Position numbers and translations under genes: made by a program. The notes under the pieces are model-generated. The model saw only the letters and a program-made list of their open reading frames with translations. It was not told where the DNA came from and searched no databases. This document shows, piece after piece, positions 1 to 64,000 of a stretch of 64,000 bases of DNA; position 1 is the stretch's first letter, and each line of letters opens with the position of its first letter. Source of the DNA: a virus; IMG/VR virus record IMGVR_UViG_3300049448_000712; one strand, given 5' to 3'.

Positions 1-1061
1 AGGACCGCGGCGGGCAGAAGAAGGTCGAGAGCGCGCGACCGATGCTGCAGGACTGCCGCTGGTGCGGAGCTCGGCGAATCGACGCGCAGATCGGGCTCGA
101 GGCCTCCGTTGAGCTCTACGTGCAGCGGCTGGTCGAGGTGTTCCGCGAGCTGCGCCGCGTGCTCACGGACGATGGCACGCTGTGGCTCAACATCGGCGAT
201 AGCTACATCACCCGCCCTGGGCAGGGCACGCGTGGCCAGGCGACGAAGCAGTCGTCCACGCTCTCAGGGGGCGTGGGCAACGATGGCGGCAGCGAGCTCC
301 TTGGGCAGGTGCGAGGTGACCGAGACCCGAAGCAGAAGCCGGGTCTGCGCCGGGTCGGCCACCGACCGAACCGTGGAGGCGAGGCGCAGGGGCTCAAGCA
401 CAAGGATCTCATCGGTGTGCCCTGGCGCGTCGCGTTCGCGCTGCAGGCTGACGGCTGGTGGCTGCGCGATGACATCATTTGGGAGAAGCCGAATCCACTG
501 CCGGAGAGCGTGCGCGACAGGCCGACGCGGGCTCACGAGTACGTGTTCCTTCTCTCGAAGAGCCAGAACTACTTCTACGACGCCGATGCGATCAAAGAGC
601 CCGTCGCTGGCACAGCGAAACCGAGAGGAAAAGGTGTCCATCCGAAGGCGGGGAAGAACGAGGCCGTCGAGACCGCGACTGCCACATTGGGTACTAAGCA
701 CCATCGGCTTGAGGGCTTCAACGAGCGGTGGAACGTGCGAGCGAACGCTCGGTTCAGCGCATCGGTGACTGCGCTCGTCGAGAAGCGCAACCGCCGCGAC
801 GTGTGGCGCATCGCTAGCGAGCCGTACAAGGGCTCCCACTACGCCGTCATGCCCTCGAAGCTCGTCGAGCCGTGTGTGCTCGCGGGCTCGGCGACTGGCG
901 ACCTCGTGTTGGACCCGTTCTTCGGCAGCGGCACGGTGGGCGCGGTCGCCATGCGTCACGGTCGCAATTTCGTCGGCATCGATCTCGACCCGAAGAACGT
1001 GGAGCTCGCCAACGCACGCATCATCAGCGAGCTCGTCTCTCAGGAGAAGGCGAGCGCATGA
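1..1061 (+). CDS. DNA methyltransferase, N4/N6 (beta-class) family, 5' end outside window
   Basis: ORF 42..1061 has no in-frame stop upstream to base 1, so the gene likely starts outside the window. It has the LWLNIGDSY segment typical of the region after DPPY, and DPFFGSGT (FxGxG SAM-binding motif I) near the C-terminus. Confidence 0.7.
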   Translation, partial: DRGGQKKVESARPMLQDCRWCGARRIDAQIGLEASVELYVQRLVEVFRELRRVLTDDGTLWLNIGDSYITRPGQGTRGQATKQSSTLSGGVGNDGGSELLGQVRGDRDPKQKPGLRRVGHRPNRGGEAQGLKHKDLIGVPWRVAFALQADGWWLRDDIIWEKPNPLPESVRDRPTRAHEYVFLLSKSQNYFYDADAIKEPVAGTAKPRGKGVHPKAGKNEAVETATATLGTKHHRLEGFNERWNVRANARFSASVTALVEKRNRRDVWRIASEPYKGSHYAVMPSKLVEPCVLAGSATGDLVLDPFFGSGTVGAVAMRHGRNFVGIDLDPKNVELANARIISELVSQEKASA

Positions 1062-1474
1062 ACCGGTTCTTCGCCCTGCAGAAAATGGTCAAGAAAAAGC
1101 CGAAGGGCCGGCTCGAGAAGGACGTGCAGGCCGGCGTCATTGCGTATCTCGAAATGCGCACCGACTGCTGGAGTTGGCGTTCAAACACCGGAGGCGCGTT
1201 CTTCGGCAATTTCTTCGTGAAGTTCGGCAAGCGCGGAGCTCCCGACATCCACGGGCTGCAGGCCCCCGAGGGGCGCTTCTTCGTCGTTGAGTGCAAGCGG
1301 GAGGTCGGCGGCGGGCTCTCCGATGATCAGAAGGCCTGGCGCGACAATTTCGTCAATCACGGAGGCCTCTACATCGGCCCGGCTCGGTCAGTCGACGACG
1401 TGGTCGCAGGTCTGGGACCTGTGCGAGTTCACGTCGTGAAGATCCCGATGAGGAAGCGGGCCATCAGACGATGA
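1058..1474 (+). CDS. VRR-NUC domain nuclease (PD-(D/E)XK superfamily)
   Basis: ATG overlaps the upstream stop as ATGA. The segment APDIHGL...FFVVECKRE resembles the VRR-NUC catalytic core (D...E-x-K). Confidence 0.65.
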   Translation: MNRFFALQKMVKKKPKGRLEKDVQAGVIAYLEMRTDCWSWRSNTGGAFFGNFFVKFGKRGAPDIHGLQAPEGRFFVVECKREVGGGLSDDQKAWRDNFVNHGGLYIGPARSVDDVVAGLGPVRVHVVKIPMRKRAIRR

Positions 1475-1650
1475 GCGAAAAGACCCCAGCGGAGCGCCTC
1501 ATCGCGTTCATGCACTGCGTGCAGCAGCGCGGCCATGACTTCTCGATCTCGGACACCTGCTCGCGCTGCCAGGCACACAAAGGTGATGCGACGATGCTCG
1601 ATCTCCTACGCCACGCGCGCGTGAAGAAGGAGAACCCCTATGCGCAGTAG
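1471..1650 (+). CDS. small hypothetical protein (59 aa), Cys/His-containing
   Basis: ATG 1471 overlaps the upstream stop. It is shorter than the ORF-track cutoff and fills the gap between its neighbours. Confidence 0.3.
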   Translation: MSEKTPAERLIAFMHCVQQRGHDFSISDTCSRCQAHKGDATMLDLLRHARVKKENPYAQ

Positions 1651-1873
1651 CAACGTGCTCGAGGTTCAGCGGGTGCTCGTGAGCTTCATGCGCCACCGCA
1701 GCCTCACCGCCCAGGAGATCGCCCAGCGAGCGAAGTGCAGCTTGCCGTCGGTGTATCGGCGCCTGGAGCGTCTGCGCGAGCTGGGCGTCGAAATCGAAGA
1801 GACGCGAGAGCCGGTGAAGCAGACAGGACCCACGCCGACGAAGTACAGGTTGCTGCGGTATAAGCCGTTCTAG
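1640..1873 (+). CDS. winged-helix DNA-binding protein
   Basis: AQEIAQRAKCSLPSVYRRLERLRELG has a helix-turn-helix pattern. Confidence 0.5.
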   Translation: MRSSNVLEVQRVLVSFMRHRSLTAQEIAQRAKCSLPSVYRRLERLRELGVEIEETREPVKQTGPTPTKYRLLRYKPF

Positions 1874-1888
1874 AGGGAGGAGCACACA

Positions 1889-2260
1889 ATGAATCTGAAG
1901 GACATCGACGTTGAAGTGTTCAAGCGACAGATCGACGAAGAGGTGAAGCGGCGGTTGACCAACTTCGAGAGCGAGCTCAAGTATCGCGCCGACGCGCTGA
2001 AAGTGGCGGCCGAGGACATCACGAAGGCCAGCACAGAAGGCGTGTTCAACCTGCTGAGCCAGATCAGCGACCCACGGTCGCTCGTGTTCACCTCGACGAT
2101 CCCCATGCCGGACGGCTGGCTCAGCAGCGGCGGCGAGCGTCCGGTGCGGCTGAACTTCGGCAGCGGGGACTACCTGCTGGGCGACGTTCAGGACATCACC
2201 CAGTTCTTCGGCGCACGGGTCATTCTCACGGTGATTCCGGCGAAGGGCTCGAAGCCATGA
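1889..2260 (+). CDS. hypothetical protein
   Basis: ORF with GGAGG-like sequence upstream (agggaggagcacacaATG) and coding-like third positions. Confidence 0.5.
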   Translation: MNLKDIDVEVFKRQIDEEVKRRLTNFESELKYRADALKVAAEDITKASTEGVFNLLSQISDPRSLVFTSTIPMPDGWLSSGGERPVRLNFGSGDYLLGDVQDITQFFGARVILTVIPAKGSKP

Positions 2261-2586
2261 GCGACACGAGCGGTCCGGGGCAGCCGGAAGAGCGAAAAAA
2301 CCTCCACGACGGCAGCGATCTCTGCTTTGAGCAGAAACAGCGCGCGAAGCAGGTCGAGCACGAGCTTCACAAGCTCGCCAACCGCCTTGAGCGGGACAAG
2401 GTCGCGAACATCTTTCACCTGCAGGTCTTCGCGTTCAACTGCGACGACAAGAAGCACGACAAGCCCCACACGCTGCATTTCGACTACGTCGCGGGCGGCG
2501 GACGGCTCGACGTGCCGAACAGCCTGCAGACCACCATCAAGGCGCTCGAGCATGCGCTGGCTCAACTCAAGAAGCAGGTCCAGTAG
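2257..2586 (+). CDS. hypothetical protein
   Basis: ORF with ATGA-type overlap with the upstream gene. Confidence 0.45.
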   Translation: MSDTSGPGQPEERKNLHDGSDLCFEQKQRAKQVEHELHKLANRLERDKVANIFHLQVFAFNCDDKKHDKPHTLHFDYVAGGGRLDVPNSLQTTIKALEHALAQLKKQVQ

Positions 2587-3278
2587 TGGAGTCACGACGT
2601 TGGTTCCACACCGAGGCGCAGGCCGAGGTCGCCTCGTTGGGCGGCTACGACGTGCTGTACTCAGATCCTTGCTGGAAGTACCGCGTGCAGGGCGGTCGTG
2701 GCGCAGCTGACAAGCAGTACAAGACGATGAGCCTGGCGGAGCTCTGCCTGCTGCCGGTGGAGAAGCTCGCGTCGGAGAACAGCGTGATGTTCATGTGGGG
2801 CGTCTTCCCGATGCTGTTCGAGGCCGGCGCGCTGATGAAGGCGTGGGGCTTCGAGTACCTGAACTGCGGCTTCATCTGGGTGAAGACGAACCCCATCTCG
2901 CCGACGCCGTTCGTCGGCATGGGGCACTGGACGCGCGGGAACGCCGAGTTTTGCTTGATGGGCAAGCGCGGAAAGCCGAAGCGGGTCGACGCGGCCGTGC
3001 AGCAGATCGTCGAAGACAACCTCGTCGTCGCGCCCGTGGCCGAGCACTCGGCGAAGCCGGCCGAGGTGCGCAACCGCATCACGCGCCTGATGGGAGATGA
3101 CGTGTCGCGGGCCGAGCTCTTCGCCCGAGAGCGTGTGCCCGGCTGGGATTTATGGGGGAATGAAGCACCGCAGTCCAACGTCGTTCTTTTGCCTGAAGGA
3201 GCACAGCATGGGAAAGCAATTGGTGTTCAACAAAGCGTCGGAGAAGGCCTCGGCATCGGAGCTCGCACCGTCGGCTGA
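2586..3278 (+). CDS. MT-A70 family DNA N6-adenine methyltransferase (putative)
   Basis: YSDPCW resembles the catalytic (D/N)PP(W/Y) motif, here non-canonical DPCW. EHSAKPAEV matches the EHSRKP signature of MT-A70 enzymes. The 3' end overlaps the next gene. Confidence 0.6.
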   Translation: MESRRWFHTEAQAEVASLGGYDVLYSDPCWKYRVQGGRGAADKQYKTMSLAELCLLPVEKLASENSVMFMWGVFPMLFEAGALMKAWGFEYLNCGFIWVKTNPISPTPFVGMGHWTRGNAEFCLMGKRGKPKRVDAAVQQIVEDNLVVAPVAEHSAKPAEVRNRITRLMGDDVSRAELFARERVPGWDLWGNEAPQSNVVLLPEGAQHGKAIGVQQSVGEGLGIGARTVG

Positions 3279-3678
3279 TGCGTCTCCGTCACCCCAGGTG
3301 AGCGCTCCGGTCGAGGCTCCGATCGTGGCGCCGCGGACGTTCGAGGAGTGCATGGAGCTGGCTCGCAAAGCCCAGCAGACCGAGAAAGCGATGCTCTGGG
3401 CGACGCTTGCGCAGGCGCATGCCACCAACCGCATCGCTGACAAACTCGACGCGTTCAACGAGTTCGTGGGCGTCTACGACGAGGCCGAGGAAGACGACAA
3501 CGAAGATGCTCCCGACACGCGCTTCGCCGACGTCGTGGCCGAGGGCGTGGCGAGCGCGTACGCTTTGATCAAGGACGACATCTTGAGTCACCCGCTCGTT
3601 CAGATGGCGCTCGCCGCCGCGCAGACGCAGGCGGCTGCGGCCATCGCCCAGATGAAAAACGACAGCACGAAACCGTAA
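3208..3678 (+). CDS. hypothetical acidic protein
   Basis: RBS gaaggag sits 7 nt before ATG 3208. The protein is rich in Ala/Glu/Asp. Confidence 0.5.
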   Translation: MGKQLVFNKASEKASASELAPSADASPSPQVSAPVEAPIVAPRTFEECMELARKAQQTEKAMLWATLAQAHATNRIADKLDAFNEFVGVYDEAEEDDNEDAPDTRFADVVAEGVASAYALIKDDILSHPLVQMALAAAQTQAAAAIAQMKNDSTKP

Positions 3679-3686
3679 CCGCTTGA

Positions 3687-3706
3687 CCATGGCCAAATGG
3701 CCATGG
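3687..3706. terminator. inverted repeat CCATGGCC-AAAT-GGCCATGG just downstream of the stop at 3678; terminator or operator
   Basis: Perfect 8-bp arms with a 4-nt loop, read directly from the sequence. Confidence 0.35.
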
Positions 3707-3782
3707 TAGTCAAGTCGACGGCAGCTTCATCTTCTGAGCGCTCTACCTTCGCACCGTAGAGTTCAATGACGGTGGGGCTGCC

Positions 3783-3995
3783 GTGCCGTTTTCGAGGGGA
3801 GGATCGTTGAAGTTGTCGCAGTGGCTCAAGCAGCAGGGCATGTCCCAGGCCGCGTTCGCGGAGCTCATCGGTTCTGATCAGGGCCATGTCTCCGACCTCG
3901 TGCTGGGCAAACTCCGCCCCCGCGTGAAGAACATCGAGCGCATCGAGAAGGCGACCAAGGGACAAGTGCGGTTCGCGGACTGGGTGAAAAAATGA
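3783..3995 (+). CDS. Cro/CI-type (XRE-like) HTH regulator
   Basis: LSQWLKQQGMSQAAFAELIGSDQGHVSDLV is a typical HTH_XRE/YdaS-like core. The true start may be an internal alternative codon. Confidence 0.5.
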   Translation: MPFSRGGSLKLSQWLKQQGMSQAAFAELIGSDQGHVSDLVLGKLRPRVKNIERIEKATKGQVRFADWVKK

Positions 3996-4213
3996 AGACA
4001 GCAGATGAGTTGGTTCGGCAGATTTGTTCCGAGGTGCTCGGGTCGATTTTCCCCTACGACAGCGAGAAGGACGTGGCGCCGAGACTGGTCGATGATCAGA
4101 TGTACGAGTTGAGCCTGCTCGCGCTGCGCTTGCAGCGCATCCAACTCGAAGTGCGGCAGCGCGGCTGCACCGCCGAAGCTCTTCGCCAGACGCTCTACGA
4201 GGTCATTCGATGA
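3992..4213 (+). CDS. hypothetical protein
   Basis: ORF overlapping its neighbour in operon-like fashion. Confidence 0.4.
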   Translation: MKTADELVRQICSEVLGSIFPYDSEKDVAPRLVDDQMYELSLLALRLQRIQLEVRQRGCTAEALRQTLYEVIR

Positions 4214-4428
4214 GCGAGCACATCATTCTCGCGGTGATCACTACGGGCGGAGCGCTGTTTGGAGTCTTCATGCTCTGTTTGTTCATGAGCGCCAACGGCA
4301 AAGCCACGGTCGATCAGTGGATCGAGGCCCGCAAGGTAGTCAGGCTCGCAGAGCTCGAGGTGAAGAAGATCGAGGCCGAGCACGCGCTGAAGTGCCCGCG
4401 TCTCACTGACACACCGAGGCGCCCATGA
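4210..4428 (+). CDS. small membrane protein
   Basis: Hydrophobic segment ILAVITTGGALFGVFMLCLFM. Confidence 0.4.
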   Translation: MSEHIILAVITTGGALFGVFMLCLFMSANGKATVDQWIEARKVVRLAELEVKKIEAEHALKCPRLTDTPRRP

Positions 4429-4598
4429 GAGCCAAATCGGGAAAGGTGAAGATCTCGATGTCCCTCGAAGAGGCGATCAAACTGATGCAGTGCTTCAAAA
4501 GCTTCAATGAAGGCCGGAACGACTACACGCTGATGCAGGAAGTCGGGGCACCGCTGCTCCGAGAGCTCGAAGGGCTTCTCGCAGGGAGAAATACATGA
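4425..4598 (+). CDS. small hypothetical protein (57 aa)
   Basis: Fills the gap, and its stop overlaps the next ATG (ATGA). Confidence 0.3.
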   Translation: MRAKSGKVKISMSLEEAIKLMQCFKSFNEGRNDYTLMQEVGAPLLRELEGLLAGRNT

Positions 4599-6421
4599 AG
4601 CGTATCCAATTCGCCAAAGGGCTCTCGTTCCCCGACGACGCTGCCACGCAGACGTTCGGCTTCGTCGCGCGCAAGGGCGCCGGCAAGTCGTACGCGGCCG
4701 GCAAACTCGTCGAGGGCCTGTACGCGCACGGAGATCAGTTCGTCGTGCTCTCTCCGCTGCCCAACTGGTACGGCCTGCGCCTGGCAGCTGATGGAAAGCG
4801 CCCGGGGCTCGATGTCGTCATTCTCGGCGGCCTGCGCGGAGACATTCCCCTCGACCCCGGCGCCGGCATGCTCGTGGCCAACGCGGTGCTCGATTCAGGG
4901 CGGAGCTTCGTGCTCGACGTGAGCCAGTTCTCGCTGGGCGAGCGCAAGCGCTTCGTCGCGGCTTTCGGCGAGCAGCTCTGGCAGCGGCAGAAGGCGCTTG
5001 AGGACCCTCGGCCCATTCACATCGTGCTCGAGGAGGCGCAGCTCTTCTTGCCCCAGCAGATCTACAAGGGCGACGAGCACATGGTGGGGATCTGGAACGA
5101 GATCGTCCGCCTGGGCCGCAACTGCGGCATCGGCGTGAGCCTCATCACGCAGCGGCCCCAGAGCGTCACGAAGGAGGCCCTCACGCAGGTCGAGTGCCTC
5201 GTGGTGCTGCAGGTCAACGGCCCCCCGGAGAAGAAGGCGCTCAGGGAGTGGATCGTCGAGAAAGGCGCCGACACGAACCTTCTCGAGGAGCTGCCGTTCT
5301 TGAAGCAGGGCGTCGCGTACATCTGGAGCCCCCAATGGCTGGAGCACTTCGGCAAGCATGAGATCTTCCCGAAGTGGACGTTCGATTCTGGTGCCACGCC
5401 GAAGAGCGGCAAGGCGCGGGTGAAGGCGGAGCTCAAGCCGCTCAACCTCGACGAGCTCAAGGCGCAGATGGCGGAGACGGTGAAGAAGTTGGAAGCCAAC
5501 GACCCGGCTGCGCTGAAGAAGCGCGTGCGTGAGCTCGAGCTCGAGGTTGCGAAGAAGGGCGGAGGCGCGAGCGCCGCAGAGCTCAGCCACCTGCAGGCCG
5601 ACGTCAAACAGCAGCTGCGCGCGGCGGACATCTTCCGAGAGTCGCAGCTCGCTCGGTTTCGCCAAGACATGCAGGAGCAGTTGAACGCCCTGTCGAAGTT
5701 CCTTGCGGCGTGGATCTTCACCGAGAAGGGTTTGATGGCCGAGCTCAAGGCGGCCAGCGACGCCGCGTTACCGAACTTTATGCCCTCGAAGCTCAATGGA
5801 AGCACGTCGCGGTCAAAGACTGCCGTAGGCTCTATGGCAGTGGGCTCTCCGCGAAACGGCGACCAGCGCGAGCACCCGGTTCGTAACCGGGCGGTGCCTG
5901 TACGGGAGGTAAAAGCCGAGAGTAGCGCCTCGGCCGAGGGCTCCATCAACAAGGGTGCGCGGGCGATGCTGCGCGCGCTCGCGTCGCGCGAACCGAACGG
6001 GCTCACGAAGAGCCAGGTCGCGACGCTCGCAGGCCTTTCACCGAGCTCCGGCACGTTCAGCACGTACCTCTCGAAGCTCCGAACGCTGGGCTTCATCTAC
6101 GAGAACCCTGCGACGAGTGAAATCACCATTACTCCGACGGGCTCGGGCGCGCTCGGTGAGCGGGTGAGCCAGCCGAGCTCGACAGAGGAGCTCGTCGCGC
6201 AGTGGAAGACGAAGTTCTCCGGCAAGGTCGGCGAGATGCTGCAGGAGCTCGTCGGGGTTTTCCCGGCTTCGCGCAGCAAGGAGGAGCTGGGCGAGATCGT
6301 CGGCATCACGCCGACGAGCGGTACGTTCAGCACGTACCTGTCGAAGCTTCGCAGCAATGGACTTGTCACCGTTGACCGCAGCACGGGGCAGTTGAAGGCG
6401 AGTGAGGATTTGTTCCTGTAA
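4595..6421 (+). CDS. P-loop NTPase with C-terminal tandem winged-helix repeats (DNA-translocating/segregation or packaging-type ATPase candidate)
   Basis: Deviant Walker A FVARKGAGKSY and Walker B HIVLEEAQLF, followed by a coiled-coil region and two repeated segments, GLSPSSGTFSTYLSKLRTLGF and GITPTSGTFSTYLSKLRSNGL. Confidence 0.7.
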   Translation: MKRIQFAKGLSFPDDAATQTFGFVARKGAGKSYAAGKLVEGLYAHGDQFVVLSPLPNWYGLRLAADGKRPGLDVVILGGLRGDIPLDPGAGMLVANAVLDSGRSFVLDVSQFSLGERKRFVAAFGEQLWQRQKALEDPRPIHIVLEEAQLFLPQQIYKGDEHMVGIWNEIVRLGRNCGIGVSLITQRPQSVTKEALTQVECLVVLQVNGPPEKKALREWIVEKGADTNLLEELPFLKQGVAYIWSPQWLEHFGKHEIFPKWTFDSGATPKSGKARVKAELKPLNLDELKAQMAETVKKLEANDPAALKKRVRELELEVAKKGGGASAAELSHLQADVKQQLRAADIFRESQLARFRQDMQEQLNALSKFLAAWIFTEKGLMAELKAASDAALPNFMPSKLNGSTSRSKTAVGSMAVGSPRNGDQREHPVRNRAVPVREVKAESSASAEGSINKGARAMLRALASREPNGLTKSQVATLAGLSPSSGTFSTYLSKLRTLGFIYENPATSEITITPTGSGALGERVSQPSSTEELVAQWKTKFSGKVGEMLQELVGVFPASRSKEELGEIVGITPTSGTFSTYLSKLRSNGLVTVDRSTGQLKASEDLFL

Positions 6422-7141
6422 ATGCCCGGAGGGGTAATGACCGCTGAAGAAGGTGCGTTGCGAGAGGCGATTCGTCTGGCAGTCAACCGCGTGCTGAACG
6501 ATGGCGAGCTCGATTCGGATCGGATGCGCCGTGTGGAGTTTGCCTCGCGCGGGGGCGCCGAGCTGCTGGCTGCGGTCTATCCGCGTGGTGCGGATATGGT
6601 GCTTCCGAGCGGAGGCGAGCTCGCCGCGCGTATTCAGGCAGAGCGCTACCGGCAGTTGGGCTTCACGCCGGAGCAGATGCGCCCTCGTCCATGGGACGAA
6701 CGCCAGCGCCAAGCCTCGGCCGACGCGCTTACGCGTCTCGCCGCGCTGCAAGGCGTCGGTGAAGATGAGGAAGAGTTGGAAGTCGAAGAGATCGCCGTTG
6801 CCGTCACGCCCAGCCGCGACATCTGGCTGACCGTCGGGCTGGTCTGGAAGGTCTGCAACGCGCTCGATGGCAGCGATGGAGACGTCGTGGAGCATCTCGT
6901 CGAGTTGTTGAACAGCTGCGACGCCAGACCCGACTCGGCGCCCGATGCCATCGTGCCGGTGAACCTGGGAATCTTGCACCTCGCCGCGCTCGCTCTCACG
7001 GACCCAGCCGTTATCGCCAAGCACCCCGAGGCTCCGCAGGTTGCCGACGAGATCGCGAAGGACGTGCTCGAGGCGACGGCGAAGCTCAACGAAGAGGCGT
7101 TGCAGAACGAGTTCGCCGCGAAGGTTGAAGCAAAAGCGTAG
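6422..7141 (+). CDS. hypothetical protein
   Basis: ORF starting immediately after the ATPase stop; acidic and Ala-rich. Confidence 0.45.
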   Translation: MPGGVMTAEEGALREAIRLAVNRVLNDGELDSDRMRRVEFASRGGAELLAAVYPRGADMVLPSGGELAARIQAERYRQLGFTPEQMRPRPWDERQRQASADALTRLAALQGVGEDEEELEVEEIAVAVTPSRDIWLTVGLVWKVCNALDGSDGDVVEHLVELLNSCDARPDSAPDAIVPVNLGILHLAALALTDPAVIAKHPEAPQVADEIAKDVLEATAKLNEEALQNEFAAKVEAKA

Positions 7142-7160
7142 TGCCTACAGGAGAACGACA

Positions 7161-7631
7161 ATGGCCAAGAAGAAAGTGGTGCTCCCCGAGGTGAAGCCGG
7201 GGCAGGTGTGGATCGACAACGATGCGCGTCAAGGCGGCCGGCGCGAGTTGAACGTACGTGAGGTCGTCAAGGGCGAAAAGAGCAAGTCGGACCCGCGCTG
7301 GGTCTGCCAGATCTTCTACGGCGGACGGGACACGGGTCGCATGGCCAAGGTGCGCCAGTCGCGCTTCAAGCCGACGAGCACGGGCTACCGGTTGAAGGAG
7401 GAGAAGCCGAACAAGTCGCCCGCCGCGAGTCTCCCGCCGTGGGCGCCCGTGCATGCCACTGAGCCCTCGGGTACGCCGCAGAGCGGCATGGTGGGCTCGG
7501 TTGGCCCCACGGTCGAGATGATCAAGGTGCCCGTCGAGGTGCCCGTGAAGATGGTCGACCCCGTGACTGAGTGGGGCGCGGGTGGTGCGGCGGCGCTCGA
7601 TGTGGACTCTGGGTCGGAGACGGGGACCTGA
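7161..7631 (+). CDS. hypothetical protein
   Basis: ATG 7161 is preceded by ggagaacgaca. Confidence 0.45.
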   Translation: MAKKKVVLPEVKPGQVWIDNDARQGGRRELNVREVVKGEKSKSDPRWVCQIFYGGRDTGRMAKVRQSRFKPTSTGYRLKEEKPNKSPAASLPPWAPVHATEPSGTPQSGMVGSVGPTVEMIKVPVEVPVKMVDPVTEWGAGGAAALDVDSGSETGT

Positions 7632-8164
7632 TGGCGCTCACGTTCAAGCAGTTCCGAGAGATCAACGTCGAGCGCGCGAAGACCTTTCCGTCGGCGAAGC
7701 AGAACTGGACGCCGGCCGATTGGATGGTCGCGCTCATGGGCGAGGTCGGTGAGCTCGCGGCCGTCATCCCCAATGTGGCCATCGTCGCCGACGATGCAGA
7801 GATGATGAAGCGGGTCATCGCAGCGCTTGGCGCAGTCACAAACACGATGAAGAAGTTGCGCCGGGGCATCGATTACACGAAGGGCAAAAGCGAGGAGACT
7901 TTGCGCAGGGACCTCTTCGTTCAGTTCGCCGGCTTCCTGTGGTGGTCGAACCGGATGGCCGAAGCGTTGTTCGATGGCAGCGTTCCTGTACCGTCGCTGC
8001 TTCCAGTTCTCGAAGAGGGAGACTCAGGTGCCGAGGTCGCCGACGTGCAGACGTACCTCGACCTGCTCGCGAACAGCCTCGCCGTGCCGCCGACAGCTGC
8101 CCTGGTGAAAAAGTTCAACGAGGTCTCGAAGCGCGTCGGCTCGCCGCTGATGCTGGAGGAGTGA
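7631..8164 (+). CDS. MazG-like nucleoside triphosphate pyrophosphohydrolase
   Basis: ALMGEVGELAAV matches the MazG EExGEL motif. Start overlaps the upstream stop. Confidence 0.65.
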   Translation: MALTFKQFREINVERAKTFPSAKQNWTPADWMVALMGEVGELAAVIPNVAIVADDAEMMKRVIAALGAVTNTMKKLRRGIDYTKGKSEETLRRDLFVQFAGFLWWSNRMAEALFDGSVPVPSLLPVLEEGDSGAEVADVQTYLDLLANSLAVPPTAALVKKFNEVSKRVGSPLMLEE

Positions 8165-9087
8165 TGGGCGAGCCCTTCGACCCGGATGCCTGGCAGTTCA
8201 AGCGCGTGCTCGATCACGGCTACGTGAAGCTCATCGACAGCATGGGCAACGACTCGACGGTCGTCGAGGCCGCGCGCATGTCGACGGGGAAGGGCTTTCT
8301 CGGTTGGGAGCCAGCCAAACTCTGCGTGAAGTGCGGCTGTCACGAGTGCTCGCCAGAGGCAGACCTTGGTCCGTGTGGTCCCGAGGGCAAGGACGCGCAT
8401 CGTTTCGCGCAGACGAAAGGCGACGCCCACCTCCTCGAGTTCCTCTACCGCAACAAGCACATGACGCCGTTCGAGATGTGCGAGCTGTCCGTTGAGATAT
8501 ACGCGCCGATCTTCGTCTTCCGAGAGTTGATGCGGCATCGCACGTTCTCGTTCAACGAGTTCTCGGCGCGCTACGCCCAGATGCCGAACGAGCACTATGT
8601 GCCGGATCTGGACCGCTTCACGCCGAAGCAGACGGGCAACAAACAGGCAGATAGCGCCCGGCTCAACGAAGTGGTGAAGGGCCGAGACATCGTTCAACGC
8701 GACTGCGTCGAGAAAGAGCAGCAGCGCCTGTACGAGACCTACGATGCGCTCATCAACGAAGGCGTCCCGAAGGAAGTCGCGCGCATCAACACGCCGGTCT
8801 CTCGCATGTCGCGGGCTCGCATGAAGGGGAATCTTCGCAACTTCCTTCAAATGCTGGCGCTGCGGCTTCCCGAGAGCGCACAGTGGGAGACGCGGCAGTA
8901 CGCGAACGCGGTAGCGGAGCTCGTCAAGCGGCTCTGGCCGCGGACCTGGGCGCTGTTCGAGGAGTACACGCTCGGAGCTGTGACGTTCTCCCGGAGCGAG
9001 ATGCAGGCGCTCAAGCACATGCTCAACCCGGAATGCCTCGATGACTCGCCGGAAGCGAAGGCGGTCTGGAAGAAGGCCTCCCCGTGA
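8164..9087 (+). CDS. thyX: FAD-dependent thymidylate synthase ThyX
   Basis: Exact ThyX signature RHRTFSFNEFSARY (RHRxxSxxxxSxRY). Confidence 0.9.
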   Translation: MGEPFDPDAWQFKRVLDHGYVKLIDSMGNDSTVVEAARMSTGKGFLGWEPAKLCVKCGCHECSPEADLGPCGPEGKDAHRFAQTKGDAHLLEFLYRNKHMTPFEMCELSVEIYAPIFVFRELMRHRTFSFNEFSARYAQMPNEHYVPDLDRFTPKQTGNKQADSARLNEVVKGRDIVQRDCVEKEQQRLYETYDALINEGVPKEVARINTPVSRMSRARMKGNLRNFLQMLALRLPESAQWETRQYANAVAELVKRLWPRTWALFEEYTLGAVTFSRSEMQALKHMLNPECLDDSPEAKAVWKKASP

Positions 9088-9290
9088 TCTGGCAGGAGCA
9101 GCAGTTGCGCGACGACAAATCGCCGCTACAACCGTGGGAGCAGAGACGTGAGCTCTTCCGAGAGATCGACATGCTCCGCGACTATCTCATGCGCATCCGT
9201 GACCAGGCTCAAAGCCATGTGGACGACAAGAACCCTGGCTGGGGTCGCTGGGCTACGACGCTACGGCTCGCCAAGGAAGCGCTCGAGTAA
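9084..9290 (+). CDS. hypothetical protein
   Basis: ORF overlapping thyX in operon style. Confidence 0.4.
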   Translation: MIWQEQQLRDDKSPLQPWEQRRELFREIDMLRDYLMRIRDQAQSHVDDKNPGWGRWATTLRLAKEALE

Positions 9291-9562
9291 TGCTCATGTA
9301 CATGCGCATCGAGGGCAACAAGCGGGAGCTCAACGCGCGCGGGCGGCGGCTCGCCGATCTCGTTTCCGGTCGCGTCTCCTTCTCGAACAAGCAGAAGCGC
9401 AACGGGCTCCACATCTCCGGCGACGGGCTCGTGATGGCAGTTGACCTGCTGCGCTCTCAACTGATGTGGACTGCAGCTGCAGCGCTCATCGACGCGTACG
9501 GCTTCAAAGAGAAAGAGTTCACCGAGGCCGAGTATGCGGCCGACTGCCTGGAGCGGAGATGA
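9290..9562 (+). CDS. hypothetical protein
   Basis: ORF in the operon. Confidence 0.4.
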   Translation: MLMYMRIEGNKRELNARGRRLADLVSGRVSFSNKQKRNGLHISGDGLVMAVDLLRSQLMWTAAAALIDAYGFKEKEFTEAEYAADCLERR

Positions 9563-9888
9563 CGGTTCCAGCGCTGAAGAAGGGTGTCATCCGTCACGTA
9601 GTGCAGTTGAGCCACGACATCACGGTCTACCAGCGAACGTGTGACTTCTGTGATGCGCTGACCCCACTGCCGACGGTGGAGCAGCTTGACGCCGCGACCA
9701 TTGCGGCGAACACGCGGGGCCTCGGAGCAATGGTTCCGAGCATCGCGGACGAGACGGGCTCCGAACAGGGGTACGCGCCGTTCGGTCGCAATTGCCTGTT
9801 CCGGCTGGTGGGGTGGGAGCTCTTCAACAAGAAATGGGCCTGCCCGGAGTGCGTCTCACGGGCGCAGAAAGCACTGGAGAAAAAATGA
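9559..9888 (+). CDS. hypothetical protein with Cys pairs (possible Zn-binding)
   Basis: CDFC...CPEC motifs; ATG 9559. Confidence 0.4.
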   Translation: MTVPALKKGVIRHVVQLSHDITVYQRTCDFCDALTPLPTVEQLDAATIAANTRGLGAMVPSIADETGSEQGYAPFGRNCLFRLVGWELFNKKWACPECVSRAQKALEKK

Positions 9889-10769
9889 TCATCGGGCTGA
9901 TGGGGCAGAAGCGCGTCGGTAAGGACACGGCCGGCGCCGTCATTGCGGCCGAGCTCGGAGGCTCCGTGATGGCTTGGGCCGATCCGATCAAGCGGTGGTG
10001 CATGCTCGCGTTGAATCTCAACGAGGAGCAGCTCTGGGGCAAAGCGAAGGAGAAGCCACTTACGAAGCCCTGGCTTAAGTCGTGGTCGAAAAAGACGGCG
10101 TGGCTCAAGCCGCGCGACATCGGGCCACTTCCGCCTTGGGCCGACTACCTCGCCGACGCCTGCTGCGTCCCGCCGCATCAGCGAGGCATCGTCGGCAGCC
10201 GTGCTTACGCGACGCTCCGGTGGTGGGTGAACGACGACATCAATCGCGAGATGTGCGTGTGGTGGGAGGGCCTTCGCGTCGAGCCCGGCCTCACCCCGCG
10301 GCGGGTGATGCAGCACTTCGGCACCGAGTTCGTTCGGCGTCGACTTGGGCCCACGTTCTGGATCGACCAGGGGCTACGCATCGCCGACACGCTGCTCAAG
10401 GGCGGCTTTCGCTACACGCCGGCCCAGGGGCTCATCGCCAACGAGAAGTCGATGATGAACGCGGCCGTCTTCACCGACGTGCGTTTCCGCAACGAGGTGC
10501 TCGCGCTGCGACGAGTTGGCGCGCTCATCTATGGCATCGAGCGCCCCATCACATACGCGCTGCACCCGGAGTCGAAGACCTCCGTCATGGTGAAGGCGGG
10601 CAAGGAGAAGATCCTCCTCCACGCCAGCGAGCAAGAGCAGCTCAGCGTGCCGCAGTTCTGGCTCGACGGGCGCTTCATCAACCGGTTCGGCTCGAAGGAA
10701 GAGTTCGAGCACACCGTGCGGTATGTGGCTCGGCATCGCATCGCGACTCGGGGACCGGTGGTCTACTGA
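9885..10769 (+). CDS. deoxynucleoside monophosphate kinase (phage dNMP kinase-like)
   Basis: N-terminal MIIGLMGQKRVGKDT matches the dNMP kinase P-loop (GxxGxGKDT). Confidence 0.6.
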   Translation: MIIGLMGQKRVGKDTAGAVIAAELGGSVMAWADPIKRWCMLALNLNEEQLWGKAKEKPLTKPWLKSWSKKTAWLKPRDIGPLPPWADYLADACCVPPHQRGIVGSRAYATLRWWVNDDINREMCVWWEGLRVEPGLTPRRVMQHFGTEFVRRRLGPTFWIDQGLRIADTLLKGGFRYTPAQGLIANEKSMMNAAVFTDVRFRNEVLALRRVGALIYGIERPITYALHPESKTSVMVKAGKEKILLHASEQEQLSVPQFWLDGRFINRFGSKEEFEHTVRYVARHRIATRGPVVY

Positions 10770-11152
10770 TGGGCACCAACTACTACCTCGTCAAGCCCGA
10801 GGAGCGCTGCGCGGCGTGCGGCACCGTGCTGGGCCACGACAACAACACGTACCTGCACATCGGTAAGAGCTCGGGCGGCTGGCACTTCTGTTTCGACGGC
10901 CGAAAGCACAAGACCGTCGAGGAGTGGCGGGCGTTCATCGACAAGTGGATCTCTGAGGGCGGGTGGATCGCCGACGAGTACCAGCGCGACTACGTCAGCG
11001 ACGATGATCCGCAGAAGACGCGCCCCGAGCAGTTCTGGGAGATGGTCGAGGCCAAGCGGAAGGCGCCGGGGTGCCAGGCGAAGTACAGCAGCCACTGGCA
11101 CAAGACGGTCTGCGTCAACGGCGTCGACTTCAATGACCATTCGTTTTCTTGA
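10769..11152 (+). CDS. hypothetical protein
   Basis: ATG overlaps the upstream TGA. Confidence 0.45.
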   Translation: MGTNYYLVKPEERCAACGTVLGHDNNTYLHIGKSSGGWHFCFDGRKHKTVEEWRAFIDKWISEGGWIADEYQRDYVSDDDPQKTRPEQFWEMVEAKRKAPGCQAKYSSHWHKTVCVNGVDFNDHSFS

Positions 11153-11187
11153 CGTGGAGCTCGCGCGTCCTAACAGAGGGGTTGTCG

Positions 11188-11304
11188 ATGAACGTTTTGT
11201 ACGGCGTGTTGTTGTTCGGAGGGCTCGTCGTTGGTGGGCTCTGCGTGGCTTGGTGGCTGCGCAGGGCGCAGCTGCGCGAGCTCGAGCGGAGGGACAATGG
11301 GTAA
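11188..11304 (+). CDS. small membrane protein (~38 aa)
   Basis: MNVLYGVLLFGGLVVGGLCVAWWL forms a single TM helix. Confidence 0.3.
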   Translation: MNVLYGVLLFGGLVVGGLCVAWWLRRAQLRELERRDNG

Positions 11305-11530
11305 GATCGTCGAGGTGAAGCGCTTCCTGCTCCGGCTCGTCGGAGCCGTGGTACTGGGCGCGCTATGCATCGGACCGGTCCCGCGGCTGTTGAATGCGCG
11401 GGACTCTTTTCTGAACGCCATCGGGCTGTTCATCGTCGTCACGGCGTTTCTGTTTCTGGCGACTGTCGGTTTCGAGGAATTTCGGAAGTGGTACTTCAAG
11501 AAGGACAAAGAGGGAGGAAACAAACAATGA
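11297..11530 (+). CDS. small membrane protein
   Basis: Two hydrophobic segments. Confidence 0.4.
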   Translation: MGKIVEVKRFLLRLVGAVVLGALCIGPVPRLLNARDSFLNAIGLFIVVTAFLFLATVGFEEFRKWYFKKDKEGGNKQ

Positions 11531-12540
11531 AGACGTTCCTGGCGGTACTGGTGTTGGCGAGCTCGGCGTGCACCTGCGGCAAGGTGGACCCAGGTCACGT
11601 GGGCGTCGTGGTGCCGCTGAGCGGCGATGACAAGGGGAAGCTCGAGACGACGAGCAACGGCTGGTACTTCTACTCGTTCAACACGAACGTGTACGAGTTC
11701 CCGGTCTACAACCAGCAGCACAACTGGACCGCATCGCTCGCCGAGGGCAAGCACGGAGTCGACGAGCGGCTGTACTTCGGCGACAAGAACGGTCTGCGGC
11801 TGGGCGCCGACATCGGCGTGCAGTTCCACGTGCCGGCCGACAAGGTGACGCTGCTGTTCAAGACCTACCGCCAGGACCTCGACACCATCCGCGACTCGGT
11901 GCTGAAGATGAGCGTGCGCAACGCGCTGAGCATCACGGCGCAGAACTACACCGCCGAGGAGATCTTCGGCGATAAGCGCGGCGAGTTCTTCGCGAAGGCG
12001 CTTGATCACGTGAAGGAGGAGATGTCGCCGAACGGCATGGAGGTGACGAACCTCTACTTGAACGGCGAGCTCGAGCTCCCTGAGCAGATCAAGGCGACCA
12101 TCCAGGCGAAGCTCCAGGCCACGATGATCGCCCAGCAGAAAGAGAACGAGAAGCGAGCTGTAGAAGCCGAGGCCGCGAAGACTGTCGCTGCAGCGAAGGG
12201 CGTCGCCGAGGCCCAGGTGGCGACCGCCGAGGGTCAGGCCAAGACGGACATCGCCAAGGCCAACGGCGAAGCTGCAGCGTTGGTCGCCGCTGCCAAGGGC
12301 CGCGCTGACGCGCGTGTGCTCGAAGCGACGGCGGAGGCGGCGGCGAACCAGAAGATTGCGGCGAGCCTGACCGGGCCGATCCTCGACTTGAAGAAGCTCG
12401 AGATCGCGGCCGGCGTGCAGAAGGCCTACGCCGCGAAGTGGACGGGCGGAGTTCCGACCACCGTGCTCCCGTCGCAGGCGAACGGGTTTCTGATGGACAT
12501 GCGCGGCATGGACTTGAAGACCGCGCAGGCGTCAAAGTGA
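11527..12540 (+). CDS. SPFH/band-7 (prohibitin/HflK-like) domain lipoprotein
   Basis: Signal peptide MKTFLAVLVLASSAC with a lipobox Cys. The body is band-7-like, followed by an Ala/Glu-rich coiled coil. Confidence 0.65.
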   Translation: MKTFLAVLVLASSACTCGKVDPGHVGVVVPLSGDDKGKLETTSNGWYFYSFNTNVYEFPVYNQQHNWTASLAEGKHGVDERLYFGDKNGLRLGADIGVQFHVPADKVTLLFKTYRQDLDTIRDSVLKMSVRNALSITAQNYTAEEIFGDKRGEFFAKALDHVKEEMSPNGMEVTNLYLNGELELPEQIKATIQAKLQATMIAQQKENEKRAVEAEAAKTVAAAKGVAEAQVATAEGQAKTDIAKANGEAAALVAAAKGRADARVLEATAEAAANQKIAASLTGPILDLKKLEIAAGVQKAYAAKWTGGVPTTVLPSQANGFLMDMRGMDLKTAQASK

Positions 12541-12884
12541 TGGACGCCGAGCGGATTGCGGAGGTCTGCCACGAGGCGAATCGAGTGCTGACTCGGTTCG
12601 CGGGCGACGTGCCCGTGCAGGCACCGTGGGCGAGCATCGACGAGGACATGCGGCAGTCGAGCATCAAGGGCGTTCGGTTCACGCTCGAGAACCCGGATGT
12701 CACCCCGGAGGAGCTTCATGAGGCGTGGTGTGCGGAGCGCCGCTCTCAGGGTTGGGTGTTCGGTGAGACGAAGGATGCCGAGAAGAAAAGGCACCCGGCG
12801 CTGCGTCCATTTGCGGAGTTGCCCGAGGGCACTCGCATCAAAGACGCAGTGTTCCGCGCGGTCGTGAAAGCGCTATCGCCATGA
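12540..12884 (+). CDS. RyR-domain protein
   Basis: HEAWCAERRSQGWVFGETKDAEKKRHPALRPFAELPEGTRIKD matches the RyR domain consensus (GW.yG...D...K.hP.l.pf.eLpe). Confidence 0.5.
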   Translation: MDAERIAEVCHEANRVLTRFAGDVPVQAPWASIDEDMRQSSIKGVRFTLENPDVTPEELHEAWCAERRSQGWVFGETKDAEKKRHPALRPFAELPEGTRIKDAVFRAVVKALSP

Positions 12885-13090
12885 CCAGCGAGTTCGATGT
12901 GGTGCTGAAGGTCAAGGCCGACGGGGGCTACTTCACCTCTCGCGCGATGCTGCACGAGCGAGGCTCGTCGGAGTCTTCGCCGATCGGTTCGACGGGCGAA
13001 TGCACGTCGCGCGAACGCTCGACCGCCGTGTCTTATGCGCTGACCGAGCTGGCCACGCTGCTCGATCGCGGTGCGATCAAACTGCCATGA
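12881..13090 (+). CDS. hypothetical protein
   Basis: ORF in the operon. Confidence 0.4.
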   Translation: MTSEFDVVLKVKADGGYFTSRAMLHERGSSESSPIGSTGECTSRERSTAVSYALTELATLLDRGAIKLP

Positions 13091-13368
13091 GTTGGGCGAA
13101 AGACTGGCCAGACGAGCGGGTCGATCCGTGCTTCGAGAAGCTCAAGCGGGCGCTCGATGTGAGGTGGTGCTTGGATCCAGCGGCGTCCGGTCCTCGAGCT
13201 CGGGCGTTCCTCGGTGACTATGAGCTCGTCATCTACCTCGAAGACGGCGCGTGGTACCTGCATCGAGAAGGTGATCAGGTCGCTGGCGGAGCCAACACGG
13301 AGACCTTCGACGTCGGCATGAAGCGGCTCGTCGCGGTCTACAAGGCCTTCATCGCGACGGATCCGTAG
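13087..13368 (+). CDS. hypothetical protein
   Basis: ATG overlaps the upstream stop. This is the last gene before the terminator. Confidence 0.45.
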   Translation: MSWAKDWPDERVDPCFEKLKRALDVRWCLDPAASGPRARAFLGDYELVIYLEDGAWYLHREGDQVAGGANTETFDVGMKRLVAVYKAFIATDP

Positions 13369-13377
13369 ACAAGAAGA

Positions 13378-13412
13378 AGCCCCCTCGCTCCATGGCCGGG
13401 CGCGAGGGGGCT
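13378..13412. terminator. bidirectional rho-independent-type terminator between convergent genes
   Basis: Perfect 11-bp stem AGCCCCCTCGC / GCGAGGGGGCT with a 13-nt loop. Confidence 0.6.
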
Positions 13413-13433
13413 CTCGACGGGAACGAAGCCGTC

Positions 13434-13685
13434 TTACTGGATGATGCTGTGCGGCATCTGCACTTCGATGTCGACGCCGATGGTGTCTCCCAGCGCGCCG
13501 AACGTGACGACGTTCGTGCCCAGCGTCAGGATGCCCGGCACGGCGGTCATCGACGCCGTCGCGTTGTGCTGGAAGATGCGAGCCACCATCGAAGCCGGCG
13601 TCGCCGACAGGTTGTGAGTGAACGTCAGAGCCAGCAGCTTTGAGATCGACTGGTTGATGGCCCAAGTGTAGTACGCGCCCATGTG
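13434..13685 (-). CDS. hypothetical protein (83 aa)
   Basis: Strong RBS AAGGAG 6 nt before the ATG. Sole leftward gene between the terminator and the divergent promoter. Confidence 0.5.
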   Translation of the reverse strand, partial: HMGAYYTWAINQSISKLLALTFTHNLSATPASMVARIFQHNATASMTAVPGILTLGTNVVTFGALGDTIGVDIEVQMPHSIIQ

Positions 13686-13811
13686 AAGCTCCTTTTGGCC
13701 CCAAGGGCCGAGTGAAGCTCTACCGTACCGAAACAGATTGCGTTTGAGAGCGGGTTGTTGGTCGATTTCTATTACAAACCGGTTACAGTGTGATAGTTGG
13801 CCGCCCCCGGC

Positions 13812-13988
13812 ATGCGCAAGCCTCCAAAGCTCATCTCGAAGACGGTGCGGTTCTTCGCCGATGACGTCGAAGAGCTCCAGAAGCTCGCCTTCGCGAAGCG
13901 CTCGAAGTGGCAGACCGAGCTCCGACACCTGGTGCACCGTGCGCTCGGGGATCAAAAACGACTCGCAGCAGGAGGCATCATCAGATGA
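13812..13988 (+). CDS. ribbon-helix-helix (CopG/Arc-like) regulator
   Basis: N-terminal beta-strand KTVRFFADDVEEL followed by two helices. Confidence 0.5.
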   Translation: MRKPPKLISKTVRFFADDVEELQKLAFAKRSKWQTELRHLVHRALGDQKRLAAGGIIR

Positions 13989-14653
13989 GCAACCCGGAGG
14001 GGGAGCTGTCAGTCATAGAGCAGATGTACCGCCAGGCGTGCGAGACGCCCTCGGACATCAACGAGCACTTGCCGCTGCTGCGCGAGCTCGCCTCGAAGTG
14101 CAAGCACGTCACCGAGTTCGGCATGCGCTGGGCGAACGGCAGCACTATCGCCTTCCTCGCCGCGCAGCCCGAGACGTTCATCTCCTGGGACCTCGATCCG
14201 CAAAGCGTCGTCTCGCAGCAAGTGTTCAACCTCGTTCAATCTCGGGGCAAGACGGCCTTCCAGCCGCGCTGCGGCGACACGTTGAAGATCTCCCCCATCG
14301 AGAGCACGGATCTGCTCTTCATCGACACGCTGCACACGGGGAGGCAACTCTTCGCCGAGCTCTGTCGGCATGCCGAGCCCAGGCGCTCGCCACTGCCGGT
14401 GCGGAAGTACCTCGTGTTCCACGACACGGAGACGTTCCGCTACATCGGCGAAGACGGTCAGCCAGGCGGGCTCGTCGATGCGATCCGCGAGTTTCAGGAG
14501 CACTTCGCTTTCCCGCACTGGGTGCTGATCGAGGATCGGAAGAACAACAACGGCCTCGCGGTGATCAAGCACATCTGCGCCGATGGGCACAGCCCCCAGC
14601 GCGTCAACAGCCACTGCGTCAACTGCGCCACCGTTCCCCCGGAGGGCGAGTGA
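13985..14653 (+). CDS. class I SAM-dependent methyltransferase (Methyltransf_24-like)
   Basis: SDINEHLPLLRELA...VTEFGMRWANGSTIAFLAA...LLFIDTLH. ATG overlaps the upstream stop. Confidence 0.5.
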   Translation: MSNPEGELSVIEQMYRQACETPSDINEHLPLLRELASKCKHVTEFGMRWANGSTIAFLAAQPETFISWDLDPQSVVSQQVFNLVQSRGKTAFQPRCGDTLKISPIESTDLLFIDTLHTGRQLFAELCRHAEPRRSPLPVRKYLVFHDTETFRYIGEDGQPGGLVDAIREFQEHFAFPHWVLIEDRKNNNGLAVIKHICADGHSPQRVNSHCVNCATVPPEGE

Positions 14654-15483
14654 GCGATACGACCGAGCTGTACTTGAGCCTGCTCAAGGAAGCGCTGATG
14701 GGCACGATCTACCGGGACCCACCCGTAGACCCGTGGAACGGCATCGTGAAGAACGACAAGGGCGAGGTGGTTAAGTGGGGCCGCGCGCCTGGGGTGCTGT
14801 CCATCGAAGCCGGGCCGTACAACGAGACGATGCGAGTCAAGGGTCTCGACTGGCCCGCCACTGCGCACACGATGATCGGACGACAGAGGCTCGGCGAGCT
14901 GGAGCGCGCGTGCATGGAGGTTCTGCGCGACGGCGTACCGGGCGACTTCGTGGAGACCGGTGTGTGGCGTGGTGGCGCGTGCATCTTCATGGCGGGGCTG
15001 CTGCGCGCGATGCAGTCACCTGACGACGTCCTACGCCGCGTCTTCGTATGTGACTCGTTCGAGGGCCTGCCTCCGCCGAACGTGCAGAAGTACCCGTACG
15101 ACAAGAACGACATCCACTACATGGTTGCGCCGCTCTTGGCTGTGAGCGTGGATCAGGTGCAGGACAATTTCAGGCGGTACGGCCTGCTCGACGAGCGCAT
15201 TGTTTTCGTCAAGGGCTGGTTCAAAGACACGCTGCCCGATCTCGACACGAACCACATTGCGCTGCTTCGGCTAGACGGCGACATGTACGAGAGCACGTGG
15301 GACGCGTTGACCGCGCTGTACTCGAGGGTCTCTCCAGGCGGATGCGTGGTCGTCGATGACTACAACGCAGTGAGAGGATGTCAGAAAGCGGTGCATGCTT
15401 TTCTGGACCAGATCGGCCTGAGTCCTTCCGTTCTTGAAGTGTTCGACAACGGCGGTGCCCATTGGAGAAAGAGCGCAACATGA
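14650..15483 (+). CDS. TylF/MycF-family (macrocin-type) O-methyltransferase
   Basis: ETGVWRGGACIFMAGLL...CDSFEGLP...GWFKDTLP...LLRLDGDMYESTWDAL...VSPGGCVVVDDY matches the TylF family core. GTG start overlaps the upstream TGA. Confidence 0.8.
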   Translation: MSDTTELYLSLLKEALMGTIYRDPPVDPWNGIVKNDKGEVVKWGRAPGVLSIEAGPYNETMRVKGLDWPATAHTMIGRQRLGELERACMEVLRDGVPGDFVETGVWRGGACIFMAGLLRAMQSPDDVLRRVFVCDSFEGLPPPNVQKYPYDKNDIHYMVAPLLAVSVDQVQDNFRRYGLLDERIVFVKGWFKDTLPDLDTNHIALLRLDGDMYESTWDALTALYSRVSPGGCVVVDDYNAVRGCQKAVHAFLDQIGLSPSVLEVFDNGGAHWRKSAT

Positions 15484-16835
15484 TCGAAGCATCGAAGCCG
15501 AACGAACCGTTGGTCGACATCGTGATGCTGGTGCACGACCAAGCGAGCTGGGCCGACCTGGCGATCCGCGCCGTCGAGCACCACACGAAGAACCGCTACC
15601 GGCTGATCATCGTCGACATGGCGAGTCAGGAGCAGAAGACGAAGAATCTGCTCATCACGGCGCAGAGCAACGGGCACACCGTCGTGTGGCTCAACGAGAA
15701 CCGCTCCTTCTCGAACGGCGTCAACGCGGGTGTGCGCGCTGGCAGCGCGAAGTACATCGTGCTCCTCAACGATGACGCGCTCGTGACCGAGGGCTGGGAC
15801 ACGGCGATGCTGCAGGACTGCAGCGAGAAGGGCGTGGGGCTCGTCGGAGCTCGCAGCAACTACGCCTCCGGCGCGCAGGGCGACCCGAGCTTCGTCGGCG
15901 AGCCGCCGTTCCTCGTCTTCGTCTGCGTGGGCCTGCGGCGCGAGGTCTGGAACCACGTCGGGCCGATGGACGAGGAGACCTTCGATGGCTTCAGCTCCGA
16001 AGACCTCGACTACTCCTGGCGGGTGAAGAAGGCCGACCTGCGGCTTAAGGTGAGCAACGCGTACGTGCTCCACGCCGGCAGCCGCACCATCGCGTCGAAG
16101 CACACGACGCCCGAGGCCCAGGAGCGCAACAACCGGAAGTACAACGAGCGGCTGGTGAAGAAATGGGGCGAGGAGTGGTGCCAGCAGAAGTTGAAGCTGA
16201 AGCCGAAGATCCTCGTCTGCTCGTTCCACGCGGAGGAGCACACCCGCGTCGCGTTCCTCGCGAACCTCGTGATGCTCCGTAAGACGGGCGGGCTGCCGTT
16301 CGACTACCACCAGATGACGCGCATGCACATTCAGGTGGCGCGGCAGCTCGTGTGCGATCTCGCGATCGACAACGACTACGACGCGCTGTTCATGCTGGAC
16401 GACGACGGCACGTTCCCGCCCGACACCCTCGCGCGGCTCTACCGGCACGACAAGGAATGCGTCACGGCGCTCGCCTACCAGCGCTTCCCGCCGTACCAGC
16501 CCTGCATCTTCGACACGAACGAGGAGGGCATGGGGCGCCCGGTGGAGGGCGTCGAGAGCACGGGCCTGCGCGAGATCGGGGCCTCGGGCCTGCACTGCGC
16601 GATGATCCGCGTTCCGCTCATCAAGCGTATGCGCGAGGCGAAGATCTCGCACTTCTTCGGCGGCTTCGAGAACAAGTTCGGCGAGGACATCGCCTTCAGT
16701 GCCAACGTGAAGAAGGTCAACGGGAAGATCTACTGCGACACCGACTTCATCGCCGGCCACATCGGCAGCCCCATCGTGGTGAACGACGCGTTCCGCAAAG
16801 ACTGGATCGCGCGCGGCCGGCCGGGGCTCGGATGA
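15480..16835 (+). CDS. two-domain family-2 glycosyltransferase
   Basis: N-terminal GT-A domain (DIVMLVHDQ...IIVDMAS...VLLNDDALVTEGW) and a second GT-A-like domain (FMLDDDGTFPPDTL). Confidence 0.75.
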   Translation: MIEASKPNEPLVDIVMLVHDQASWADLAIRAVEHHTKNRYRLIIVDMASQEQKTKNLLITAQSNGHTVVWLNENRSFSNGVNAGVRAGSAKYIVLLNDDALVTEGWDTAMLQDCSEKGVGLVGARSNYASGAQGDPSFVGEPPFLVFVCVGLRREVWNHVGPMDEETFDGFSSEDLDYSWRVKKADLRLKVSNAYVLHAGSRTIASKHTTPEAQERNNRKYNERLVKKWGEEWCQQKLKLKPKILVCSFHAEEHTRVAFLANLVMLRKTGGLPFDYHQMTRMHIQVARQLVCDLAIDNDYDALFMLDDDGTFPPDTLARLYRHDKECVTALAYQRFPPYQPCIFDTNEEGMGRPVEGVESTGLREIGASGLHCAMIRVPLIKRMREAKISHFFGGFENKFGEDIAFSANVKKVNGKIYCDTDFIAGHIGSPIVVNDAFRKDWIARGRPGLG

Positions 16836-17407
16836 CCACCGTCACGCACCACGACGCCGCCTTCTTCAAGGAGCTGCCCGAAGGCGTGTCGGCCGGCGAA
16901 TGGAGCTACGGCAACCTCCGGGCGCTTCGTCAAGCTGGACCGTGGAAGCGCACCGACATGCGTGTCGGCAAGTTCTGCTCATTGGGCATGGGCTTCTGCG
17001 CGCTGCTGGGCAGCGAGCACAACACCGATTGGGTGTCGACGTACCCGTTCGCTATTGCCGGCCTGAGCGAGCACATCGAGGGACACCCGAAGACGTTCGG
17101 CGACATCGAGATCGGCAACGACGTGTGGGTCGGCATGAACGTCACCGTGTTCTCCGGCACGCGCGTCGGCGATGGAGCTGTCATCGCAGCTGGCTCGTAC
17201 CTGCGCGGCGATGTGCCCCCCTACTCCATCTACGGCGGCAACCCGGCCCGGCTGCTCTCGTTCAGGTTCCGGCCTGAGGTGATCCAGCGCCTGCAGCAGA
17301 TCGCCTGGTGGAACTGGCCCCTCGAGCGCATCAAGAAAGCGGTGCCGCTGCTCAGCCAGAAGAAGGTGGAGCTCTTCATCGAAGCGGTTGAGCGAGGTGA
17401 GCTTTGA
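16832..17407 (+). CDS. hexapeptide-repeat acetyltransferase, Vat/CatB (xenobiotic acetyltransferase) type
   Basis: GKFCSLGMGFCALLGSEHNTDWVSTYPF and a left-handed beta-helix repeat segment. Confidence 0.75.
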   Translation: MTTVTHHDAAFFKELPEGVSAGEWSYGNLRALRQAGPWKRTDMRVGKFCSLGMGFCALLGSEHNTDWVSTYPFAIAGLSEHIEGHPKTFGDIEIGNDVWVGMNVTVFSGTRVGDGAVIAAGSYLRGDVPPYSIYGGNPARLLSFRFRPEVIQRLQQIAWWNWPLERIKKAVPLLSQKKVELFIEAVERGEL

Positions 17408-17628
17408 GCCCGGAAGACTTCGAGGAGCTCCAGGCGATCGTCGCCGAAGAGCTCGGCATCCCCTTTGAGGATTTGCGTACGACGACCGAGCTCGTCGGCG
17501 ACTCCCTGACGCTCACGGAGATCATTGTGCGCGTCGAGACGGAGTTCAGCATCCTCATCTCGGACGAAGAGTCGTCGAAGGTGAAGACGTTCATGGATCT
17601 GCACTCGCTGGTGGAGAGCAAGCGATGA
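17404..17628 (+). CDS. acyl/peptidyl carrier protein-like
   Basis: LVGDSLTLTEIIVRVETEF resembles the ACP DSL phosphopantetheine site in a four-helix context. TTG start overlaps the upstream stop. Confidence 0.5.
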   Translation: MSPEDFEELQAIVAEELGIPFEDLRTTTELVGDSLTLTEIIVRVETEFSILISDEESSKVKTFMDLHSLVESKR

Positions 17629-17849
17629 TCTGCTGGCTCATGGGTTGGCAGAAAGCAAAGGCCACTGAGCTTCCGCTCTGGAAGCCCGTCGTCTATGGCC
17701 AGCTGCCTGACCTTTTGCCGGGCGAGCCCTGCAAGCCGACGCTGGTGGCACCGCTGAAAGAGAACGTGACCTGCACGCGCTGCAGAGAGGCGTACGCGAA
17801 GCGCAACGAGACGCTGATCGACGCGTACCTCAAAGGACACGGGCGATGA
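17625..17849 (+). CDS. hypothetical protein
   Basis: ORF in the operon. Confidence 0.4.
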   Translation: MICWLMGWQKAKATELPLWKPVVYGQLPDLLPGEPCKPTLVAPLKENVTCTRCREAYAKRNETLIDAYLKGHGR

Positions 17850-18109
17850 CGAAGTTCACGCAGAAGTCGTTCACCGTCGGCGGCTCGAGCAAGGCGTACA
17901 GCGACAACTACGATTCGGTCTTCCGTCGAGAGCCTGAGCCTGCGCCTTCGGAGTGCAAGCCAGGCTTCGCGCTGCCCAAGGCCGACATTCACTACGGATC
18001 CGAGCTCAAGTACGTGTACACGGCCGGCGTGACGCACTCGAAGTTCAAAGCGGGCACTCGCGTCGAGGTCTACGAGTGCGTCGACTGCGGCGACCGGTGG
18101 GAAGTCTAA
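17846..18109 (+). CDS. hypothetical protein
   Basis: ORF in the operon; carries CVDCGD. Confidence 0.4.
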   Translation: MTKFTQKSFTVGGSSKAYSDNYDSVFRREPEPAPSECKPGFALPKADIHYGSELKYVYTAGVTHSKFKAGTRVEVYECVDCGDRWEV

Positions 18110-18372
18110 TGAAGACCTTCCCGATCATGGCGGTACGCGATGGCCATCGCGCCAAGACGAAGGACTTCACGATCCCTTGGGCGCTGATCGCCCCTCACGA
18201 GAAGCAAGCGCAGCGGAATCATTACCAGACGCTCGAGAGGCTGGCGGAGCGTGGTGGTCTCTCGGCGCGGGAAGCGCTCGCCGTCATCGAAGACCGGCCC
18301 TTCGGAGACTGCCTTGAAGATGAGGAAGCCGAGTTGATGCTTGCCTCTCTGGCGCAACCCCACGTAATGTAG
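18109..18372 (+). CDS. hypothetical protein
   Basis: ATG overlaps the upstream stop. Confidence 0.4.
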   Translation: MKTFPIMAVRDGHRAKTKDFTIPWALIAPHEKQAQRNHYQTLERLAERGGLSAREALAVIEDRPFGDCLEDEEAELMLASLAQPHVM

Positions 18373-18398
18373 AGCTCGGTGGCGCCAAGGAGACTCTC

Positions 18399-18620
18399 AT
18401 GGCGCGGAAGAAGCATCGTCGTTCTCGTCACGCTCGTTGCAAGTACGGCAAGCTGAAGCACCCGCGCGGTCGGCGGATCTGTCGCGTGCGTCCGTCGCGT
18501 CGGCGTCGTCCGCTGACGAGCTCGCGTCGCGAAGCGATCAAGTACGAGCGCGACCTCGAGCGCGAGATGATCGCCCGCCACAAGGCGTCGCTCGGCCGGC
18601 TGCGTCGGCGCCGTCGCTAA
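18399..18620 (+). CDS. small highly basic protein, copy 1 of the CKYGKLKHPRGRRIC family
   Basis: RBS aaggag upstream. The protein is about 40% Arg/Lys. Confidence 0.45.
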   Translation: MARKKHRRSRHARCKYGKLKHPRGRRICRVRPSRRRRPLTSSRREAIKYERDLEREMIARHKASLGRLRRRRR

Positions 18621-18644
18621 CCCGTTCCCCCGGAGACCACCAAC

Positions 18645-18824
18645 ATGGCTCGTCGGCGTTGCAAGTACGGGAAGCTGAAGCACCCGCGCGGTCGTCGCAT
18701 CTGCAGGCTCCGCCCCACGCGGCGGAAGCGCTGGAGCGAGAGCCGGCGCTACAAGAAGGACCTGCAGCGCGAGTTCGATCGCCGTGAGAACGCGGCGATG
18801 GGTCGGCACCGGAAGAGGCGGTAG
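18645..18824 (+). CDS. small highly basic protein, copy 2 (tandem paralog)
   Basis: RBS ggagaccaccaacATG. Shares the motif RCKYGKLKHPRGRRICR with copy 1. Confidence 0.45.
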   Translation: MARRRCKYGKLKHPRGRRICRLRPTRRKRWSESRRYKKDLQREFDRRENAAMGRHRKRR

Positions 18825-18827
18825 CCC

Positions 18828-19568
18828 GTGGCCTTCTACGGAAACCGCGCGCTGCGCGGCAGCCTGGGCGCCTTCGGAGCGTTCGCCGGCGGAGGTCGCC
18901 CCATCTTCGGGCCCTTCGCTTTCGCAGAGTCGTGGAGCTCGGACGACTTCGAGAGCGCCACCCAGTTCACCAACTGGGTGAAGCCGTTCCTCGATCAGGT
19001 CGCACGCACGGACCTCACGTTCTCGCCGCTGAGCGCTTTCACCAAGGCTCGAGCGGAGGCGAACTACAACCTCTGGGCGAAGGCGGCGCTCAACGGAGAC
19101 CCCCAGGCGCAGGCGTACAAGGACAGCATCGACTCGCAGATGACTTCGCTCATCCATCAAGCCGACTCGCTCTCCCTGTCCGGCGCGAACGGCCACCGCA
19201 GCGAGGGCACGGAGGTCGCGCGGTACGACGCGTTCAACTCCATCATCGCCCTTGCCTCGCAGCTCGCTTCGTCTTCTCCGTCGCCCGTGGCGCCGAAAGC
19301 GAACGTGGATCTCACCGGCCGGGTGTTGGTGGGCAGCGACACGAGCTCGGGCGGCACCGCCGCGAGCAAGGCGCAGGCTGCGGCGACAGGTGGCGACATC
19401 GTCACCAACGGCTCCCTGCAGCAAGGGAACCCCTTGCCCTCGAGCGGCCCGCCGTGGGCGCTCATCATCGGCCTGGGCAGCGTGGCCCTCGTCGGGGGAG
19501 TGATGCTCCTGCGGCGGCACAAGGCCGCGTCCGTGAGCGGGTACCGACGTCGAAGGAGCCACCGATGA
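18828..19568 (+). CDS. membrane protein with C-terminal GPPW-TM-GYRRRxRR tail
   Basis: C-terminus ...GPPWALIIGLGSVALVGGVMLLRRHKAASVSGYRRRRSHR; GTG start. Confidence 0.5.
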   Translation: MAFYGNRALRGSLGAFGAFAGGGRPIFGPFAFAESWSSDDFESATQFTNWVKPFLDQVARTDLTFSPLSAFTKARAEANYNLWAKAALNGDPQAQAYKDSIDSQMTSLIHQADSLSLSGANGHRSEGTEVARYDAFNSIIALASQLASSSPSPVAPKANVDLTGRVLVGSDTSSGGTAASKAQAAATGGDIVTNGSLQQGNPLPSSGPPWALIIGLGSVALVGGVMLLRRHKAASVSGYRRRRSHR

Positions 19569-19918
19569 GACGCCTGGGGCGGCACTACTTCGGCGAGGGA
19601 GTTGCGCCCAGCGACGCGGCTGTCGCTGACGCGGGCCCGGCGTCCGGGGACTACTCGGACCCGTACGCCTGGAACCCGAACTGGAACCAGCCGACGCCGA
19701 CGACGGGCGCGACCGTCAGGACGCCGGCTGGCATGGTGCCGCAGCTGCTGGCGGACCCGAGCCAGGTCGACATCAACCCCGACGGCACGCCGACGTACCT
19801 CGCTGCTCCAGGCCTGCCGAGCTGGGTGCTGCCGGTGGCGATCGGCGCCGGGGCCTTCCTGCTGCTGGGCGGCGGGGCTCTCATTTGGGGCGTGAGTCGT
19901 CGGAAGCGGAGGCGCTGA
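19564..19918 (+). CDS. membrane protein with C-terminal TM plus poly-Arg tail
   Basis: C-terminus ...PGLPSWVLPVAIGAGAFLLLGGGALIWGVSRRKRRR. Confidence 0.5.
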
Positions 19919-20253
19919 TGGCGCTCTACAAGTTGGACCGGATGGGGCTCGTCGCGGCCGGCGCGAGCACGGTGCTGTTCAGCAAGTCACCGATGCTCAG
20001 GGTGAACGTGCCTTCGATCAGCCCTGCCGCGCCGCTGTCCGCCCCTGTCAACACGCCGGGGCCGGTCGACAGCGCTGCAGTCACCGCCTCGGGGGCAGCG
20101 AGCGGCGACCCTGGCGCGATGTCCGATGGTCCTCCCTGGGGGCTGATCGTCGGCCTGGGGCTCGCTGGCGTGGCGGCCATCGGCGGCGTGGTGTATTGGC
20201 GCCGTCGGAAGAAGAGCTCGACAGCCGGCTACCGGCGCCGAGCGCGTCGGTGA
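19918..20253 (+). CDS. membrane protein with C-terminal GPPW-TM-GYRRRxRR tail
   Basis: C-terminus ...GPPWGLIVGLGLAGVAAIGGVVYWRRRKKSSTAGYRRRARR. Confidence 0.5.
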   Translation: MALYKLDRMGLVAAGASTVLFSKSPMLRVNVPSISPAAPLSAPVNTPGPVDSAAVTASGAASGDPGAMSDGPPWGLIVGLGLAGVAAIGGVVYWRRRKKSSTAGYRRRARR

Positions 20254-20492
20254 GCTCCGAGATCGACGAGGAGCTGCGGCTGCGCATCGAGGCGGCCGAG
20301 CTCCGGCTCTCCGCCGCCGAGGCGCGGCAGGCTCGCATCGAGCGCATGCTGCTGGACCACGAGGGCGAGCACCGAACCACGAACAAGCTCCTCACCGCGC
20401 TCTCAGGGCACGTGGAGTCGCTCAACGGCCGAGTTGCGTCGCTGGTCGAGGCTGTGCTGCAGATCGCTGCTCCAAAAAAGCCGCAGCCCTGA
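20250..20492 (+). CDS. coiled-coil hypothetical protein
   Basis: High GC3. GTG overlaps the upstream TGA. It converges on and overlaps the 3' end of the gene at 20403..20783. Confidence 0.35.
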   Translation: MSSEIDEELRLRIEAAELRLSAAEARQARIERMLLDHEGEHRTTNKLLTALSGHVESLNGRVASLVEAVLQIAAPKKPQP

Positions 20493-20783
20493 CGAGTCGG
20501 TGAACGGGCCGAGCTTCCACGCTCCCGCTCGCTGGCACTTCTCGCAGTAGCCGGAGCGGTTGCCGCGATTGAGCGTCTTGCTGCAGCCGCTGCAGGCCCG
20601 GCGCTCGAGTGGGGGAGGGACGTAGCCGTTGAGCACCGCGATGCGCTCGACAGCTCGTCTGCTTTTGAGCCGCTGGCAGTAGGAGCACACGCCCTTCGTG
20701 TTTCGTGCGGTGAGCTCTTGGACGCAGCCGGGCATAGAGCAGACCCCGACTTTGGCTCGCACGTAGCCCTTGGCGACGCTCAT
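20403..20783 (-). CDS. Cys-rich zinc-ribbon protein
   Basis: Several CxxC pairs (CSMPGC, CSYCQ, CSGCS, CEKCQ). Confidence 0.4.
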   Translation of the reverse strand: MSVAKGYVRAKVGVCSMPGCVQELTARNTKGVCSYCQRLKSRRAVERIAVLNGYVPPPLERRACSGCSKTLNRGNRSGYCEKCQRAGAWKLGPFTDSSGLRLFWSSDLQHSLDQRRNSAVERLHVP

Positions 20784-20926
20784 CAGGGCCGCGCTCCTTT
20801 CAGCGTGCCAAAGTCGAACACGAGACCGATGCAGGGGAAAGGAAGCACGTAGAGCCTGCGGTTCTTCTGGTCCCAGAACGCACCGACCCAAAGGTCGTAC
20901 CAGGCAAAGAGGGGCCGCACCTTCAT
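20783..20926 (-). CDS. small hypothetical protein (47 aa)
   Basis: ATGA overlap with the upstream gene; hydrophobic. Confidence 0.3.
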   Translation of the reverse strand: MKVRPLFAWYDLWVGAFWDQKNRRLYVLPFPCIGLVFDFGTLKGARP

Positions 20927-21195
20927 CGTGCTCCGCCCTTGTTCGTGAGCGCGTCGACCTCGTCGACCGCCATGCGCAGCAGCCGCAAGGGAGCGTCGTT
21001 GCCCTTGGCCTCGTAGTACCCGGCGACCGGGGCGTAAGCGAGGCCTTCCACGAATCGGGCGAGGCTGTTCGCCTTGTCGACGAGGAGGTCGTAGCGCTTC
21101 TTCTGCACTTCGAGCTCGAGCTCGGAGCAGAGAGAGCAATGCCCGTCGACCTCGACCGCGTCGAGCTTCTCCTCGAACTTGTGCGGGCAGGTCAT
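20923..21195 (-). CDS. hypothetical protein
   Basis: ORF carrying a CPHK...CSLC Cys pair. Confidence 0.4.
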   Translation of the reverse strand: MTCPHKFEEKLDAVEVDGHCSLCSELELEVQKKRYDLLVDKANSLARFVEGLAYAPVAGYYEAKGNDAPLRLLRMAVDEVDALTNKGGAR

Positions 21196-21479
21196 CGGCG
21201 CGGCCCGTGCTCTTTCATGATCTGGTTGAAGAACTCGTGCCCTTCATCGCTGAGCTTCTCGAGGATCTGCGCCGCGTGCAGCTCCTCGAACTTCGTCGAG
21301 GCGTCGTTCACGATCTTGAAGCATTCGATGAAGCCCGCGTAGAACGCCTTGCGCATGTCCTGCCGCTGGCCGTCGGAGGCGCCGAGCGGGAGCACGACGC
21401 CCGCGAAGTGCGTCCATAGGTGCGCGATGGAGAGATCCTCGGGCTTGATGACGTCGAAGTAGTTGGGCTGTGGGCTCAT
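21192..21479 (-). CDS. hypothetical protein
   Basis: Internal Met taken as the start; the N-terminal Arg-rich extension is probably out-of-frame read-through. Confidence 0.4.
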   Translation of the reverse strand: MSPQPNYFDVIKPEDLSIAHLWTHFAGVVLPLGASDGQRQDMRKAFYAGFIECFKIVNDASTKFEELHAAQILEKLSDEGHEFFNQIMKEHGPRR

Positions 21480-21679
21480 GGGTCTTTTCTTTCTTCGATG
21501 ACGAGGCGCATCACGCCCGTCACCGGCATGGCGTCGAGCCAAACGTCGATGTTGTCGCCGCTTTCGTCCGACACTGCATTGCCGATGACGCGGTCATGCC
21601 GCTCCTCTCCGACGAGCGGAAGCCGATGATCCGCGGAGCAGACGACCTTGTAGCGGTTGTAGTAGTTGCGTTCTTTGCT
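21476..21679 (-). CDS. hypothetical protein
   Basis: ORF in the leftward operon. Confidence 0.35.
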   Translation of the reverse strand, partial: SKERNYYNRYKVVCSADHRLPLVGEERHDRVIGNAVSDESGDNIDVWLDAMPVTGVMRLVIEERKDP

Positions 21680-21810
21680 CATCGCCGGAACCAGAGCCCC
21701 TTCAGCACGCACTGCTCATCGCAGATGAACTCGCTCTGGCAGTACGGGCAGCAGCTTTGTCGTACGCGAAGCTTCTCCAGCAGCGCGATGAGAATTGCCT
21801 CGGGCGTCAT
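21679..21810 (-). CDS. small Cys-rich protein (43 aa)
   Basis: SCCPYCQSEFICDEQC. Confidence 0.3.
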   Translation of the reverse strand: MTPEAILIALLEKLRVRQSCCPYCQSEFICDEQCVLKGLWFRR

Positions 21811-22118
21811 CGCTTCTCCATCTTCCGCAGCGCCTTCTCGTAGAGCGCCTTGATGCCGGCCGCCGAGGTCTCGCTCGAGCGCGCCAGCTCCTCGTCTTGG
21901 TATGTGAAGATGAGCGTGGGGACCGCTTTCACGTTCCACTTGTCGGCGAAGGCCTCCCAGCGCTTGTTGCCGCCGGCCTCCACGTCGTCGTGTACCTCGA
22001 TCTTCACGTCGGGGTGCTCGTCCGCGAACTTCTCGAGCGTGCCGCGCTTCGCGAGCGCCAGGCAGGGACCGCACCAAGCTGCTCCGATCTTCAACAACGT
22101 CAACTTCGCCATGTTCAA
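21807..22118 (-). CDS. thioredoxin
   Basis: WCGPC active-site motif in a ~100-aa protein. Confidence 0.8.
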   Translation of the reverse strand: MNMAKLTLLKIGAAWCGPCLALAKRGTLEKFADEHPDVKIEVHDDVEAGGNKRWEAFADKWNVKAVPTLIFTYQDEELARSSETSAAGIKALYEKALRKMEKR

Positions 22119-22124
22119 CCTCCG

Positions 22125-22490
22125 TTAGTGCAGCAGTGAAAGTTGCTCTTCGAGCCACGTGAGCTCGTCGGCGCCGCTGGGGATGCCGTACTTCTCGCAG
22201 AGCCGTCGTAGGTCCAGCACCTGGTGTTTCGTCTCGGCGGTGGCCGTCATGCTGGTGAGCTCGGCGCGGAGATGCGCCTCGCGCTCTTCCATGCGGCCGA
22301 TCTCCGCGCGCAGGCCGTCGCGGGCCGAGGTCATCTCGACGAGTTGAGCGTGGTTCTTGCGGTTCAACTCGAAGAGCTCGTGGTACTCGGCCTTGAGCGC
22401 TTCACGTTCTGCCAACTGCCCAGCGACCCAGTCGATGATGTGGGCGGAATCGGCGATGCGCCGCGCTTTCTCGTATTCGTCAGCGTTCAT
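22125..22490 (-). CDS. coiled-coil hypothetical protein
   Basis: ORF. Confidence 0.4.
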   Translation of the reverse strand: MNADEYEKARRIADSAHIIDWVAGQLAEREALKAEYHELFELNRKNHAQLVEMTSARDGLRAEIGRMEEREAHLRAELTSMTATAETKHQVLDLRRLCEKYGIPSGADELTWLEEQLSLLH

Positions 22491-22749
22491 GAACGGCTCC
22501 TTTCGCAGCCTTCCAGGCCTTCCACGCCAGCGCGGGAGTCAGATGGATCGCCGTGTGCTGGGCGACGCTCGTGGCGCCGCCATCGACTGTGCCGCCGTAG
22601 TCCACGATGTGGAGCTGCCAGTCGTGGTGCGTGCCGACGTAGTGCTTCGCCTCGGGGTGGTCCGGGTGAGGCTCGCCGACCTTCCACTGTGTCTCCGTGG
22701 AAGCGACGACGACCTCGAGCTCTTCAAGCATGCGTGCTGAATTGAACAC
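22480..22749 (-). CDS. hypothetical protein
   Basis: GTG start with RBS AGAGGAG 5 nt upstream. Confidence 0.4.
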   Translation of the reverse strand: MFNSARMLEELEVVVASTETQWKVGEPHPDHPEAKHYVGTHHDWQLHIVDYGGTVDGGATSVAQHTAIHLTPALAWKAWKAAKGAVHER

Positions 22750-22755
22750 TTTGTC

Positions 22756-22819
22756 TCCTCTCTCGCCCTCATCGTCCGCGATGAGAGAAAGAGAGGAGGC
22801 CCGAGTTACGGCTCGGGCC
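22756..22819. terminator. two adjacent hairpins: imperfect IR at 22756-22797 (CTCCTCTCT...CTCATCG-TCCG-CGATGAG...AGAGAGGAG) and GGCCCGAG-TTACGG-CTCGGGCC at 22798-22819
   Basis: Read directly. They sit between the leftward genes 22904..23272 and 22480..22749 and overlap the RBS of the downstream gene. Confidence 0.35.
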
Positions 22820-22903
22820 CCCAATGCCGGTCACGCGCGGAGGGCCGGCACCCCTGGACGACCTCGACCCCCGGAGACCGAGGGGGAGGCCTTGACGCAG
22901 CCG

Positions 22904-23272
22904 CTATTCTGCATGGTCTCGAAGATCCTCAAAGGCCTCTCTGACGCCCTCGGTGATTTTGTCGATGTCGCCCTTCGTGAGGTTGCCCTCGAGCCGCCCG
23001 GCCTCGAGCTTCACCACGTGCTTCAGCATCTTCTCCGTGGCGTTCTTCACGGCGGCCTTGAGGTCCTTGCAGGTCTCCTTGCTTTCTTCGGCCAGGGTGA
23101 GCGCTGCGTCGCGCTCTTTCTCCACCTTGTCGTTGGCCTCGGCGATGTCAGCGAGCTCCTCGAACAGCACCCGCCATTCCCAGGGCGCCTCGAGCGCGTA
23201 GTCGCGAAGGACCTGAATGTCGTGCTCACAGAGCGAGTCGCGAACGTGGGTGTTGAGCATCGAGGTCGTCAT
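22904..23272 (-). CDS. hypothetical protein
   Basis: Internal Met start (MTTSMLNTHV...). The upstream extension is Arg/Pro-rich and probably artefactual. Confidence 0.4.
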   Translation of the reverse strand: MTTSMLNTHVRDSLCEHDIQVLRDYALEAPWEWRVLFEELADIAEANDKVEKERDAALTLAEESKETCKDLKAAVKNATEKMLKHVVKLEAGRLEGNLTKGDIDKITEGVREAFEDLRDHAE

Positions 23273-23655
23273 GGGGTCTCGGACTTCGCAAGTCGAGCGA
23301 TGAAGTGGTCCACTTCGCAAATGCGCTGGGTGACGAGCGAGATCTCTTCGTTCACTGCCGCGATGAGCGCGACAACGAGGTTTTCGAGATGGCCGACAGC
23401 GTGCGTTCGCTGGACGCGAGTGCCGCGGACGAGCAGGAGCTCTTGATCGACAGTGATGAGCATCAGATGCCAAGCGTTGTCGTTTTTCGCCCACGCCAAC
23501 CAGAGGTTCTCCATAACTTGCACTCGTGCGGGCACTGGGAAATGCATCTCTAGCAACTGTTGCTCGGCTGCAATAATGCGCTGGTTGAGATCGTCGGTGG
23601 CGGCGTTGAGCATGGCGATCTGTTTTTTGGCTGCGGCCATTTGCTCAGGCGTCAC
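23269..23655 (-). CDS. hypothetical protein
   Basis: ORF. Confidence 0.4.
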   Translation of the reverse strand: MTPEQMAAAKKQIAMLNAATDDLNQRIIAAEQQLLEMHFPVPARVQVMENLWLAWAKNDNAWHLMLITVDQELLLVRGTRVQRTHAVGHLENLVVALIAAVNEEISLVTQRICEVDHFIARLAKSETP

Positions 23656-23834
23656 GGCTTCTTCACTCCAGCTGCGACCTCGACCACCTTCTCCATCGCC
23701 GGCCCGACCTCGATAGAGATCTCCAGCATCTTCTTCACCGCGACCGGGTTCTTCGGCCCGGCCTTCTGGGCGGTCGCGATGAAGCGGTCTACCGCATCAC
23801 GCAGCACTGCGATCTTCTGCTCGAGCTCGGTCAT
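23652..23834 (-). CDS. small hypothetical protein
   Basis: Internal start MTELEQK. Confidence 0.3.
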   Translation of the reverse strand: MTELEQKIAVLRDAVDRFIATAQKAGPKNPVAVKKMLEISIEVGPAMEKVVEVAAGVKKP

Positions 23835-24097
23835 TTTTTCTCCTTGAAGATGTCGATGATGGAGTCTGCCAGGCGGTGGGTGTTCCGCGCGTTCTTTGAG
23901 ACCTGCTCCTGCACGGTGAGCTCCTGCTGCGGCGTGTACTTGAGCAGCGCCCAGCAGCGCTGGATCTCGTTCATCATCAGGTGCTCGTCCTCGATGCGCC
24001 GGCGAACCTCTGGGCTGAGCGGGAACTCCTGGCGCTGCAGCGGCCCCTGGTACGCCTTGAGCCGGCGCTGGATGCGATCGATGTCGGTTTGGGTCAT
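23831..24097 (-). CDS. hypothetical protein
   Basis: Internal start MTQTDIDRIQ. Confidence 0.35.
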   Translation of the reverse strand: MTQTDIDRIQRRLKAYQGPLQRQEFPLSPEVRRRIEDEHLMMNEIQRCWALLKYTPQQELTVQEQVSKNARNTHRLADSIIDIFKEKK

Positions 24098-24327
24098 CGA
24101 TTGCCTCGGCGATCCAACTCCATGGCAAGCCGGCGTGCCGCGAGTTGTATGCGGCGCCGGGACGGTAGGTCTGTGACGCCGCCCAGCAGCCACCCCGCTT
24201 CGGTGCCTTTGAACACGAGCAACTCGTTGAGCAGCATCTGGGCGGCGACTCTCATCACGTAGCGCCGCGCCTGCCCGTTGCTCATGAGCACGTGCGCGCC
24301 ATCCGCGTTGTCGGCAAGGAGCGTCAT
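24094..24327 (-). CDS. hypothetical protein
   Basis: Internal start MTLLADN. Confidence 0.3.
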   Translation of the reverse strand: MTLLADNADGAHVLMSNGQARRYVMRVAAQMLLNELLVFKGTEAGWLLGGVTDLPSRRRIQLAARRLAMELDRRGNR

Positions 24328-24494
24328 TTCGTTTTCCGCTTCTGCGGGCGGCACCGTTCGCACAGGTCCTTCTCGTCTGACAACAGCCACCCTTGCTTCT
24401 TGCAGACAGCGAGCGTCCAACGTGCGTCGCATTTGTCGCAGCGGGCGAGCTCGTAGCGCTCGAAGGTTTCGCTCATGACGGTTTCGCGGCTCAT
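24324..24494 (-). CDS. small zinc-ribbon protein
   Basis: CDKCDARW...CERC. Confidence 0.3.
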   Translation of the reverse strand: MSRETVMSETFERYELARCDKCDARWTLAVCKKQGWLLSDEKDLCERCRPQKRKTK

Positions 24495-24783
24495 GGCGTT
24501 GGCAGGTACTTCATGTCTTCGTTGATGGTGTGCAGCTCCGCCTTGACGCGTTGAATGATCGTCGCCTTGGCCATTTGGTGGCTCGCGTTCGGTGCCGAGG
24601 TGATCTCGATGCGCAGCGCGTGGCAGCGAAGGAGCCACTTGTCTGCCGGCAGTAGGATGTGACGCGTTACGATGAGCTCAAGCCTGCCCAACTGGAGCAC
24701 CCAGGTGCGCGGCGTCTTGCGCGCCTCCGCATCGTCGGACTTCGACCATGAGGTAATGTCCTTCCACTGCAGCGTCACGCGCT

Positions 24784-25020
24784 TCACGAGCGCACCCGCT
24801 GGCCGCTGGCGGTGACGTACTCGTGCTTCCGTTGCACCCGACACACGAAGCCGAAATCGGCGAGATCGAGTCGGTGCCTTGGACAGAGGTAGAGCGCGTC
24901 GTTGAGTCGACTGGTGATGACCGCCCACCCATCGCTGTGCGGTGTCTCCTGCTCAAGGTTGAACAGCGACACCGAGCAACGGCATCCGCGGACTGCGCAA
25001 CGACAGCGTTTCTGAGCCAT
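24784..25020 (-). CDS. Cys-rich small protein
   Basis: CRCAVRGCRC...CPRH. Confidence 0.3.
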   Translation of the reverse strand: MAQKRCRCAVRGCRCSVSLFNLEQETPHSDGWAVITSRLNDALYLCPRHRLDLADFGFVCRVQRKHEYVTASGQRVRS

Positions 25021-25072
25021 GTCTCCCTCAAAAGCGGCACCGTCCCCAGCGCCGATGAAACGCTTCTATGGC

Positions 25073-25303
25073 CTATTGGCCATGACTGTCAAGCCACTCG
25101 AGCTCGAGCTCTTCCCACGGCCGGAAGGCGGGCTTCATGCTCGCTTTCTGGTGGTACTGCACGCGCTCCATCGCCCTGTCGAGCGAGCGCTGCAGGTCCG
25201 TCGGCAGCACGCCTTGGCGCGCGAGGAACAGCGTGAGCTGCTCGTCGTTCGCGGTGGTGGGGTCAAACGCTTCGTCTTCGGGGCTCATATTTCCCATGTC
25301 CAT
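25073..25303 (-). CDS. hypothetical protein
   Basis: ORF. Confidence 0.35.
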   Translation of the reverse strand: MDMGNMSPEDEAFDPTTANDEQLTLFLARQGVLPTDLQRSLDRAMERVQYHQKASMKPAFRPWEELELEWLDSHGQ

Positions 25304-26559
25304 ACGTGGAGCTCGCGGCCATCGATGACGACGACGCCGACCTCTTCACCAAAGTCTTCCTCTCGCACGTCGGCGAGGTCCCAGTCCACCTCGAGCGCTT
25401 CGTTCCACCGTCGCGGGTTCACGTAGTGGCCGTCATCGTCGGGCGTGTGCGTGCTCTGGAGATCGATGGTGTACGCCTCCCCGGTGAGTGGGCGCTCGGC
25501 CGCGACGAACGTCGTGCCCTGCGGAAACCGGGGCTCGTCGCGGTACGGATCCCTCTCCTCTTCTTCCTCTTCGTCGGGCACCAGGGCGTAGACGTACTCG
25601 CCGCCTTCGCCGACGTACAGGTACCCGTGCTCTTCGCCGAGGTCGGCTTCGCAGAAGCGGCACTTTTCATGCGGGTACTCGCCGTAGAGCGTGTCGTGGT
25701 CGGTGCAAACGCGGTCGCGCTCGTCTTCGCGTTCCTCGTCGTTCCAGTTCTTGAACGGACACTCCACCTCGGGGTTGTACGAGCCGCCGTGCACGCGCTG
25801 CCAGAGCTCATTCGTCTTGAGATCCACGAACGCGATGTCGAGCTCGTTCTGGTACCCGCCGCCATACGTGTAGAGCGTGCGGAACCTCGTGTCGGTGCGA
25901 TTGACCTGCCGCTCGAGTTGGCGCTCCAGATACTCCGGTGGATAGTCCAGCCAGAGGCCGAATTCGACGGGCTCACGAGTGTTGTAGAAGAGCTCACCCT
26001 CGAGCCCGACCCAGGGCGCGTCGTCGTGCTCGGCCTGCAGCACAGCGCGCTGAACGGCCTGGCGCTCGTCGACAGCGAACGGGTACGGGGGAACGGGGCC
26101 TTGGTGGTCTCTCAGCGTCTCCCAGTCAGGCCACACGTGCCAAGTCTCGCTTGACGACGTGCGAAACCTCACCATGCCGGGGTGGCTGTCAACGCGCGCC
26201 GGCCGCCCGGGGCTGGCGAGCTCCACAGCGACGACCGCCTGCATGCCGCTGTTTGGGTCGTCGACTTGAACGTGCACGAGACGGGTTGAGGGCTCGTCGT
26301 ACGAGAGCCACTGCACGCGCAGCGGCTTCGTTTCGAGGTTTCCCTGCTCGCGGAGCACCTCTTCCATGTGCATGAGAAGGACGCGGTGCGCGTTGAGCTC
26401 CTTGAACGCCTCGACGACCGGCTCCGGCTCGATGCCCTGCTCGAGCAGCCAGTCGGTGAAGATGCGGAGCACACCTGGGTCCTTCTCTTTGGCCCAGTCT
26501 TTCAGGAAGGCCTGGGGCAGCCGCTGCTCAAGGAGGGCTGCGATCTCGTCGTCGCTCAC
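25285..26559 (-). CDS. large acidic hypothetical protein (424 aa)
   Basis: Long ORF with coding-like composition. Contains a Cys cluster CPFKNW...CTDHD...CRFCEAD and a poly-Glu stretch. Confidence 0.55.
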   Translation of the reverse strand: MSDDEIAALLEQRLPQAFLKDWAKEKDPGVLRIFTDWLLEQGIEPEPVVEAFKELNAHRVLLMHMEEVLREQGNLETKPLRVQWLSYDEPSTRLVHVQVDDPNSGMQAVVAVELASPGRPARVDSHPGMVRFRTSSSETWHVWPDWETLRDHQGPVPPYPFAVDERQAVQRAVLQAEHDDAPWVGLEGELFYNTREPVEFGLWLDYPPEYLERQLERQVNRTDTRFRTLYTYGGGYQNELDIAFVDLKTNELWQRVHGGSYNPEVECPFKNWNDEEREDERDRVCTDHDTLYGEYPHEKCRFCEADLGEEHGYLYVGEGGEYVYALVPDEEEEEERDPYRDEPRFPQGTTFVAAERPLTGEAYTIDLQSTHTPDDDGHYVNPRRWNEALEVDWDLADVREEDFGEEVGVVVIDGRELHVWTWEI

Positions 26560-26708
26560 GCTGTTCTTTCTACCACGGCTGTCAGACGTGTCGTTGTGCT
26601 ACGTCTCCTTCTCGCGACCGCCCGGCCGCCGATGCCCTACACGCTGCCCTTCACCGGGCAACCGATTGCGGATCGATTCGTGGCTTCGTCACTCGGGCGG
26701 TCGCGTCC

Positions 26709-26975
26709 CTACTCTTCGGTGACGAACTTCCACGTCTGAGCCATCTGCCAGTGCCGGCGAACGCCGCGGGAGTCGCGTACCAGGGGCATCGGCCAGGTGA
26801 CGGTCCACAGCGTCGTCTTCTGCCGCGTCGACACCTTCTTCAGGTGGAAGTACCCGCGCTCCAGCTTCCTGCAGTAGTCGAGCACGGCGGCTCGGCCGGC
26901 GAGCGGGGAGAGCACAGAGGTTTGAAGCCCAGCGGTGCCTGCGTCGGAGATCGGATACGGCTGTACGAGGGTCAT
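26709..26975 (-). CDS. hypothetical protein
   Basis: ORF. Confidence 0.3.
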   Translation of the reverse strand: MTLVQPYPISDAGTAGLQTSVLSPLAGRAAVLDYCRKLERGYFHLKKVSTRQKTTLWTVTWPMPLVRDSRGVRRHWQMAQTWKFVTEE

Positions 26976-26995
26976 GCGAAGCCGACGCGCAGGCG

Positions 26996-27355
26996 CTACT
27001 CGCCGGACAAAAACTTATTGCTCGCGCTGAGTGCCTCGACGGCCTGCTCGATCACCTGCTCGATGCTGTCGCCGGGGTCCGCTCCGACGAGCCGCGCCAG
27101 TCGCAGCGCGGTCTCGACAGGGATCTTCGGGCTCACGTCCGAGGCATCGAGGTACCGAATGGCGGAACAGGTGAGGCACTCGAACACGAAGATCTCGCGC
27201 GGTCGGCCACTCTCCCATTTCATCTCGATGAAGTAGACCTTCCACTTGTTCGGACACGTTAACGATCGGCACTCGAGGGCGTCGCGTTCCGTCAACAGGC
27301 TCTTCAGATCCATCGTCGTCACCATGTCGTTTTCACCTCGCTCGGGGTGCACCAC
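26996..27355 (-). CDS. hypothetical protein with CxxC pairs
   Basis: ORF. Confidence 0.35.
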   Translation of the reverse strand: MVHPERGENDMVTTMDLKSLLTERDALECRSLTCPNKWKVYFIEMKWESGRPREIFVFECLTCSAIRYLDASDVSPKIPVETALRLARLVGADPGDSIEQVIEQAVEALSASNKFLSGE

Positions 27356-27786
27356 ACCCTGACGAGCTCGACGCCGGCCTTCTTCAGGTTCTCGAACACC
27401 TTCGGGAAGCGCTCGCGACCAGCCGCGAGCACCGCCTCCGCGTCATGCATACCCTGCAGCAGGATCGTGCTGTTGCAGCCGCCGCGCGTGTCTCCCTGTG
27501 TGCGGTCCCACCACTGCACGGCGCTGTAGCCGTTCGGCAGCACGTGGTGTAGGTACTGCCCCTGCGGGCACTCCTCGGAGCGGTACTGGCGGTTGTCGTC
27601 GCGCGGCCCGTAGCCGCTGAAGAAAATCTGCTCGGTGCGGTCACCGCGACGCGGTGCCAGCGTGCCGTCGATGTGCCGGCGCTCGGGGCCGTACGTCGTC
27701 ACGCGTTCATCGTACGGCGCGGGCCCGCCTGAATCGTGAAGGTAGTGCCCTGCGCGACCGACTACGCCGAAGAAGAAGCAGTTCAT
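27319..27786 (-). CDS. hypothetical protein
   Basis: Internal start MNCFFFGVVGRAGHYLHD. Confidence 0.4.
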   Translation of the reverse strand: MNCFFFGVVGRAGHYLHDSGGPAPYDERVTTYGPERRHIDGTLAPRRGDRTEQIFFSGYGPRDDNRQYRSEECPQGQYLHHVLPNGYSAVQWWDRTQGDTRGGCNSTILLQGMHDAEAVLAAGRERFPKVFENLKKAGVELVRVWCTPSEVKTTW

Positions 27787-27965
27787 TTTCGCCCCGCCCA
27801 TGCGTAGTTGACGTTGTGCCTTCGGTTCCACGCGCCCGCGCACTTGTGGGTGCAGACGACGGCGTGGGCGTTGGCGAGCCCCTGGTAGAGCTTCAGCGGT
27901 TCGCCGCACACGGCGCACGCTCGGGCCGTGTGCTTGGGCGGCCGGTGGAGCAACCGGTCTTTCAT
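27783..27965 (-). CDS. small zinc-ribbon protein
   Basis: CAVCGEP...CTHKC. Confidence 0.3.
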   Translation of the reverse strand: MKDRLLHRPPKHTARACAVCGEPLKLYQGLANAHAVVCTHKCAGAWNRRHNVNYAWAGRK

Positions 27966-28261
27966 TCGCTCCTCCGCAGCAGTTGCCACGCCTTCTCCAT
28001 GGCCTTGTGGTAGTCCGCGCGCCCGCGCTGCATGCCGTCGAGGTACCCTTTATCGACGGAGGCGAGCTCCTTCACGGTACCGACCTGCTCGAGTGCCCAG
28101 CGCAGCAGCCGGCGCATCGCGACAGCTTGCGGCATCGGCTCCCCATCGACGAGCTGCCGCTCGCGCCAGGCCTCGAACCCGTCATAGAGGTCCGGCTCGA
28201 CGCGGACGTTCAACGGCACGAGGCCCTGTCCGCTGCCCTTCGGTCTACCCGGCTTTGCCAT
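27962..28261 (-). CDS. putative DNA-binding protein (AT-hook-like N-terminus plus RHH-like strand)
   Basis: MAKPGRPKGSGQGLVPLNVRVEPDLY. Confidence 0.35.
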   Translation of the reverse strand: MAKPGRPKGSGQGLVPLNVRVEPDLYDGFEAWRERQLVDGEPMPQAVAMRRLLRWALEQVGTVKELASVDKGYLDGMQRGRADYHKAMEKAWQLLRRSE

Positions 28262-28477
28262 GGCTCTCTTTCGCATGCTTCACGCAGGCACGGAAAGCGG
28301 CCGTGCGCGCGTCGCTCCATCGAGCTCGTACGCCCTGCGCTGGCTCCATGGAGCTCGCCGCCCGCGCGCTCCACTTCCAGCGTCCCTCGACGCTCCACAC
28401 ATCCACGAGGTACAACTCGTCGGAGACCTTGAGTTGGAGCTGCACGCTGCCGCCCGTGACTGAAATGGTTCGACTCT

Positions 28478-28774
28478 TCATCGCTCCGCCTTCGCTTTCC
28501 GCAGCACTTCACGGGCGATGTCCCCCGCCCTGTCGCTGTTGACCCAGGCGCTCAGGCACCTGCCGTGACAACCGAGAATCGACTGGCAGTGGTACGTGCA
28601 GTTGCCGGCCGCGCAGCGCGGGTCCGAGCGGCTGCTGCAGAGTGAGTTGCCGCACCCGGTGGGCTTTTGCAGCGAAGCGAGGGGTACCGTCTGGCGCCGG
28701 CCGAAGAAGTACCCGAGCCAGAGCCCGCCGGCGGCAATGACAGCGGGAAGGACGACAGCGAGCAACACCATCAT
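28478..28774 (-). CDS. membrane-anchored Cys-rich protein
   Basis: N-terminal TM MMVLLAVVLPAVIAAGGLWLGYFF, then eight Cys. Confidence 0.4.
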   Translation of the reverse strand: MMVLLAVVLPAVIAAGGLWLGYFFGRRQTVPLASLQKPTGCGNSLCSSRSDPRCAAGNCTYHCQSILGCHGRCLSAWVNSDRAGDIAREVLRKAKAER

Positions 28775-29898
28775 GGGGTCTCCTTCGTGCAGCTGCACTC
28801 CAACCAGTCGAAGTGGCCTCCGCCGATAGCGCCGCGCTTTAGAGGCTGGTTGCATCTCGCGCACGTCGGCGCGGTCGCCGATGGCGGGGGGAGGGCGCGA
28901 ATCATCCGCGCCAGACGCGCCCTTTCGGACCGTGGCTGAGCGCTATCGATTGCTTTCGCCGCCGCCTCTCGGCAGTCGAGCCAACTCGCGCACGTCGGCT
29001 CCAGCCGCACGCTCGCGAGACGTCCCTTGATGATGCCGCCGAGCGCCGGCTGGATTCGCGAGAAGTCACCGTTGAGAGCGTCGATGACACGCGCACGCTC
29101 TTCCTCGCGCACTCGCTCCTCGAATGCCGCTCGGGACTTGCGGAAGTCGTCTGGGGTCAGTGTTTGACCGGACGTCAGCGGCACGCATGTGCCGAACGCT
29201 TCGTCAAAGGCCGTGGCGGTCGCCCATCGCTCTTGCTCGCGCACCCGCTCCCGCTCCCGCTCGGCCTCCAGGGCGGCGCCGGTCTTGTGGTTGGCGAGGG
29301 CGGACTCGATGACCTCCAACTCCGCCGCGAGTAGACGCTCCCGGTCGATGCGTCGCAGCGCCCCCGCTAGAGCTTCGGCGTCGGCCTCGGCGGCGAGGGC
29401 GCGAGCCGTCCACGTGGCCAAGTCGCGACTCAGGTCGCCGATGTTGCCGACATTGAGGTAGGGGTTTCGATGCCAACCGCCCGGACACGCCGAGCCGCCG
29501 CCATCGGTCCATTGCAATTCGAGGCCGGCGCGTCGCAGTTCGGCCTCTATGCGGTCGGTCACCCACGCTTTACGCGCCACCTCGGACTTTGCGCGCTCGA
29601 CTGCCTCGTCCCTCTCCGCCGTCACCTTCGCTGCGTAGTGGGCATCGAGCTCGGCGCGGTCTCGAGCCGCTTTCGTCTCCGCCTTTGCGTGCTCGAGCTC
29701 GAGTGCGTGGCTCTTCTCCGCCTCGGCCGCGAGCGCCTTCACGCCTTGAAGCTGCAACCGGTAGCCATCGCGCTCTGACACGAGTTGCTCAATCGAGCCC
29801 ACCAGAAGATCACAGTCGATCGTCACCTCGCTGCCCATGGTTTGGGCTCGGAGTGCAGCGACCAGCAACTTCTCCACGTCCCACCGTTTCTTGCTCAC
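28771..29898 (-). CDS. coiled-coil hypothetical protein (375 aa)
   Basis: Long ORF, Ala/Glu/Arg-rich. Confidence 0.5.
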   Translation of the reverse strand: MSKKRWDVEKLLVAALRAQTMGSEVTIDCDLLVGSIEQLVSERDGYRLQLQGVKALAAEAEKSHALELEHAKAETKAARDRAELDAHYAAKVTAERDEAVERAKSEVARKAWVTDRIEAELRRAGLELQWTDGGGSACPGGWHRNPYLNVGNIGDLSRDLATWTARALAAEADAEALAGALRRIDRERLLAAELEVIESALANHKTGAALEAERERERVREQERWATATAFDEAFGTCVPLTSGQTLTPDDFRKSRAAFEERVREEERARVIDALNGDFSRIQPALGGIIKGRLASVRLEPTCASWLDCREAAAKAIDSAQPRSERARLARMIRALPPPSATAPTCARCNQPLKRGAIGGGHFDWLECSCTKETP

Positions 29899-30518
29899 TC
29901 GAGCTCCTTGACGATGCCCGCCATGACCCTCTGCCCTTCGACGAGCCGCTTGCCCACCACCTCGGCGTAGACCTGGGTGCTGCCAGGGTCCTTGTGTCCG
30001 AGCCAGTCCTGCACGAACACGAGGTCATCACCGCGCTCGAGCATGTGCGTCGCGACGGAGTGCTTGAGCACGTGGGGGTGCCCGTGGACGTTCAAGTCGA
30101 GGCCGGCGCGCTGAGCAGCTCGGCGCCAGTACCGGTACACGTTCCACCTGTCGAGCGGTGCTTTGGGCTCGTCGGGGTGAGGGAAGAGGTAGGGGCTCTT
30201 CGGCCGCTCTTTGACCCAGGCCTTCAAGTCGGCGAGCACCCACGGCTCGAGTTTGTAGGTCCGGCCCATGGAGCCTTTGAGCCGCAGCACGTCGAGCGTC
30301 CCGCGCTTGGTGTCGAAGTGCTCCAGCGGCTGCAGGCCGACCTCAGAGGCGCGCAGCGCGCAGTAGTACATGACCTTGATGATGCAGCGCTCCTCGAGCT
30401 CGAGCGTGCGTTCGATGGCCAGGCGCAGCTGCTCGACGGTGAGATAGCCCTTGCGGATGCGCCCCTTCGCGCTGCCGTCCTGGGTGCGGAGCTTCGGGTA
30501 GCTCTTAGGGGGCATCGG
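29895..30518 (-). CDS. tyrosine recombinase/integrase (short, catalytic-domain type)
   Basis: HVLKHSVATHMLERGDDLVFVQDWLGHKDPGSTQVYAEV matches box II of the tyrosine recombinase family (H..R..H...LGH......Y). Confidence 0.8.
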   Translation of the reverse strand, partial: PMPPKSYPKLRTQDGSAKGRIRKGYLTVEQLRLAIERTLELEERCIIKVMYYCALRASEVGLQPLEHFDTKRGTLDVLRLKGSMGRTYKLEPWVLADLKAWVKERPKSPYLFPHPDEPKAPLDRWNVYRYWRRAAQRAGLDLNVHGHPHVLKHSVATHMLERGDDLVFVQDWLGHKDPGSTQVYAEVVGKRLVEGQRVMAGIVKELE

Positions 30519-30792
30519 ACAGCATCTTTCCCAGCCATTCGGCTGCTTCCTTGGAGACTGAGCTGTCGCACCACCACTCGCCGTTCCTGGCCTCCAGAAT
30601 GAACAGCAGGCCTCGGCTCTCTGCACAGGTGAGCCCGAACGGCTCTACGAGGCACACGGTCGCCGCGATGTAGCCGAACATCGACGGCACGAGCACCCTC
30701 GTCCCCACCGCGAGCTCGATGATGGGCTTTCTACGCTCGGGGTCGAGCACGCGCGCGCCGCGCTGGCTGGTGAAGGTGAGCTCAGGGGGCAT
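30505..30792 (-). CDS. hypothetical protein
   Basis: ORF. Confidence 0.35.
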   Translation of the reverse strand: MPPELTFTSQRGARVLDPERRKPIIELAVGTRVLVPSMFGYIAATVCLVEPFGLTCAESRGLLFILEARNGEWWCDSSVSKEAAEWLGKMLSDAP

Positions 30793-31006
30793 GCTTCTTC
30801 TCCGCTCTCTTCCTGTACCGCGTCGCGGTTTCGCGTACCTCGTCTCCGGTGACGGGAAGGCGCTTGGCGAGGGCCGCGAGCTCCTTCGCCGTGTCCATGT
30901 CGGCGAGGTACTCCGCCGAGTCCACGACGTGCCCGAGCCCGTGGGCTCTCAGTGCGATAACGAGGTGCTCCATCTTCACCGCAGGTGGTTCGAGTTTTTC
31001 AGGCAT
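30782..31006 (-). CDS. hypothetical protein
   Basis: Internal start MPEKLEPPAV. Confidence 0.3.
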   Translation of the reverse strand: MPEKLEPPAVKMEHLVIALRAHGLGHVVDSAEYLADMDTAKELAALAKRLPVTGDEVRETATRYRKRAEKKHAP

Positions 31007-31203
31007 CAGGGCTTCCTCTCGATGCAGGGCGTGCAGTCGTATGTGTACGGCACCAGCACCTTGTTGATCTCGTGGAAGCCGGAGCACATCTGCTGCGCGC
31101 CGTAGCGCAGGCAGGGGTGGCGGATCTCGTTCACGATGGCGACGACGACACCGACGAGCAGCACCGCACAGGCGAGTGCGATAGCCACTTCGACGAGCTC
31201 CAT
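31006..31203 (-). CDS. small membrane protein
   Basis: MELVEVAIALACAVLLVGVVVAIV forms a TM helix. Confidence 0.3.
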   Translation of the reverse strand: MELVEVAIALACAVLLVGVVVAIVNEIRHPCLRYGAQQMCSGFHEINKVLVPYTYDCTPCIERKP

Positions 31204-31360
31204 GCCTCGGGGGCTACGCATCGCTCGCCTCATCGCGTCCTCTTGCAGTCGAAATCGTGAGTCTCTCGCGATGGCGGCGCGTGCTCGGTGAGCCTGTAGA
31301 TATACAGCAGGCCCGCCACGCCCAACAGCAACACGCCCGCGCGAATCAGGGAGTGCATCT

Positions 31361-31858
31361 TCAATTGGGCCTCTCTCGACGGCGGCGCTGGAGTCCGACG
31401 CGCTCGCGCTGGGGGCGGCTCGGCAGCGCGTAAGGGGCGGGCTCAGCGAGCTGACGACACCACTCCTCCATGCCCGCGAGCGACTCCGCGATGAACTGCT
31501 CCTGCGACTTGCTCAAGATGGCGGCGCACTCTTCCTCGTGCTCGGTGTGATCCAACCCCAGACCGAAGCACACGCCCGCGACCATGTTCAGCCGCTCTTC
31601 ATCGCTGGCGCGCATCGTCCAGTGTTTCACGAAGCTCTGGGCGCTGATGGCCGCGAGTTCTCGGCTCCTCCGCACGGCCCGCTTCTTCTCTTCAGGCAAC
31701 GCGTGGAACCGATCCATGTCCATCAGCACGAGCCCCTCACGCGTCAACTCGAGGATCCGCGCGCAGTAGCCGCAGAGCGCGATGATGCCGTGTGCCCCGC
31801 GCTGAAAGAGCACGTCGAACTCCGGGGGGCAGGGGTAGCAGCAGTCAGGGCAGTTCAT
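31361..31858 (-). CDS. Cys-rich hypothetical protein
   Basis: N-terminal CPDCCYPCPPEF...CGYC. Confidence 0.4.
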   Translation of the reverse strand: MNCPDCCYPCPPEFDVLFQRGAHGIIALCGYCARILELTREGLVLMDMDRFHALPEEKKRAVRRSRELAAISAQSFVKHWTMRASDEERLNMVAGVCFGLGLDHTEHEEECAAILSKSQEQFIAESLAGMEEWCRQLAEPAPYALPSRPQRERVGLQRRRRERPN

Positions 31859-32169
31859 GTCGTTTCGCTCCCGGGTGCGTCGATCGCCTCGACGGAGATC
31901 ACCAGCGAGTCACCGACATGCAGCGCGAGGGGCATTCGGCTGATCACGGGGAAATCTCCACCGTCGGTGCCCAGCGTCAGGTAGCGCACGAGCGCCACGC
32001 CGCTGGTCTGGACCTCCCCGAGAGGCAGCGCGCCCCTCTCTTTTGACTGAACCTTGAGCACCACCCGCTTGGGGCGGGGGTCGGGAGGCTTCCGCTCGGG
32101 AGGCTTCCACTCGCTGTCGGGCGCGGGCAGCGGTTGGTTCTGCAGGGCATCGAAATCGCTTCTGGCCAT
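31855..32169 (-). CDS. hypothetical protein
   Basis: First gene of the leftward block, next to the AT-rich control region. Confidence 0.4.
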   Translation of the reverse strand: MARSDFDALQNQPLPAPDSEWKPPERKPPDPRPKRVVLKVQSKERGALPLGEVQTSGVALVRYLTLGTDGGDFPVISRMPLALHVGDSLVISVEAIDAPGSETT

Positions 32170-32227
32170 GCGCCGGATCTACCACGGGTGCCAGGCGCTT
32201 GCACAATTACCGCTAAATGTGCAGCGG

Positions 32228-32268
32228 CAGATATTTAATGTATCTTAAGATACAAAAACTATATCGGG
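32228..32268. promoter_or_regulatory. AT-rich island with perfect 14-bp palindrome GTATCTTAAGATAC (32240-32253) in a divergent intergenic region
   Basis: Striking AT-rich stretch in a GC-rich genome, between the leftward gene ending at 32169 and the rightward gene starting at 32425. Confidence 0.45.
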
Positions 32269-32424
32269 GTAATGTGTAGACAGCGGATCGCCGATCCGGT
32301 ATAAGGGTTCTCGCAGGTCGAACGGGGCAACGGGTTGGTCGGCGGGTCTAGAGCGTCGCAGTCGAAGGGCGCCCGTTCGTGAGAGCAGCACCGCTGGGGA
32401 CGGCGGAAACCGCAGTGCAAGGAG

Positions 32425-32631
32425 ATGAACACCATGACGAGGAAGGACTTTCAACTGATCGCGAAGACGATCGCTGGGCTCTCGTTGCCCTCGCGAGCCG
32501 GATTCGGGCCTCCGCTGACCACCGATGGGGAGCTGAAGGTGGTCATCGCGGTGGCCTTCGCCAAGTCGCTGCAGGCGACCAACGCGCAGTTCGACGCCGA
32601 GCGGTTCATCGCGGCGTGCAGGGCGGCGTGA
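32425..32631 (+). CDS. hypothetical protein
   Basis: RBS AAGGAG directly upstream of the ATG; first gene of the rightward block. Confidence 0.5.
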   Translation: MNTMTRKDFQLIAKTIAGLSLPSRAGFGPPLTTDGELKVVIAVAFAKSLQATNAQFDAERFIAACRAA

Positions 32632-32889
32632 TGGCGACCCCGATCCCGTACAAGGAAGGCGACATCATCGTGCCCACGGAACCGAGTTCCTTCTTGATGG
32701 CGCTCATGGCCGCTGTTGCACGGTCGCGAGCCTTGGCCTTGCGCGGGCACCCGTTGCGTCGCTGACGACCAACGAAGCCTCGGCAGTCGCGGACCTGATC
32801 GACGCGTTCGCCGATGGCGCACCCCAAGACATGCTCAAGGAGCTTTCAAGCGCGCGGAAGAAACTGACGTGAAGGACAAGGAGACAACG

Positions 32890-33402
32890 ATGCAGATCGA
32901 ACTCAAGCGCTTCACCAGCAACGAACGGCTCTCGCAGGAGACCCTCGCCTACGCGGCCGACATCTACGTCAACGGCAAGAAGGCGGGCGTCACCCAGAAC
33001 AACGGCACGGGCGGCTCCGACGACATCCGCTGGACGGACACCGAGCTGGGCTCGCAGGCGGAGAAGTGGATCGCCGAGCAACCGCCGCTCCCCGCCGACC
33101 CGGAGAAGGGCTACGGCTCGCTGCCGATGACCGTCGACCTGTTCTTCGGCCTGCTCGCCGACAAGCAGCACAAGGCGAAGCGCGACGCGGCGACGGAGCG
33201 CAAGGCGAAGAAGTTCGCCGCGAGGGCTCGCACGCGCGGCTTCAAGGCTTTCATCGCGCGGCTCACGAAAGACGGCTCGAAGCACGTCTACGAAGAGTTG
33301 CTCTTCGAGGCGAAGACGCTCGAGAAGGCGCAGGAGACCGTCAACGTCTACGAGAAAGAACACAAGACGGCCTGCTTCTTCATGGACGAGGTGACGCCTT
33401 GA
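32890..33402 (+). CDS. hypothetical protein
   Basis: RBS gaaggacaaggag before ATG 32890. Confidence 0.5.
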   Translation: MQIELKRFTSNERLSQETLAYAADIYVNGKKAGVTQNNGTGGSDDIRWTDTELGSQAEKWIAEQPPLPADPEKGYGSLPMTVDLFFGLLADKQHKAKRDAATERKAKKFAARARTRGFKAFIARLTKDGSKHVYEELLFEAKTLEKAQETVNVYEKEHKTACFFMDEVTP

Positions 33403-33581
33403 GCGCGAAGGACGAGAGGCTCTTGCAGTTCAAGTTTCTCTTGGAGGACTCCACCGCTCTTTGGAGCGAGTGGCCCGTGGGCTCGGCTCCGTCGCTGGAG
33501 CAGTTGGAGATCATGCGGACCAACTTCGAGAAGATGCTCATGCTCCTCGTCGCGGAGTTGAACGAGCGGAGGCAGCCTTGA
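33399..33581 (+). CDS. hypothetical protein
   Basis: TTG start overlaps the upstream TGA. Confidence 0.3.
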   Translation: MSAKDERLLQFKFLLEDSTALWSEWPVGSAPSLEQLEIMRTNFEKMLMLLVAELNERRQP

Positions 33582-33790
33582 GCATTCGCACCCCGGGCAA
33601 GAAGGTCTACCGCGTCACGCAGCGCGAGGTGATCATCTCCGTGTTCCACATCGAGGCGAAGAACAAGCGCGAGGCGATGCGCATGCTCAGCGGAGAGCTC
33701 TCCCTCGAGACGTCCGAGGCGATGAGCAACGGCGAGCAGGAGACGGAGAGCCTCGAGACCGTCGAGATCACGCTGTTGGAGGAAGACTGA
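33578..33790 (+). CDS. hypothetical protein
   Basis: TTG start in the same agccTTGagc context as the previous gene. Confidence 0.35.
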   Translation: MSIRTPGKKVYRVTQREVIISVFHIEAKNKREAMRMLSGELSLETSEAMSNGEQETESLETVEITLLEED

Positions 33791-33793
33791 CCC

Positions 33794-34213
33794 ATGGCCG
33801 CGACCCCGCTCTACGATCACGTCAAGCACGCCTACTGCTCGGTGCATGATCCCTGCGACGACAACGACGCCGAGCGCTGCCCGAAGGAGCCCGCGCGCAA
33901 GCGCCGGAAGGCCTACCGGCAGTTCGAGTGGGCGCAGCTGGTAATGCGCTCCGAAGTCGGAGGCCTGCGCCACTACCTCGACGGAGAGCCCGTGCACTGC
34001 GGCCAGGCGCTCCAGCTCCAGCACCGAGGGCAGCGTAACGACGACTACGGTACCTTCAGCGTCCCGCTGCAGGAGGGGACGATGGTGCGCTACGAGGCCT
34101 CGCAGCACGGCGGGAAGATCGACGCGACGCTTCACGTCGACATCGGCGACAACGAGTTCGTGTCGGTGCTGGAGCCGTGGATGCGCTTCCGCTGGCCGAA
34201 AGGAGCTCGCTGA
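33794..34213 (+). CDS. hypothetical protein
   Basis: ORF. Confidence 0.4.
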   Translation: MAATPLYDHVKHAYCSVHDPCDDNDAERCPKEPARKRRKAYRQFEWAQLVMRSEVGGLRHYLDGEPVHCGQALQLQHRGQRNDDYGTFSVPLQEGTMVRYEASQHGGKIDATLHVDIGDNEFVSVLEPWMRFRWPKGAR

Positions 34214-34425
34214 TGGCGATGATGCTCAACTCAGGCAACATCACGCTGGTCGACTACCGAGAGAACGAGGTAGCGCTCGCGATCAACGTGATGGAAGAGC
34301 ACCTCTACTGCATGTCTCCGCAGCTCGCGCTCGAATTGGCGCTGCTGCTCGAGAACAAAGCCCGCGAGGTCATCGCCCAGCAGAACAACGCGCTGGCCAA
34401 CTTCGAGAAGCGGAAGCCGAGATGA
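34213..34425 (+). CDS. hypothetical protein
   Basis: ATG overlaps the upstream TGA. Confidence 0.4.
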   Translation: MAMMLNSGNITLVDYRENEVALAINVMEEHLYCMSPQLALELALLLENKAREVIAQQNNALANFEKRKPR

Positions 34426-34763
34426 GGACCGCAATCATCCTCGCGCTACTGTCGGCGGACCTGTGGGAAGTGGCTCCCAAAGAGCACTCTATGGGGCCGC
34501 CATACTCGGCGCGTCGTGCGTCGCATCGTAGCCCCTACTGCTTCAACAACGCCGAGTTCATGGACTGCTACGGTCGGCTCTCGGTCGAGAGTGACGACGC
34601 CGGTCAGCAGTACACCGTCTGCCGTCAGCTGTCCCTTTGCTTCAACGGCGCGCGACTCAAGATCGAGTATCGCGACGCCGGCTGCTCCTCCGATGTCCAT
34701 GGCGGTTGGTGGTGCTCCGAGGCGCCCTGGTACGTCTGCGACGCGCGGGACGGTGGGCGATGA
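34422..34763 (+). CDS. secreted Cys-rich protein
   Basis: N-terminal hydrophobic signal MRTAIILALLSADLW and eight Cys. Confidence 0.4.
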   Translation: MRTAIILALLSADLWEVAPKEHSMGPPYSARRASHRSPYCFNNAEFMDCYGRLSVESDDAGQQYTVCRQLSLCFNGARLKIEYRDAGCSSDVHGGWWCSEAPWYVCDARDGGR

Positions 34764-35065
34764 AGAAGCTTCTGCTCGGTCTGGCTGGGCTGCTGCTCTT
34801 CGCGTTCGGCTTCGCGTGGCCGCTTCTGCTCGGCGATGGCGTCTCGACCGTGCACCACGCATGGAACGTCGGAGGCACGGGCCCCTTCATCATCTCGTTG
34901 GGTGTCCGCTGGCGCCCGGCAGATGAGCCGAAGGACTGGTGTCAACCGGAAGGGCGCGGCTTCACGTGTGGCGGGGGCTTCGGTTGGTGCGACGTATGGC
35001 ATGAGGACTGGCACGACTGGAATTGCGACATCTACGACGTTCCGAGTCAGGCGCCCAAGCCGTGA
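34760..35065 (+). CDS. secreted/membrane Cys/Trp-rich protein
   Basis: Signal-like N-terminus MKKLLLGLAGLLLFAFGFAWPLLLG. Confidence 0.45.
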   Translation: MKKLLLGLAGLLLFAFGFAWPLLLGDGVSTVHHAWNVGGTGPFIISLGVRWRPADEPKDWCQPEGRGFTCGGGFGWCDVWHEDWHDWNCDIYDVPSQAPKP

Positions 35066-35521
35066 AGCTCAACTGGCAGATCAGCCGCCACGGCAACCCG
35101 TGGGTGAAGCTCGACGGCGCCACCCTGACCGTGTTTCGCAGCAGCGAACGCCGACTCGCGGGCTGGAAGTGGTGCATCGCGCGCTCCGCGAAAGAAGGGC
35201 CGATCTACGGCGGCAAGTTGCACGACACGCAGGAAGAGGCGAAGAGCGCCGCTCTCTCGTTGTACTTCGCGCTCCAAACGCCCAATGAAAAAACCCTGGA
35301 AGACCCCCACCCTCACAAGCCGAAGGCTCACCGACATGGACACGATCATTCTGCACGGCAAGGAAGTCAGCCGCGTAACGCTGGTGCGGTTCAAGAAGCT
35401 CTACATGGAGGCGCTGCAGAAGGAGAAGACGCTGTTCGTGTTCGACGGCCAAGAGGTGCTGACGTCGTACGCAAAGTACGTCGTCGAGTACGCCGAAAAT
35501 AGCTTCGGGACGCTGAAATGA
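35062..35521 (+). CDS. hypothetical protein, apparently frameshifted at an A6 tract (35288-35293); two overlapping ORFs 35062..35502 and 35285..35521
   Basis: Coding-like GC3 follows frame 1 up to about 35290, then frame 2 (ATG 35285) to 35521. Deleting one A from the GAAAAAAC run fuses them into one ~153-aa protein. Confidence 0.35.
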
Positions 35522-35853
35522 GCTTCCCCTACGACAAGCACGGCCCGACAGACTTCATTCACTGGCTCTGGCGCACCGACTACAACACCCCATGTGGTGT
35601 CAGCGACTCGTTCCTCGAAGCGTACGGCGAGTGGCAGACGCGGCCTGATGGATACAAGTTCCGCGACTGGAAGTACCGCACCGAAGACATCGACAAGGTG
35701 ACGTGCCCCTACTGCATCGCGGCGCTGCCGGACCTGCTGAGCTCGATGATCGCGTTTACGGACAAGAACCTCGAAGCAGTCCAGCGCCACCGGGCTCACC
35801 TCGACGCGCTGGTCGCCAAGGCGCTCCGCAAGCAAGGATCGAGCGGCACGTGA
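35518..35853 (+). CDS. hypothetical protein
   Basis: ORF; ATGA overlap. Confidence 0.45.
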   Translation: MSFPYDKHGPTDFIHWLWRTDYNTPCGVSDSFLEAYGEWQTRPDGYKFRDWKYRTEDIDKVTCPYCIAALPDLLSSMIAFTDKNLEAVQRHRAHLDALVAKALRKQGSSGT

Positions 35854-36116
35854 CCGACTGCTTCTCATGCGGCCAGCCGATCGTGCCGGGGCTCTTTGAT
35901 CAGAAAGGGCTCAAGACCCTGCTGCGCGACTGGAAACTGGCCTGCGCCGAGCTCCGCGTCGCGCGAGACATGAAGCTCGCCTGCGAGCTGCGCCTGGACC
36001 AACGGGTGGCGAAACTGGAGCGCGACATCGTCCGCTGGTGCTGGTCTCACGCCTTTCTGGGCGGGCGCGGTCTGGACCTGCCGAAGACCTCCCGACCGCT
36101 CTCGAGGCGAGCATGA
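35850..36116 (+). CDS. hypothetical protein
   Basis: GTG overlaps the upstream TGA; CFSCGQP. Confidence 0.4.
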   Translation: MTDCFSCGQPIVPGLFDQKGLKTLLRDWKLACAELRVARDMKLACELRLDQRVAKLERDIVRWCWSHAFLGGRGLDLPKTSRPLSRRA

Positions 36117-36328
36117 AGAGCTACATCTTCGACACCATCGCCTTCGTTCGGCACCCCGTGGAGCGGAAGGTCTGGTTCCGCGTTCACGTCTGCGCGGCGC
36201 ACACCGCTTGCCCCGAGTGCGGCAGCGAGGCCGGCGCACCGTGCGTGGGTAAGCACGGCTACATGGTGGCAACCCACTACGACCGACGCCAGCAGTACAA
36301 AACCGACTTCGCATTGCACCGCGGATGA
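36113..36328 (+). CDS. small zinc-binding protein
   Basis: CAAHTACPECGSEAGAPC; ATGA overlap. Confidence 0.4.
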   Translation: MKSYIFDTIAFVRHPVERKVWFRVHVCAAHTACPECGSEAGAPCVGKHGYMVATHYDRRQQYKTDFALHRG

Positions 36329-36398
36329 CCCGAATCGAGGAGACACAGTGGTGCGAAGGCTTTGACGCCGATGCCCCGCGGCGCAAGGGACGAAAGCG

Positions 36399-37049
36399 AT
36401 GAGTTTCACCCTCGCGCCCATCTACCTCGACGACGCGCGCGAGCTCTGCGTGCGCTACCACGGGTACGCCTCGGCTGGCGGAGTCGCGGTCTACGCGTTC
36501 GGAGTTCACGAGGGCGGCCGGCTAGTCGCCGCGTACGCCTGGCAGCCCCCGCCACCAGGTGCAGCCTCCTCGGTCTGCCCTGAGGCGCCGTACGGAGTGC
36601 TCGCGCTGTCGCGCATGGTGGCGGTGCCGAAGGCGGAGCGGGCTCTCAAGCACGTGAGCAAGCCGCTCAAGTACCAGATGAAGCGGCTGATCGATCGCAC
36701 CCGCTGGCCCGTGCTGGTGACGTACAGCGACGAGGGCGAGGGGCACAACGGGTTCGTCTACCAGTGCAGCGGCTGGGAGAAGACGAACCGCGCCGAGGTG
36801 AAGGTCTTCGAGAAGGACGGCAAGCGCGCCTCGGCGTACTCCAACGGTGGCTTCGGGAAGCGCGAGCTGGACGCGGCGGGCAAGACTTGGGTACAGCGGT
36901 GGGAGAACTGGGTCTGCCCAAGGGGTGAGGCGAAGAAGTGGATGATGGAGGGCGGCTGGGAGCGCGTGGCGATCGAGGGGAAGGTGTGGCGCTCGGGCAA
37001 CCCGGCTCACACGCTCCGACGCAGGCCGAAGCAGATGACGTTGCTGTGA
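36399..37049 (+). CDS. hypothetical protein
   Basis: ORF. Confidence 0.45.
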   Translation: MSFTLAPIYLDDARELCVRYHGYASAGGVAVYAFGVHEGGRLVAAYAWQPPPPGAASSVCPEAPYGVLALSRMVAVPKAERALKHVSKPLKYQMKRLIDRTRWPVLVTYSDEGEGHNGFVYQCSGWEKTNRAEVKVFEKDGKRASAYSNGGFGKRELDAAGKTWVQRWENWVCPRGEAKKWMMEGGWERVAIEGKVWRSGNPAHTLRRRPKQMTLL

Positions 37050-37067
37050 ACTCGAGGGAGGAAAAAC

Positions 37068-37328
37068 GTGACGATTACGCATACTGATTTGGAAGACGCG
37101 GCGCTTCTGCTCCGAAACGAGATCAAAGACGTCGATGCCAGTCTGGAGCAGATCCTCGAGAAGATGCCCAGCGAGCGCACGCTCGTCGCTGCGTTGGCAC
37201 TCAACGGGCTACTGAGCGACATGAAGTTCGAGTCGGCTCCGACGGAGGCTGCGGACACGGCCGTCAAATACGCCGACGCGCTCCTGCGCCGGCTCGCGAA
37301 GCAACACCCGATGGAGGGCGCACCTTGA
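37068..37328 (+). CDS. hypothetical protein
   Basis: GTG start; RBS gagggaggaaaaac upstream. Confidence 0.4.
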   Translation: MTITHTDLEDAALLLRNEIKDVDASLEQILEKMPSERTLVAALALNGLLSDMKFESAPTEAADTAVKYADALLRRLAKQHPMEGAP

Positions 37329-37804
37329 AGCTCGAGCGCACGTACGAAGCAGAGGCAGCGCACCAACTCTCGGCCGGCGTCCCCGACGGCCACCCGTGCA
37401 AGCGGCTCCACGGGCACCGCTACGTCTTCACGGTGGGCATCGCGGGCGACATCGATCCCGCGACGGGGATGATTCTCGAGTACGCCGAGATCGACGCGGC
37501 GGTGCTCGATACGCTCGACTACGTCGACCACCGGTTCACCAACAGGCTCGGAGAGAACGTTCGCGTCGAGGGCAGCGCGCTCATATACGAGCCCATAGAA
37601 GGCAAGATGCTCATGGCCTTCGAGCAGGCCTCCAAGGTCCGTGAGAACAGCACCGTGGAGAACCTGGGCGTGTGGTTCGTGGCAGAGCTCAAGGCCCGCT
37701 TCAAGCGCCTGCACGCGGTCGGCAAGCGGGTGCCGCAGGTGACCTCGGTGAGCATCCAAGAAGACTCGCGCAGCGTGTTCGAGGTCTGGGTCGGCGAGCA
37801 TTGA
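37325..37804 (+). CDS. queD: 6-carboxy-5,6,7,8-tetrahydropterin synthase QueD (6-pyruvoyl-tetrahydropterin synthase family)
   Basis: CKRLHGH (Cx3HGH zinc/catalytic motif) plus a downstream Glu/Asp/His region, in a ~160-aa protein. Confidence 0.75.
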   Translation: MKLERTYEAEAAHQLSAGVPDGHPCKRLHGHRYVFTVGIAGDIDPATGMILEYAEIDAAVLDTLDYVDHRFTNRLGENVRVEGSALIYEPIEGKMLMAFEQASKVRENSTVENLGVWFVAELKARFKRLHAVGKRVPQVTSVSIQEDSRSVFEVWVGEH

Positions 37805-38457
37805 AGGTCTACGTCGGGCAAACCCGCTCGAGAGAGCTCGTCGCCCGGCTGACCGAGCTCGGCTGGGGGGAGATGACGCAGCCGAAGGAGGTGCCGCCTC
37901 GCCGGCGACCCTTCGTGCTCGACAACTACGCCTTCGCTTGCTTCAAGCAGGGCAAGCCGTGGGACGAGGCCACGTTCCTGCGTTCCATCGAGCAGCTGCG
38001 CGAGCGCCGGCTCAAACCCGACTTCGTCGTCGCGCCGGACATCGTCGCGGGCGGCTGGAGCTCGCTGGCCGTGTCGCTGTCCTGGCGGAGCCGTCTGCAG
38101 GGCTTCGCTCCGGTGTACCTCGCCGTGCAGGACGGCATGACCCTCGACGGGGTCTCTCCCCAGCTCCAGGCATTCGACGGGGTGTTCGTCGGCGGGAGCA
38201 AGGAGTGGAAGTTGACCTCGGGGTACTGGTGGGTGCAGGTTGCCCACGGGATGGGCAAGCCTTGCCACATCGGTCGCATCAGCGGCCGAGAGCACACGCG
38301 GCTCGCGAAGAGTTGGGGCGCCGACTCCATCGACTCCTGCGTGCCGCTGTGGAGCGAAGAGAATCGACAGGCTGTTGTACGAGGCCTGGCCGATCCTCCG
38401 GTAGACTTCGATCCGCCGTTCATCGAGCAGTTCCTCACGGGCTGGGAGGCCTTGTAA
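37801..38457 (+). CDS. tRNA-guanine transglycosylase-like protein (DpdA-type DNA-guanine transglycosylase candidate)
   Basis: VFVGGSKEW and IDSCVPLWS resemble the TGT (A/G)IGG and DCV.P motifs. It lacks the TGT zinc-binding C-terminus, as DpdA does, and its TTG start overlaps the queD stop. Confidence 0.45.
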   Translation: MKVYVGQTRSRELVARLTELGWGEMTQPKEVPPRRRPFVLDNYAFACFKQGKPWDEATFLRSIEQLRERRLKPDFVVAPDIVAGGWSSLAVSLSWRSRLQGFAPVYLAVQDGMTLDGVSPQLQAFDGVFVGGSKEWKLTSGYWWVQVAHGMGKPCHIGRISGREHTRLAKSWGADSIDSCVPLWSEENRQAVVRGLADPPVDFDPPFIEQFLTGWEAL

Positions 38458-38664
38458 ATGGCATCGCAAGCGAAGCTGATGGCGGAGTTCAGGAGCATCG
38501 CCGACGAGCTGCTGGAGCAGGGGTATGACCAAGCCCTCTCCAACATGCTCGACATGCTCGACGCCCTCTCCGGGGAGCATGGCGTCGACTTCTACACGCA
38601 CATCGCCGCGCGCGTCGATCCGCGCGCGGCGCCACACCTCCGTTACCCCGCCAAGAGAGGCTGA
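38458..38664 (+). CDS. hypothetical protein
   Basis: ORF. Confidence 0.4.
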   Translation: MASQAKLMAEFRSIADELLEQGYDQALSNMLDMLDALSGEHGVDFYTHIAARVDPRAAPHLRYPAKRG

Positions 38665-38665
38665 G

Positions 38666-39310
38666 ATGGCTCGCAACGCACCGACCGACGACGAAGTGAG
38701 CCGCGCGAAGGACGTGCTCGAGCGCGCGTACCGCTCGTGGGTCAACGACCTGGCCGAAGAGATCCTCTACGAGTGCTTCACCGAAGACCTCGACGACAGC
38801 GATGTCCAAGAACGAGTCGATGAGCGCACCGACTCCGGGCTCATCTACACTCACGATCAGTGGACCGCCCTCACTGCGTCGCGCAGCACCCAGCAGGGTT
38901 GGGACGAGCTTCGCGACATGGGCAGCACCGACACCGAAGACCCGGTGCCCGCCTGGGCGGTGCTCACGTACCGCATCGACGTGCAGGAGATCGTCTTCAA
39001 CAGCGAGCTCTACGTGCAGGTGTCCGAAGGCTCGCGCCTCGGCGAACGCGTGCAGTGGCTCATCGAGGAGCACGGTGGCCATGAGTACCCGCTGGGCGAG
39101 GGCAGCTCGGCGTACATCGTCGGCGAAGTCGAAAACGTCAACTTCGGCATCCTCGTCACGAAAAACGACTACCACGATCACGAGTTCATCGGCCGCAGCA
39201 TGGAGCCGGAGAACCTGAAGGTGCTGATGGACCTCCTCCTCGAAGAGGGCGGCGACACAGGCAGCGAACGGGTGAGGTCCTTCCTCCGCCGCGCTGCAGG
39301 AGCGCGCTGA
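38666..39310 (+). CDS. hypothetical acidic protein
   Basis: Internal Met start; the upstream S/T-rich extension is probably artefactual. Confidence 0.45.
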   Translation: MARNAPTDDEVSRAKDVLERAYRSWVNDLAEEILYECFTEDLDDSDVQERVDERTDSGLIYTHDQWTALTASRSTQQGWDELRDMGSTDTEDPVPAWAVLTYRIDVQEIVFNSELYVQVSEGSRLGERVQWLIEEHGGHEYPLGEGSSAYIVGEVENVNFGILVTKNDYHDHEFIGRSMEPENLKVLMDLLLEEGGDTGSERVRSFLRRAAGAR

Positions 39311-39313
39311 GCC

Positions 39314-40495
39314 GTGCCGCTCTACGAGATCCACAACCAGTGGCAGGGCGCCGAAAATGAGCCGCCAGCGAACACGCCGAAGACGGTCATGCTGGGGCCC
39401 GAGTGGGACGACGACGCAATCCTCGAAGCGCTGCGCAACGTGGGGCGCAACATTTTCCTCGGAGCGGGCTACATGGTGCGCCTGCCCAACACCATCTTCA
39501 TCCCCTACCGAGGCGGTGAGCTCCACCTGAAGCGGCTCGCCGGCCGCCCAAACACGAAGGCCTTCTTTCGCGAGGAGATCGGCGTGTACGCCCAGCAATG
39601 GGCCGACAAAGAGCCCGCGACGGCTGTGCTCGAGCTCAGATGGAGCCAGGCGGACCCGACCGTCGTCGACTCGTACGTGGACGGAGACTTCTTCGGCACG
39701 TACAAGTTCCCCGCTGACCTGCTGGGCGGCCAGGTGCTTGGCATCGGCGCCAACGAGCCGCGCGAGGGGCAGGTGATGCTCGACGACGAGCCCGACGTCG
39801 TCTCGAAGGCCCGCATCGCTCTGGACTCCTTTCTCGAGCGTGGCATGCAGCCAGACCCCAGGTTCGCGCCGAAGGAGCTCGCCGCGAATGGGTCGGAGCC
39901 GGTGGTTGGAGACCGGGTGCGCTTCGCCACGCCCGAGTACAAAATCATCTCGAACTACGACATCGAGATCAGCGGGATGACTGGCACCGTCACGCAGGCC
40001 GACGACGAGCACTTCATAGTCAAACTCGACGTGTTCGAGGAGGAGCTCATCGAGTGGGAGAACGAGTGCATCTGGGACTTCTTCAACGAAGACGAGATGC
40101 CGAAGCTCGAGCTCCTGCCGGCCGAGTCCGTCGAGCTCACCGTCGCGCGCCGGTTCGCCTGGAACGTGCGCGAGTACCTCATGAACCCTCGCGACGGTCT
40201 CGGACGTCAACCGGAAGCCATCGGTTTGAAAAAGCTGCGCGAGATGGTGAAGCGCAACGCCACCGAGAACAAAGACACCGACATGTGCGCGAGCCAGGAC
40301 TTCTGCGACGCAAACATGTCGATGTCGGCGGCTATCGGCCTCGTGCTGTACGGCGATGCCGAAGACGAAGACGCCGTCGTCGACAACTTTGAAGACCCGA
40401 TGCAGAACCAGATCTGGAACGACGCCTGGGAGCTCGCCAAGCGTAACCACTTCTTCGTCGGTCCGACTTTCTACCCCCCGTACACGAAAGAGTAA
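39314..40495 (+). CDS. hypothetical protein (393 aa), paralog of the next gene
   Basis: GTG start. Shares MP(L/R)YE(I/V) and SKARIALDSFLERG with the downstream gene. Confidence 0.5.
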   Translation: MPLYEIHNQWQGAENEPPANTPKTVMLGPEWDDDAILEALRNVGRNIFLGAGYMVRLPNTIFIPYRGGELHLKRLAGRPNTKAFFREEIGVYAQQWADKEPATAVLELRWSQADPTVVDSYVDGDFFGTYKFPADLLGGQVLGIGANEPREGQVMLDDEPDVVSKARIALDSFLERGMQPDPRFAPKELAANGSEPVVGDRVRFATPEYKIISNYDIEISGMTGTVTQADDEHFIVKLDVFEEELIEWENECIWDFFNEDEMPKLELLPAESVELTVARRFAWNVREYLMNPRDGLGRQPEAIGLKKLREMVKRNATENKDTDMCASQDFCDANMSMSAAIGLVLYGDAEDEDAVVDNFEDPMQNQIWNDAWELAKRNHFFVGPTFYPPYTKE

Positions 40496-40499
40496 GGCG

Positions 40500-41435
40500 A
40501 TGCCGCGCTACGAGGTGAGCTCTCTCGATGTCTGGGGCAACGCGGTCGACGGGTACGATGTCAACAACCAGTTCCGAGAGGGCACCCTGCTCATACGGCC
40601 CGGGGCCGGCGACGCAGACTTGGTGAAGGCGCTGGTCGACAACGGCTACCTGAATCGAGCCGCCATCGGAGCTTTCGTGACCGGCGACCTTGAGGTCGGA
40701 GACAACGTCGACTTCCTCGAGATCTCCGAGCCGGACCCCACGTTCTCAGCTGTCGATGAAAACGGCGAAGCTCGCTACCTCGACGCGAACACCCGGGCCC
40801 AGGCCGAGGCCCAACTCCAAGACGGAGAGCAGGTCGAAGACGTTCAAGGCATGCGGCCCGTGCTCCACCTGGAGCTCATCCAGGGCGAGTCGGGGGCCAA
40901 GCCGTTCCTCGTGAAGCTTTTCACATACGACCAGTTGTACCGCGCGCTGCACGAGCCCAGGGGCTGGTATCCGAAAAGCGCGGTGGTCGAGCTCCGGGCC
41001 GTGCCGGGCAAGGCGAGCTCGAAAGACCTGCTGGTCGAGTCCTGGGTCAACGGCGACTACTACAACGAGCTCGAGCTCGGTGGGCTCGAGGGCGCCGAGC
41101 TGGGCATCGATCCGAACGGCAGTGTCATCAAAGGTTGGACGGACATCAACAGCCAGGCGCGCGTCGCGATGGACGCGTTCCTCGAGCGCGGCGGCGTGGG
41201 GTTGCCCACGTTCGTGCAGATCCCCGGGGTCGAGGCGCTCGGCAAAGCGATCCGAAAAAACACGGACGACTACTTTGACCAGACGATCAGCCACGAAGAG
41301 TTCGGCCGGCGCAACCGGGCCATCTGGGACAAGGCCTCTGCAGAAGGGCTCAACGCCTTGGTGCAGGAGTGGCTGAACGAGAACCCGACTCGTGAATCGC
41401 CAGAGGCCGCAGCACGACGGAGGAGGCACGACTAA
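40500..41435 (+). CDS. hypothetical protein (311 aa), paralog of 39314..40495
   Basis: MPRYEVSSLD... and SQARVAMDAFLERGG. Confidence 0.5.
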   Translation: MPRYEVSSLDVWGNAVDGYDVNNQFREGTLLIRPGAGDADLVKALVDNGYLNRAAIGAFVTGDLEVGDNVDFLEISEPDPTFSAVDENGEARYLDANTRAQAEAQLQDGEQVEDVQGMRPVLHLELIQGESGAKPFLVKLFTYDQLYRALHEPRGWYPKSAVVELRAVPGKASSKDLLVESWVNGDYYNELELGGLEGAELGIDPNGSVIKGWTDINSQARVAMDAFLERGGVGLPTFVQIPGVEALGKAIRKNTDDYFDQTISHEEFGRRNRAIWDKASAEGLNALVQEWLNENPTRESPEAAARRRRHD

Positions 41436-42019
41436 TGGCTCGGAAAACGAAGGCGCAGAAGCAGCAGGAAGAAGAAGCACGAGCGCGCAAGAAGGCGATC
41501 GAAGAGCGAGACTGGATGGTCCGAAAACTCGTCTACCAGTACGAGCACTGCCATCGCAGCCTGTTGGGGCCTCTGCCGCCTGCGCTCGTCGAGGCGGCGT
41601 ACACCAGCTTTCCGGCGCGCGGTGTTCTCGATGACTGGCTACTGGAGCACGGCATCGACGTGATGGAGTTGTCCGACCTGATCAGCGAGGCGGACTACCT
41701 GCAGCCGTATGGGCTCTCGGAAGCCGGCCGACGCGCTCACCGCATCATCCTCGACTTCCTGAAGAAGCGCGGCCTGCTCTACAGCGGTGGCACCTGCAAC
41801 GTGTTTCGCACCCCAGACGAGTGGGAGCGACATGAGAACACTGAGCTCCCCGGCGTCGAGCTCGTCGTCATCTACGATGGGGGCTCGCACAACATCGCGT
41901 TCAACTCGAGTTACGAAGACCCCGAGTTCAGCACGGCGCTTGCGGCTCAACTCGAGGCCGAAGGGCTGTATCTGCAGCCGATCAACCACTGGTCTTCAGC
42001 GGTTCACCGGCTCGAGTAG
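41435..42019 (+). CDS. hypothetical protein
   Basis: N-terminal Lys/Glu-rich helix; ATG overlaps the upstream stop. Confidence 0.45.
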   Translation: MARKTKAQKQQEEEARARKKAIEERDWMVRKLVYQYEHCHRSLLGPLPPALVEAAYTSFPARGVLDDWLLEHGIDVMELSDLISEADYLQPYGLSEAGRRAHRIILDFLKKRGLLYSGGTCNVFRTPDEWERHENTELPGVELVVIYDGGSHNIAFNSSYEDPEFSTALAAQLEAEGLYLQPINHWSSAVHRLE

Positions 42020-42044
42020 ACTCAGCGCTAGAGCGGGTACTTCA

Positions 42045-42602
42045 TCACGCGTGCGCGAAGAACAGCGGCTTGATGAGTAGGCCGAAGCCGTTCTGCAGCG
42101 AGCCCTGGTTGAACGTCGCCGCGCCAGCCTGGGCGATCTGCATCGGCGACGTCGCGATCGGCAGCACCAGCGCCACGTGGCCGTGTCCGCCTGGGTTGTA
42201 GTACGCGGCCACGACGACCTGGCCCTGCAGCGCGAGGGCCTGCGCGTCATCGGGAGAGCTCACCGCGTACCAGCCGTCAGCGCCCGAGGCCATGTAGCTG
42301 ATCTGGTTGTTCGCCAGCGTGTCGGCCGGCATCGGCACGCCCAGGTCGTCGAGCATCAGGTACAGCGCCTTGTTGCACCAGTCGGCGCCGCCGTTCGCGC
42401 CCGGCTGCAGGTCCGGGTTGTGGCCTGGGTCAACGACGGCGACCGCGTCCAGAATCGTCTGCGGATCTCTCTGGAAGACGCTGGGCGCTACCTCGTACGC
42501 GGCCGTCTTGATCTTGTTGACGAAGAACGCGATGGCAGCTGCGGCTCCGCCGACGCCGACGAGAGTGCCAACGGTGACCCATCCGCCTTTGCCCTTGCTC
42601 AT
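42045..42602 (-). CDS. membrane-anchored CHAP-like cysteine amidase/peptidase (putative peptidoglycan hydrolase)
   Basis: N-terminal TM VTVGTLVGVGGAAAAIAFFV. Candidate catalytic Cys (GGADWCNKALYL) and His (GGHGHVALVL). Paralog of 44560..45033. Confidence 0.45.
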   Translation of the reverse strand: MSKGKGGWVTVGTLVGVGGAAAAIAFFVNKIKTAAYEVAPSVFQRDPQTILDAVAVVDPGHNPDLQPGANGGADWCNKALYLMLDDLGVPMPADTLANNQISYMASGADGWYAVSSPDDAQALALQGQVVVAAYYNPGGHGHVALVLPIATSPMQIAQAGAATFNQGSLQNGFGLLIKPLFFAHA

Positions 42603-42943
42603 GTGTACCTCATGCGCGCTTCAGGAGACCGCTCGCCTGCTCTGCGGCATTCCTCCTTGAAGAAGTGGTACCTCGAAACGACTTGCCCGTCGTCATCGAG
42701 GTACTCAAGCACCTCTTCACCGGGCACGAACTCCCATCCACACGCGGCGCAGGCATGTGGACCCGTGGAGCGCTTCGGAGGAATGCGATTCGGACCATAG
42801 CCCGCTCGCTTGTGACGCGAATCATACGCCTGATGCTCCAGCGAATGCCGGAGCTCGATCTCAAGACGGCGCTGCTCGGCGCGCTTCTCTCGGATGAGCT
42901 CCAACTGCTTGAGCGCCCTCCGCGCTTTTTCCCTGTCGCTCAC
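42599..42943 (-). CDS. hypothetical protein
   Basis: ORF; CAACGWEF. Confidence 0.4.
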   Translation of the reverse strand: MSDREKARRALKQLELIREKRAEQRRLEIELRHSLEHQAYDSRHKRAGYGPNRIPPKRSTGPHACAACGWEFVPGEEVLEYLDDDGQVVSRYHFFKEECRRAGERSPEARMRYT

Positions 42944-42949
42944 GAGCAG

Positions 42950-43210
42950 CTACCACTTCGCGTAGAGGGCGTTGTGGACCTTGGTGTAGTTGAGGCCGTG
43001 ATGCGAGGCCTCGCGCAACACCGCTTCGAGATCGGCGATTCGAGCTCGGAGACGCGCGTTCTCCGCCTCAAGGGGAGATGGCGTAATGGCGGCGACGGGC
43101 GCATCAACGGAGCCCTGCTCATCCGAGCTCGGCGGAGGCGGAGGAATGATCACCGAGGGCGGAGCCGCGCGATCATCCGGCTTCGGCTTCTCACTTTTCA
43201 GTTTGCCCAT
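42950..43210 (-). CDS. hypothetical protein
   Basis: Internal start MGKLKSEKPKPDD; Pro-rich and coiled. Confidence 0.3.
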   Translation of the reverse strand: MGKLKSEKPKPDDRAAPPSVIIPPPPPSSDEQGSVDAPVAAITPSPLEAENARLRARIADLEAVLREASHHGLNYTKVHNALYAKW

Positions 43211-43610
43211 TTCTGCCTCCTTGCGCCTGCGTCCAGTGCCTACGAGCTCGTGTACCCCAACCGATGGCCAAATTGTGGGCCACATGTGCCCCAATGGCCC
43301 CCAGGAGCCCGAACTGGCGGAAGGCTGTCTCGTAGAGCGCTCCACCCAAGAGCACGTCGCCGAAGCGCGCTGCGGCGGCGTTCGGCTGCAGAGAGCCGCG
43401 CTTGAGCTCGCCCATGACGTGATCGGCCGCGAAGGTGACGGCGGTCGAGCCGTACGGCAGGTTCGGCGCCGCCCAAAGCGGCACGCCGCGGTAGAGGAAC
43501 TCTTCCTTCGCCGGCCCGAACAGGTCCTGCTCCGCGTGGAAACGCTCGCGCCCCACCTGGGTCAGCCCCTTGAGGAAGCCGTACGCGGCGCTGGCGAGCA
43601 CTGGGAGCAC
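43191..43610 (-). CDS. CPBP-family (CAAX protease/Abi) intramembrane glutamic protease, C-terminal catalytic part
   Basis: All three CPBP motifs are present: EEFLYRG (EExxxR), FAADH (FxxxH) and HVAHN (HxxxN). Confidence 0.65.
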   Translation of the reverse strand: MLPVLASAAYGFLKGLTQVGRERFHAEQDLFGPAKEEFLYRGVPLWAAPNLPYGSTAVTFAADHVMGELKRGSLQPNAAAARFGDVLLGGALYETAFRQFGLLGAIGAHVAHNLAIGWGTRARRHWTQAQGGRNGQTEK

Positions 43611-43611
43611 C

Positions 43612-44070
43612 TTACGGGCTCAGCTCCGGCAGGTACTGCTCGAGCTCTTTCTGCCGCTGCACCACCTCGACAGCGCGGACGAAGCCCAGTGCGGCGGCTC
43701 CGACACGAACGAACCCTGGCATCCGCGGGTGCAGCGCGATGTACGCCATGAAGGGGAGCTCGACGAAGAGCGACAGCGCCCGCGCGCGCTGGTCCATCGC
43801 GAGCGACAGGAGCTGGTCAGCGACCTCCGACGGCACCGCGTTGCCCTGGCCGTACGAGTACGCGGGGGCGGCCGGCTGCGCAGCCTGCTGGGCAGGAGCT
43901 CCACCCCCGAGGATCGTCGTGCCGCCGCCCGACGCCTGCACGGGGGGCTTCGTGGTGGAGTAGATGGTGCCGGACCCCATGCGGGCCTGGCCGTCGACTT
44001 CTTCGTACTCGGCGTCTTCCTCTTCGCCGAACGGCCCAAGAACGTGTCGCATGCGACTCCATTCTCCCAC
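43612..44070 (-). CDS. hypothetical protein with one hydrophobic segment; possibly the detached N-terminal part of the CPBP protease
   Basis: Its stop lies 1 nt from the CPBP ORF start, in a different frame. Confidence 0.35.
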   Translation of the reverse strand: MGEWSRMRHVLGPFGEEEDAEYEEVDGQARMGSGTIYSTTKPPVQASGGGTTILGGGAPAQQAAQPAAPAYSYGQGNAVPSEVADQLLSLAMDQRARALSLFVELPFMAYIALHPRMPGFVRVGAAALGFVRAVEVVQRQKELEQYLPELSP

Positions 44071-44078
44071 GAATCAGC

Positions 44079-44558
44079 TCAGAAAGGGATACCGGCCTCA
44101 AGCAGTTGATCGGCGAAAACTCGCATGCCCGCGGTGCGATCTGCTGGCGTTTCTGCAGTGCGAATCGCTTCTACAACGTGCCTCATCGGTCGCAGGTCTT
44201 CACGCTCCAGCCACACCATGTAGAGCAACGCCCTATGCTGCCGCTCATGAAACGCCAAGCGAACCGTTCGCTCAAGCTCCTCAACCGACCGAGGGTCGAA
44301 GCGCCACTCGGCAATGGCCCGTGCGCCGTGTGCATCGGTTTCTGTCACCCATATGATCACTTGTTTCTGGCCGCGAGCCTCTGACGGCTTCCATACCGAC
44401 GCTACGACCTGAAACACCACAGGAGCACCAGGGCCGGGATAGTCGAAGCGCCGAAGAGGCTCGCCCTTCGGGGCGCGCTGAACGACTCGTCCGTTGCCGT
44501 TCACACGAACGAAACTGAAGCCCAAGAAAAGGTCCGTGAATTCTGCCTCGGAGATCAT
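44079..44558 (-). CDS. hypothetical protein
   Basis: Internal start MISEAEFTDLF. The upstream 130 codons are S/R/T-rich and overlap the next gene out of frame. Confidence 0.4.
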   Translation of the reverse strand: MISEAEFTDLFLGFSFVRVNGNGRVVQRAPKGEPLRRFDYPGPGAPVVFQVVASVWKPSEARGQKQVIIWVTETDAHGARAIAEWRFDPRSVEELERTVRLAFHERQHRALLYMVWLEREDLRPMRHVVEAIRTAETPADRTAGMRVFADQLLEAGIPF

Positions 44559-44559
44559 T

Positions 44560-45033
44560 TCAGAGGTGCCAGAAGAAACGAACCGGCAGGTTCCCGAAGC
44601 CCTTCTCGAGCGGCGCATCGAGGTAGTTGTGCGCGCCGGCCTGCGTGATGTGCGGACGCAGCGTGCTCTCCGAGGGGACGACGAGCCCGATGTGGCTGTG
44701 CCCCTCGGGCGGGTTCTTCGAGTTGCGGTACGTGACGATGACCGGGTAGCCCTTGTTCGCGAAGGCGACCGCCTCACCGGAGCTGCACTCGCTCCAGCCG
44801 GCCGCCTCGCCTGCGTCGGAGGCCAGCCAGTCGATCTGCTGGTGCGCGAACCAGCCCGGCGTCGGGAACGGGACCTCGAGGTCTTCCAGCAACCCCTGCA
44901 CGTACAGGTTGCACCAGGTGGTGCCTGGAGCGGGGTGGTTGGGCGCATAGCGCGGCTCGCTCTCGACCTTCCGTGCCGCGACGAGCTCCTTTGTCTTTTC
45001 CGGGGATCTGACGCACTGCAGGGTGTCCGTCAT
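44560..45033 (-). CDS. CHAP-like cysteine amidase/peptidase paralog
   Basis: RBS AGGAG before the ATG. TTWCNLYVQ and EGHSHIGLVVP align with the Cys and His regions of 42045..42602. Confidence 0.45.
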   Translation of the reverse strand: MTDTLQCVRSPEKTKELVAARKVESEPRYAPNHPAPGTTWCNLYVQGLLEDLEVPFPTPGWFAHQQIDWLASDAGEAAGWSECSSGEAVAFANKGYPVIVTYRNSKNPPEGHSHIGLVVPSESTLRPHITQAGAHNYLDAPLEKGFGNLPVRFFWHL

Positions 45034-45060
45034 GTCGCAGTCTCCTGTTAGGCTCCCAGA

Positions 45061-45423
45061 GTGGCACGAATCCTCGTGGTTGACGACGACTTCTCCATCG
45101 CCCGCGTGCTCACCGAGCTCTTCGAGCGCTGGGGGCACGAGACGTTCATGTGCAGTGACGGCCTCGACGCTATCGCCACGCTTGAGGTGCGCCGGCCGGA
45201 TGCCGTCGTCACCGACTGGCAGATGGGTGAGGTCTCAGGCGTCGATGTGCTCGAGGTGGCACGCACGCGCGTACCCGACTGCAGGCGCATTCTCATCACC
45301 GCCTCGCCAACAGCTGACGAGGTCCGCGAGGCGGTGCGCTCGGGTGTCGCGGAGTACCTGATCGAGAAGCCGTGGAGCCTCGTCGACTTCAAGGTCGCTC
45401 TGCGCGGCCTTCCCGCCGACTGA
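45061..45423 (+). CDS. stand-alone response regulator receiver (REC/CheY-like) domain protein
   Basis: ILVVDDD, phosphoacceptor-region VVTDWQM and conserved Lys LIEKPW. GTG start. Confidence 0.7.
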   Translation: MARILVVDDDFSIARVLTELFERWGHETFMCSDGLDAIATLEVRRPDAVVTDWQMGEVSGVDVLEVARTRVPDCRRILITASPTADEVREAVRSGVAEYLIEKPWSLVDFKVALRGLPAD

Positions 45424-45841
45424 GCTCTTCGCGGAGCACCTCGCGCACGGTGCGCTCGAGCTCAGAGTTGAGGACCCCGGTGAGCTTTCGGTTGAGCTCC
45501 GTCGTCACGTCGGCCAGCCCCTTCTCGAGCCGCTCCTCATGAGACTTGCCGGACTTCTCGATGCGCGTGTCAAGGTGGCCGATGCTCGTCCTTATGCCGT
45601 TGAGCTCGGAAGCGATGCTGCTGCTCGAGGCGTCCATCTTGATCTGGACCTGGCCTTGCGTCTTCTCGAGATCATTGAGCCGGAGCTCGTGCTCGTCGAG
45701 CTTCTTCTGCTGGGCCTTCTCCGCATCATCTCTGGCCTGCACGTTGCGCGCGAAAGAGCCCTTCACGAGCGGCAGCAGCATCTCCTTGCCGACCCAGACT
45801 GCGATGGCACCGTAGACTGCGAGCTCGGCGTTCTCGGTCAT
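45389..45841 (-). CDS. membrane coiled-coil protein
   Basis: TM AELAVYGAIAVWVGKEMLL, then a coiled coil. Confidence 0.4.
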   Translation of the reverse strand: MTENAELAVYGAIAVWVGKEMLLPLVKGSFARNVQARDDAEKAQQKKLDEHELRLNDLEKTQGQVQIKMDASSSSIASELNGIRTSIGHLDTRIEKSGKSHEERLEKGLADVTTELNRKLTGVLNSELERTVREVLREELSRREGRAERP

Positions 45842-46293
45842 CGCGGCCCCATGCACGCCCACGAGAACTTGTCGTTCGCCGTGCCGTTGAACACCGCCTG
45901 CGACGTCGAGATGGTAGCGATCGGCACGTCACACGCGGCGACCGCGGTCCCGTCGGAGCAGAAGCAAGCGGGGTTGTCGGTGAACGCGTTCTTGAACGTG
46001 ACCGTCTTCGTACCGCCCGCGCTGAGCACATCTCGGCCGACTTCCATGTAGAGCGCCTGGGTGCCACCGTCTGTGAGCGCCCCAACGACGTTGATGCGAC
46101 CGTTCGCGATGTTGTTGCCACCCGCCTGCCAGTCGCCGCCGACCATGCCGGTGCCGCCGTCGAAGATGCCCGAGTAGGTCGTGTTGCCGATCACCCCCGG
46201 CGTCCCGTTGGGGATGGTGAAACCAGCGAACGCAGCTCGGACTCCGATGCTGCCCACGACAACGCCAACGAGAAACAACGAGAGCTTTTTCAT
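45838..46293 (-). CDS. secreted protein
   Basis: Signal peptide MKKLSLFLVGVVVGSIGVRAAFA; Gly/Thr-rich. Confidence 0.45.
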   Translation of the reverse strand: MKKLSLFLVGVVVGSIGVRAAFAGFTIPNGTPGVIGNTTYSGIFDGGTGMVGGDWQAGGNNIANGRINVVGALTDGGTQALYMEVGRDVLSAGGTKTVTFKNAFTDNPACFCSDGTAVAACDVPIATISTSQAVFNGTANDKFSWACMGPR

Positions 46294-47810
46294 CGGGCGC
46301 AGATCCTCGAGCCGTAGGGAGAAGAAACAAGACAGGAGCCAGCCGGCAGGTCGCTGAAGTTCGCAGCGACCCACGCATCGACCGTGAGCGCGAACGCGCC
46401 GCCCGGCGTCAGCGTCACGCCAGATGCCAAGAATGAGATCTGCGACCCCGCCAACGCGGAGAACCCGTTGCTGTTCGTCGACCCAGTCATAGCGAGGACA
46501 TTCACAGTGCTTCCGCCGTAGGCCTGCAAGGCAGTCTGGCATCCGGTGATGTTCGTCGTGTCGATATTCGGCACGGTCGACACCGGCTGAAACTGCCCCG
46601 AGGCGTTGGAGCCGACGACGATGCCGTTCGTCGGGGCTGAACAGTCGATGCGCGTGTTACTGAAGGTTCCAGTGTTGCTGGTCGTGCGCCCGAATGTGAC
46701 ACCCGTCGACCAACCAGAGATCTCGTTTCCGGTGAAGGTGTTCGTGAGGGTGTTGGCCCCGAATGCCCCGTTGCCGAGCTGAAGAGCTACTCCGCTCGTC
46801 TGCACATTGCGAAGGAGAGAATTGGAGACGCCAATGGACGACCCTCCGACGCTCAGTCCGTTGTTCGGGGAATTGAGCGAGAGATCGACCTTGGAGAACG
46901 AGATAGTGCTGGTCAACCCGGCTGAGCGAGCACCGATGAATGCCCCACTGGCAGACACTGCGCTCGGACGAATCTGAAGGACGTTGAACAGAAACGAGCT
47001 TGCATCATCAATCGCGAGACCAGCGCCGCTTACGTTGGCCAGCCTCAGTTGAGTCATCTGAATGGCAGAAGACGTGTAGTTGACCGTGTTGCCACCGATG
47101 ACGACAGCAGCACGCGTCGTAACGGCCGCTACGCTAGGCGACGCCGCCAGCACCGCTACGCCCGTGACGATCGCCGACGGGTCCTGAATAGCGTACGTCG
47201 TCGAGCCCGTCGGCGCGCTCCACGAACCAGCGATCGTGATGCTCGTCCCTGTGTTCGAGATGATGGGAAAGCTCACGTTCGCTGGCGTCGCCGTGGTGAT
47301 GAATCGCCCGACGAGGTCGTTCACCGTCCACGTCGCACCGGAGTCGACGAGCGTGCCGAAGGTTGGAGCCGTGCCGGCAGTGCCTCCTGTCGCGGTGCCG
47401 GTCGCCGAGCCCGACGCGAGCGTGCTGTTCACCAGCGACCCTGTGATCAGCAGGCCGCCTGTCGTCTGCTGCACGCTGTTGTCGGCCATGAAGCCGGAGA
47501 TGACGAAGCCGGGGTGATTGCCGGCGAGCAGGTTCACCGTGACCTGCTGGCGCAGCAGCTTCGGAATCTTGTTGAGCGCGCCCTGCGGCGTCGCGCAGCA
47601 GTTCGTCGTCGTGCCGATGCACGTGCTGCTGTCGCTGCCGGCGCTCGGGTCCACGCAGTAGTTGACGACCGTCGGCTGCCCATCGGTCTCGTACACAGGG
47701 ATCTTGAGGAAGTTGCCACGGCCGACACGCGACACGGCAGGTCCTGCGGTGCCCTGCGCGAACGCGGACAACCCCAGCAGCATGAGACAGAGAGCGCTTC
47801 GCATGTTCAT
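46290..47810 (-). CDS. secreted Thr/Ser/Gly/Asn-rich beta-helix-like protein (506 aa)
   Basis: Signal peptide MNMRSALCLMLLGLSAFAQG. Repetitive composition with N-x-(S/T)-rich turns typical of parallel beta-helix adhesin/fibre proteins. Confidence 0.55.
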   Translation of the reverse strand: MNMRSALCLMLLGLSAFAQGTAGPAVSRVGRGNFLKIPVYETDGQPTVVNYCVDPSAGSDSSTCIGTTTNCCATPQGALNKIPKLLRQQVTVNLLAGNHPGFVISGFMADNSVQQTTGGLLITGSLVNSTLASGSATGTATGGTAGTAPTFGTLVDSGATWTVNDLVGRFITTATPANVSFPIISNTGTSITIAGSWSAPTGSTTYAIQDPSAIVTGVAVLAASPSVAAVTTRAAVVIGGNTVNYTSSAIQMTQLRLANVSGAGLAIDDASSFLFNVLQIRPSAVSASGAFIGARSAGLTSTISFSKVDLSLNSPNNGLSVGGSSIGVSNSLLRNVQTSGVALQLGNGAFGANTLTNTFTGNEISGWSTGVTFGRTTSNTGTFSNTRIDCSAPTNGIVVGSNASGQFQPVSTVPNIDTTNITGCQTALQAYGGSTVNVLAMTGSTNSNGFSALAGSQISFLASGVTLTPGGAFALTVDAWVAANFSDLPAGSCLVSSPYGSRICAR

Positions 47811-47813
47811 CTC

Positions 47814-48971
47814 CTAGTAGCCGACCCACTCGCAGACGCCTGCGAACCCGACGTTGCCCGCGGTCGTCGCACCGGAGTCCGCTCCACTGCTGATCATGCC
47901 GCGCCAGATGAGCTGCTTCGTCGCCTGCGGCAGATCAGAGGCCAGCGTTCCGCCCGTCCACGTCGGGTTGACGCCCGAGCCGTTCGTGCGCGAGAGCAGC
48001 CAATGCACCACCGCCTCGTTCGGCGCCCCCCAGAACCAGCCATCGAAGGTGTACTCGACGCCACGGCACGTGAAGGGATCGCCGCCATCTGCCGGACCCA
48101 CGTCTACGCAGGTCGCCGTGCCAGCCGCGTCGTTGCTGCAGATCTGCAGATTCACCTGCGCAGCGATGTCATCACACCCGAAGTAGAAGGTGTTCGTCTG
48201 CGCGGAAGGCTGCACGGTGCCTGAAGGAGCACCGCTCGTATCTCCCCAGCCCATGTACATGGCCCACGCCGTCTTGCCGTCCCAGATGAGAGGCGACCAG
48301 CGCTCCCAAGCAACGAAGCCCAAACTCATCACCAAGGGCTCCTGTGAGGTCGTCTCGGTGATGCCGGTCCACGTGTTCACAGTCGACCCGAGCGCGTGGA
48401 ATGCGTGCCGGTGCTTGCGGATGTTGGACCCTGCGTCCCAGCCCGAGATGCCACCCGTCGCGCCGAACTGGTTGGTGTTGGTGTTGGTGCCAACGTTCAC
48501 CAGCAAGTTGCCGCCACCACCTGCAGTGCCGTCGGGGAAGTGGCACTCCATGTGAACCATGTCGGGCGTCGAGTAGACAGCGCCCTCGCCCGGCGTCAGA
48601 AACGACCAGGGCGTCGGCAGCGCAAGCACAGAGTCGATGCGCACCTGCGTCTGCGGCATCGACGCCTGTTGCGCGAAGTCGTATTCGAGGCTGCCACCAT
48701 CGGGCGGCGCGACCTCGGCGTACTCGGGCGCGTATCTCTCGTGCGTACCGTCGGAGGTCACGTTGGCGATGCCGCCGAACGTGCCGGCCTTGTTGTACTG
48801 CACCTCGGCGTTGGCGCCGCCTGGAGGGCCGCCATCACTGACGCCAGGGCCCGCCGTCGAGCCGTGCCGTGAGATGCGACCGTTCGCCTGCCCCGGCAGC
48901 GCCTGCGCGAGCGCGAACGCCGCAATGAGGAGCACACCCAGAAGCCACAATCTTCCTAGCGATAGACCCAT
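47814..48971 (-). CDS. secreted protein, paralog of the next gene
   Basis: Signal peptide MGLSLGRLWLLGVLLIAAFALAQALPGQANGRISRHG. The upstream ORF extension is Arg/His-rich junk. Confidence 0.5.
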   Translation of the reverse strand: MGLSLGRLWLLGVLLIAAFALAQALPGQANGRISRHGSTAGPGVSDGGPPGGANAEVQYNKAGTFGGIANVTSDGTHERYAPEYAEVAPPDGGSLEYDFAQQASMPQTQVRIDSVLALPTPWSFLTPGEGAVYSTPDMVHMECHFPDGTAGGGGNLLVNVGTNTNTNQFGATGGISGWDAGSNIRKHRHAFHALGSTVNTWTGITETTSQEPLVMSLGFVAWERWSPLIWDGKTAWAMYMGWGDTSGAPSGTVQPSAQTNTFYFGCDDIAAQVNLQICSNDAAGTATCVDVGPADGGDPFTCRGVEYTFDGWFWGAPNEAVVHWLLSRTNGSGVNPTWTGGTLASDLPQATKQLIWRGMISSGADSGATTAGNVGFAGVCEWVGY

Positions 48972-50419
48972 GAGATGTTCCCCAAGCTCACCGTGATGCA
49001 GTTGACATCGTTCACTCTGAGGTCGATGTCGTCGGCCGCCAATACCGTCGCAGTCGAGCACGCAACACGCGTGACGACGCCCGCCGCGACGTTGCAGGCG
49101 ATGTTGCCCGTGACGCAGAGCTGCGTGCCGCTCGACCTGTTGAAAGCCTCGACCGTGAACGTGTGCGCACCGTCCGCTCCGGCCTTCGTCGGAGTGAACG
49201 CGAGCGAGACGCCCGTCACGACGAGCCCCATCCGCGTCTCCATCACCACAGTACCGGTGCCGATGGTCTGCCCGTCGTAGTACGCGCTCATCGTCGAGGG
49301 CGCGATGAGGTTGAGCGAGTTCCGCGAGGTGACGACCTGCGCGTAGTCCGTGCCGTCGTGGTAGTACCAGTTGTGCGTGTCGACGGCGTAGCGCCAAGTC
49401 GACTCGAACGTCCCGAAGAAATACTGCCCCAGGCTCGTCGCGATGTTGGTCACGAGGGGCGGAAAATCCGCGCGCTGAAGTCCGCTGATGATGCCGAAGC
49501 CGGCCCAAGGGTCGATGAACCAGCTCGAAGCACCACCCACCAGCGGCGTGTTCTGGACCTGAACGATCAGACCGCCCTGGCGGTTCGCTGAAGGCACCAA
49601 CCCAATGTCTCCGTGCAGACCTCCGTAGTAGTAGTAGGTGCCTCCGTCCGAGAACTGGCCCACCCACGAGCCACCGTCGTACGGCGGCTTTCCACCATCC
49701 ACCATCACGGCGCTCACGTTGTCGCCAAGACGCCCTTGCAGCACGAGGTACTGCTCGGACGCGGCGCGCAGCGCTACAGCTCCGCTGCCTCGCCCCGAAG
49801 AGACCTCAAAGCTCGAGGCCGAATATTGGCTGCCTCCGAACACCGTGCCGTCGACCGTGATGCGAGCCACAGGCAGGCCGTTTTCGACTACGCCCAAAGC
49901 CACCGCCGTTCCGTCAGTGCCGGCCGGATTGCGATTGCCGTGAATCTCCCAATCGGCCCCCGGATCGCCAGCACCGCGGTTGCTCTGCGAGAACAGACCG
50001 GCGACTCCAACGGCGAACCAGTAGTCGCCGTATAAGATGTTCGCGCCGAGCACGAGATTGCCGTTGTTTACAAGCTGCTGTGTGCCGTCCCAATACGCGT
50101 ACTCGACGCCGCCCGCCTGCACCGACAGCACCTTGGCGTTCGACGTCGAGCGGGCGTTGGCCGAACCGATGATGATGTCGGGGAACCCGGTGTTGCCGGT
50201 TTGCGTGCCCAGCAGGTAGGTCGTCGTGTTCGAGTTCACCGACTCGATCAGAGGCGTCGAGACCTGCGACGCGACGAGGAGGCCACCGTCGAACCCAGAG
50301 CCTCCGCCTCCGATGCTCACCGCACGGCGTGAGACACGACCGTTACTCTGACCGGGCAGCGCCTGCGCGAGAACCACGCCGCCGACGACCAGCGCCAGAA
50401 GAACGAGGGCCGCGCGCAT
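48956..50419 (-). CDS. secreted protein (487 aa)
   Basis: Signal peptide MRAALVLLALVVGGVVLAQALPGQSNGRVSRRAVS; the mature N-terminus parallels 47814..48971. Confidence 0.5.
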   Translation of the reverse strand: MRAALVLLALVVGGVVLAQALPGQSNGRVSRRAVSIGGGGSGFDGGLLVASQVSTPLIESVNSNTTTYLLGTQTGNTGFPDIIIGSANARSTSNAKVLSVQAGGVEYAYWDGTQQLVNNGNLVLGANILYGDYWFAVGVAGLFSQSNRGAGDPGADWEIHGNRNPAGTDGTAVALGVVENGLPVARITVDGTVFGGSQYSASSFEVSSGRGSGAVALRAASEQYLVLQGRLGDNVSAVMVDGGKPPYDGGSWVGQFSDGGTYYYYGGLHGDIGLVPSANRQGGLIVQVQNTPLVGGASSWFIDPWAGFGIISGLQRADFPPLVTNIATSLGQYFFGTFESTWRYAVDTHNWYYHDGTDYAQVVTSRNSLNLIAPSTMSAYYDGQTIGTGTVVMETRMGLVVTGVSLAFTPTKAGADGAHTFTVEAFNRSSGTQLCVTGNIACNVAAGVVTRVACSTATVLAADDIDLRVNDVNCITVSLGNISWVYR

Positions 50420-50422
50420 GGC

Positions 50423-50881
50423 TTACGGCACGCATTCAGTCGAGAGGAGCGAGATGTTGCTCCCGTTGCAGATGCACCACGGCACGCCTGCGTCCTGCCG
50501 CGTGATGTTGTACGTGGCGCAGTCGCCCGTCGCGAGCGTGTCGCCGGGCGAGCCTGCAGAATAGGTCGGCTGCCCGTTGCTCTGGCAGATGCACGACGCG
50601 CCGTTGGAGTTCAGCTGCGAGTTGCAGATCTGAATCCACACCCGGTTCGCGGTGGGGACGGAGGGCACGGTGAGAACTGCGGTGCCAGCGTCGGTCACCT
50701 TCTGCGCAAGCCCCGTGCACGGAGCCGAGGTGACGTACGTCGAGCCACCGTCGCCCGAGCTCCCCACGATCTTCACCGGCCAGGGGCCCTGGTTGCCGGG
50801 CTTGCCTTGATCCGCAGTGACGACAGTGCTCGCCATGGCCGACCAACAGAAGAAAACCGCGATCACGAACACTCGTCTCAT
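50423..50881 (-). CDS. secreted Cys-rich protein
   Basis: Signal peptide MRRVFVIAVFFCWSAMASTVVTA; ten Cys. Confidence 0.45.
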   Translation of the reverse strand: MRRVFVIAVFFCWSAMASTVVTADQGKPGNQGPWPVKIVGSSGDGGSTYVTSAPCTGLAQKVTDAGTAVLTVPSVPTANRVWIQICNSQLNSNGASCICQSNGQPTYSAGSPGDTLATGDCATYNITRQDAGVPWCICNGSNISLLSTECVP

Positions 50882-51150
50882 GTGAAGACCTTTCCGAGCC
50901 AGCGATTGATGAGGAACGTCACAACGCCCGTTGTCACACCGATGGCGATGGCACGAAACGCAGCATCGCCTCCGGCGCTGTCCATGGCGGCAGTCTCGGC
51001 TCCGATGATGGAGCTCACCTCGGCAGACGGGTCACCTCCGCCGCCTCCGAGGAACTGGGCGTAGCCCTGCAGCCCGCCATGCCCCATCGACCAGCGGCGC
51101 CGACGCCGCCACTCGACGTACTGCTTCGCATTCTCGAACTGGCCGTACAT
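50878..51150 (-). CDS. small membrane protein
   Basis: C-terminal TM AIAIGVTTGVVTFLINRWL. Confidence 0.4.
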   Translation of the reverse strand: MYGQFENAKQYVEWRRRRRWSMGHGGLQGYAQFLGGGGGDPSAEVSSIIGAETAAMDSAGGDAAFRAIAIGVTTGVVTFLINRWLGKVFT

Positions 51151-52118
51151 CAGATCATCCCGTAGCGAGCGATGTCGATGTAGGCCCCGACGAGCGAGCC
51201 GCCGCTCGTGTCGAAGAGTTGCACGCCGCCATCGTCGGCGGCCAGGCGCACGAGCTCCGTTGGAGCCTCGACGACAGGGAACTCGTTGGCGAAGTTTCCG
51301 GCTGCGCCGCTGGGCGCGTACGAGCCCCAGGTGTAGTCGATGAAGCGCACGGGCGTCGCGATGACCGCGTTGTTGATGTCGAGGTCAAAGTCGTTCGAGC
51401 TCTGAATGTCGAAGCGCACCGTCGCGGGCGCAGCGAGCGTGTTCAGCCGCAGCGACATGAGGATCTTCGTCGGCCGAGAGATGGCGATGGTCGGCAGGCC
51501 CTTCTGGCTGATGGTGCCGACGCGCACGGCCTGGGTCCACGGGAAACGCAGCGGCCAGTTCTTCGGCGCGTTCGCAGGCGGCGCGGCGGGGTCGGCGATC
51601 AGCATGCGCTGGCGGTGGAACAACACCTCGGCATCACCGGGCCACGCGACGTCGGCGTCCGGCGAAGGGAAGACGTACAGCGTCGCAAGACCGCCGCCCA
51701 GCCACCCGAACGGCAGGCCCCAGTTGAGCCCGGAGAAGTTGCCCGACACGCCCCATGGCCGACCGTGCGGGCGGTAGATCTGGCCCGGCCGCAAGACGAT
51801 CGGCTGCGGCGAGGTCGTCTGCCCCGCGACGAGCGGCTGCACCGCGACGGGAGTCTGCGAGCTGGGGTGAAGCCCGAACGTGTAGCCGGGGATGTTGATC
51901 TGCTGCGCGGGCGACACGCTGTTGTTGACGATCAGCTCGTTCTGCGACTGCTGCTGCAGCGCGTTCTGCAGCCCGGCGTTGTCGTAGTAGCTCTGGAAGC
52001 CGAAGACGGTGGTGACGGAGACTCCAGGCGAACCCGAGTCGGGCAAAAGCGTGTGCTTCTGCACGACGGGTTGTCCCATGCCCTTCGCCATCGCTCTGAA
52101 ATTGGCAAACGCGGTCAT
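51150..52118 (-). CDS. hypothetical protein (structural candidate)
   Basis: Long ORF with coding GC3. Start taken at MTAFANFRAMAKG. Confidence 0.45.
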   Translation of the reverse strand: MTAFANFRAMAKGMGQPVVQKHTLLPDSGSPGVSVTTVFGFQSYYDNAGLQNALQQQSQNELIVNNSVSPAQQINIPGYTFGLHPSSQTPVAVQPLVAGQTTSPQPIVLRPGQIYRPHGRPWGVSGNFSGLNWGLPFGWLGGGLATLYVFPSPDADVAWPGDAEVLFHRQRMLIADPAAPPANAPKNWPLRFPWTQAVRVGTISQKGLPTIAISRPTKILMSLRLNTLAAPATVRFDIQSSNDFDLDINNAVIATPVRFIDYTWGSYAPSGAAGNFANEFPVVEAPTELVRLAADDGGVQLFDTSGGSLVGAYIDIARYGMI

Positions 52119-52173
52119 CAGGCCTCCAGGCCGAAATGACAGCGCCACCAGAAGTTCTAGCAGGTCTGCACGC

Positions 52174-52464
52174 CTACAGAAAGCGCTTCAGCGCGTCGAA
52201 GAACTGGAGCCCGCTAAGCACAGGCGACGCGCAGACGCCACACACTCTCACGCTGAGCGGACCGAGTTGCACCTGGGCATCTGCCGGACGCAGACCGCAC
52301 ACAGGGCAGCGTTGCTTCTTCGGCGCTCGGTGCGCCTGGAGCTCAACGACCGACAGGTCGCCGGCAGCAGGAGCCCTTGCCGACTCGCTTGGAGGAATTC
52401 GCGCCAAAGAGGCGGGGCCGAAAACGACGGGGGGCTGCTGCTTCCTCTTCGCCTTCGTCTTCAT
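52174..52464 (-). CDS. Lys-rich N-terminus, zinc-ribbon-like protein
   Basis: MKTKAKRKQQ...CPVCG...CGVC. Overlaps the 3' part of ORF 52343..52645. Confidence 0.3.
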   Translation of the reverse strand: MKTKAKRKQQPPVVFGPASLARIPPSESARAPAAGDLSVVELQAHRAPKKQRCPVCGLRPADAQVQLGPLSVRVCGVCASPVLSGLQFFDALKRFL

Positions 52465-52645
52465 CGTCGGAGCCGCCCGCGAAAAAATGCACGCCCGCCA
52501 TCGCGAGCTCGCCCAAGCCCCCGAGGAAGTGCAGCGTCGAGGCCTGCGAGTTGCCGGGCTGAACCTGAGGGGCCTGCTGCGCCTGTTGCGGCTGAGCCTG
52601 CTGGCCTTCGTACAACGGGGTGCTCGGATCGTACGGGTTTCCCAT
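52343..52645 (-). CDS. Gln/Pro-rich hypothetical protein
   Basis: Coding-like GC3 in its 5' two-thirds. The 3' third overlaps 52174..52464, so a frameshift or nested gene is possible. Confidence 0.3.
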   Translation of the reverse strand: MGNPYDPSTPLYEGQQAQPQQAQQAPQVQPGNSQASTLHFLGGLGELAMAGVHFFAGGSDDEDEGEEEAAAPRRFRPRLFGANSSKRVGKGSCCRRPVGR

Positions 52646-52661
52646 GGACCACTACCTTACA

Positions 52662-53756
52662 TCAGTTCACGTGAGCGCTGTAGTAGTTGGCCTCGTCTTG
52701 GGCACTCGTGATCCACGTGCCATCTGGCATCTGGTACGGAACGAACGACTCGCCCACGTAGGCTCCGCCGCTCGGCATCGGCAACAGGCCTCCAGTGATC
52801 GCGCCATGCTGCTGCGCCGGAGCCACATACGCGCTCTGCCGCTGCCCCATGAAATACGCCGCCACGCCGCCCAGCAGCGTTCCCACCACGCCTCCACGAA
52901 TTCCGCCGAGAAAGAAGCCCAGAGCACCGAGGCCGCCCGCCGCGACGACCGGGCTCACGCTGAACCCCGGCACCATCACCTGCTGCGTCGCACCAGGGGG
53001 CAGGAGTTGCCCCGGCGTGCTCAGCAGTTGATCGATGGACGCAGCGTCGGCTTGCTGCACCGCCTGCTCGTTCGCCTGAATGTGCGCGTCCTGGGTCTGC
53101 GCGAGCGTGTCGAAGGCCTGCTGTGCATTCGCGGCGGACGCATCTGCCTGCTTCGACACCTGCACCGCCTTCGATGCCGCAGTGTCCGCCTTGCCCTGCG
53201 CGATGGTCGCTCGAGCAGCAGCCGCAGCAGCTGCAGCCTGCGCGTCGAACGTGGGCGTCATCGTCGCATGTGAGGCTGCCTGGTCGGCCGTGAACGCCGC
53301 CGCATCAGCCTTGCGCTGCAGGTCGCTCGCGACGTCCGCGTGGACCTGCGCTGCCTGGTTGAGCTCGATCGCTTGTGCAGCCTTCACCGCCACGTGGGTG
53401 TTGAAGATGTCCTTCACAGGAGCCGGAGCCGAAACGGGCGACACCGGCTGCGGCGGCGCGGGCAGTGGCGCAACGGAAGACCCCGCCGTCAGGCTCGGGA
53501 AGAGCGACATGAGCGAGCTCGCGTCGAACATGCCCGGCACGATGCCCTTCGTCACCGGAGCACCGATGAGCTCCGGCCGAATCTGGTAGGGCGCGAACCC
53601 GGCCGGCGCTGACGGATCAGTCGACGGAGCCGCAGGCATCGACTCAGGGGGCACCAACGCATCGGTGCGAACAACCGGCACCGTCGCCGTCACGAGCGTT
53701 TTGCCGATGACCGGCAACCCGTACGCGGAGTACCGCTGGCCGTAGAACCTGCCCAT
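52662..53756 (-). CDS. Ala/Gln-rich coiled-coil protein with C-terminal Gly-rich hydrophobic segment
   Basis: Start at MGRFYGQRYSAYG. Long AQ-rich helix, then VVAAGGLGALGFFLGGIRGGVVGTLLGGVAAYFMG. Confidence 0.5.
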   Translation of the reverse strand: MGRFYGQRYSAYGLPVIGKTLVTATVPVVRTDALVPPESMPAAPSTDPSAPAGFAPYQIRPELIGAPVTKGIVPGMFDASSLMSLFPSLTAGSSVAPLPAPPQPVSPVSAPAPVKDIFNTHVAVKAAQAIELNQAAQVHADVASDLQRKADAAAFTADQAASHATMTPTFDAQAAAAAAAARATIAQGKADTAASKAVQVSKQADASAANAQQAFDTLAQTQDAHIQANEQAVQQADAASIDQLLSTPGQLLPPGATQQVMVPGFSVSPVVAAGGLGALGFFLGGIRGGVVGTLLGGVAAYFMGQRQSAYVAPAQQHGAITGGLLPMPSGGAYVGESFVPYQMPDGTWITSAQDEANYYSAHVN

Positions 53757-53922
53757 CACCGCCTCCTTCTGCTGTGCCGGCGCTTGCGGCGGGGGCACTT
53801 CGTCTTCACCTTGTGCGACGTGCGCCACAAGCACAGGCCGATGAGCGGCACCTTGAGCGCACAGCGACGGCGGGTCGCCGTACACCTGCGCGTCCGCCGT
53901 CTCGAGCTCCTCCGGCGCGTGC

Positions 53923-54327
53923 TCATCGGCGGCTCCGGCGACGGTAGCCGGCCGTCGACCGCGACTTCTTCATCGAACGAGCGATGACGCCCAGCACCAC
54001 GACGCCCCCGACGCCGATCACAACCCAGCCCCAGAGCGGAAGCCCCGGCTGCACGGCAGTCACCGTGGGCTGCACCGGGCGGCCGAAGATGTCGACCACA
54101 CCGGAGACGATCGACTTCCCCAGGCCCAGGTAGTCGCTCGCGCTGAGCCCGCTGGGCGAGCCTGCGGTCGTCTGCACGGGCGGGCTGAAGTAGTCGCCGG
54201 GCACGCCCTGCGCGACGCTGTAGCCCTGCCCCGTGTTGACGACCGGCTCCGGCGTCGTCGTCACGTACTCGATGTCGGTCGAACCAGCGGCAGGATCGTA
54301 CGGCTGGTAGTCATCACCAAAACGCAT
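53923..54327 (-). CDS. protein with C-terminal GLPLW-TM-GYRRRSRR tail
   Basis: C-terminus ...QPGLPLWGWVVIGVGGVVVLGVIARSMKKSRSTAGYRRRSRR. Confidence 0.5.
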   Translation of the reverse strand: MRFGDDYQPYDPAAGSTDIEYVTTTPEPVVNTGQGYSVAQGVPGDYFSPPVQTTAGSPSGLSASDYLGLGKSIVSGVVDIFGRPVQPTVTAVQPGLPLWGWVVIGVGGVVVLGVIARSMKKSRSTAGYRRRSRR

Positions 54328-54340
54328 TGTGCTTCTCCTT

Positions 54341-54640
54341 TTATCGTACTGCTCGAATCACGAGAACTGCAGCCACCGCGCCGCCAACGACGAGCCACAG
54401 CGGTGGCCCCTGATCAACGGGCACGAGCACCGGCTGCGGAGCCAGAGCTCGCTGCGTCGCGTTGGCGAAGACGTTCACCCAGAAGCTCGGCTGCTGGTAG
54501 TACGGCACCTGCTGCGGAGGCGGGTCCGCGTGCATGTAGCCGTCCGGCCACAGGTAGCCCTGCGGCAGAGGCGGCGGCGCCGCATCGACCAGCGGGGGCG
54601 ACGTGAGATCGTCGCCGAAGGTGAACGACCTGAAGCTCAC
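54341..54640 (-). CDS. Pro-rich protein with C-terminal GPPLW-TM
   Basis: C-terminus ...DQGPPLWLVVGGAVAAVLVIRAVR. Confidence 0.4.
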   Translation of the reverse strand: MSFRSFTFGDDLTSPPLVDAAPPPLPQGYLWPDGYMHADPPPQQVPYYQQPSFWVNVFANATQRALAPQPVLVPVDQGPPLWLVVGGAVAAVLVIRAVR

Positions 54641-55119
54641 CGCTGCGCCTTCCGCTTGTAGCCCTCGAGCCGTCGCTCAGGCTCGAACTCGTACTTGTCG
54701 CTCTTGTCGCCGAAGCGGCCCATGCCGCGCGGACGGCAGCTCGCCATTCGCGACGAGCTCGAGCTCGAGCTCCGACCGAGACCGCCGACGCGGAGATGCG
54801 ACATCGTCTTCGTCATGCGCCGGAGGTTGTGCTTCGGATCCTCCGACTCGGGGTAGTCGTACGCGTCGATCTGCTTGGGCTTCTGGTAGTGCCGCCAGAT
54901 CAGGTACAGCGCGACCGCGCCGCCCGCGAGCCCGAGAATCATCAGCGGCGACATCGACGGCGGGCTCACCTGCTGCGCGAGGGCCTGAGCGGCAGCCGGG
55001 TTCTGCTGCTGGTACGTCGCCCATGCGCTCATCACGGTCTGATCGCTCGCGTTCGGCTGAATGACGCCGATGGCGGAGAGCGCAGCACGGAGGTTTGCAA
55101 CCAAAGTCGGATCCATCAT
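54637..55119 (-). CDS. membrane protein with central TM and basic Ser-rich tail
   Basis: SPPSMSPLMILGLAGGAVALYLIW, then a Lys/Arg-rich region. Confidence 0.4.
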   Translation of the reverse strand: MMDPTLVANLRAALSAIGVIQPNASDQTVMSAWATYQQQNPAAAQALAQQVSPPSMSPLMILGLAGGAVALYLIWRHYQKPKQIDAYDYPESEDPKHNLRRMTKTMSHLRVGGLGRSSSSSSSRMASCRPRGMGRFGDKSDKYEFEPERRLEGYKRKAQR

Positions 55120-55649
55120 CGTCTCCCTGAAACGCGCTTCTTCGCGCTGCGGAACACCCGCGACAGCCCGGCGACCTCGAAGAGAATCGGAGCAAGGACG
55201 ACGGCTCCGACCACCACCGCGCCCGCGATGAACAGCGGCTTCAACTTGGCGAGCGTGTCATCGGGCGGGCTGACGTACGGGCTCTGCGCAGGCGGCACGT
55301 AGGCGTTCTTCTGAGCTCCCACCGAGTCGAGCAGCCCCTGCATCGAGTCCGAAGCAGTGTCGAGCGTCGCCGTAACCTGCGCGCAGGCATCGTCACTCTC
55401 GATGACAAGGTTCTGGTTGACGACGTTGTCGTACGTGTCTTGCGCGGCCACCGCGACAGGGTGCCCTTCGTTCGCCGTGAACCAGTGCGTGACGAGCAGC
55501 TTCGCCGCCGTCGCCTGGTCGAGCAGCGACTTCAGCCGCGCCTGCGCGTTGCGCACGTCGTCGCAGGCGTAGGTGAGACCGAAAGCGCCGAAGCCACCCT
55601 CGGCGGTCGGCGAGCGAAACCTCGGGTCTGGGAAGAGCATCGTCGGCAT
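55116..55649 (-). CDS. protein with N-terminal MPTMLFPDPRFRSPTA motif and C-terminal TM plus basic tail
   Basis: Shares its first 16 residues with 58862..59560. Confidence 0.45.
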   Translation of the reverse strand: MPTMLFPDPRFRSPTAEGGFGAFGLTYACDDVRNAQARLKSLLDQATAAKLLVTHWFTANEGHPVAVAAQDTYDNVVNQNLVIESDDACAQVTATLDTASDSMQGLLDSVGAQKNAYVPPAQSPYVSPPDDTLAKLKPLFIAGAVVVGAVVLAPILFEVAGLSRVFRSAKKRVSGRR

Positions 55650-55651
55650 GG

Positions 55652-56680
55652 TCAGAACTTGTTGTTCGGGTAGAGCCGCGGGTCGAGCTTCGGGAGGTTC
55701 GGCCTCGACGGCGCCATCGGCACCTGGGTGGGAAGCTCGCGCTGCGCGTAGGGCACGTTGCGCCAGCCGATCATGCTGAGCGCAGGAGAAGCAGACACGG
55801 TCGTGCCCGTGTACGCGCTCCACAGCCGCTCGAGAGTGAACGTGTAGAACCCCTTCGGCGGGAGCACCGCGTTCACCGTCCACGCGAAGTCGTTGAAGTT
55901 GAAGAGATGCGCGAACGGCGTCGGGTCTCTGACGAGGATGTTGTTGAACGAATCCTGCGCCGTGACGAGCGTGCCCGTCGTGGTGATCCCGCTGACGGAG
56001 TCGACGTTTTCTGAGGCGAGCGTCATGTACGAGAACTCGTCGAGATGCTCTTGCACGAGCAACTGGCCGAGGAAGCGCTGCACATGCAGGTCTTCGTTCC
56101 ACGGGTTGTAGATGTCCGACGGAGTCGACACCTGCACATCGTCCGACACGCCGGCCTGAAGGAACGGCGGAACGAACGCGGTGGCCCACGGCAATTGCAG
56201 CGTTCTCGGAGTCGGTGTGCCCTTCGGCAGCGGCCGGACCGCGTAGCAGATCGTCACCACCTGATCGACTTGCGCGTGCCCCGAGAGCGGGAAGGTCGGC
56301 GCGTAGTAGACGATCGGCCGCAGAAACTCGCGCGCCGGGATGAACAGCGGCTTGGGGAGCTTCCACGTGAAGACGGTCTGACCGCCCGTCGTGGCCGGAA
56401 ACTGCGCCCTGTAGTTGAGGTTCTTGCCGAAAAGCCCGATGGGCACGTTGCCCGACGTGAGAGGAAGCGAGCCCAGAAGCAGCTTCAGGTAGATGCTCGA
56501 GCCCCAGTACCCGTAGGTCTGCTGGCCTCCAGGGTTGGTCGGGAGACGAACGCGAACTTCATCGAGCCACATCGGCGCCTGAAAGGGGTTCTCGAGCCGG
56601 GTGGGATCAGCCAGTCCCACCTCGCCGCCGCCCGAGGGAAGCGTGATCTGCGCCTGCAGCAACTGCGGAGAGTAGCTCAT
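55652..56680 (-). CDS. paralog A of a three-gene family (342 aa)
   Basis: Shares motifs with B and C: W(K/R)LPxP(L/M)(F/Y), KVQRF-like, LPPKG, and a C-terminal IGWR. Confidence 0.5.
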   Translation of the reverse strand: MSYSPQLLQAQITLPSGGGEVGLADPTRLENPFQAPMWLDEVRVRLPTNPGGQQTYGYWGSSIYLKLLLGSLPLTSGNVPIGLFGKNLNYRAQFPATTGGQTVFTWKLPKPLFIPAREFLRPIVYYAPTFPLSGHAQVDQVVTICYAVRPLPKGTPTPRTLQLPWATAFVPPFLQAGVSDDVQVSTPSDIYNPWNEDLHVQRFLGQLLVQEHLDEFSYMTLASENVDSVSGITTTGTLVTAQDSFNNILVRDPTPFAHLFNFNDFAWTVNAVLPPKGFYTFTLERLWSAYTGTTVSASPALSMIGWRNVPYAQRELPTQVPMAPSRPNLPKLDPRLYPNNKF

Positions 56681-57624
56681 AGCAGTTCGTCCCTCGTGCC
56701 GATGATCGCCATGTGGAGCTGCTCCGTCGACACCATGTTGAAAGCGCGCACGTCGTACTGCCCCTTCGGCGGAAGAATGGTGTCGACGGTCCACGCGCAC
56801 CGCGGCGCGTCGGCGACATCGTTGGGCCCGGTCAGATCATTGACCATCTTCCCGCCCCACGAGTCGAACATCTGGATCTGCATCGTGCTGACGAAGCTGC
56901 CAGGCGTGGTGGTGCTCGCAGGCGTGAGCGCCTGCTTGAGATCGAAAGCGCCAATCTGGGCGTTGAGCACGCGCGCAGTGATGCGCTGCACCTTGATCTC
57001 CTTGTCGAACGGGTTGAACAGGTTGTACTCGTTCGACTGCTGGTAGCCGTTGCCGAACGTCGTCACCCACGGAGCGACGTACGGGACCGCGATGACGCGA
57101 GGCAACGGAGCGCTGGTCGGCACCGTGTAGCCCGCGTACGTGACCTGCACCGTGATGTCGCCAGCGGGGACGCCGAGACTGTTCGGGTCGACGCGCTGGA
57201 AGGTCGACTGCAGCACCTGCCCGGCCTCGACGTAGAGCGGCTCAGGCAACCTCCAGCGGTAGGCAGAGAACGCCTGCCCGCTCGCAGAATCGTACGTCTC
57301 GTCTTCCGAGTTGGCGTTGACGCCGAGGTCCATCAGCGGGCTCAGCAGCCACACCGGAACGAAGTCGCGCATCAAGTAGTAGCGACCGATCTGCAGTTTG
57401 GTCCAGATCGCCGCGCCCAACGCGAGTGTGGCCGCGTTGGTGGCCTTCATCACCCAGCGGATCTCCGTGATGATGATCGGCTTGCGGTACGGGTACGTGA
57501 GCTGAAGGCTGCTCGGCACCGCAGTCTTGTTGAGCGACACGTTCGCGGAAGCCGACAGCAGCACAGGCGAGCGACGATCAAACGTCGGTGAGACAGCGAC
57601 CGGCTTGTTCGGAACGGGGCTCAC
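56677..57624 (-). CDS. paralog B of the three-gene family (315 aa)
   Basis: GTG start overlaps the TGA of paralog C (GTGA). The upstream ORF extension is out-of-frame junk. Confidence 0.5.
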   Translation of the reverse strand: MSPVPNKPVAVSPTFDRRSPVLLSASANVSLNKTAVPSSLQLTYPYRKPIIITEIRWVMKATNAATLALGAAIWTKLQIGRYYLMRDFVPVWLLSPLMDLGVNANSEDETYDSASGQAFSAYRWRLPEPLYVEAGQVLQSTFQRVDPNSLGVPAGDITVQVTYAGYTVPTSAPLPRVIAVPYVAPWVTTFGNGYQQSNEYNLFNPFDKEIKVQRITARVLNAQIGAFDLKQALTPASTTTPGSFVSTMQIQMFDSWGGKMVNDLTGPNDVADAPRCAWTVDTILPPKGQYDVRAFNMVSTEQLHMAIIGTRDELL

Positions 57625-58703
57625 AACGCCACCTCTCTCCACCCAATCAACGAGATGAAAGCCTGGCCCTGAATTCCGGTGTAGCCGAAGCCACCGATGC
57701 CAGGCAGCGCGGCGGACTTCAAGAGCGCGAGGTAATACGCCCCCGGGTCGAGCTCGACGCCGGAGCCCTCGAGCTCCCAGGACCGCGTGAGACCTGAGAA
57801 CACCGAAGTGAAGGGCGTGTAGTAGCGCACGGTGGGACGACCGTACGAATCCATCATGCGAACGGTGAGACCGTCCTCTCGAAACGCGGCACCGAACGTG
57901 GGTCCTTCGTACGCGTGATCGCCTGACTGAATGACGATGGCCCGGCCGACGAAGCGCTGAACCTTGAGTATCTGCGCAGCGCCCTCGAAACCGGTCGAGT
58001 CGTTGACGAGGTCCACGTGACCCGACTGATCCGTCCCCGCCGTGGTGAGCGGGTTGAAGACCTTCGACGTGAACGCGCTCGCCCACGGCAGGCACACGAC
58101 CTTGGGCTTGATGAAGAGCGAACGCGCCGACATGCTGAAGCGCACGTTGATGGGGAGCGCGATGAGCCCCGTGTGAGTGAAGTTGGCGATCACGGTCGCA
58201 CCGGCCGGAACGAACATCGGCCGCGGCAGGCGCCACGAGAACGTGTTGTAGAGATTGAGCGACGCGAGAGTCGCGTACTCCGCCGTGAGATTCTCCGCTC
58301 GTCCGAGCGAAAACACAGGCACCGCGCCGTTCGTGAGCTTGTAGTTGCCCAGCTTCAGTTCGACGGCGATCGATGCACCCAGGACCGCGTCCAGCGCGAA
58401 GCCGCTGTTGCCCAGCGACAGCAATTGAAACTTGAGCTCCGTCACCTCCATGTCCTGCCCCATGGGGTTGGTCATCACCGAGGGCTGAACGCTCCCTGAC
58501 GTGCCAGGCTGAAGCAGCAGCGAACCAGACAGGTGGATCGGCGCGGCGGGCGGCGGCTGGTGGTAGACGGGGTTCTGGTTGTACCCGGGCAGCGGGCGAG
58601 GCAACGCGCCTTGCGGAACGATGAAAGGCATCTCGTCAACCCCCCCACATGCGGAGACCGCAGCAGCGGCCATCAACACATCTCGACGCCGAAGATTCGA
58701 CAC
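57621..58703 (-). CDS. paralog C of the three-gene family; predicted Tat-type lipoprotein
   Basis: GTG start with GGAGGAG 10 nt upstream. N-terminus SNLRRRDVLMAAAAVSAC has a twin-Arg segment plus a lipobox Cys. Confidence 0.5.
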   Translation of the reverse strand: MSNLRRRDVLMAAAAVSACGGVDEMPFIVPQGALPRPLPGYNQNPVYHQPPPAAPIHLSGSLLLQPGTSGSVQPSVMTNPMGQDMEVTELKFQLLSLGNSGFALDAVLGASIAVELKLGNYKLTNGAVPVFSLGRAENLTAEYATLASLNLYNTFSWRLPRPMFVPAGATVIANFTHTGLIALPINVRFSMSARSLFIKPKVVCLPWASAFTSKVFNPLTTAGTDQSGHVDLVNDSTGFEGAAQILKVQRFVGRAIVIQSGDHAYEGPTFGAAFREDGLTVRMMDSYGRPTVRYYTPFTSVFSGLTRSWELEGSGVELDPGAYYLALLKSAALPGIGGFGYTGIQGQAFISLIGWREVAL

Positions 58704-58861
58704 GCACTTGCAACTCCTCCTGGGCTCACCGCTCCAGGGACTGCGAGGAAAAACTCCCCTTGAACTTCAGGCCGCCCGCCAGAGGGGGGAAAGGCGGGCG
58801 GCCTCGAGCCCGAGGTGAACGAGAGCGTGGCGCTAGCCCCTCGTTCTCTCGAGCAAACCGA

Positions 58862-59560
58862 TTACGCGCGGACGTCGGCCATCACGCCGCACCACAGGTT
58901 GCACCAGACGAGCGAGCTCTGGCCGACACCCGTGGAGACGCTGAACGTCAGCGACACGCCGCCCGCCGTGCCGAACTCGACCTCGAGCTGGTCGGTGCGC
59001 GCGGCCGGCAGGAACACCTTGAGCCGGCGCCCACCGTTCGGCCAGCCGTTGTTGAGGAACGACACGAGCGAGTTGTTCTGCGTGGTCGAAACCGCGCCGA
59101 ACGTCGCGCCCGGGGCCGGGAAGAACTGCGTCGGACCTTCGATCTGCTTCGTTCCGCTGATGCGGAAGATCAGGAAGGTCTTCGCCTGCATCTCCGAGAC
59201 CTCCTGCTGCCCCATGCCGTACGTGTTGAGCACGCCGACGCTGGAGTAGTAGCCAGTCTCGTACCCGATCCCGATGCTGCGGATCGAGAGCTCACCGATG
59301 GCCGAACCCACCTCGCCGGCCTTGCCGAGGTTGGTGTTCAGCTTCGTCATCGTGAGCAGGTGCTGAGCGGTCGGCGCGATGCCGGCGCCCATCAGGCGCG
59401 GAATCGACTGACCCTCGGGCACCGTGAAGATCTTCTGGGTGCCCGAGCCACCGTGGCCGACGACGAGGGACGAGTAGATGTTCTCGTCGCGACCACCGGA
59501 CTGGCCGGCAGCGGCGGTGGGAGAACGGAAGCGGGGATCGGGAAACAGCATCTGAGGCAT
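58862..59560 (-). CDS. protein with N-terminal MPQMLFPDPRFRSPTA motif (232 aa)
   Basis: Same N-terminal motif as 55116..55649; Gly/Ser/Thr-rich. Confidence 0.45.
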   Translation of the reverse strand: MPQMLFPDPRFRSPTAAAGQSGGRDENIYSSLVVGHGGSGTQKIFTVPEGQSIPRLMGAGIAPTAQHLLTMTKLNTNLGKAGEVGSAIGELSIRSIGIGYETGYYSSVGVLNTYGMGQQEVSEMQAKTFLIFRISGTKQIEGPTQFFPAPGATFGAVSTTQNNSLVSFLNNGWPNGGRRLKVFLPAARTDQLEVEFGTAGGVSLTFSVSTGVGQSSLVWCNLWCGVMADVRA

Positions 59561-59677
59561 GTGGTGCTCCTTCATGCGCCATGGGTCTGGCGCGGGGGTT
59601 GGACTGCGACGAGCTCAAAAGTGCTGAAGGGCGGCGGCCAGCTCACCTCCGCCGCCCCGAATGGCTGTGGAACTGCG

Positions 59678-60232
59678 TTACGGCGCCGGGAAGAGGCCGT
59701 CCTCGTTCTCATCGCCGAAGCCCTGCAGCCGGCCGATGCGAGCGAGGTTGGTGTTCGGGTTGTTGAAGATCGGCCCGCCCATGCCCGCGGGCAGGGTGCG
59801 CGGCGCGAAGCCGTAGCCCTGCATGCGGGGGTTCATGAACAGCGGAGCTCCGAAGCCCGCCGTCGCGGCAGTGCCCGGAGACGCAGCAGCGACCAGACCC
59901 TGAACGACGCCGAAGAGCCACACGCCGGCTCCTGCGAGCGCCGCCCCGAGCGCGTGACCAGCCGCCCGAGTCGGGTTCTTCTTCTTCTGGGCGAGGTACA
60001 GCACCCCGCCCGTGGTGAGGCCGCCCACAACCGGGCTGCCAGAGGCGACAGCCGAGGGGATGGGCAGACCGGCCGCGATGGCCTTCGAGGCGCCGATCTG
60101 GAGACCGACGCTGCCGATGGCGCCCAACAGGCCGCCGACGACAACATCAAGAGGCTTCACCGAGCTCGGCATCGAAAGCCTGCCGAGGCCGGGAAAGCGG
60201 ACGAGACCGCGGTAGTGACGACGACGAGCCAT
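59678..60232 (-). CDS. Gly/Ala-rich membrane protein with PRMQGYG repeats
   Basis: N-terminal MARRRHYRG, several Gly-rich hydrophobic segments, and a C-terminal GFGAPLFMNPRMQGYGFAPRTLPAGMGGPIFNNPN. Confidence 0.45.
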   Translation of the reverse strand: MARRRHYRGLVRFPGLGRLSMPSSVKPLDVVVGGLLGAIGSVGLQIGASKAIAAGLPIPSAVASGSPVVGGLTTGGVLYLAQKKKNPTRAAGHALGAALAGAGVWLFGVVQGLVAAASPGTAATAGFGAPLFMNPRMQGYGFAPRTLPAGMGGPIFNNPNTNLARIGRLQGFGDENEDGLFPAP

Positions 60233-60290
60233 GTTTCTTTTCTCCTTGTGATGACTGCGTGAAAACTTCGGTTGAGGGTGGGACTGCGAA

Positions 60291-60410
60291 TTACCGACGC
60301 GAGCGGCGACCCGGGCGCTTCTTGCGGCAGATCCGGCGACCGCGCGGGTGCTTCAACTTGCCGTACCGGCAGTGAGTCTTCTTCGAGTGACGACGCTTCC
60401 TGCGAGCCAT
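60291..60410 (-). CDS. small highly basic protein, copy 3 of the C(K/R)YGKLKHPRGRRIC family (39 aa)
   Basis: RBS GGAGAAG before the ATG. Translation MARRKRRHSKKTHCRYGKLKHPRGRRICRKKRPGRRSRR. Not in the ORF track (below 60 aa). Confidence 0.4.
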   Translation of the reverse strand: MARRKRRHSKKTHCRYGKLKHPRGRRICRKKRPGRRSRR

Positions 60411-60449
60411 GTTGCTTCTCCTTCGTGAACTTCGGGGGAACTGCGACGA

Positions 60450-60929
60450 CTACTTCCGCGACTTGCGACCACGCTTGAGGTTCTTCCTCATGCACGCCTG
60501 GTAAGAGCCCTTCCGCTTTCCGCGCGAGCTCCGCGCGCACTTCTTGGCGACCTTCTTGAAGCGCGACTGCGCCTTGGTGTTGCGACCCTTCTTCACGTGG
60601 TACCCCTTCCGTTTGAGTTTGCGAGTGAGACGTCCGCTCTCGGTCGGAGGTCCGTACGAGCCGCGGCTCGAGTACAGCGGCTCGACGTAGTAGGGGCGCC
60701 GGCCGTACGAGCCCATGCCCGCGGGCATCGTGCGCGGAGCGAAGCCGTAGCTGCTCGGCATCTCGCGCGGGTCGAACCCGTAGCCCTGCACGCGCGGGTT
60801 CTGAAAGAGCGGAGCTCCGTACCGCTGCATCCGCGGGTTCTGAAAGAGCGGAGCTCCGTAGCGCCGGGACGAACGACGCGAGGGCCGACGACCCATGCCT
60901 TCAAAAACAGCGATGCGAGTGCGGCTCAT
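60450..60929 (-). CDS. extremely basic protein with GAPLFQNPR(M/V)Q(R/G)YG repeats (candidate nucleic-acid-condensing protein)
   Basis: Start at MSRTRIAVFEGMGRR. Two tandem GAPLFQNPRxQxYG repeats and a C-terminal third that is more than 40% Lys/Arg. Confidence 0.45.
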   Translation of the reverse strand: MSRTRIAVFEGMGRRPSRRSSRRYGAPLFQNPRMQRYGAPLFQNPRVQGYGFDPREMPSSYGFAPRTMPAGMGSYGRRPYYVEPLYSSRGSYGPPTESGRLTRKLKRKGYHVKKGRNTKAQSRFKKVAKKCARSSRGKRKGSYQACMRKNLKRGRKSRK

Positions 60930-61303
60930 CGACGTGCTCTCCTGTTTCTCCGGTGGTAGCCGGACATCTTCTTCGCGGCAGGCGGCTTGAGCGCGGCGAC
61001 AACGAGCAGCGCGCCAGCGAGGCCGGCTCCAACAAGCAGCACCATGCGAAGCGTCGACTGCTGCTCCGCCTGCTGCATGGCGACAGCCTGGGCCTGAATC
61101 TGTGCCTCGGCCTCTTGCGCCTGGGCCTGGGCGATCGGCTTGTCGACGAAGACGCCCTTGAGGAGATCCCAGGGCGAGGCCTTCTGCACGAGGTTCGCGC
61201 CTGCGTTGAGCAGATCGGACGCCCAGTCGCCGTAGTGACGAAAACCACTGAGCGACTTGAGCTGCGCGGGGAACTCGCGCTGCGTGTAGAACTGGACGCT
61301 CAT
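60926..61303 (-). CDS. protein with C-terminal TM-GYHRRNRRARR tail
   Basis: C-terminus ...MVLLVGAGLAGALLVVAALKPPAAKKMSGYHRRNRRARR; ATGA overlap. Confidence 0.45.
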   Translation of the reverse strand: MSVQFYTQREFPAQLKSLSGFRHYGDWASDLLNAGANLVQKASPWDLLKGVFVDKPIAQAQAQEAEAQIQAQAVAMQQAEQQSTLRMVLLVGAGLAGALLVVAALKPPAAKKMSGYHRRNRRARR

Positions 61304-61470
61304 CGACGGAGCACCGAGTAAGCGAGGCCGCCCAGCAGCGCGACCCCGGCAATGGCACCGAGCACCACGTACGGGCTGGTCGGCACCCGGTAGAGATCAG
61401 GGTTCGGCGCGCTCACGTTGACCGGTGCAGTCGCGGCGCCCAGAACGCTGGAGAAGATCGTGCCCCACAT
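61300..61470 (-). CDS. small membrane protein (56 aa) with C-terminal TM plus RR
   Basis: Translation MWGTIFSSVLGAATAPVNVSAPNPDLYRVPTSPYVVLGAIAGVALLGGLAYSVLRR. Its stop overlaps the next ATG (ATGA). Not in the ORF track. Confidence 0.35.
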   Translation of the reverse strand: MWGTIFSSVLGAATAPVNVSAPNPDLYRVPTSPYVVLGAIAGVALLGGLAYSVLRR

Positions 61471-61473
61471 GGC

Positions 61474-62013
61474 TCACTCCCCCGTGATCGCTGCGGTGAG
61501 GGTGAACCCGCCAGGAGGCTCCCAGCCGGGGTACGACTCTTCGACGGTGGTATCGAGCGCGATCCAATCGTTGGGATCGAGCTTGGGGAACGCGACGATC
61601 GGATAGACGTGCGTGTACTCGCCCTTCTTCTTCCCCCATGCGCGAGCCCCGGTGACGAATCCCAGCGAGCCCAACAGCGCCATGATGAGCGCAGTGGAGT
61701 CGTCGCAGTCGCCGCCGTTGTAGCCATCGGCGAGCTGGCGCAGCATCCGCGAAGGCGAAGAGAAGAAGTCGGCCCAGCGCGGGTCGCTCATGTATCGCAG
61801 GCCTTTCTCGAGGCCCTTCACCCGGTCGTCGCCGTTCTTCACCGCGTTGAAAATCGCGTGAATCTCGCACTCGTCGTCGCGCGCATCGCAGTCGCCCGTG
61901 ATGGCGAGCGCCGCGTTCCGCACGAGAGGATCGACGGTCGACTTCTCAGCGAGCTCCGCAAGCTTCTGCAGCGCTGCTTTCTGATCAGCGACCTCGAGAA
62001 CTGAAACGCGCAC
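61474..62013 (-). CDS. transglutaminase-like cysteine protease/peptidase domain protein
   Basis: Cys in GGDCDDSTALIMALLGSLG, His in GEYTHVYPIV and Asp in WIALDTT are spaced like the transglutaminase-like Cys-His-Asp core. Confidence 0.5.
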   Translation of the reverse strand: MRVSVLEVADQKAALQKLAELAEKSTVDPLVRNAALAITGDCDARDDECEIHAIFNAVKNGDDRVKGLEKGLRYMSDPRWADFFSSPSRMLRQLADGYNGGDCDDSTALIMALLGSLGFVTGARAWGKKKGEYTHVYPIVAFPKLDPNDWIALDTTVEESYPGWEPPGGFTLTAAITGE

Positions 62014-62130
62014 AGGGCTCCACCGGACGATTGCTCATCCGAAGATGCCTGGAACTTCCCTGGTGACTGCGCCGATCAAGAAGGTATGGGAACTTGCACG
62101 TGCGCGTCAACTGTATATGACGCGCGACCC

Positions 62131-62349
62131 ATGTCGAACTTCTTGACTCTGGTTCTGCTCACGCTGGTCGCGTTCGGATTTGGAGCCGTCGTCGGAGAAG
62201 CATTCGCGCCGCTGTCAGGCGGCACAGTGCAGTCGCTCAGCCGGCGCTTGAACTCGGCGGAGACCGAGATCGATCGACTGAGCTCGAAGTACGAGCGGCT
62301 CAACGCGCGCACGTGCAAGATGAATGTCGATGGAGACGAGAGCCAGTAG
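62131..62349 (+). CDS. small membrane protein
   Basis: TM MSNFLTLVLLTLVAFGFGAVVG, then a short coiled coil. Confidence 0.35.
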   Translation: MSNFLTLVLLTLVAFGFGAVVGEAFAPLSGGTVQSLSRRLNSAETEIDRLSSKYERLNARTCKMNVDGDESQ

Positions 62350-62451
62350 GCCGCGAGCTCGCCACGCTTCGTTCATCGCTTGCATCGCCACGGGTGACAT
62401 GAGGGAGGCGCGCGTGTAGTCTGCTTCACGGCGCTGCGCAAGGGAGACGAC

Positions 62452-62799
62452 GTGCAGAAAACCTACGGTGCCTACGGCTTGGACATCAACAGCATCCTGC
62501 AGCCGGGCGGCAATCTGAACGTCCCCGGCATCATCTCGCAGGCGTACAACCAAGTGACGGTGCGCACGGCGGTGACGCCGGACATCGTGTTCCCCATCAG
62601 CGCGAACGGTCCGCCCTCGAGCGCCGCGACGCAAGAGCTGCTGAACCAGCTCCAGCCAACGGTCATCATCTCCGGTCCAGCCGGTTCTTTCGTGCTCGCG
62701 CCGTACGGCCAGGCTGTGGGACAGACGTCATGGGTGCCGATCGCGCTGTTCGGTTTGGGCGCAGCTGCGTTCATCGGCTGGGCGCTGTTCGGGAAGTGA
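62452..62799 (+). CDS. protein with C-terminal TM (SWVPIALFGLGAAAFIGWALFGK)
   Basis: ORF. Its C-terminus loosely resembles the W-TM members of the tail family but lacks an Arg tail. Confidence 0.4.
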   Translation: MQKTYGAYGLDINSILQPGGNLNVPGIISQAYNQVTVRTAVTPDIVFPISANGPPSSAATQELLNQLQPTVIISGPAGSFVLAPYGQAVGQTSWVPIALFGLGAAAFIGWALFGK

Positions 62800-62911
62800 G
62801 CTCGCCGTGTTTCAGGACATGACCGAGCTCGAGAAGTGGTGGTGGCTCGCAAAGACGGCCGCGCTTCTCGGCCTCGGCGGCGTCACCGTCTACGCGCTGG
62901 TGAGGAAGTAG

Positions 62912-63943
62912 ATGGCCCGCGTCGAGTTTACGCCGCAGGAGTGGGCGGCCTTCGTACGACAGAATAACGGCGACGACGCTCGATCCGCCTACCGCTGGTA
63001 CCGGCGAATGGAGGCCGCGCAGCGCAGGCAGGCACACGGTTTGATGGACGAGTTGGCCGAGTACCTTCAGGCACCCGACGAAGTTCGAGGGCTTTTCGCG
63101 CGCGACGGCCAGGTCGTCCTAGACCCGTGGGACGCCGAGCATCTCGTCGACTACATCGGCATGGGAGACACGTACGACGCGACCCTGCTCTACAATCCCC
63201 AGCGCGATTTTTTCTTTCTCGGGACCTATGGCGGCATCATCGAAGCCTGGGAGCAAGAGCATCAACTAGAAGCGCCAGAAGGCATGACGCGCTGCGAAGG
63301 CTGCGGAGACGACGTTCCGTTCGATGAAATAGAAGACACTCTCTGCTCTCGGTGCGCTACTAAGCAACGACGCTCCATCGACCTACCTACGTGGGTACCT
63401 CATCATACGGACGCGCTCGTTGCGGTCCTCAAGTCTGTTGAAGGAAATGCAGTCGACGTACGAGCACTAGAAGGCGACCCAGCGAATCTCGCGTTCTCCG
63501 TGCGCATGGGCGAGCATGAATACTCCGCCAAAGAGCCGGGCGTACCGTATCGCGTGTCGCTCACGCAGCTCCATGAGCGTTTCGCGCGAAGCGATTCGAC
63601 AGCGGTAGCGACATTCCTACACAACGATGTCGTGATCGAGCGCGAGCAGTACAACAGGCTCCGTGTTGCGCTCGACTACTTCATGGAGAACCTCAAGGCC
63701 TTTCCCGCGATGCTCGAAGTGCCCGACGCGTTGTGGCCGTGCTCTCGATTGCGCGTGGACTGGTGGCAGGAGCGCGGCCGAGCCGTGGTCACCGCCTACG
63801 GATCGCGCCACGATGGCGAGGAGTACGCCATCTGGGCCGCAAGCGACGAGGAAGTTCAGCAACTGATTGACGACGGCTTCATCCGCTGGAACCGCGACGC
63901 AGACGTACGGCGCTATCTGTTGGAAAACATGCTCTGCAAATAA
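62912..63943 (+). CDS. hypothetical protein (343 aa)
   Basis: Long ORF with coding-like composition; CEGCGDD...CSRC zinc-ribbon-like pair. Confidence 0.5.
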   Translation: MARVEFTPQEWAAFVRQNNGDDARSAYRWYRRMEAAQRRQAHGLMDELAEYLQAPDEVRGLFARDGQVVLDPWDAEHLVDYIGMGDTYDATLLYNPQRDFFFLGTYGGIIEAWEQEHQLEAPEGMTRCEGCGDDVPFDEIEDTLCSRCATKQRRSIDLPTWVPHHTDALVAVLKSVEGNAVDVRALEGDPANLAFSVRMGEHEYSAKEPGVPYRVSLTQLHERFARSDSTAVATFLHNDVVIEREQYNRLRVALDYFMENLKAFPAMLEVPDALWPCSRLRVDWWQERGRAVVTAYGSRHDGEEYAIWAASDEEVQQLIDDGFIRWNRDADVRRYLLENMLCK

Positions 63944-64000
63944 ACCGAGGCCCCGGGTCGAACGGGGTGCCGGGGGTTAGCCGGCGTTTTGCCCTGTAGC

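Follow-up and report, generated by a model that had tools for sequence, protein, structure and literature searches.

The question raised by this locus is what a virus does with a gene whose short product carries all the catalytic motifs of a CPBP-family intramembrane protease, and whether such a gene is complete at all. The gene occupies positions 43191..43610 of the minus strand in a stretch of viral DNA of 64,000 nucleotides (IMG/VR record IMGVR_UViG_3300049448_000712), the whole of which is referred to here as the window. A preliminary description of the window, made from its letters and translations, had placed two open reading frames (ORFs) at this point, the CPBP-like ORF and another at 43612..44070 on the same strand, and both were located as claimed. 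It also suggested that the gene may have been split by a frameshift or may be part of a minimal two-piece enzyme, and that its product was either a sorting protease or an Abi-type immunity factor. Our analysis leads elsewhere, in that the window gene is neither broken nor a demonstrated protein-sorting enzyme. To our knowledge, CPBP proteases are abundant in bacteria and substrates are known for few of them.

A CPBP/Rce1-like protease core

The ORF at 43191..43610 starts with GTG and encodes 139 amino acids that correspond to the core of an Rce1-like glutamic-type protease, which we call mini-CPBP. The protein is laid out as an N-terminal helix, four core helices that bear the motifs, and a basic C-terminal tail. 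The three CPBP motifs recognized in the preliminary description can be read in the translation as KEEFLYRG (E36, E37 and R41), FAADH (F60 and H64) and HVAHN (H109, H112 and N113). Furthermore, they are invariant in 34 aligned homologues that span identity down to 38%, the unchanging positions being E36, E37, Y40, R41, F60, D63, H64, H109, H112 and N113. When the profile search was considered as a whole, EExxxR, FxxxH and HxxxN were all intact in 115 of the 137 proteins.

The match to PF02517 that had been anticipated was obtained, and it was the sole Pfam family match of the window protein (E 3.4e-4), but its 21.3 bits lie 1.1 bits short of the gathering score of 22.4 bits. All 34 aligned homologues matched the same family at E<=0.01 (best 1.2e-7) and matched no other. 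Motif invariance and PF02517 matches together indicate that the motifs did not arise by chance, and conservation across the alignment demonstrates that the putative catalytic residues of the family are under selection. The predicted fold of mini-CPBP resembles solved CPBP structures. Consequently, membership of the CPBP/Rce1-like superfamily is supported by profile, invariant motifs and predicted fold. Note that a search of PDB sequences with the mini-CPBP family profile returned nothing relevant, that NCBIfam gave no match for the window proteins, and that PHROGs gave none for mini-CPBP, for the upstream protein (hereafter X) or for the amidases described below.

A complete small protein and its upstream neighbor

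The preliminary description considered that the ORF has too few N-terminal transmembrane (TM) helices for a complete enzyme, a concern that is removed by the size of its homologues. A word-indexed search recovered 36 of them, 112-175 aa in length, and an exhaustive profile search gave 106 matches, nearly all of 87-182 aa; longer CPBPs of canonical size were reached by the family profile solely at E 1e-6 to 1e-3. Judged from these sequences, about 100 homologues, with few exceptions 110-180 aa long, constitute a stand-alone mini-CPBP family, and the window gene is complete, encoding a minimal member of about 130 residues with five predicted helices that carry the full set of EExxxR, FxxxH and HxxxN.

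Protein X (43612..44070, minus strand; probable ATG at 44052) is a conserved upstream neighbor. Its alignment revealed a variable, acidic N-terminus followed by a conserved C-terminal region of about 60 aa with two weakly hydrophobic helices, and its maximum KD19 is 1.48. It had no Pfam, PHROG or NCBIfam match. Homologues of X were found with tblastn or blastp in L001, L003, L004, L005, L006, L007, L009-L013, L019 and L020. On whether X and mini-CPBP could be the two pieces of one enzyme, the loci point both ways, since X accompanies CPBP in the main clade but was not found beside CPBP in L014 and L015, the two most divergent loci.

Could X be the missing N-terminal half of a canonical multi-pass CPBP that was broken at 43611 by a frameshift or a sequencing error? 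The two ORFs do abut within 1 nt and in different frames, the TAA stop of X (43614..43612) lying one base ahead of the GTG of mini-CPBP. However, many independent assemblies contribute homologues and all of these are short, and relatives carry X and CPBP as separate genes, in which the stop of X overlaps the start of CPBP or, in L004 and L013, two small ORFs stand between them. X also lacks similarity to CPBP or to any other family, and its variable, acidic N-terminal half is not transmembrane. Since the homologues are uniformly short and stand-alone and X is a separate gene, the frameshift split is not supported; it is effectively refuted, and we regard it as exceedingly improbable.

Low hydrophobicity of the helices

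The window protein contains no 19-residue segment that reaches a KD of 1.6, and the family means per helix are 1.32, -0.05, 0.27, 0.51 and 0.78. When core helices H3 and H4 were aligned, their mean KD was 0.37 and 0.42 in mini-CPBPs, as opposed to 1.13 and 1.12 in canonical CPBPs. Segments with KD19>=1.6 were present in only 9 of 87 mini-CPBP members, whereas 8 of the 10 longer CPBP matches in the comparison set carry 2-8 such segments. The charge of mini-CPBP is concentrated in its basic C-terminal tail (about 6 K/R). Because hydrophobicity is much lower than in canonical CPBPs, membrane integration of mini-CPBP is put forward as a proposal, and it is in this sense that we infer a membrane location. 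The difference is evident in comparison with Rce1/MmRce1, the type II CAAX prenyl protease of the same Pfam family (PF02517; PDB 4cad), which has eight hydrophobic TM helices and cuts after a prenylated Cys. In contrast, mini-CPBP corresponds to the core plus one helix, its hydrophobicity is low, and no CAAX-type substrate is evident. Mini-CPBP keeps every catalytic residue within 130 residues, and no smaller catalytic core of this fold was seen in the analysis, which would make it attractive for structural and mechanistic study, especially if it is only weakly membrane-bound.

The cassette in the window

Mini-CPBP lies within an unbroken leftward block, immediately past X, and no promoter-like site was found near it, although the test was a weak one. 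Upstream of X, the block encodes a soluble Tse1/Tae1-like papain-fold peptidoglycan amidase (44560..45033, minus strand), for which the listed ORF extends to 45138 and the probable ATG is at 45033; a hydrophobic N-terminus is absent. Between this amidase and X lies a small ORF of 159 aa (44079..44558, minus strand) with no Pfam match. TM-plus-coiled-coil proteins are encoded farther upstream, at 45389..45862 in the window and at 7178..7588 in L015.

On the downstream side, a Pro-rich/coiled-coil ORF of 86 aa, recognized from sequence and translation (42950..43210, minus strand), has AAGGAGG ahead of its ATG and overlaps the final 20 nt of the mini-CPBP gene. It is followed by a coiled-coil, Cys-rich (zinc-ribbon-like) protein of 114 aa (42599..42943, minus strand), which had a weak match to phrog_22138 and has a homologue at the equivalent position in L003 (11567..11866). 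The leftward late block ends with a gene (42045..42602, minus strand) for another Tse1/Tae1-like amidase, this one with an N-terminal TM anchor (KD19 1.93 at residue 9). The anchor is Gly/Ala-rich, MSKGKGGWVTVGTLVGVGGAAAAIAFFV, and the protein is a candidate endolysin of the signal-anchor-release (SAR) type. The profile of the Tse1-like family, to which both amidases belong, matched Tse1 in the PDB at E 4e-8 to 9e-8, with the Cys (in WCN) and the His (in GHGH) invariant; a Pfam scan of family members returned nothing at E<=0.1, so that the identification comes from the profile-against-PDB search alone. No protein of the window cassette matched a holin or spanin in PHROGs or Pfam.

Conserved linkage to membrane-anchored hydrolases

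Relatives provide a view of which parts of this arrangement are kept. The region downstream of CPBP was visible in about 11 distinct loci (the window, L001, L003, L004, L005, L007, L010, L011, L013, L014, L015 and L020; L012 is identical to L005 over the compared region). In about nine of them, a gene 0-1.9 kb downstream of CPBP on the same strand encodes a hydrolase whose N-terminus forms a Gly/Ala-rich anchor. In the window and L005 this anchored hydrolase is Tse1-like; it is a VanY in L001, L003, L004, L011, L013, L015 and L020, and a glucosaminidase (PF01832) in L014, and L003 has an anchored SLT besides its VanY. L007 presents an SLT-like ORF 182 nt downstream of CPBP, for which a start and an anchor are only putative, and in L010 the protein encoded downstream has a hydrophobic N-terminus and belongs to no recognizable family. 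Across loci, the catalytic type of the hydrolase is swapped while the anchor and CPBP are retained. In L014 and L015, where CPBP is most divergent (41-44% identical), the remaining neighbors differ. CPBP and the anchored hydrolase gene nevertheless overlap, stop to start, in these two loci, as they do in L005; in most loci, 1-3 small, unrelated genes (HNH endonucleases, acidic proteins) stand between the two.

A soluble hydrolase is found upstream of CPBP, either Tse1-like or, in L014, an Amidase_2, and homologues of the soluble amidase in relatives lie 1.2-2 kb upstream of CPBP. Overall, mini-CPBP occupies a fixed late-block position in every relative with the region visible. Gene order thus identifies it as a core gene of a putative lysis cassette, which closes the late operon at its 3' end. 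The roles listed in the preliminary description, sorting and Abi/immunity, had missed this conserved link to membrane-anchored peptidoglycan hydrolases.

A possible role in the control of lysis

Because mini-CPBP is conserved beside membrane-anchored enzymes that degrade the cell wall, its most likely function is to assist in the control of host lysis. We tentatively propose that it may be a lysis-module protease or regulator that acts on membrane-tethered endolysins. Evidence for a lysis role is guilt by association throughout, and it is from this association that we infer both the substrate of mini-CPBP and its effect on lysis. The loci are not independent, as most of them belong to a single virus lineage whose synteny is shared.

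Late in infection, mini-CPBP would be located beside the tethered hydrolase, on the cytoplasmic membrane or weakly inserted in it. There it might dock on the N-terminal anchor of the hydrolase, in the manner of SpdC with SagB, or it might cleave the anchor or a short cytoplasmic stub, or the co-translated partner X. Either option would allow mini-CPBP to determine when release or activation of the hydrolase takes place, and with it the timing of lysis. The more specific proposal, that an active five-helix mini-CPBP triggers or times lysis by cutting the endolysin anchor, a basic cytoplasmic stub or X, is one that we consider doubtful. If true, it would describe a 'proteolytic releasin', a lysis-control principle that is new to description. 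We know of no protease requirement for SAR endolysins. The conserved pairing with anchored endolysins of four enzyme classes suggests the participation of an intramembrane-type protease in phage lysis control.

A close parallel to the proposed lysis role is SpdC (LyrA) of Staphylococcus aureus, a CPBP protein found in complex with SagB, a TM-anchored glucosaminidase (10.1101/2020.05.21.109470; PDB 6u0o). Like mini-CPBP, SpdC is paired with a hydrolase held by one N-terminal TM helix, and the downstream partner in L014 belongs to the Pfam family of SagB itself, PF01832. However, SpdC is a cellular protein of about 450 aa with eight TM helices and has lost its catalytic residues, whereas the viral protein has about 130 aa, keeps all catalytic residues, is weakly hydrophobic and is encoded in a viral late operon. 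Moreover, SpdC and SagB form a physical complex, while for the viral pair a complex is a proposal. A second parallel is offered by gp25 of phage Mu, the 'releasin' that controls the release of a SAR endolysin (PMC9239132), and by pinholins, which are likewise small accessory proteins found beside signal-anchor endolysins and proposed to control their release. Releasin (DUF2730) has no kinship with mini-CPBP in sequence or fold; it is membrane-tethered and cytoplasmic and lacks catalytic motifs. Two genes upstream of CPBP in L014 there is a weak match to DUF2730 (E 0.006), below the cut-off. Our literature search found no protease described in a releasin-like lysis role. Phage-encoded CPBP/YdiL-like proteins are known, among them gp60 of phage G (PMC12484599), but their annotation is that of ordinary membrane proteases, and they have not been reported in lysis cassettes.

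Alternative functions

Enzymatic activity itself may be questioned, and mini-CPBP could be a non-proteolytic small membrane protein, that is, a holin, pinholin, antiholin or pure scaffold similar to SpdC. With about 130 aa, a strongly basic C-terminal tail and several Gly/Ala-rich helices of weak hydrophobicity, it fits holins in general, and the cassette has no other obvious holin. However, its hydrophobicity falls short of what is typical of holin TM domains, and the full catalytic set, invariant among the 34 aligned sequences and intact in most members of the wider family, follows the pattern expected of an enzyme, which makes a non-proteolytic role distinctly improbable. An immunity function that protects the infected or lysogenic cell against superinfection, against bacteriocins or against a Tse1-like amidase acting from outside, whether the virus's own or a competitor's, would agree with the known roles of CPBP proteins, which include bacteriocin self-immunity and, in the case of the CPBP-related ComM, immunity to the CHAP hydrolase CbpD (10.1101/2024.09.27.615381). 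ComM, which protects Streptococcus pneumoniae during fratricide, likewise has a functional link to a murein hydrolase of the Cys-His (CHAP/papain-fold) type; it is cellular and multi-pass and guards against a secreted enzyme, whereas mini-CPBP is viral and late and is associated with several hydrolase types. The gene is flanked by two amidases of a family of T6SS toxins with dedicated immunity proteins, and integrase genes in an adjacent block of relatives indicate that these may be temperate. Against the Abi/immunity idea of the preliminary description, no PADLOC model matched CPBP, X, either amidase or two distant relatives. Mini-CPBP is encoded within the late structural/lysis block in translational coupling with X, no promoter-like site of its own was found, and it keeps its position in relatives as a core gene would, unlike accessory genes, which usually come and go. 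Furthermore, the change of partner from one hydrolase type to another (VanY, SLT, glucosaminidase) is hard to square with immunity to a specific enzyme. Consequently, we judge an immunity role unlikely.

The remaining alternative makes mini-CPBP a maturation or 'sorting' protease that trims or removes the PxW-TM-[AS]GYRRRxRR tails of virion membrane proteins at the cytoplasmic face, much as -AAX is taken off by Rce1 and MYXO-CTERM is cut by myxosortases. The proteins with a conserved C-terminal tail that had been pointed out in the window are indeed there. At least four follow the strict pattern of a hydrophobic helix, a short spacer and a terminal [AS]GY[RH]RR..RR (18828..19568 and 19885..20253 on the plus strand, 53923..54327 and 60926..61303 on the minus strand), and four follow a looser one (55116..55649, 54341..54640, 54637..55119 and 61300..61470, all on the minus strand). 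They are conserved in relatives, where tail proteins are encoded in the structural module (three each in L017, L018, L019 and L020 and one in L015). CPBP and tails share genomes, being found together in the window, L015, the L001/L017 contig, the L003/L018 contig and L020, and all genome regions with mini-CPBP fall in this same lineage. However, co-occurrence within a single lineage does not discriminate in favor of sorting, and adjacency is lacking, with tail genes located 10-25 kb from CPBP and some of them on the opposite strand. The GYRRR element is degenerate (RYSGxxR) in L021-L023, a divergent sub-clade covered by about 20 kb per contig, and L022, of which 21 kb are covered, shows no CPBP in the visible 10 kb of its late block, a pattern that is in line with sorting.

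The layout of the tails, with a motif, a TM helix and an Arg cluster, resembles the sorting signals described by Haft, and the myxosortases that process such signals (MrtX, MrtC, MrtP, MrtJ, MrtS and MrtA; 10.1101/2023.06.07.544157; PMC11980579) have the CPBP superfamily in common with mini-CPBP. However, each of the four CPBP-processed signals has an invariant Cys (10.1101/2023.06.07.544157), whereas the motif that precedes the helix here is G-P-P-W or P-x-W-V, without Cys in all window and relative sequences. Unlike the partners of myxosortases, the candidate substrates also lack N-terminal signal peptides and are not linked to the protease by gene neighborhood; in a simple hydropathy scan, the C-terminal segment was the sole hydrophobic one in the proteins at 18828..19568, 53923..54327 and 60926..61303. 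The extreme C-terminal GYRRR is the most conserved element of the tail, which argues that the tail works in the mature protein rather than being discarded. The window protein matched none of the NCBIfam Mrt models, and the very weak MrtJ/Mrt_core matches of a distant member, P0036 (E ~0.01), reached 15.5-16.6 bits against cut-offs of 75-100. With a link at whole-genome level, no Cys and no Mrt model, the sorting idea finds no specific support and is in our opinion improbable.

The virus lineage

The lineage that carries mini-CPBP comprises bacterial viruses of 71-89 kb with double jelly-roll capsids, a group previously undescribed. A tailed-phage context was considered and rejected, since the large ORFs tested had no match to capsid, portal or tail families and the modelled capsid paralogue is predicted to be a double jelly-roll protein. 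A 332-aa protein that serves as an anchor for the lineage gave 195 clusters. Neither mini-CPBP nor the structural protein with the strongest conservation had a tblastn match among 50,697 GenBank phage records, and pattern scans for mini-CPBP relatives found none in IMG/VR and none in GTDB genomes. The virions are presumably membrane-containing. The group is notable for its contig size and for its three capsid-gene (MCP) paralogues, given that a 2018 survey of prokaryotic double jelly-roll viruses covered genomes of 7-18 kb (PMC5894146).

A minimal CPBP protein family

The ORF at 43191..43610(-) encodes a protein of 139 aa with a GTG start codon, and carries the three CPBP motifs that the preliminary description had read there: KEEFLYRG (residues 35-42), FAADH (60-64) and HVAHN (109-113). 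The sole Pfam match of this protein, here called mini-CPBP, is PF02517 (Rce1-like; E 3.4e-4), which it covers from profile position 13 to 92 of 93 at 21.3 bits, slightly below the gathering score of 22.4 bits. A database search recovered 36 homologues of 112-175 aa, and E36, E37, Y40, R41, F60, D63, H64, H109, H112 and N113 are invariant in a 34-sequence alignment reaching down to 38% identity. All 34 aligned homologues match PF02517 and no other family (best E 1.2e-7). When 1.84 billion representatives were searched exhaustively with a profile, only 106 proteins scored at E<=1e-3, and almost every one measured 87-182 aa; CPBPs of canonical size (about 200-370 aa, one of 1,333 aa) were confined to the range E 1e-6 to 1e-3. 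Of 137 proteins examined, 115 preserve all three motifs, and the catalytic residues are under purifying selection.

Protein X, encoded directly upstream (43612..44070(-)), ends in a TAA stop codon that sits one base before the mini-CPBP GTG in another frame, and a gene split by frameshift had been proposed. That a canonical CPBP gene was broken in this way is highly improbable. The X stop overlaps the CPBP start in relatives, two small ORFs keep the genes apart in L004 and L013, and the C-terminal ~60 residues of X (RARALSLFVELPFMAYIALHP..PGFVRVGAAALG) can be aligned across relatives behind an acidic, variable N-terminus. Since the homologues are uniformly short and X is a separate, conserved gene, mini-CPBP is a complete, stand-alone protein made up of one N-terminal helix, the four core helices that bear the motifs, and a basic C-terminal tail. 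The minimal CPBP protease family that it defines is known so far from a single lineage of large double jelly-roll (DJR) viruses, and its link to anchored endolysins is conserved. X matched no family in Pfam, PHROG or NCBIfam, and at L014 and L015, the loci of greatest divergence, it was not found adjoining CPBP. HNH/AP2 homing-endonuclease-like genes adjoin the X/CPBP pair in some relatives (L001 10417..11118; L003 8900..9520 and 10525..11136), and not in the window.

The family is unusually hydrophilic for CPBP, and few members have a hydropathy-predicted transmembrane (TM) helix. The mean hydropathy (KD) of aligned helices H3/H4 is 0.37/0.42, whereas the comparison set of longer CPBP matches gives 1.13/1.12; a 19-residue window with KD>=1.6 occurs in only 9 of 87 members, and the family mean GRAVY is about 0.18. 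Mini-CPBP may be integral, dynamically membrane-associated like signal-anchor-release (SAR) domains, partner-dependent or soluble.

Gene order and anchored hydrolases

Wherever the region is visible, CPBP keeps one position: it lies at the 3' end of the late strand that carries the structural genes, immediately before the convergent block. The window order is a soluble amidase (44560..45033(-)), a small ORF (44079..44558(-)), X, mini-CPBP, two small ORFs (42950..43210(-) and 42599..42943(-)) and an anchored amidase (42045..42602(-)) whose N-terminus carries a Gly/Ala-rich transmembrane segment (KD over 19 residues 1.93). The two amidases are paralogues sharing an invariant Cys and His, and by profile they match Tse1, a peptidoglycan amidase of type VI secretion (E 4e-8 to 9e-8); Pfam does not recognise them. 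These Tse1/Tae1 homologues, members of a T6SS amidase toxin family, appear to act here as lysins of the virus, the one soluble and the other signal-anchored.

The downstream anchored enzyme differs among relatives. It is a VanY peptidase in L001, L003, L004, L011, L013, L015 and L020 (with an extra anchored SLT in L003), a Tse1-like paralogue in L005 and a glucosaminidase (PF01832) in L014, where the order is Amidase_2, mini-CPBP, anchored glucosaminidase. An SLT-like ORF is the candidate enzyme downstream of CPBP in L007, and the L010 protein has a hydrophobic N-terminus and matches no identified family. Every hydrolase with a readable N-terminus carries a Gly/Ala-rich hydrophobic segment, typical of SAR endolysins. 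The CPBP-to-hydrolase distance is 0-1.9 kb, and the CPBP stop overlaps the hydrolase start in L005, L014 and L015. L014 and L015 hold the most divergent CPBPs (41-44% identity) amid otherwise different neighbours. CPBP and the anchor are therefore the constants across loci and the catalytic domain is variable, which suggests that CPBP deals with the anchor or with membrane tethering.

Two genes upstream of mini-CPBP, L014 encodes a TM-plus-coiled-coil protein (1105..1593) whose similarity to the phage Mu releasin family, DUF2730, stays below threshold (E 0.006; 17.1 bits, cut-off 24.9 bits); a like architecture occurs at window 45389..45862 and L015 7178..7588.

Lysis control and alternative roles

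The best-supported reading, which we hold tentatively, is that mini-CPBP is a lysis-module protease or regulator. It would dock on, or cut, the tethered endolysin's anchor region, or alternatively cleave X, and so control endolysin release and the timing of lysis. Such a role is plausible because precedents exist: the CPBP-related ComM protects against the CHAP hydrolase CbpD (10.1101/2024.09.27.615381), and the SAR endolysin of phage Mu is freed by a dedicated 'releasin', dependence on which is determined by basic residues of the short cytoplasmic stub (PMC9239132). Like the Mu enzyme, the window's anchored amidase has a basic stub (MSKGKGG). The literature searched yielded no description of a phage lysis cassette that contains a CPBP.

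The preliminary description had offered two other roles. One was sorting of proteins with a conserved C-terminal motif, TM helix and Arg tail. This tail family is borne out: at least four window proteins end in a helix, a spacer and [AS]GY[RH]RR..RR preceded by GPPW or PxW (18828..19568(+), 19885..20253(+), 53923..54327(-) and 60926..61303(-)), looser versions occur at 55116..55649, 54341..54640, 54637..55119 and 61300..61470 (all -), and in each of L015 and L017-L020 the corresponding structural module contains between one and three. Otherwise dissimilar, these proteins, conserved across the lineage, share a PxW motif, then a TM helix and, behind a short spacer, [AS]GYRRRxRR at the very end of the chain. 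No specific link to CPBP was found, and a sorting protease is unlikely. The motif is degenerate (RYSGxxR) in the divergent sub-clade L021-L023, and no CPBP was seen in the visible late block of L022, a hint of co-variation from partial genomes; however, the two are linked only by presence in the same lineage, all four CPBP-processed sorting signals have an invariant Cys that the tails lack, the tail proteins have no N-terminal hydrophobic signal, and mini-CPBP reaches no NCBIfam myxosortase model. Moreover, the extreme C-terminus is the best conserved part of the tail, which suggests a function for it in the mature protein. The other proposal, Abi or immunity, is just as doubtful, with no PADLOC match and a poor fit to the fixed late-operon position. 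Size and basic tail would suit a non-catalytic holin or scaffold, but the invariant catalytic set does not, and we consider this quite improbable.

The tail proteins are probably virion inner-membrane proteins. Two different proteins, 58862..59575(-) and 55116..55649(-), begin with the same M-P-x-M-L-F-P-D-P-R-F-R-S-P-T-A, perhaps a signal for targeting or assembly that both use; one of them (237 aa) is the lineage's most conserved protein (81-84% identity to L017-L020). The anchored VanY of L003 (12266..12817) begins MKRRRQRYGYSRG, a cytoplasmic stub adjoining the TM helix that, in this one relative, resembles the GYRRRxRR tail in reversed order.

The virus lineage

The virus looks like a member of an undescribed lineage of large DJR viruses, possibly a more surprising object than mini-CPBP itself. 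No relative was found among GenBank phages, IMG/VR or GTDB genomes, and the large window ORFs tested gave no match to portal, tail or HK97-type capsid proteins. Three tandem paralogues, 25-30% identical (57621..58703, 56677..57624 and 55652..56680; block 55652..58703(-)), are all conserved in relatives on contigs of 71-89 kb, with no Pfam or PHROG match and no homologue among GenBank phages. The bacterial and archaeal DJR viruses PRD1, PM2, STIV and FLiP have an internal membrane, which fits the many small membrane proteins of the structural block. An FtsK/HerA-type packaging ATPase is expected for a DJR virus; none was identified among the window ORFs tested. Prokaryotic DJR viruses in a 2018 survey measured 7-18 kb (PMC5894146).

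The similarity of the 608-aa protein of 4595..6421(+) to a terminase large-subunit PHROG is only partial, being limited to residues 18-228 (E 4.6e-14); the C-terminus of this protein carries an HTH. The window also encodes a DNA methylase, ThyX, a dNMP kinase, an SPFH protein and a glycosyltransferase. In divergent relatives the structural module is closely preceded, on its upstream side, by a gene for a protein that combines Ro60/TROVE and vWA (L021 1..346; L022 945..2672). Window ORFs 36399..37049(+) and 37325..37804(+) match regions of L003 (15578..16563) at 69% and 38% identity, and the Mom (PF25680) and PTPS (PF01242) Pfam matches of those regions suggest a putative DNA base-modification module.

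Follow-up and report, generated by a model that had tools for sequence, protein, structure and literature searches.

The minus strand of the 64,000-nucleotide stretch of viral DNA analysed here (IMG/VR record IMGVR_UViG_3300049448_000712; hereafter the window) encodes a series of small membrane proteins with similar Arg-rich C-termini (cluster II), and a comparable series lies on the plus strand (cluster I). What do these tails do, and does their similarity go beyond basic composition? The initial annotation regarded the two series as a duplicated module devoted to membrane-anchored, polycation-tailed proteins. All seven ORFs that it listed in cluster II are present with the C-termini it quoted, and we likewise find that single-pass membrane proteins with polybasic C-termini form two clusters, both of them beside small basic proteins of the CKYG type. 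The duplication and the devotion to tailed proteins were not supported, as described below.

Gene organization of cluster II

Rather than being devoted to tailed proteins, the block has three consecutive capsid-type double jelly-roll (DJR) paralogs at its center and appears to be the structural (virion) module of an uncultivated, undescribed bacterial virus lineage. Its gene order is common to about 15 contigs, and the lineage is seen on unusually large contigs of 61-89 kb. We infer that the DJR proteins form the capsid. Outside the block, a plus-strand gene (4595..6421) encodes a 608-aa HerA/FtsK-superfamily P-loop ATPase with a Walker A motif, a candidate genome-packaging ATPase that matches PDB HerA chains (E = 6e-7 to 4e-6) and phrog_2666 'terminase large subunit' (E = 4.6e-14). 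Three features suggest a bacterial host: gene overlaps coupled through Shine-Dalgarno (SD) sequences, a Tat/lipobox signal, and, in relatives, a PG_binding_1 domain. Four of the five TM ORFs listed initially have a GC3 of 0.80-0.87, which identifies them as the coding frame, and the coding status of 55116..55649, 60291..60410, and 60450..60929 rests on orthologs in related contigs.

The first gene of the module (61474..62013, minus strand, as are all genes of cluster II) encodes a candidate transglutaminase-like cysteine peptidase of 179 aa with invariant Cys103, His135, and Asp154. Its orthologs at nine loci show 51-73% identity, and four of the ten family members give weak Pfam Transglut_core matches (best E = 0.036); a PDB sequence search with this protein gave no match. 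It is followed by a 56-aa protein (61300..61470; orthologs in L004 and L005), whose C-terminal TM segment ends in RR and is generic, without the tail motif. In the 125-aa group A tail protein (60926..61303), a coiled-coil-like Q/A-rich N-domain and a TM segment precede KPPAAKKMSGYHRRNRRARR, and the end is KKMSGYHRRNRRARR. The stop codon of this gene overlaps the start of the next gene (ATGA), and AGGAG is embedded in the tail codons. Eight group A orthologs end in ..[VS][AGS]GY[RH]..RSRR, the exceptions being L023 and L024 (..RSRRSH) and the copy in the window (..RARR).

The ultra-basic protein (60450..60929; 159 aa, net charge +39) carries an N-terminal RIAVFEGMG motif, GAPLFQNPRMQ repeats, and two Cys residues in its K/R-rich C-terminal third; K/R account for 45% of the last 53 residues, in agreement with the value of more than 40% given initially for this third. 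Its orthologs occur in all clades, including the distant L019-L021 and L025, and all begin with M..RIA[IM].[ED]G. The small basic protein annotated as CKYG (60291..60410) is indeed present, but it reads CRYGKLKHPRGRRIC, one residue off the quoted motif. It consists of 39 aa (54% K/R) and ends in RRSRR-COOH, encoded by CGC-CGC-TCG-CGT-CGG-TAA without an embedded ribosome-binding site, and relatives have one to three tandem homologs at the equivalent position. A 184-aa protein (59678..60232) has a basic N-terminus, two TM segments, and C-terminal GAPLFMNPRMQGYGFAPR repeats in common with the ultra-basic protein. The most conserved gene of the lineage (58862..59575; 80-85% identity) encodes a 237-aa beta-rich protein with an N-terminal MLFPDPRFRSPTA motif; its true start is probably at 59560, and its single-sequence AF2 model has a pLDDT of 33.

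DJR paralog 1 (57621..58703, 360 aa) has an N-terminal twin-arginine motif and lipobox (RRDVLMAAAAVSACGG), and paralog 2 (56677..57624, 315 aa) starts with a GTG overlapping the upstream stop. Paralog 3 (55652..56680, 342 aa) is 27% identical to paralog 1 (E = 5e-19) and matches paralog 2 directly (25% identity, E = 2e-18), and the DJR2-type genes of relatives match paralog 1 as query with E = 1e-15 to 1e-17.

The 177-aa group B tail protein (55116..55649) shares the N-terminal MLFPDPRFRSPTA motif with the soluble 237-aa protein and continues with an acidic N-domain (-7), a TM segment, and the tail RVFRSAKKRVSGRR. This tail is degenerate in the window (VSGRR); the L006 ortholog ends in GFRGYRRRRSRR, those in L001, L003, and L007 end in AGYRRRR or AGYRRRSRR, and GYRRRRSRR is also found among group B orthologs. 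The group D protein (54637..55119, 160 aa), absent from the initial list, has a mid-protein TM segment (residues 56-74) and an 86-residue C-terminal region with a charge of +10 and the end YEFEPERRLEGYKRKAQR; its orthologs end in ..YEFEPE.RLEG[YF][RK]R... A Pro-rich protein of 99 aa (54341..54640; GTG start, GPPLW-TM-RAVR) is generic and without the motif, and clear orthologs of it were not found in the related contigs. The group C tail protein (53923..54327, 134 aa) comprises an acidic N-domain (-6), a VVDIFGRPV motif, and PLW-TM, with the end RSMKKSRSTAGYRRRSRR. Finally, an Ala/Gln-rich protein with a Gly-rich TM segment (52662..53885; 407 aa as an ORF, with the true start probably M44 at 53756) has no tail in the window, and its orthologs in L001, L002, and L007 end in GFGYRRRRR, VAYYRR, and IAFYRR.

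A conserved and portable C-terminal signature

The signature S-[V/T]-A-G-Y-R-R-x(0-4)-R-S-R-R-COOH is found in the group A and group C proteins and in two genes of cluster I, and a variant, EGYKRKAQR, terminates the group D protein. Five TM proteins had been assigned to the family in cluster II; the signature is present in two of them (53923..54327 and 60926..61303), while the group B copy is degenerate and 54341..54640 and 61300..61470 have only one or two basic residues after a generic TM segment. Among the 1245 six-frame ORFs of the window, GY[RKH][RK] occurs five times, in each case within 12 residues of the C-terminus, and all five carriers (18828..19568, 19918..20253, 53923..54327, 54637..55119, and 60926..61303) are genes of the two clusters.

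When 27 distinct tails are aligned on S-V/T-A-G-Y-R-R, Gly is kept in 25 and Tyr in all 27; since the set was chosen by a pattern requiring Tyr, independent evidence comes only from the flanking S, V/T, A, and G. Because the non-basic positions S, V/T, A, G, and Y are conserved, the similarity of the C-termini is more than compositional, as the initial annotation had supposed. The Ala, Gly, Tyr, and Arg codons of the tails differ synonymously among copies. Within orthologous groups, the segment from the motif to the end is 65-70% identical versus 31-43% in the remaining protein; for the 14 orthologs of group C, the mean pairwise identities are 70% versus 35-40%. The synonymous variation and the conservation of this segment suggest that the tail peptide is under protein-level selection.

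N-domains of at least four unrelated kinds precede the motif (in groups A, B, and C and in cluster I), and RRSRR-COOH also terminates the CKYG and other small basic proteins. In the relative L026, the motif is found on a TM-less 60-aa CKWGKLKNPVGRRIC protein with the end SGVAGYRRRSRR. Since this relative bears the same tail on a soluble basic protein of the CKYG type, the sequence comparison marks the tail as a portable module rather than a stop-transfer signal. The TM proteins of the distant relative L025 end in RKR or KSR despite a GC content of 68%, and the signature is therefore not a GC artefact. Tails within one genome are more alike than orthologous tails across genomes (STAGY in the window, SVAGY in L001 and L026).

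Cluster I and cluster II are separate loci

Cluster I, on the plus strand, begins with two tandem CKYGKLKHPRGRRIC proteins of 73 and 59 aa with 44-46% K/R (18399-18620 and 18645-18824). They are followed by a 246-aa tail protein (18828..19568; GPPW-TM-RRHKAASVSGYRRRRSHR), whose stop overlaps the next start with an embedded AGGAG and whose orthologs P0081-P0083 are 40-55% identical, a 117-aa protein without the GY motif (19565..19918; PSW-TM-SRRKRRR), and a 111-aa tail protein (19918..20253; GPPW-TM-RRRKKSSTAGYRRRARR). DNA similarity between the clusters is confined to pieces of 20-88 nt: the CKYG genes of cluster I (18399..18824) match 60291..60410 with 77-90% identity over 40-88 nt, the tail DNA of 19918..20253 matches that of 53923..54327 with 85% identity over 39 nt, and the other matches are one TM segment (77%) and one 20-nt match (E = 0.004). 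The N-terminal domains are unrelated. Since cluster I has its own orthologs in conserved gene order in L026 and L027, downstream of a sugar-modification cluster, the two clusters are old, separate loci with a common portable C-terminal cassette, rather than a duplicated module.

Possible binding of the tails to DNA or to the capsid

We estimate a probability of about one half that these are membrane-anchored DNA-binding tails. The family would then consist of small proteins that span a membrane once, most likely that of the virion, and that combine unrelated N-domains with a C-terminal module composed of a few stop-transfer basic residues, S-[V/T]-A-G-Y-R-R, and the terminal R-S-R-R-COOH. The tails, most likely on the DNA side of the membrane, may act with the CKYG proteins and the ultra-basic protein to bind and neutralize the unusually large genome and to tether it to the membrane.

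Three observations concern the side of the membrane and favor this placement. The N-domains are acidic (-6, -7), in contrast to the tails (+6 to +10); in L026, a CKHG basic domain is fused to a TM segment (8163-8393); and in group B, the MLFPDPRFRSPTA motif and the Arg tail flank a single TM segment, so that the two motifs face opposite sides. Against DNA binding, N-out insertion of N-domains of 100-200 residues without a signal peptide would be unusual, and the motif is missing from three of the five listed cluster II members in the window. Furthermore, in an assembly of the PRD1 type, in which the capsid forms against the cytoplasmic side of a membrane patch, tails obeying the positive-inside rule would point toward the capsid and not toward the DNA.

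This last point leads to a possible but rather unlikely alternative, in which the tail is an outward-facing signal for virion incorporation or capsid docking that binds the DJR capsomer floor or the anionic outer leaflet, DNA binding being incidental. In this way, membrane patches and cargo proteins, the soluble CKYG proteins among them, would be drawn into the particle during assembly. The positive-inside rule would make the tails cytoplasmic, and in the PRD1 assembly scheme the cytoplasmic membrane face contacts the capsid. The precise terminal -RSRR-COOH and the invariant G-Y resemble a peptide ligand for a protein pocket, one tag is borne by unrelated proteins, a soluble one among them, and the likeness of tails within a genome would be expected if they co-evolve with one receptor. 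However, no acidic partner is obvious among the DJR paralogs, whose net charges are 0 to +1, a role other than polyanion binding is difficult to envisage for the accompanying proteins of 45-54% K/R, and the second, N-terminal motif of group B, common to the soluble 237-aa protein, lies on the other side of the membrane.

The end of the tail is dual-coding

The codons of the final R-S-R-R, AGG-AGY-CGN-CGA-TGA, also supply the next gene with its ribosome-binding site and start. Where the stop codon of a tail gene overlaps the next start (21 tails), R-S is without exception written [A/C]GG-AGY and thus includes GGAG. The Arg codon is AGG in 16 of the 21, compared with a share of 3.6% among the Arg codons of background genes. 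Of the 39 motif-bearing ORF ends, 33 run into the start of a downstream gene; in 29 of the 39, the tail codons place a GGAG core 10-13 nt before that start. The last four codons thus have a second role at the nucleic-acid level. The embedded ribosome-binding site explains the terminal conservation in part, a point against the DNA-binding reading.

These overlaps, the extreme AGG-AGY codon choice, and the 85% DNA identity between two tails of one genome would also suit a tail that is largely a by-product: an ordinary basic stop-transfer cluster joined to a 3' cassette (AGGAGYCGNCGATGA) that gives a ribosome-binding site and start to the coupled downstream gene, encodes a functionless peptide, and spread via tandem duplication in a GC-rich, Arg-rich genome. 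We consider this distinctly unlikely. In ten cases without an overlapping start (two tail proteins and eight small basic proteins, 60291..60410 among them), RRSRR is kept (RRSKR in one) with the non-SD codons CGS-AGC or CGS-TCG. Moreover, S-V/T-A-G-Y-R-R sits upstream of the SD sequence and varies synonymously, no segment is better conserved than the motif in any of the orthologous groups, and the motif is missing from a distant relative whose GC content is the same.

Lysis, entry, and sorting

A small size, a TM segment, and a highly charged basic C-terminus are also features of holins. A role of these proteins, especially those of cluster I, in lysis or entry (holin-, pinholin-, or spanin-like, or PRD1-type DNA delivery), with the C-terminus as a regulatory holin tail, nevertheless appears improbable. 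A PG_binding_1 protein with a TM segment and a basic end lies inside the cluster I equivalents of L026 and L027, and 61300..61470 has a faint PHROG match to 'membrane DNA delivery' (E = 0.045). On the other hand, Pfam, PHROGs, and NCBIfam gave no holin, endolysin, or spanin family matches, each genome has five to eight tail or TM paralogs, those of cluster II are interleaved with the DJR genes and translationally coupled to them, a TM-less basic protein bears the same tail, and N-domains of 100-200 residues are atypical of holins.

It is highly improbable that P-x-W/TM/basic tail is a sorting signal of the sortase, exosortase, or rhombosortase type, or that the Cys-His-Asp peptidase candidate heading the operon cleaves V-A-G-Y|R to release a polybasic peptide, as adenovirus pVIc and Mu are released. 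The tripartite layout resembles such signals, 19918..20253 scores 19.7 bits with NCBIfam LPXTG_anchor (cutoff 15.9) along with faint matches to several -CTERM models, and [V/T/M/L]-A-G-Y bears a loose likeness to the adenain site (M/I/L)-X-G-X, which is a lead only. However, the LPXTG match is confined to the TM segment and the basic end (model positions 10-34), with no LPXTG, PEP, or GG motif, the tail proteins have no N-terminal signal peptides, a scan of the ORFs revealed neither a sortase nor an exosortase, P-x-W is absent from group A, a soluble protein bears the motif as well, and the catalytic order C-H-D is papain/transglutaminase-like, not adenain-like.

Comparison with known systems

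LPXTG/sortase, PEP-CTERM/exosortase, and other -CTERM signals likewise combine a short motif, a TM helix, and an Arg-rich cluster at the extreme C-terminus. They differ from the present proteins in that the conserved motif here follows the TM helix instead of preceding it and also occurs on a TM-less protein, with neither an N-terminal signal peptide nor a cognate enzyme among the scanned ORFs.

In Tectiviridae (PRD1/Bam35), Corticoviridae (PM2), and Turriviridae (STIV), as here, many small TM proteins are encoded beside the DJR major capsid protein gene in a late (structural) module, neighbors have the DJR fold, and the genome encodes a HerA/FtsK-type ATPase. Prokaryotic DJR viruses have 7-18 kb (PMC5894146), whereas the present contigs measure 61-89 kb. 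There are three DJR paralogs here and one in those viruses, and one of the three carries a Tat/lipobox signal. The small TM proteins show no sequence similarity to any PHROG or Pfam family. The conserved AGYRR..RSRR C-terminus and the accompanying protamine-like proteins are further differences; we know of no such common signature or companions in PRD1/Bam35, PM2, or STIV.

Very short proteins with 45-54% K/R in the structural module (CKYG, together with the 159-aa ultra-basic protein) recall the Arg-rich core or condensing proteins of DJR viruses that infect eukaryotes (adenovirus VII, Mu/pX, and the pVIc peptide) as well as protamines, which also have Arg/Ser-rich C-termini like RRSRR, and a short basic C-terminal peptide on several (here putative) virion proteins recalls the adenovirus core proteins. 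There is no sequence similarity to these proteins, the host here appears bacterial, and the polycation is partly anchored covalently to a membrane helix.

The major coat proteins of Inoviridae (M13 pVIII, Pf3), filamentous phages, are built alike, with a single TM helix between an acidic N-terminal part and a basic C-terminal tail. They insert N-out/C-in, without a leader (Pf3) or with one, and the basic tail contacts the packaged DNA. The present proteins are not homologous to them; they are longer (100-250 aa, with long N-domains), have Arg-rich tails with a specific GY motif instead of Lys-rich ones, and belong to a presumably icosahedral DJR-type virus instead of a filament. The Inoviridae coat is the best functional precedent for a TM segment plus basic tail that binds the genome.

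A conserved C-terminal motif in small membrane proteins

The seven ORFs that the initial annotation placed on the minus strand of cluster II (53923-61470) are all present with C-termini as quoted, and orthologs in related contigs were found for all of them except 54341-54640. At 60291-60410, the protein exists, but the motif ascribed to it reads CRYGKLKHPRGRRIC, one residue off the quoted form. The coding frame is marked by a GC3 of 0.80‒0.87 in four of the five transmembrane ORFs, a check that did not cover 55116-55649, 60291-60410, and 60450-60929 separately. The refined start codons are GTG for 56677-57624 and ATG for 55116-55649 and 60450-60929. Kyte-Doolittle values of 1.6‒2.7 in 19-residue windows predict a transmembrane helix in 61300-61470, 60926-61303, 55116-55649, 54637-55119, 54341-54640, and 53923-54327, as well as in three genes of cluster I (18399-20253, plus strand).

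The proposed likeness of the Arg-rich tails goes beyond composition in the motif-bearing part of the set. Four proteins (18828-19568, 19918-20253, 53923-54327, and 60926-61303) end in [S/T]-[V/T/-]-[A/S]-G-Y-[R/H]-R-...-R-R-COOH, and a fifth motif-bearing protein, 54637-55119, ends in EGYKRKAQR. Only a generic transmembrane plus stop-transfer end is found in 54341-54640 (RAVR) and 61300-61470 (RR). The RVSGRR end of 55116-55649 is a degenerate copy in the window, and its orthologs end in AGYRRRR or GFRGYRRRRSRR. When the entire 64-kb window was translated in all six frames (1245 ORFs, minimum length 25 aa), GY[RKH][RK] turned up five times, in every case at most 12 residues from the C-termini of the five tail genes.

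Alignment of the C-termini, as proposed initially, reveals conserved non-basic positions. The 27 distinct tails from related contigs, which were chosen by a pattern requiring Tyr so that the flanking positions constitute the independent evidence, can be lined up along S(13)-V(13)-A(18)-G(25)-Y(27)-R(23)-R(21), with -RSRR as the ending of the majority. Within orthologous groups, the segment from the motif to the end is the best-conserved part of the proteins, with a mean pairwise identity of 65‒70% versus 31‒43% for the N-domain and transmembrane helix. Synonymous differences in the Ala, Gly, Tyr, and Arg codons between copies indicate selection on the peptide. Since a distant relative with 68% GC (L025) has transmembrane proteins that end in RKR or KSR, the long tail is not a GC artefact; this control and the six-frame control together rule out a pure GC or composition effect.

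Dual coding of the terminal codons

The stop codon overlaps ATG or GTG (ATGA/GTGA) in 33 of the 39 motif-bearing ORF ends, and a GGAG core is located within the R-S codons, 10‒13 nt upstream of the overlapping start, in 29 of the 39. When an overlapping start is present, R-S is encoded by AGG-AGY (16/21) or CGG-AGY (5/21); AGG makes up 3.6% of the Arg codons in background genes. Ends without an overlapping start (n = 10) use CGS-AGC or CGS-TCG for R-S and still read RRSRR, or RRSKR in one. The four terminal residues thus encode the peptide plus, when needed, a ribosome-binding site and the start of the next gene. Tail ends of the form AGG AGY CGN CGA TGA, found at 19553-19568, 53923-53940, 60926-60943, and many other loci, contain both the Shine-Dalgarno (SD) sequence and the overlapping start. 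A pure ribosome-binding-site artefact is rejected, since the peptide ending is kept with non-SD codons where no overlapping start exists. The tail neatly illustrates how one set of codons can carry both a peptide motif and a signal for translational coupling.

In the window, 52662-53885 probably begins at M44 (53756), which leaves a gap of ~166 nt (53757-53922) between this gene and 53923-54327; the orthologs of the two genes overlap by ATGA in the related contig L001. The ATGA ending of 53923-54327 may be a relic of a lost overlap.

Two old loci sharing a portable tail

The clusters had been interpreted as a duplicated module. Comparison of 18300-20300 with 53800-61500 does not bear this out, as DNA similarity is confined to pieces of 20‒88 nt, and segmental duplication from cluster I to cluster II is rejected. 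The genes for the small basic CKYG proteins match at 77% over 88 nt and 90% over 40 nt, one transmembrane segment at 77% over 64 nt, and one tail at 85% over 39 nt, with a further 20-nt match at E = 0.004. The N-domains of the cluster I and cluster II proteins are unrelated, and 18828-19568 has orthologs of its own (40‒55% identity). In the synteny comparison, which had also been proposed, each cluster has its own equivalents in related contigs. The cluster I equivalent in L026, a contig of the same genome as L001, comes after the same glycosyltransferase/methyltransferase genes and is even richer; in another related contig, L027, a family A DNA polymerase gene is located upstream of the cluster I equivalent. 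Clusters I and II are two old loci.

Directly upstream of cluster I is a sugar or secondary-metabolite modification cluster (13738-17628) that includes a TylF-type O-methyltransferase and a family 2 glycosyltransferase and, recognized by eye only, hexapeptide acetyltransferase-like and acyl carrier protein-like proteins. L026 has a comparable glycosyltransferase/methyltransferase gene before its cluster I equivalent.

The tail is not restricted to membrane proteins. Three transmembrane proteins of L026 end in [S/A]V[A/G]GYRRR(K)(R)SRR. In the same contig, a CKWGKLKNPVGRRIC protein of 60 aa lacks a transmembrane helix and ends in SGVAGYRRRSRR, and an CKHGKLKHRIGRRIC protein has a transmembrane helix at its end. 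RRSRR-COOH also terminates 60291-60410 and several small basic proteins of other genomes. The tail is a portable module shared by membrane and soluble basic proteins. With Lys/Arg contents of 54% (60291-60410), 44% (18399-18620), and 46% (18645-18824), the CKYG proteins are protamine-like; they were found only in the clade of the window, whereas the ultra-basic protein (60450-60929) has orthologs in all clades. The Lys/Arg-rich C-terminal third noted earlier in the latter is confirmed, with 45% Lys/Arg in the last 53 residues and a net charge of +39 for the whole protein. Repeats of the form G-A-P-L-F-x-N-P-R-M-Q-G-Y-G-F-A-P-R-T-x-P-A-G-M-G are common to this protein and the adjacent 184-aa protein (59678-60232), which match over 37 aa at 59% identity (E = 5e-8), and the 184-aa protein has the conserved end GDENEDGLFPAP-COOH.

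Structural module with three double jelly-roll paralogs

Cluster II lies in a stretch (50423-62013) whose gene order is shared with L001, L002, L004, L006, L007, and other related contigs. Ten proteins of this stretch gave no match in Pfam and PHROGs, save a low-complexity tail-fibre PHROG match for 52662-53885, and the small proteins gave nothing meaningful in Pfam, PHROGs, and NCBIfam and belong to no curated family there. The protein encoded at 57621-58703 has 73 homologs with 41‒52% identity in a database search, many on contigs of 71‒89 kb. AlphaFold2 with a 47-sequence alignment produced a confident model (pLDDT 85.6), which Foldseek matched to the tectivirus Wip1 MCP (E = 7e-9) and also to PR772/PRD1, PM2, STIV (TM-score 0.47‒0.50), and PBCV-1 (TM-score 0.51). 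Cellular homologs of the double jelly-roll (DJR) fold are known (PMC8812541), and the DUF2961/GH172 enzymes give Z and E-values similar to those of the viral matches, with lower TM-scores of 0.33‒0.38; since they score similarly, the fold alone is no proof of a capsid role.

Three consecutive DJR paralogs are encoded at 55652-58703 (paralog 1, 57621-58703; paralog 2, 56677-57624; paralog 3, 55652-56680). Their mutual identity is ~25‒29% (paralogs 3 and 1, 27%, E = 5e-19; paralogs 2 and 3, 25%, E = 2e-18), and the trio is kept in all related contigs, which suggests a heterotrimeric capsomer built from the three paralogs. We conclude that the block 50423-62013 constitutes the structural module of a bacterial DJR-type virus; the host assignment is based on the SD-coupled overlapping genes, a Tat/lipobox signal, and a PG_binding_1 domain in relatives.

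A 608-aa P-loop ATPase of the HerA/FtsK superfamily (4595-6421), with a Walker A motif and matches to HerA in the PDB (E = 6e-7 to 4e-6) and to phrog_2666 (E = 4.6e-14), is encoded far from the capsid/MCP genes and is a candidate packaging ATPase. The first gene of the module (61474-62013) has invariant Cys103, His135, and Asp154, and some of its orthologs match Transglut_core and CEP76-peptidase of Pfam weakly. Its product is a candidate cysteine peptidase with a role in maturation or lysis; a PDB sequence search with its profile returned chance-level matches only. A single-sequence structure model of the 237-aa protein (58862-59575) yielded no usable fold (pLDDT 33.5).

Export signals and the orientation of the tail

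The N-terminus of DJR paralog 1 (~58620-58703) carries a canonical Tat motif and a lipobox (MSNLRRRDVLMAAAAVSACGG). Of 47 homologs, 25 carry RR.[FLIVMA][LIVMFA] in their first 15 residues, with twin-arginine examples such as KRREFLK and SRRKFLS, and in 21 of these a lipobox Cys is present as well. Most other gene calls begin at a conserved Met directly after the Tat signal. By these sequence features, paralog 1 is a predicted Tat-exported lipoprotein, and an export and lipidation signal on a capsid-type protein is unexpected. The downstream genes 50423-50881 and 48956-50419, like 17472-19625 of L002, encode proteins with Sec-type signal peptides. Downstream of the module, such Sec-signal genes are present as multiple paralogs, and several of their products have (T/A)-x-Q-G-K-P-G-x-x-G-(P/S)-W-P-V just after the signal.

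A second portable motif, (M)LFPDPRFRSPTA, is located at the N-terminus not only of the soluble 237-aa protein, which is highly conserved, but also of several proteins that are unrelated in other respects, some of them with a transmembrane helix (58862-59575 and 55116-55649 in the window; 3412-3834 and 8593-8805 in L026; 12677-13528 in L006). It may serve as a signal for capsid targeting or for processing.

The export signals allow an assembly without precedent, in which the coat and fibres form on the periplasmic face while the DNA, basic proteins, and tails gather on the cytoplasmic face and are enclosed by budding. Paralog 1 would be exported by its Tat/lipoprotein signal with paralogs 2 and 3 hitch-hiking, the fibre-like downstream proteins would use their Sec signals, and the tail proteins would be inserted with the N-terminus outside and the C-terminus inside. 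The genome would be condensed by the CKYG and ultra-basic proteins and held by the AGYRR..RSRR tails. We consider this assembly very improbable; if true, it would mean that a DJR virus of bacteria follows a new route of assembly and has a core condensed by proteins, as in adenovirus.

Proposed role of the tail

The tails carry charges of +6 to +10, and the N-domains are at -7 in the group of 55116-55649, -6 in that of 53923-54327, and 0 to -4 in that of 60926-61303 and in cluster I. Our preferred reading, with a probability of about one half judged from sequence, is that the tails are membrane-anchored DNA-binding elements. They would bind DNA and, together with the free basic proteins, neutralise and tether the large genome. 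Since a CKYG domain is fused to a transmembrane helix in one protein, such domains should lie on the positive face together with the tails. In the group B proteins (55116-55649) of the subclade of the window and L006, the N-terminal motif MLFPDPRFRSPTA is opposite the Arg tail across a single transmembrane helix. Elsewhere, MLFPDPRFRSPTA forms without variation the N-terminus of the soluble 237-aa protein, the product of the most conserved gene of the lineage. If the end with MLFPDPRFRSPTA is the one that faces the capsid, the Arg tail faces the DNA. A set of Arg-rich modules, some free and some anchored in the membrane but all with one signature, would be a concrete answer to the packing of a large genome in a membrane vesicle.

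It is unlikely, though worth weighing, that the tail instead serves as a docking tag for the capsid or lipid, as predicted by a PRD1-like assembly route and the positive-inside rule. Quite unlikely is a by-product of stop-transfer and translational coupling: the coupling signals are present in the terminal codons, but the RRSRR/GY ending is common to membrane proteins and to soluble proteins of about half Arg/Lys, and thus is not a stop-transfer device.

A function in lysis or entry seems remote. PG_binding_1 proteins with a C-terminal transmembrane helix and a basic end lie within the cluster I equivalents of L026 (6932-7300) and L027 (6309-6827), where no catalytic lysin domain was detected, and the window has no PG_binding_1 domain at the corresponding position of cluster I. 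No holin or spanin match was obtained in Pfam, PHROGs, and NCBIfam, and cluster II lies among capsid genes. A sorting or cleavage signal is barely credible, as the only match is partial (NCBIfam LPXTG_anchor, model positions 10‒34 with LPXTG itself outside, in one of ten proteins), -CTERM models score below their cutoffs, the conserved motif follows the transmembrane helix rather than preceding it, hydrophobic signals are absent from the N-termini of the tail proteins, and no sortase or exosortase family was found among 30 larger ORFs scanned with Pfam.

With the DNA-binding reading, if the tails and small basic proteins are truly core proteins, the lineage would offer a bacterial counterpart of adenovirus-type genome condensation, which would bear on how the DJR virus kingdom evolved.

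The lineage and its relation to known systems

The lineage has no match in INPHARED, and neither megablast nor tblastn found any in 50,697 phage records. DJR paralog 1 alone and the alignment A1 retrieved nothing from IMG/VR, nor did A1 from genome contigs. The 237-aa protein found one MAG contig (L025) and one IMG/VR contig (L028). L025 (NZ_JBAZTU010000009.1, 75 kb), the sole match among 185,579 species genomes, carries the same module in a distant clade; it was placed in a Sphingomonas MAG bin, a weak host hint only because binning of whole viral contigs is unreliable. The exact DNA pattern for GYRRRRSRR-stop had 11 matches in 2.9 million IMG/VR contigs, one of them genuine and of the lineage (L030), so that just L028 and the fragment L030 were found in IMG/VR. 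Many of the contigs came from lake sediment and from the 0.1 um fraction of Hainich groundwater. The tail signature is a cheap marker for further members. Our literature search found no description of the lineage or the tail motif, and the lineage itself appears undescribed.

Other genes of the window, at 42-1061, 2586-3278, 36399-37049, 7939-9087, 9792-10769, and 29895-30626, are assigned to N6/N4 methylase, MT-A70, Mom-like, ThyX, dNMP kinase, and tyrosine integrase; in total, the window encodes three DNA methyltransferase-type proteins, a Mom-like protein, ThyX, a dNMP kinase, and a tyrosine integrase.

Prokaryotic DJR viruses are reported at 7‒18 kb and held to be uniformly small (PMC5894146). 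The contigs of this lineage, at 61‒89 kb, are far above that range, four to five times larger than the known members, and the capsid-type protein is triplicated.

Among known systems, the closest kind is the small internal-membrane proteins of PRD1-, PM2-, and STIV-type viruses, which are recognized in DJR viruses as small transmembrane proteins in a genome with an FtsK/HerA-superfamily ATPase; both features are present here. In function, the nearest precedents are the coat proteins of inoviruses and core proteins of the adenovirus or protamine type. The coat proteins of filamentous phages have an acidic N-terminal part and basic C-terminal tails that contact DNA, and the tail proteins described here, with their N-domain, transmembrane helix, and basic C-terminal tail, have the same layout.
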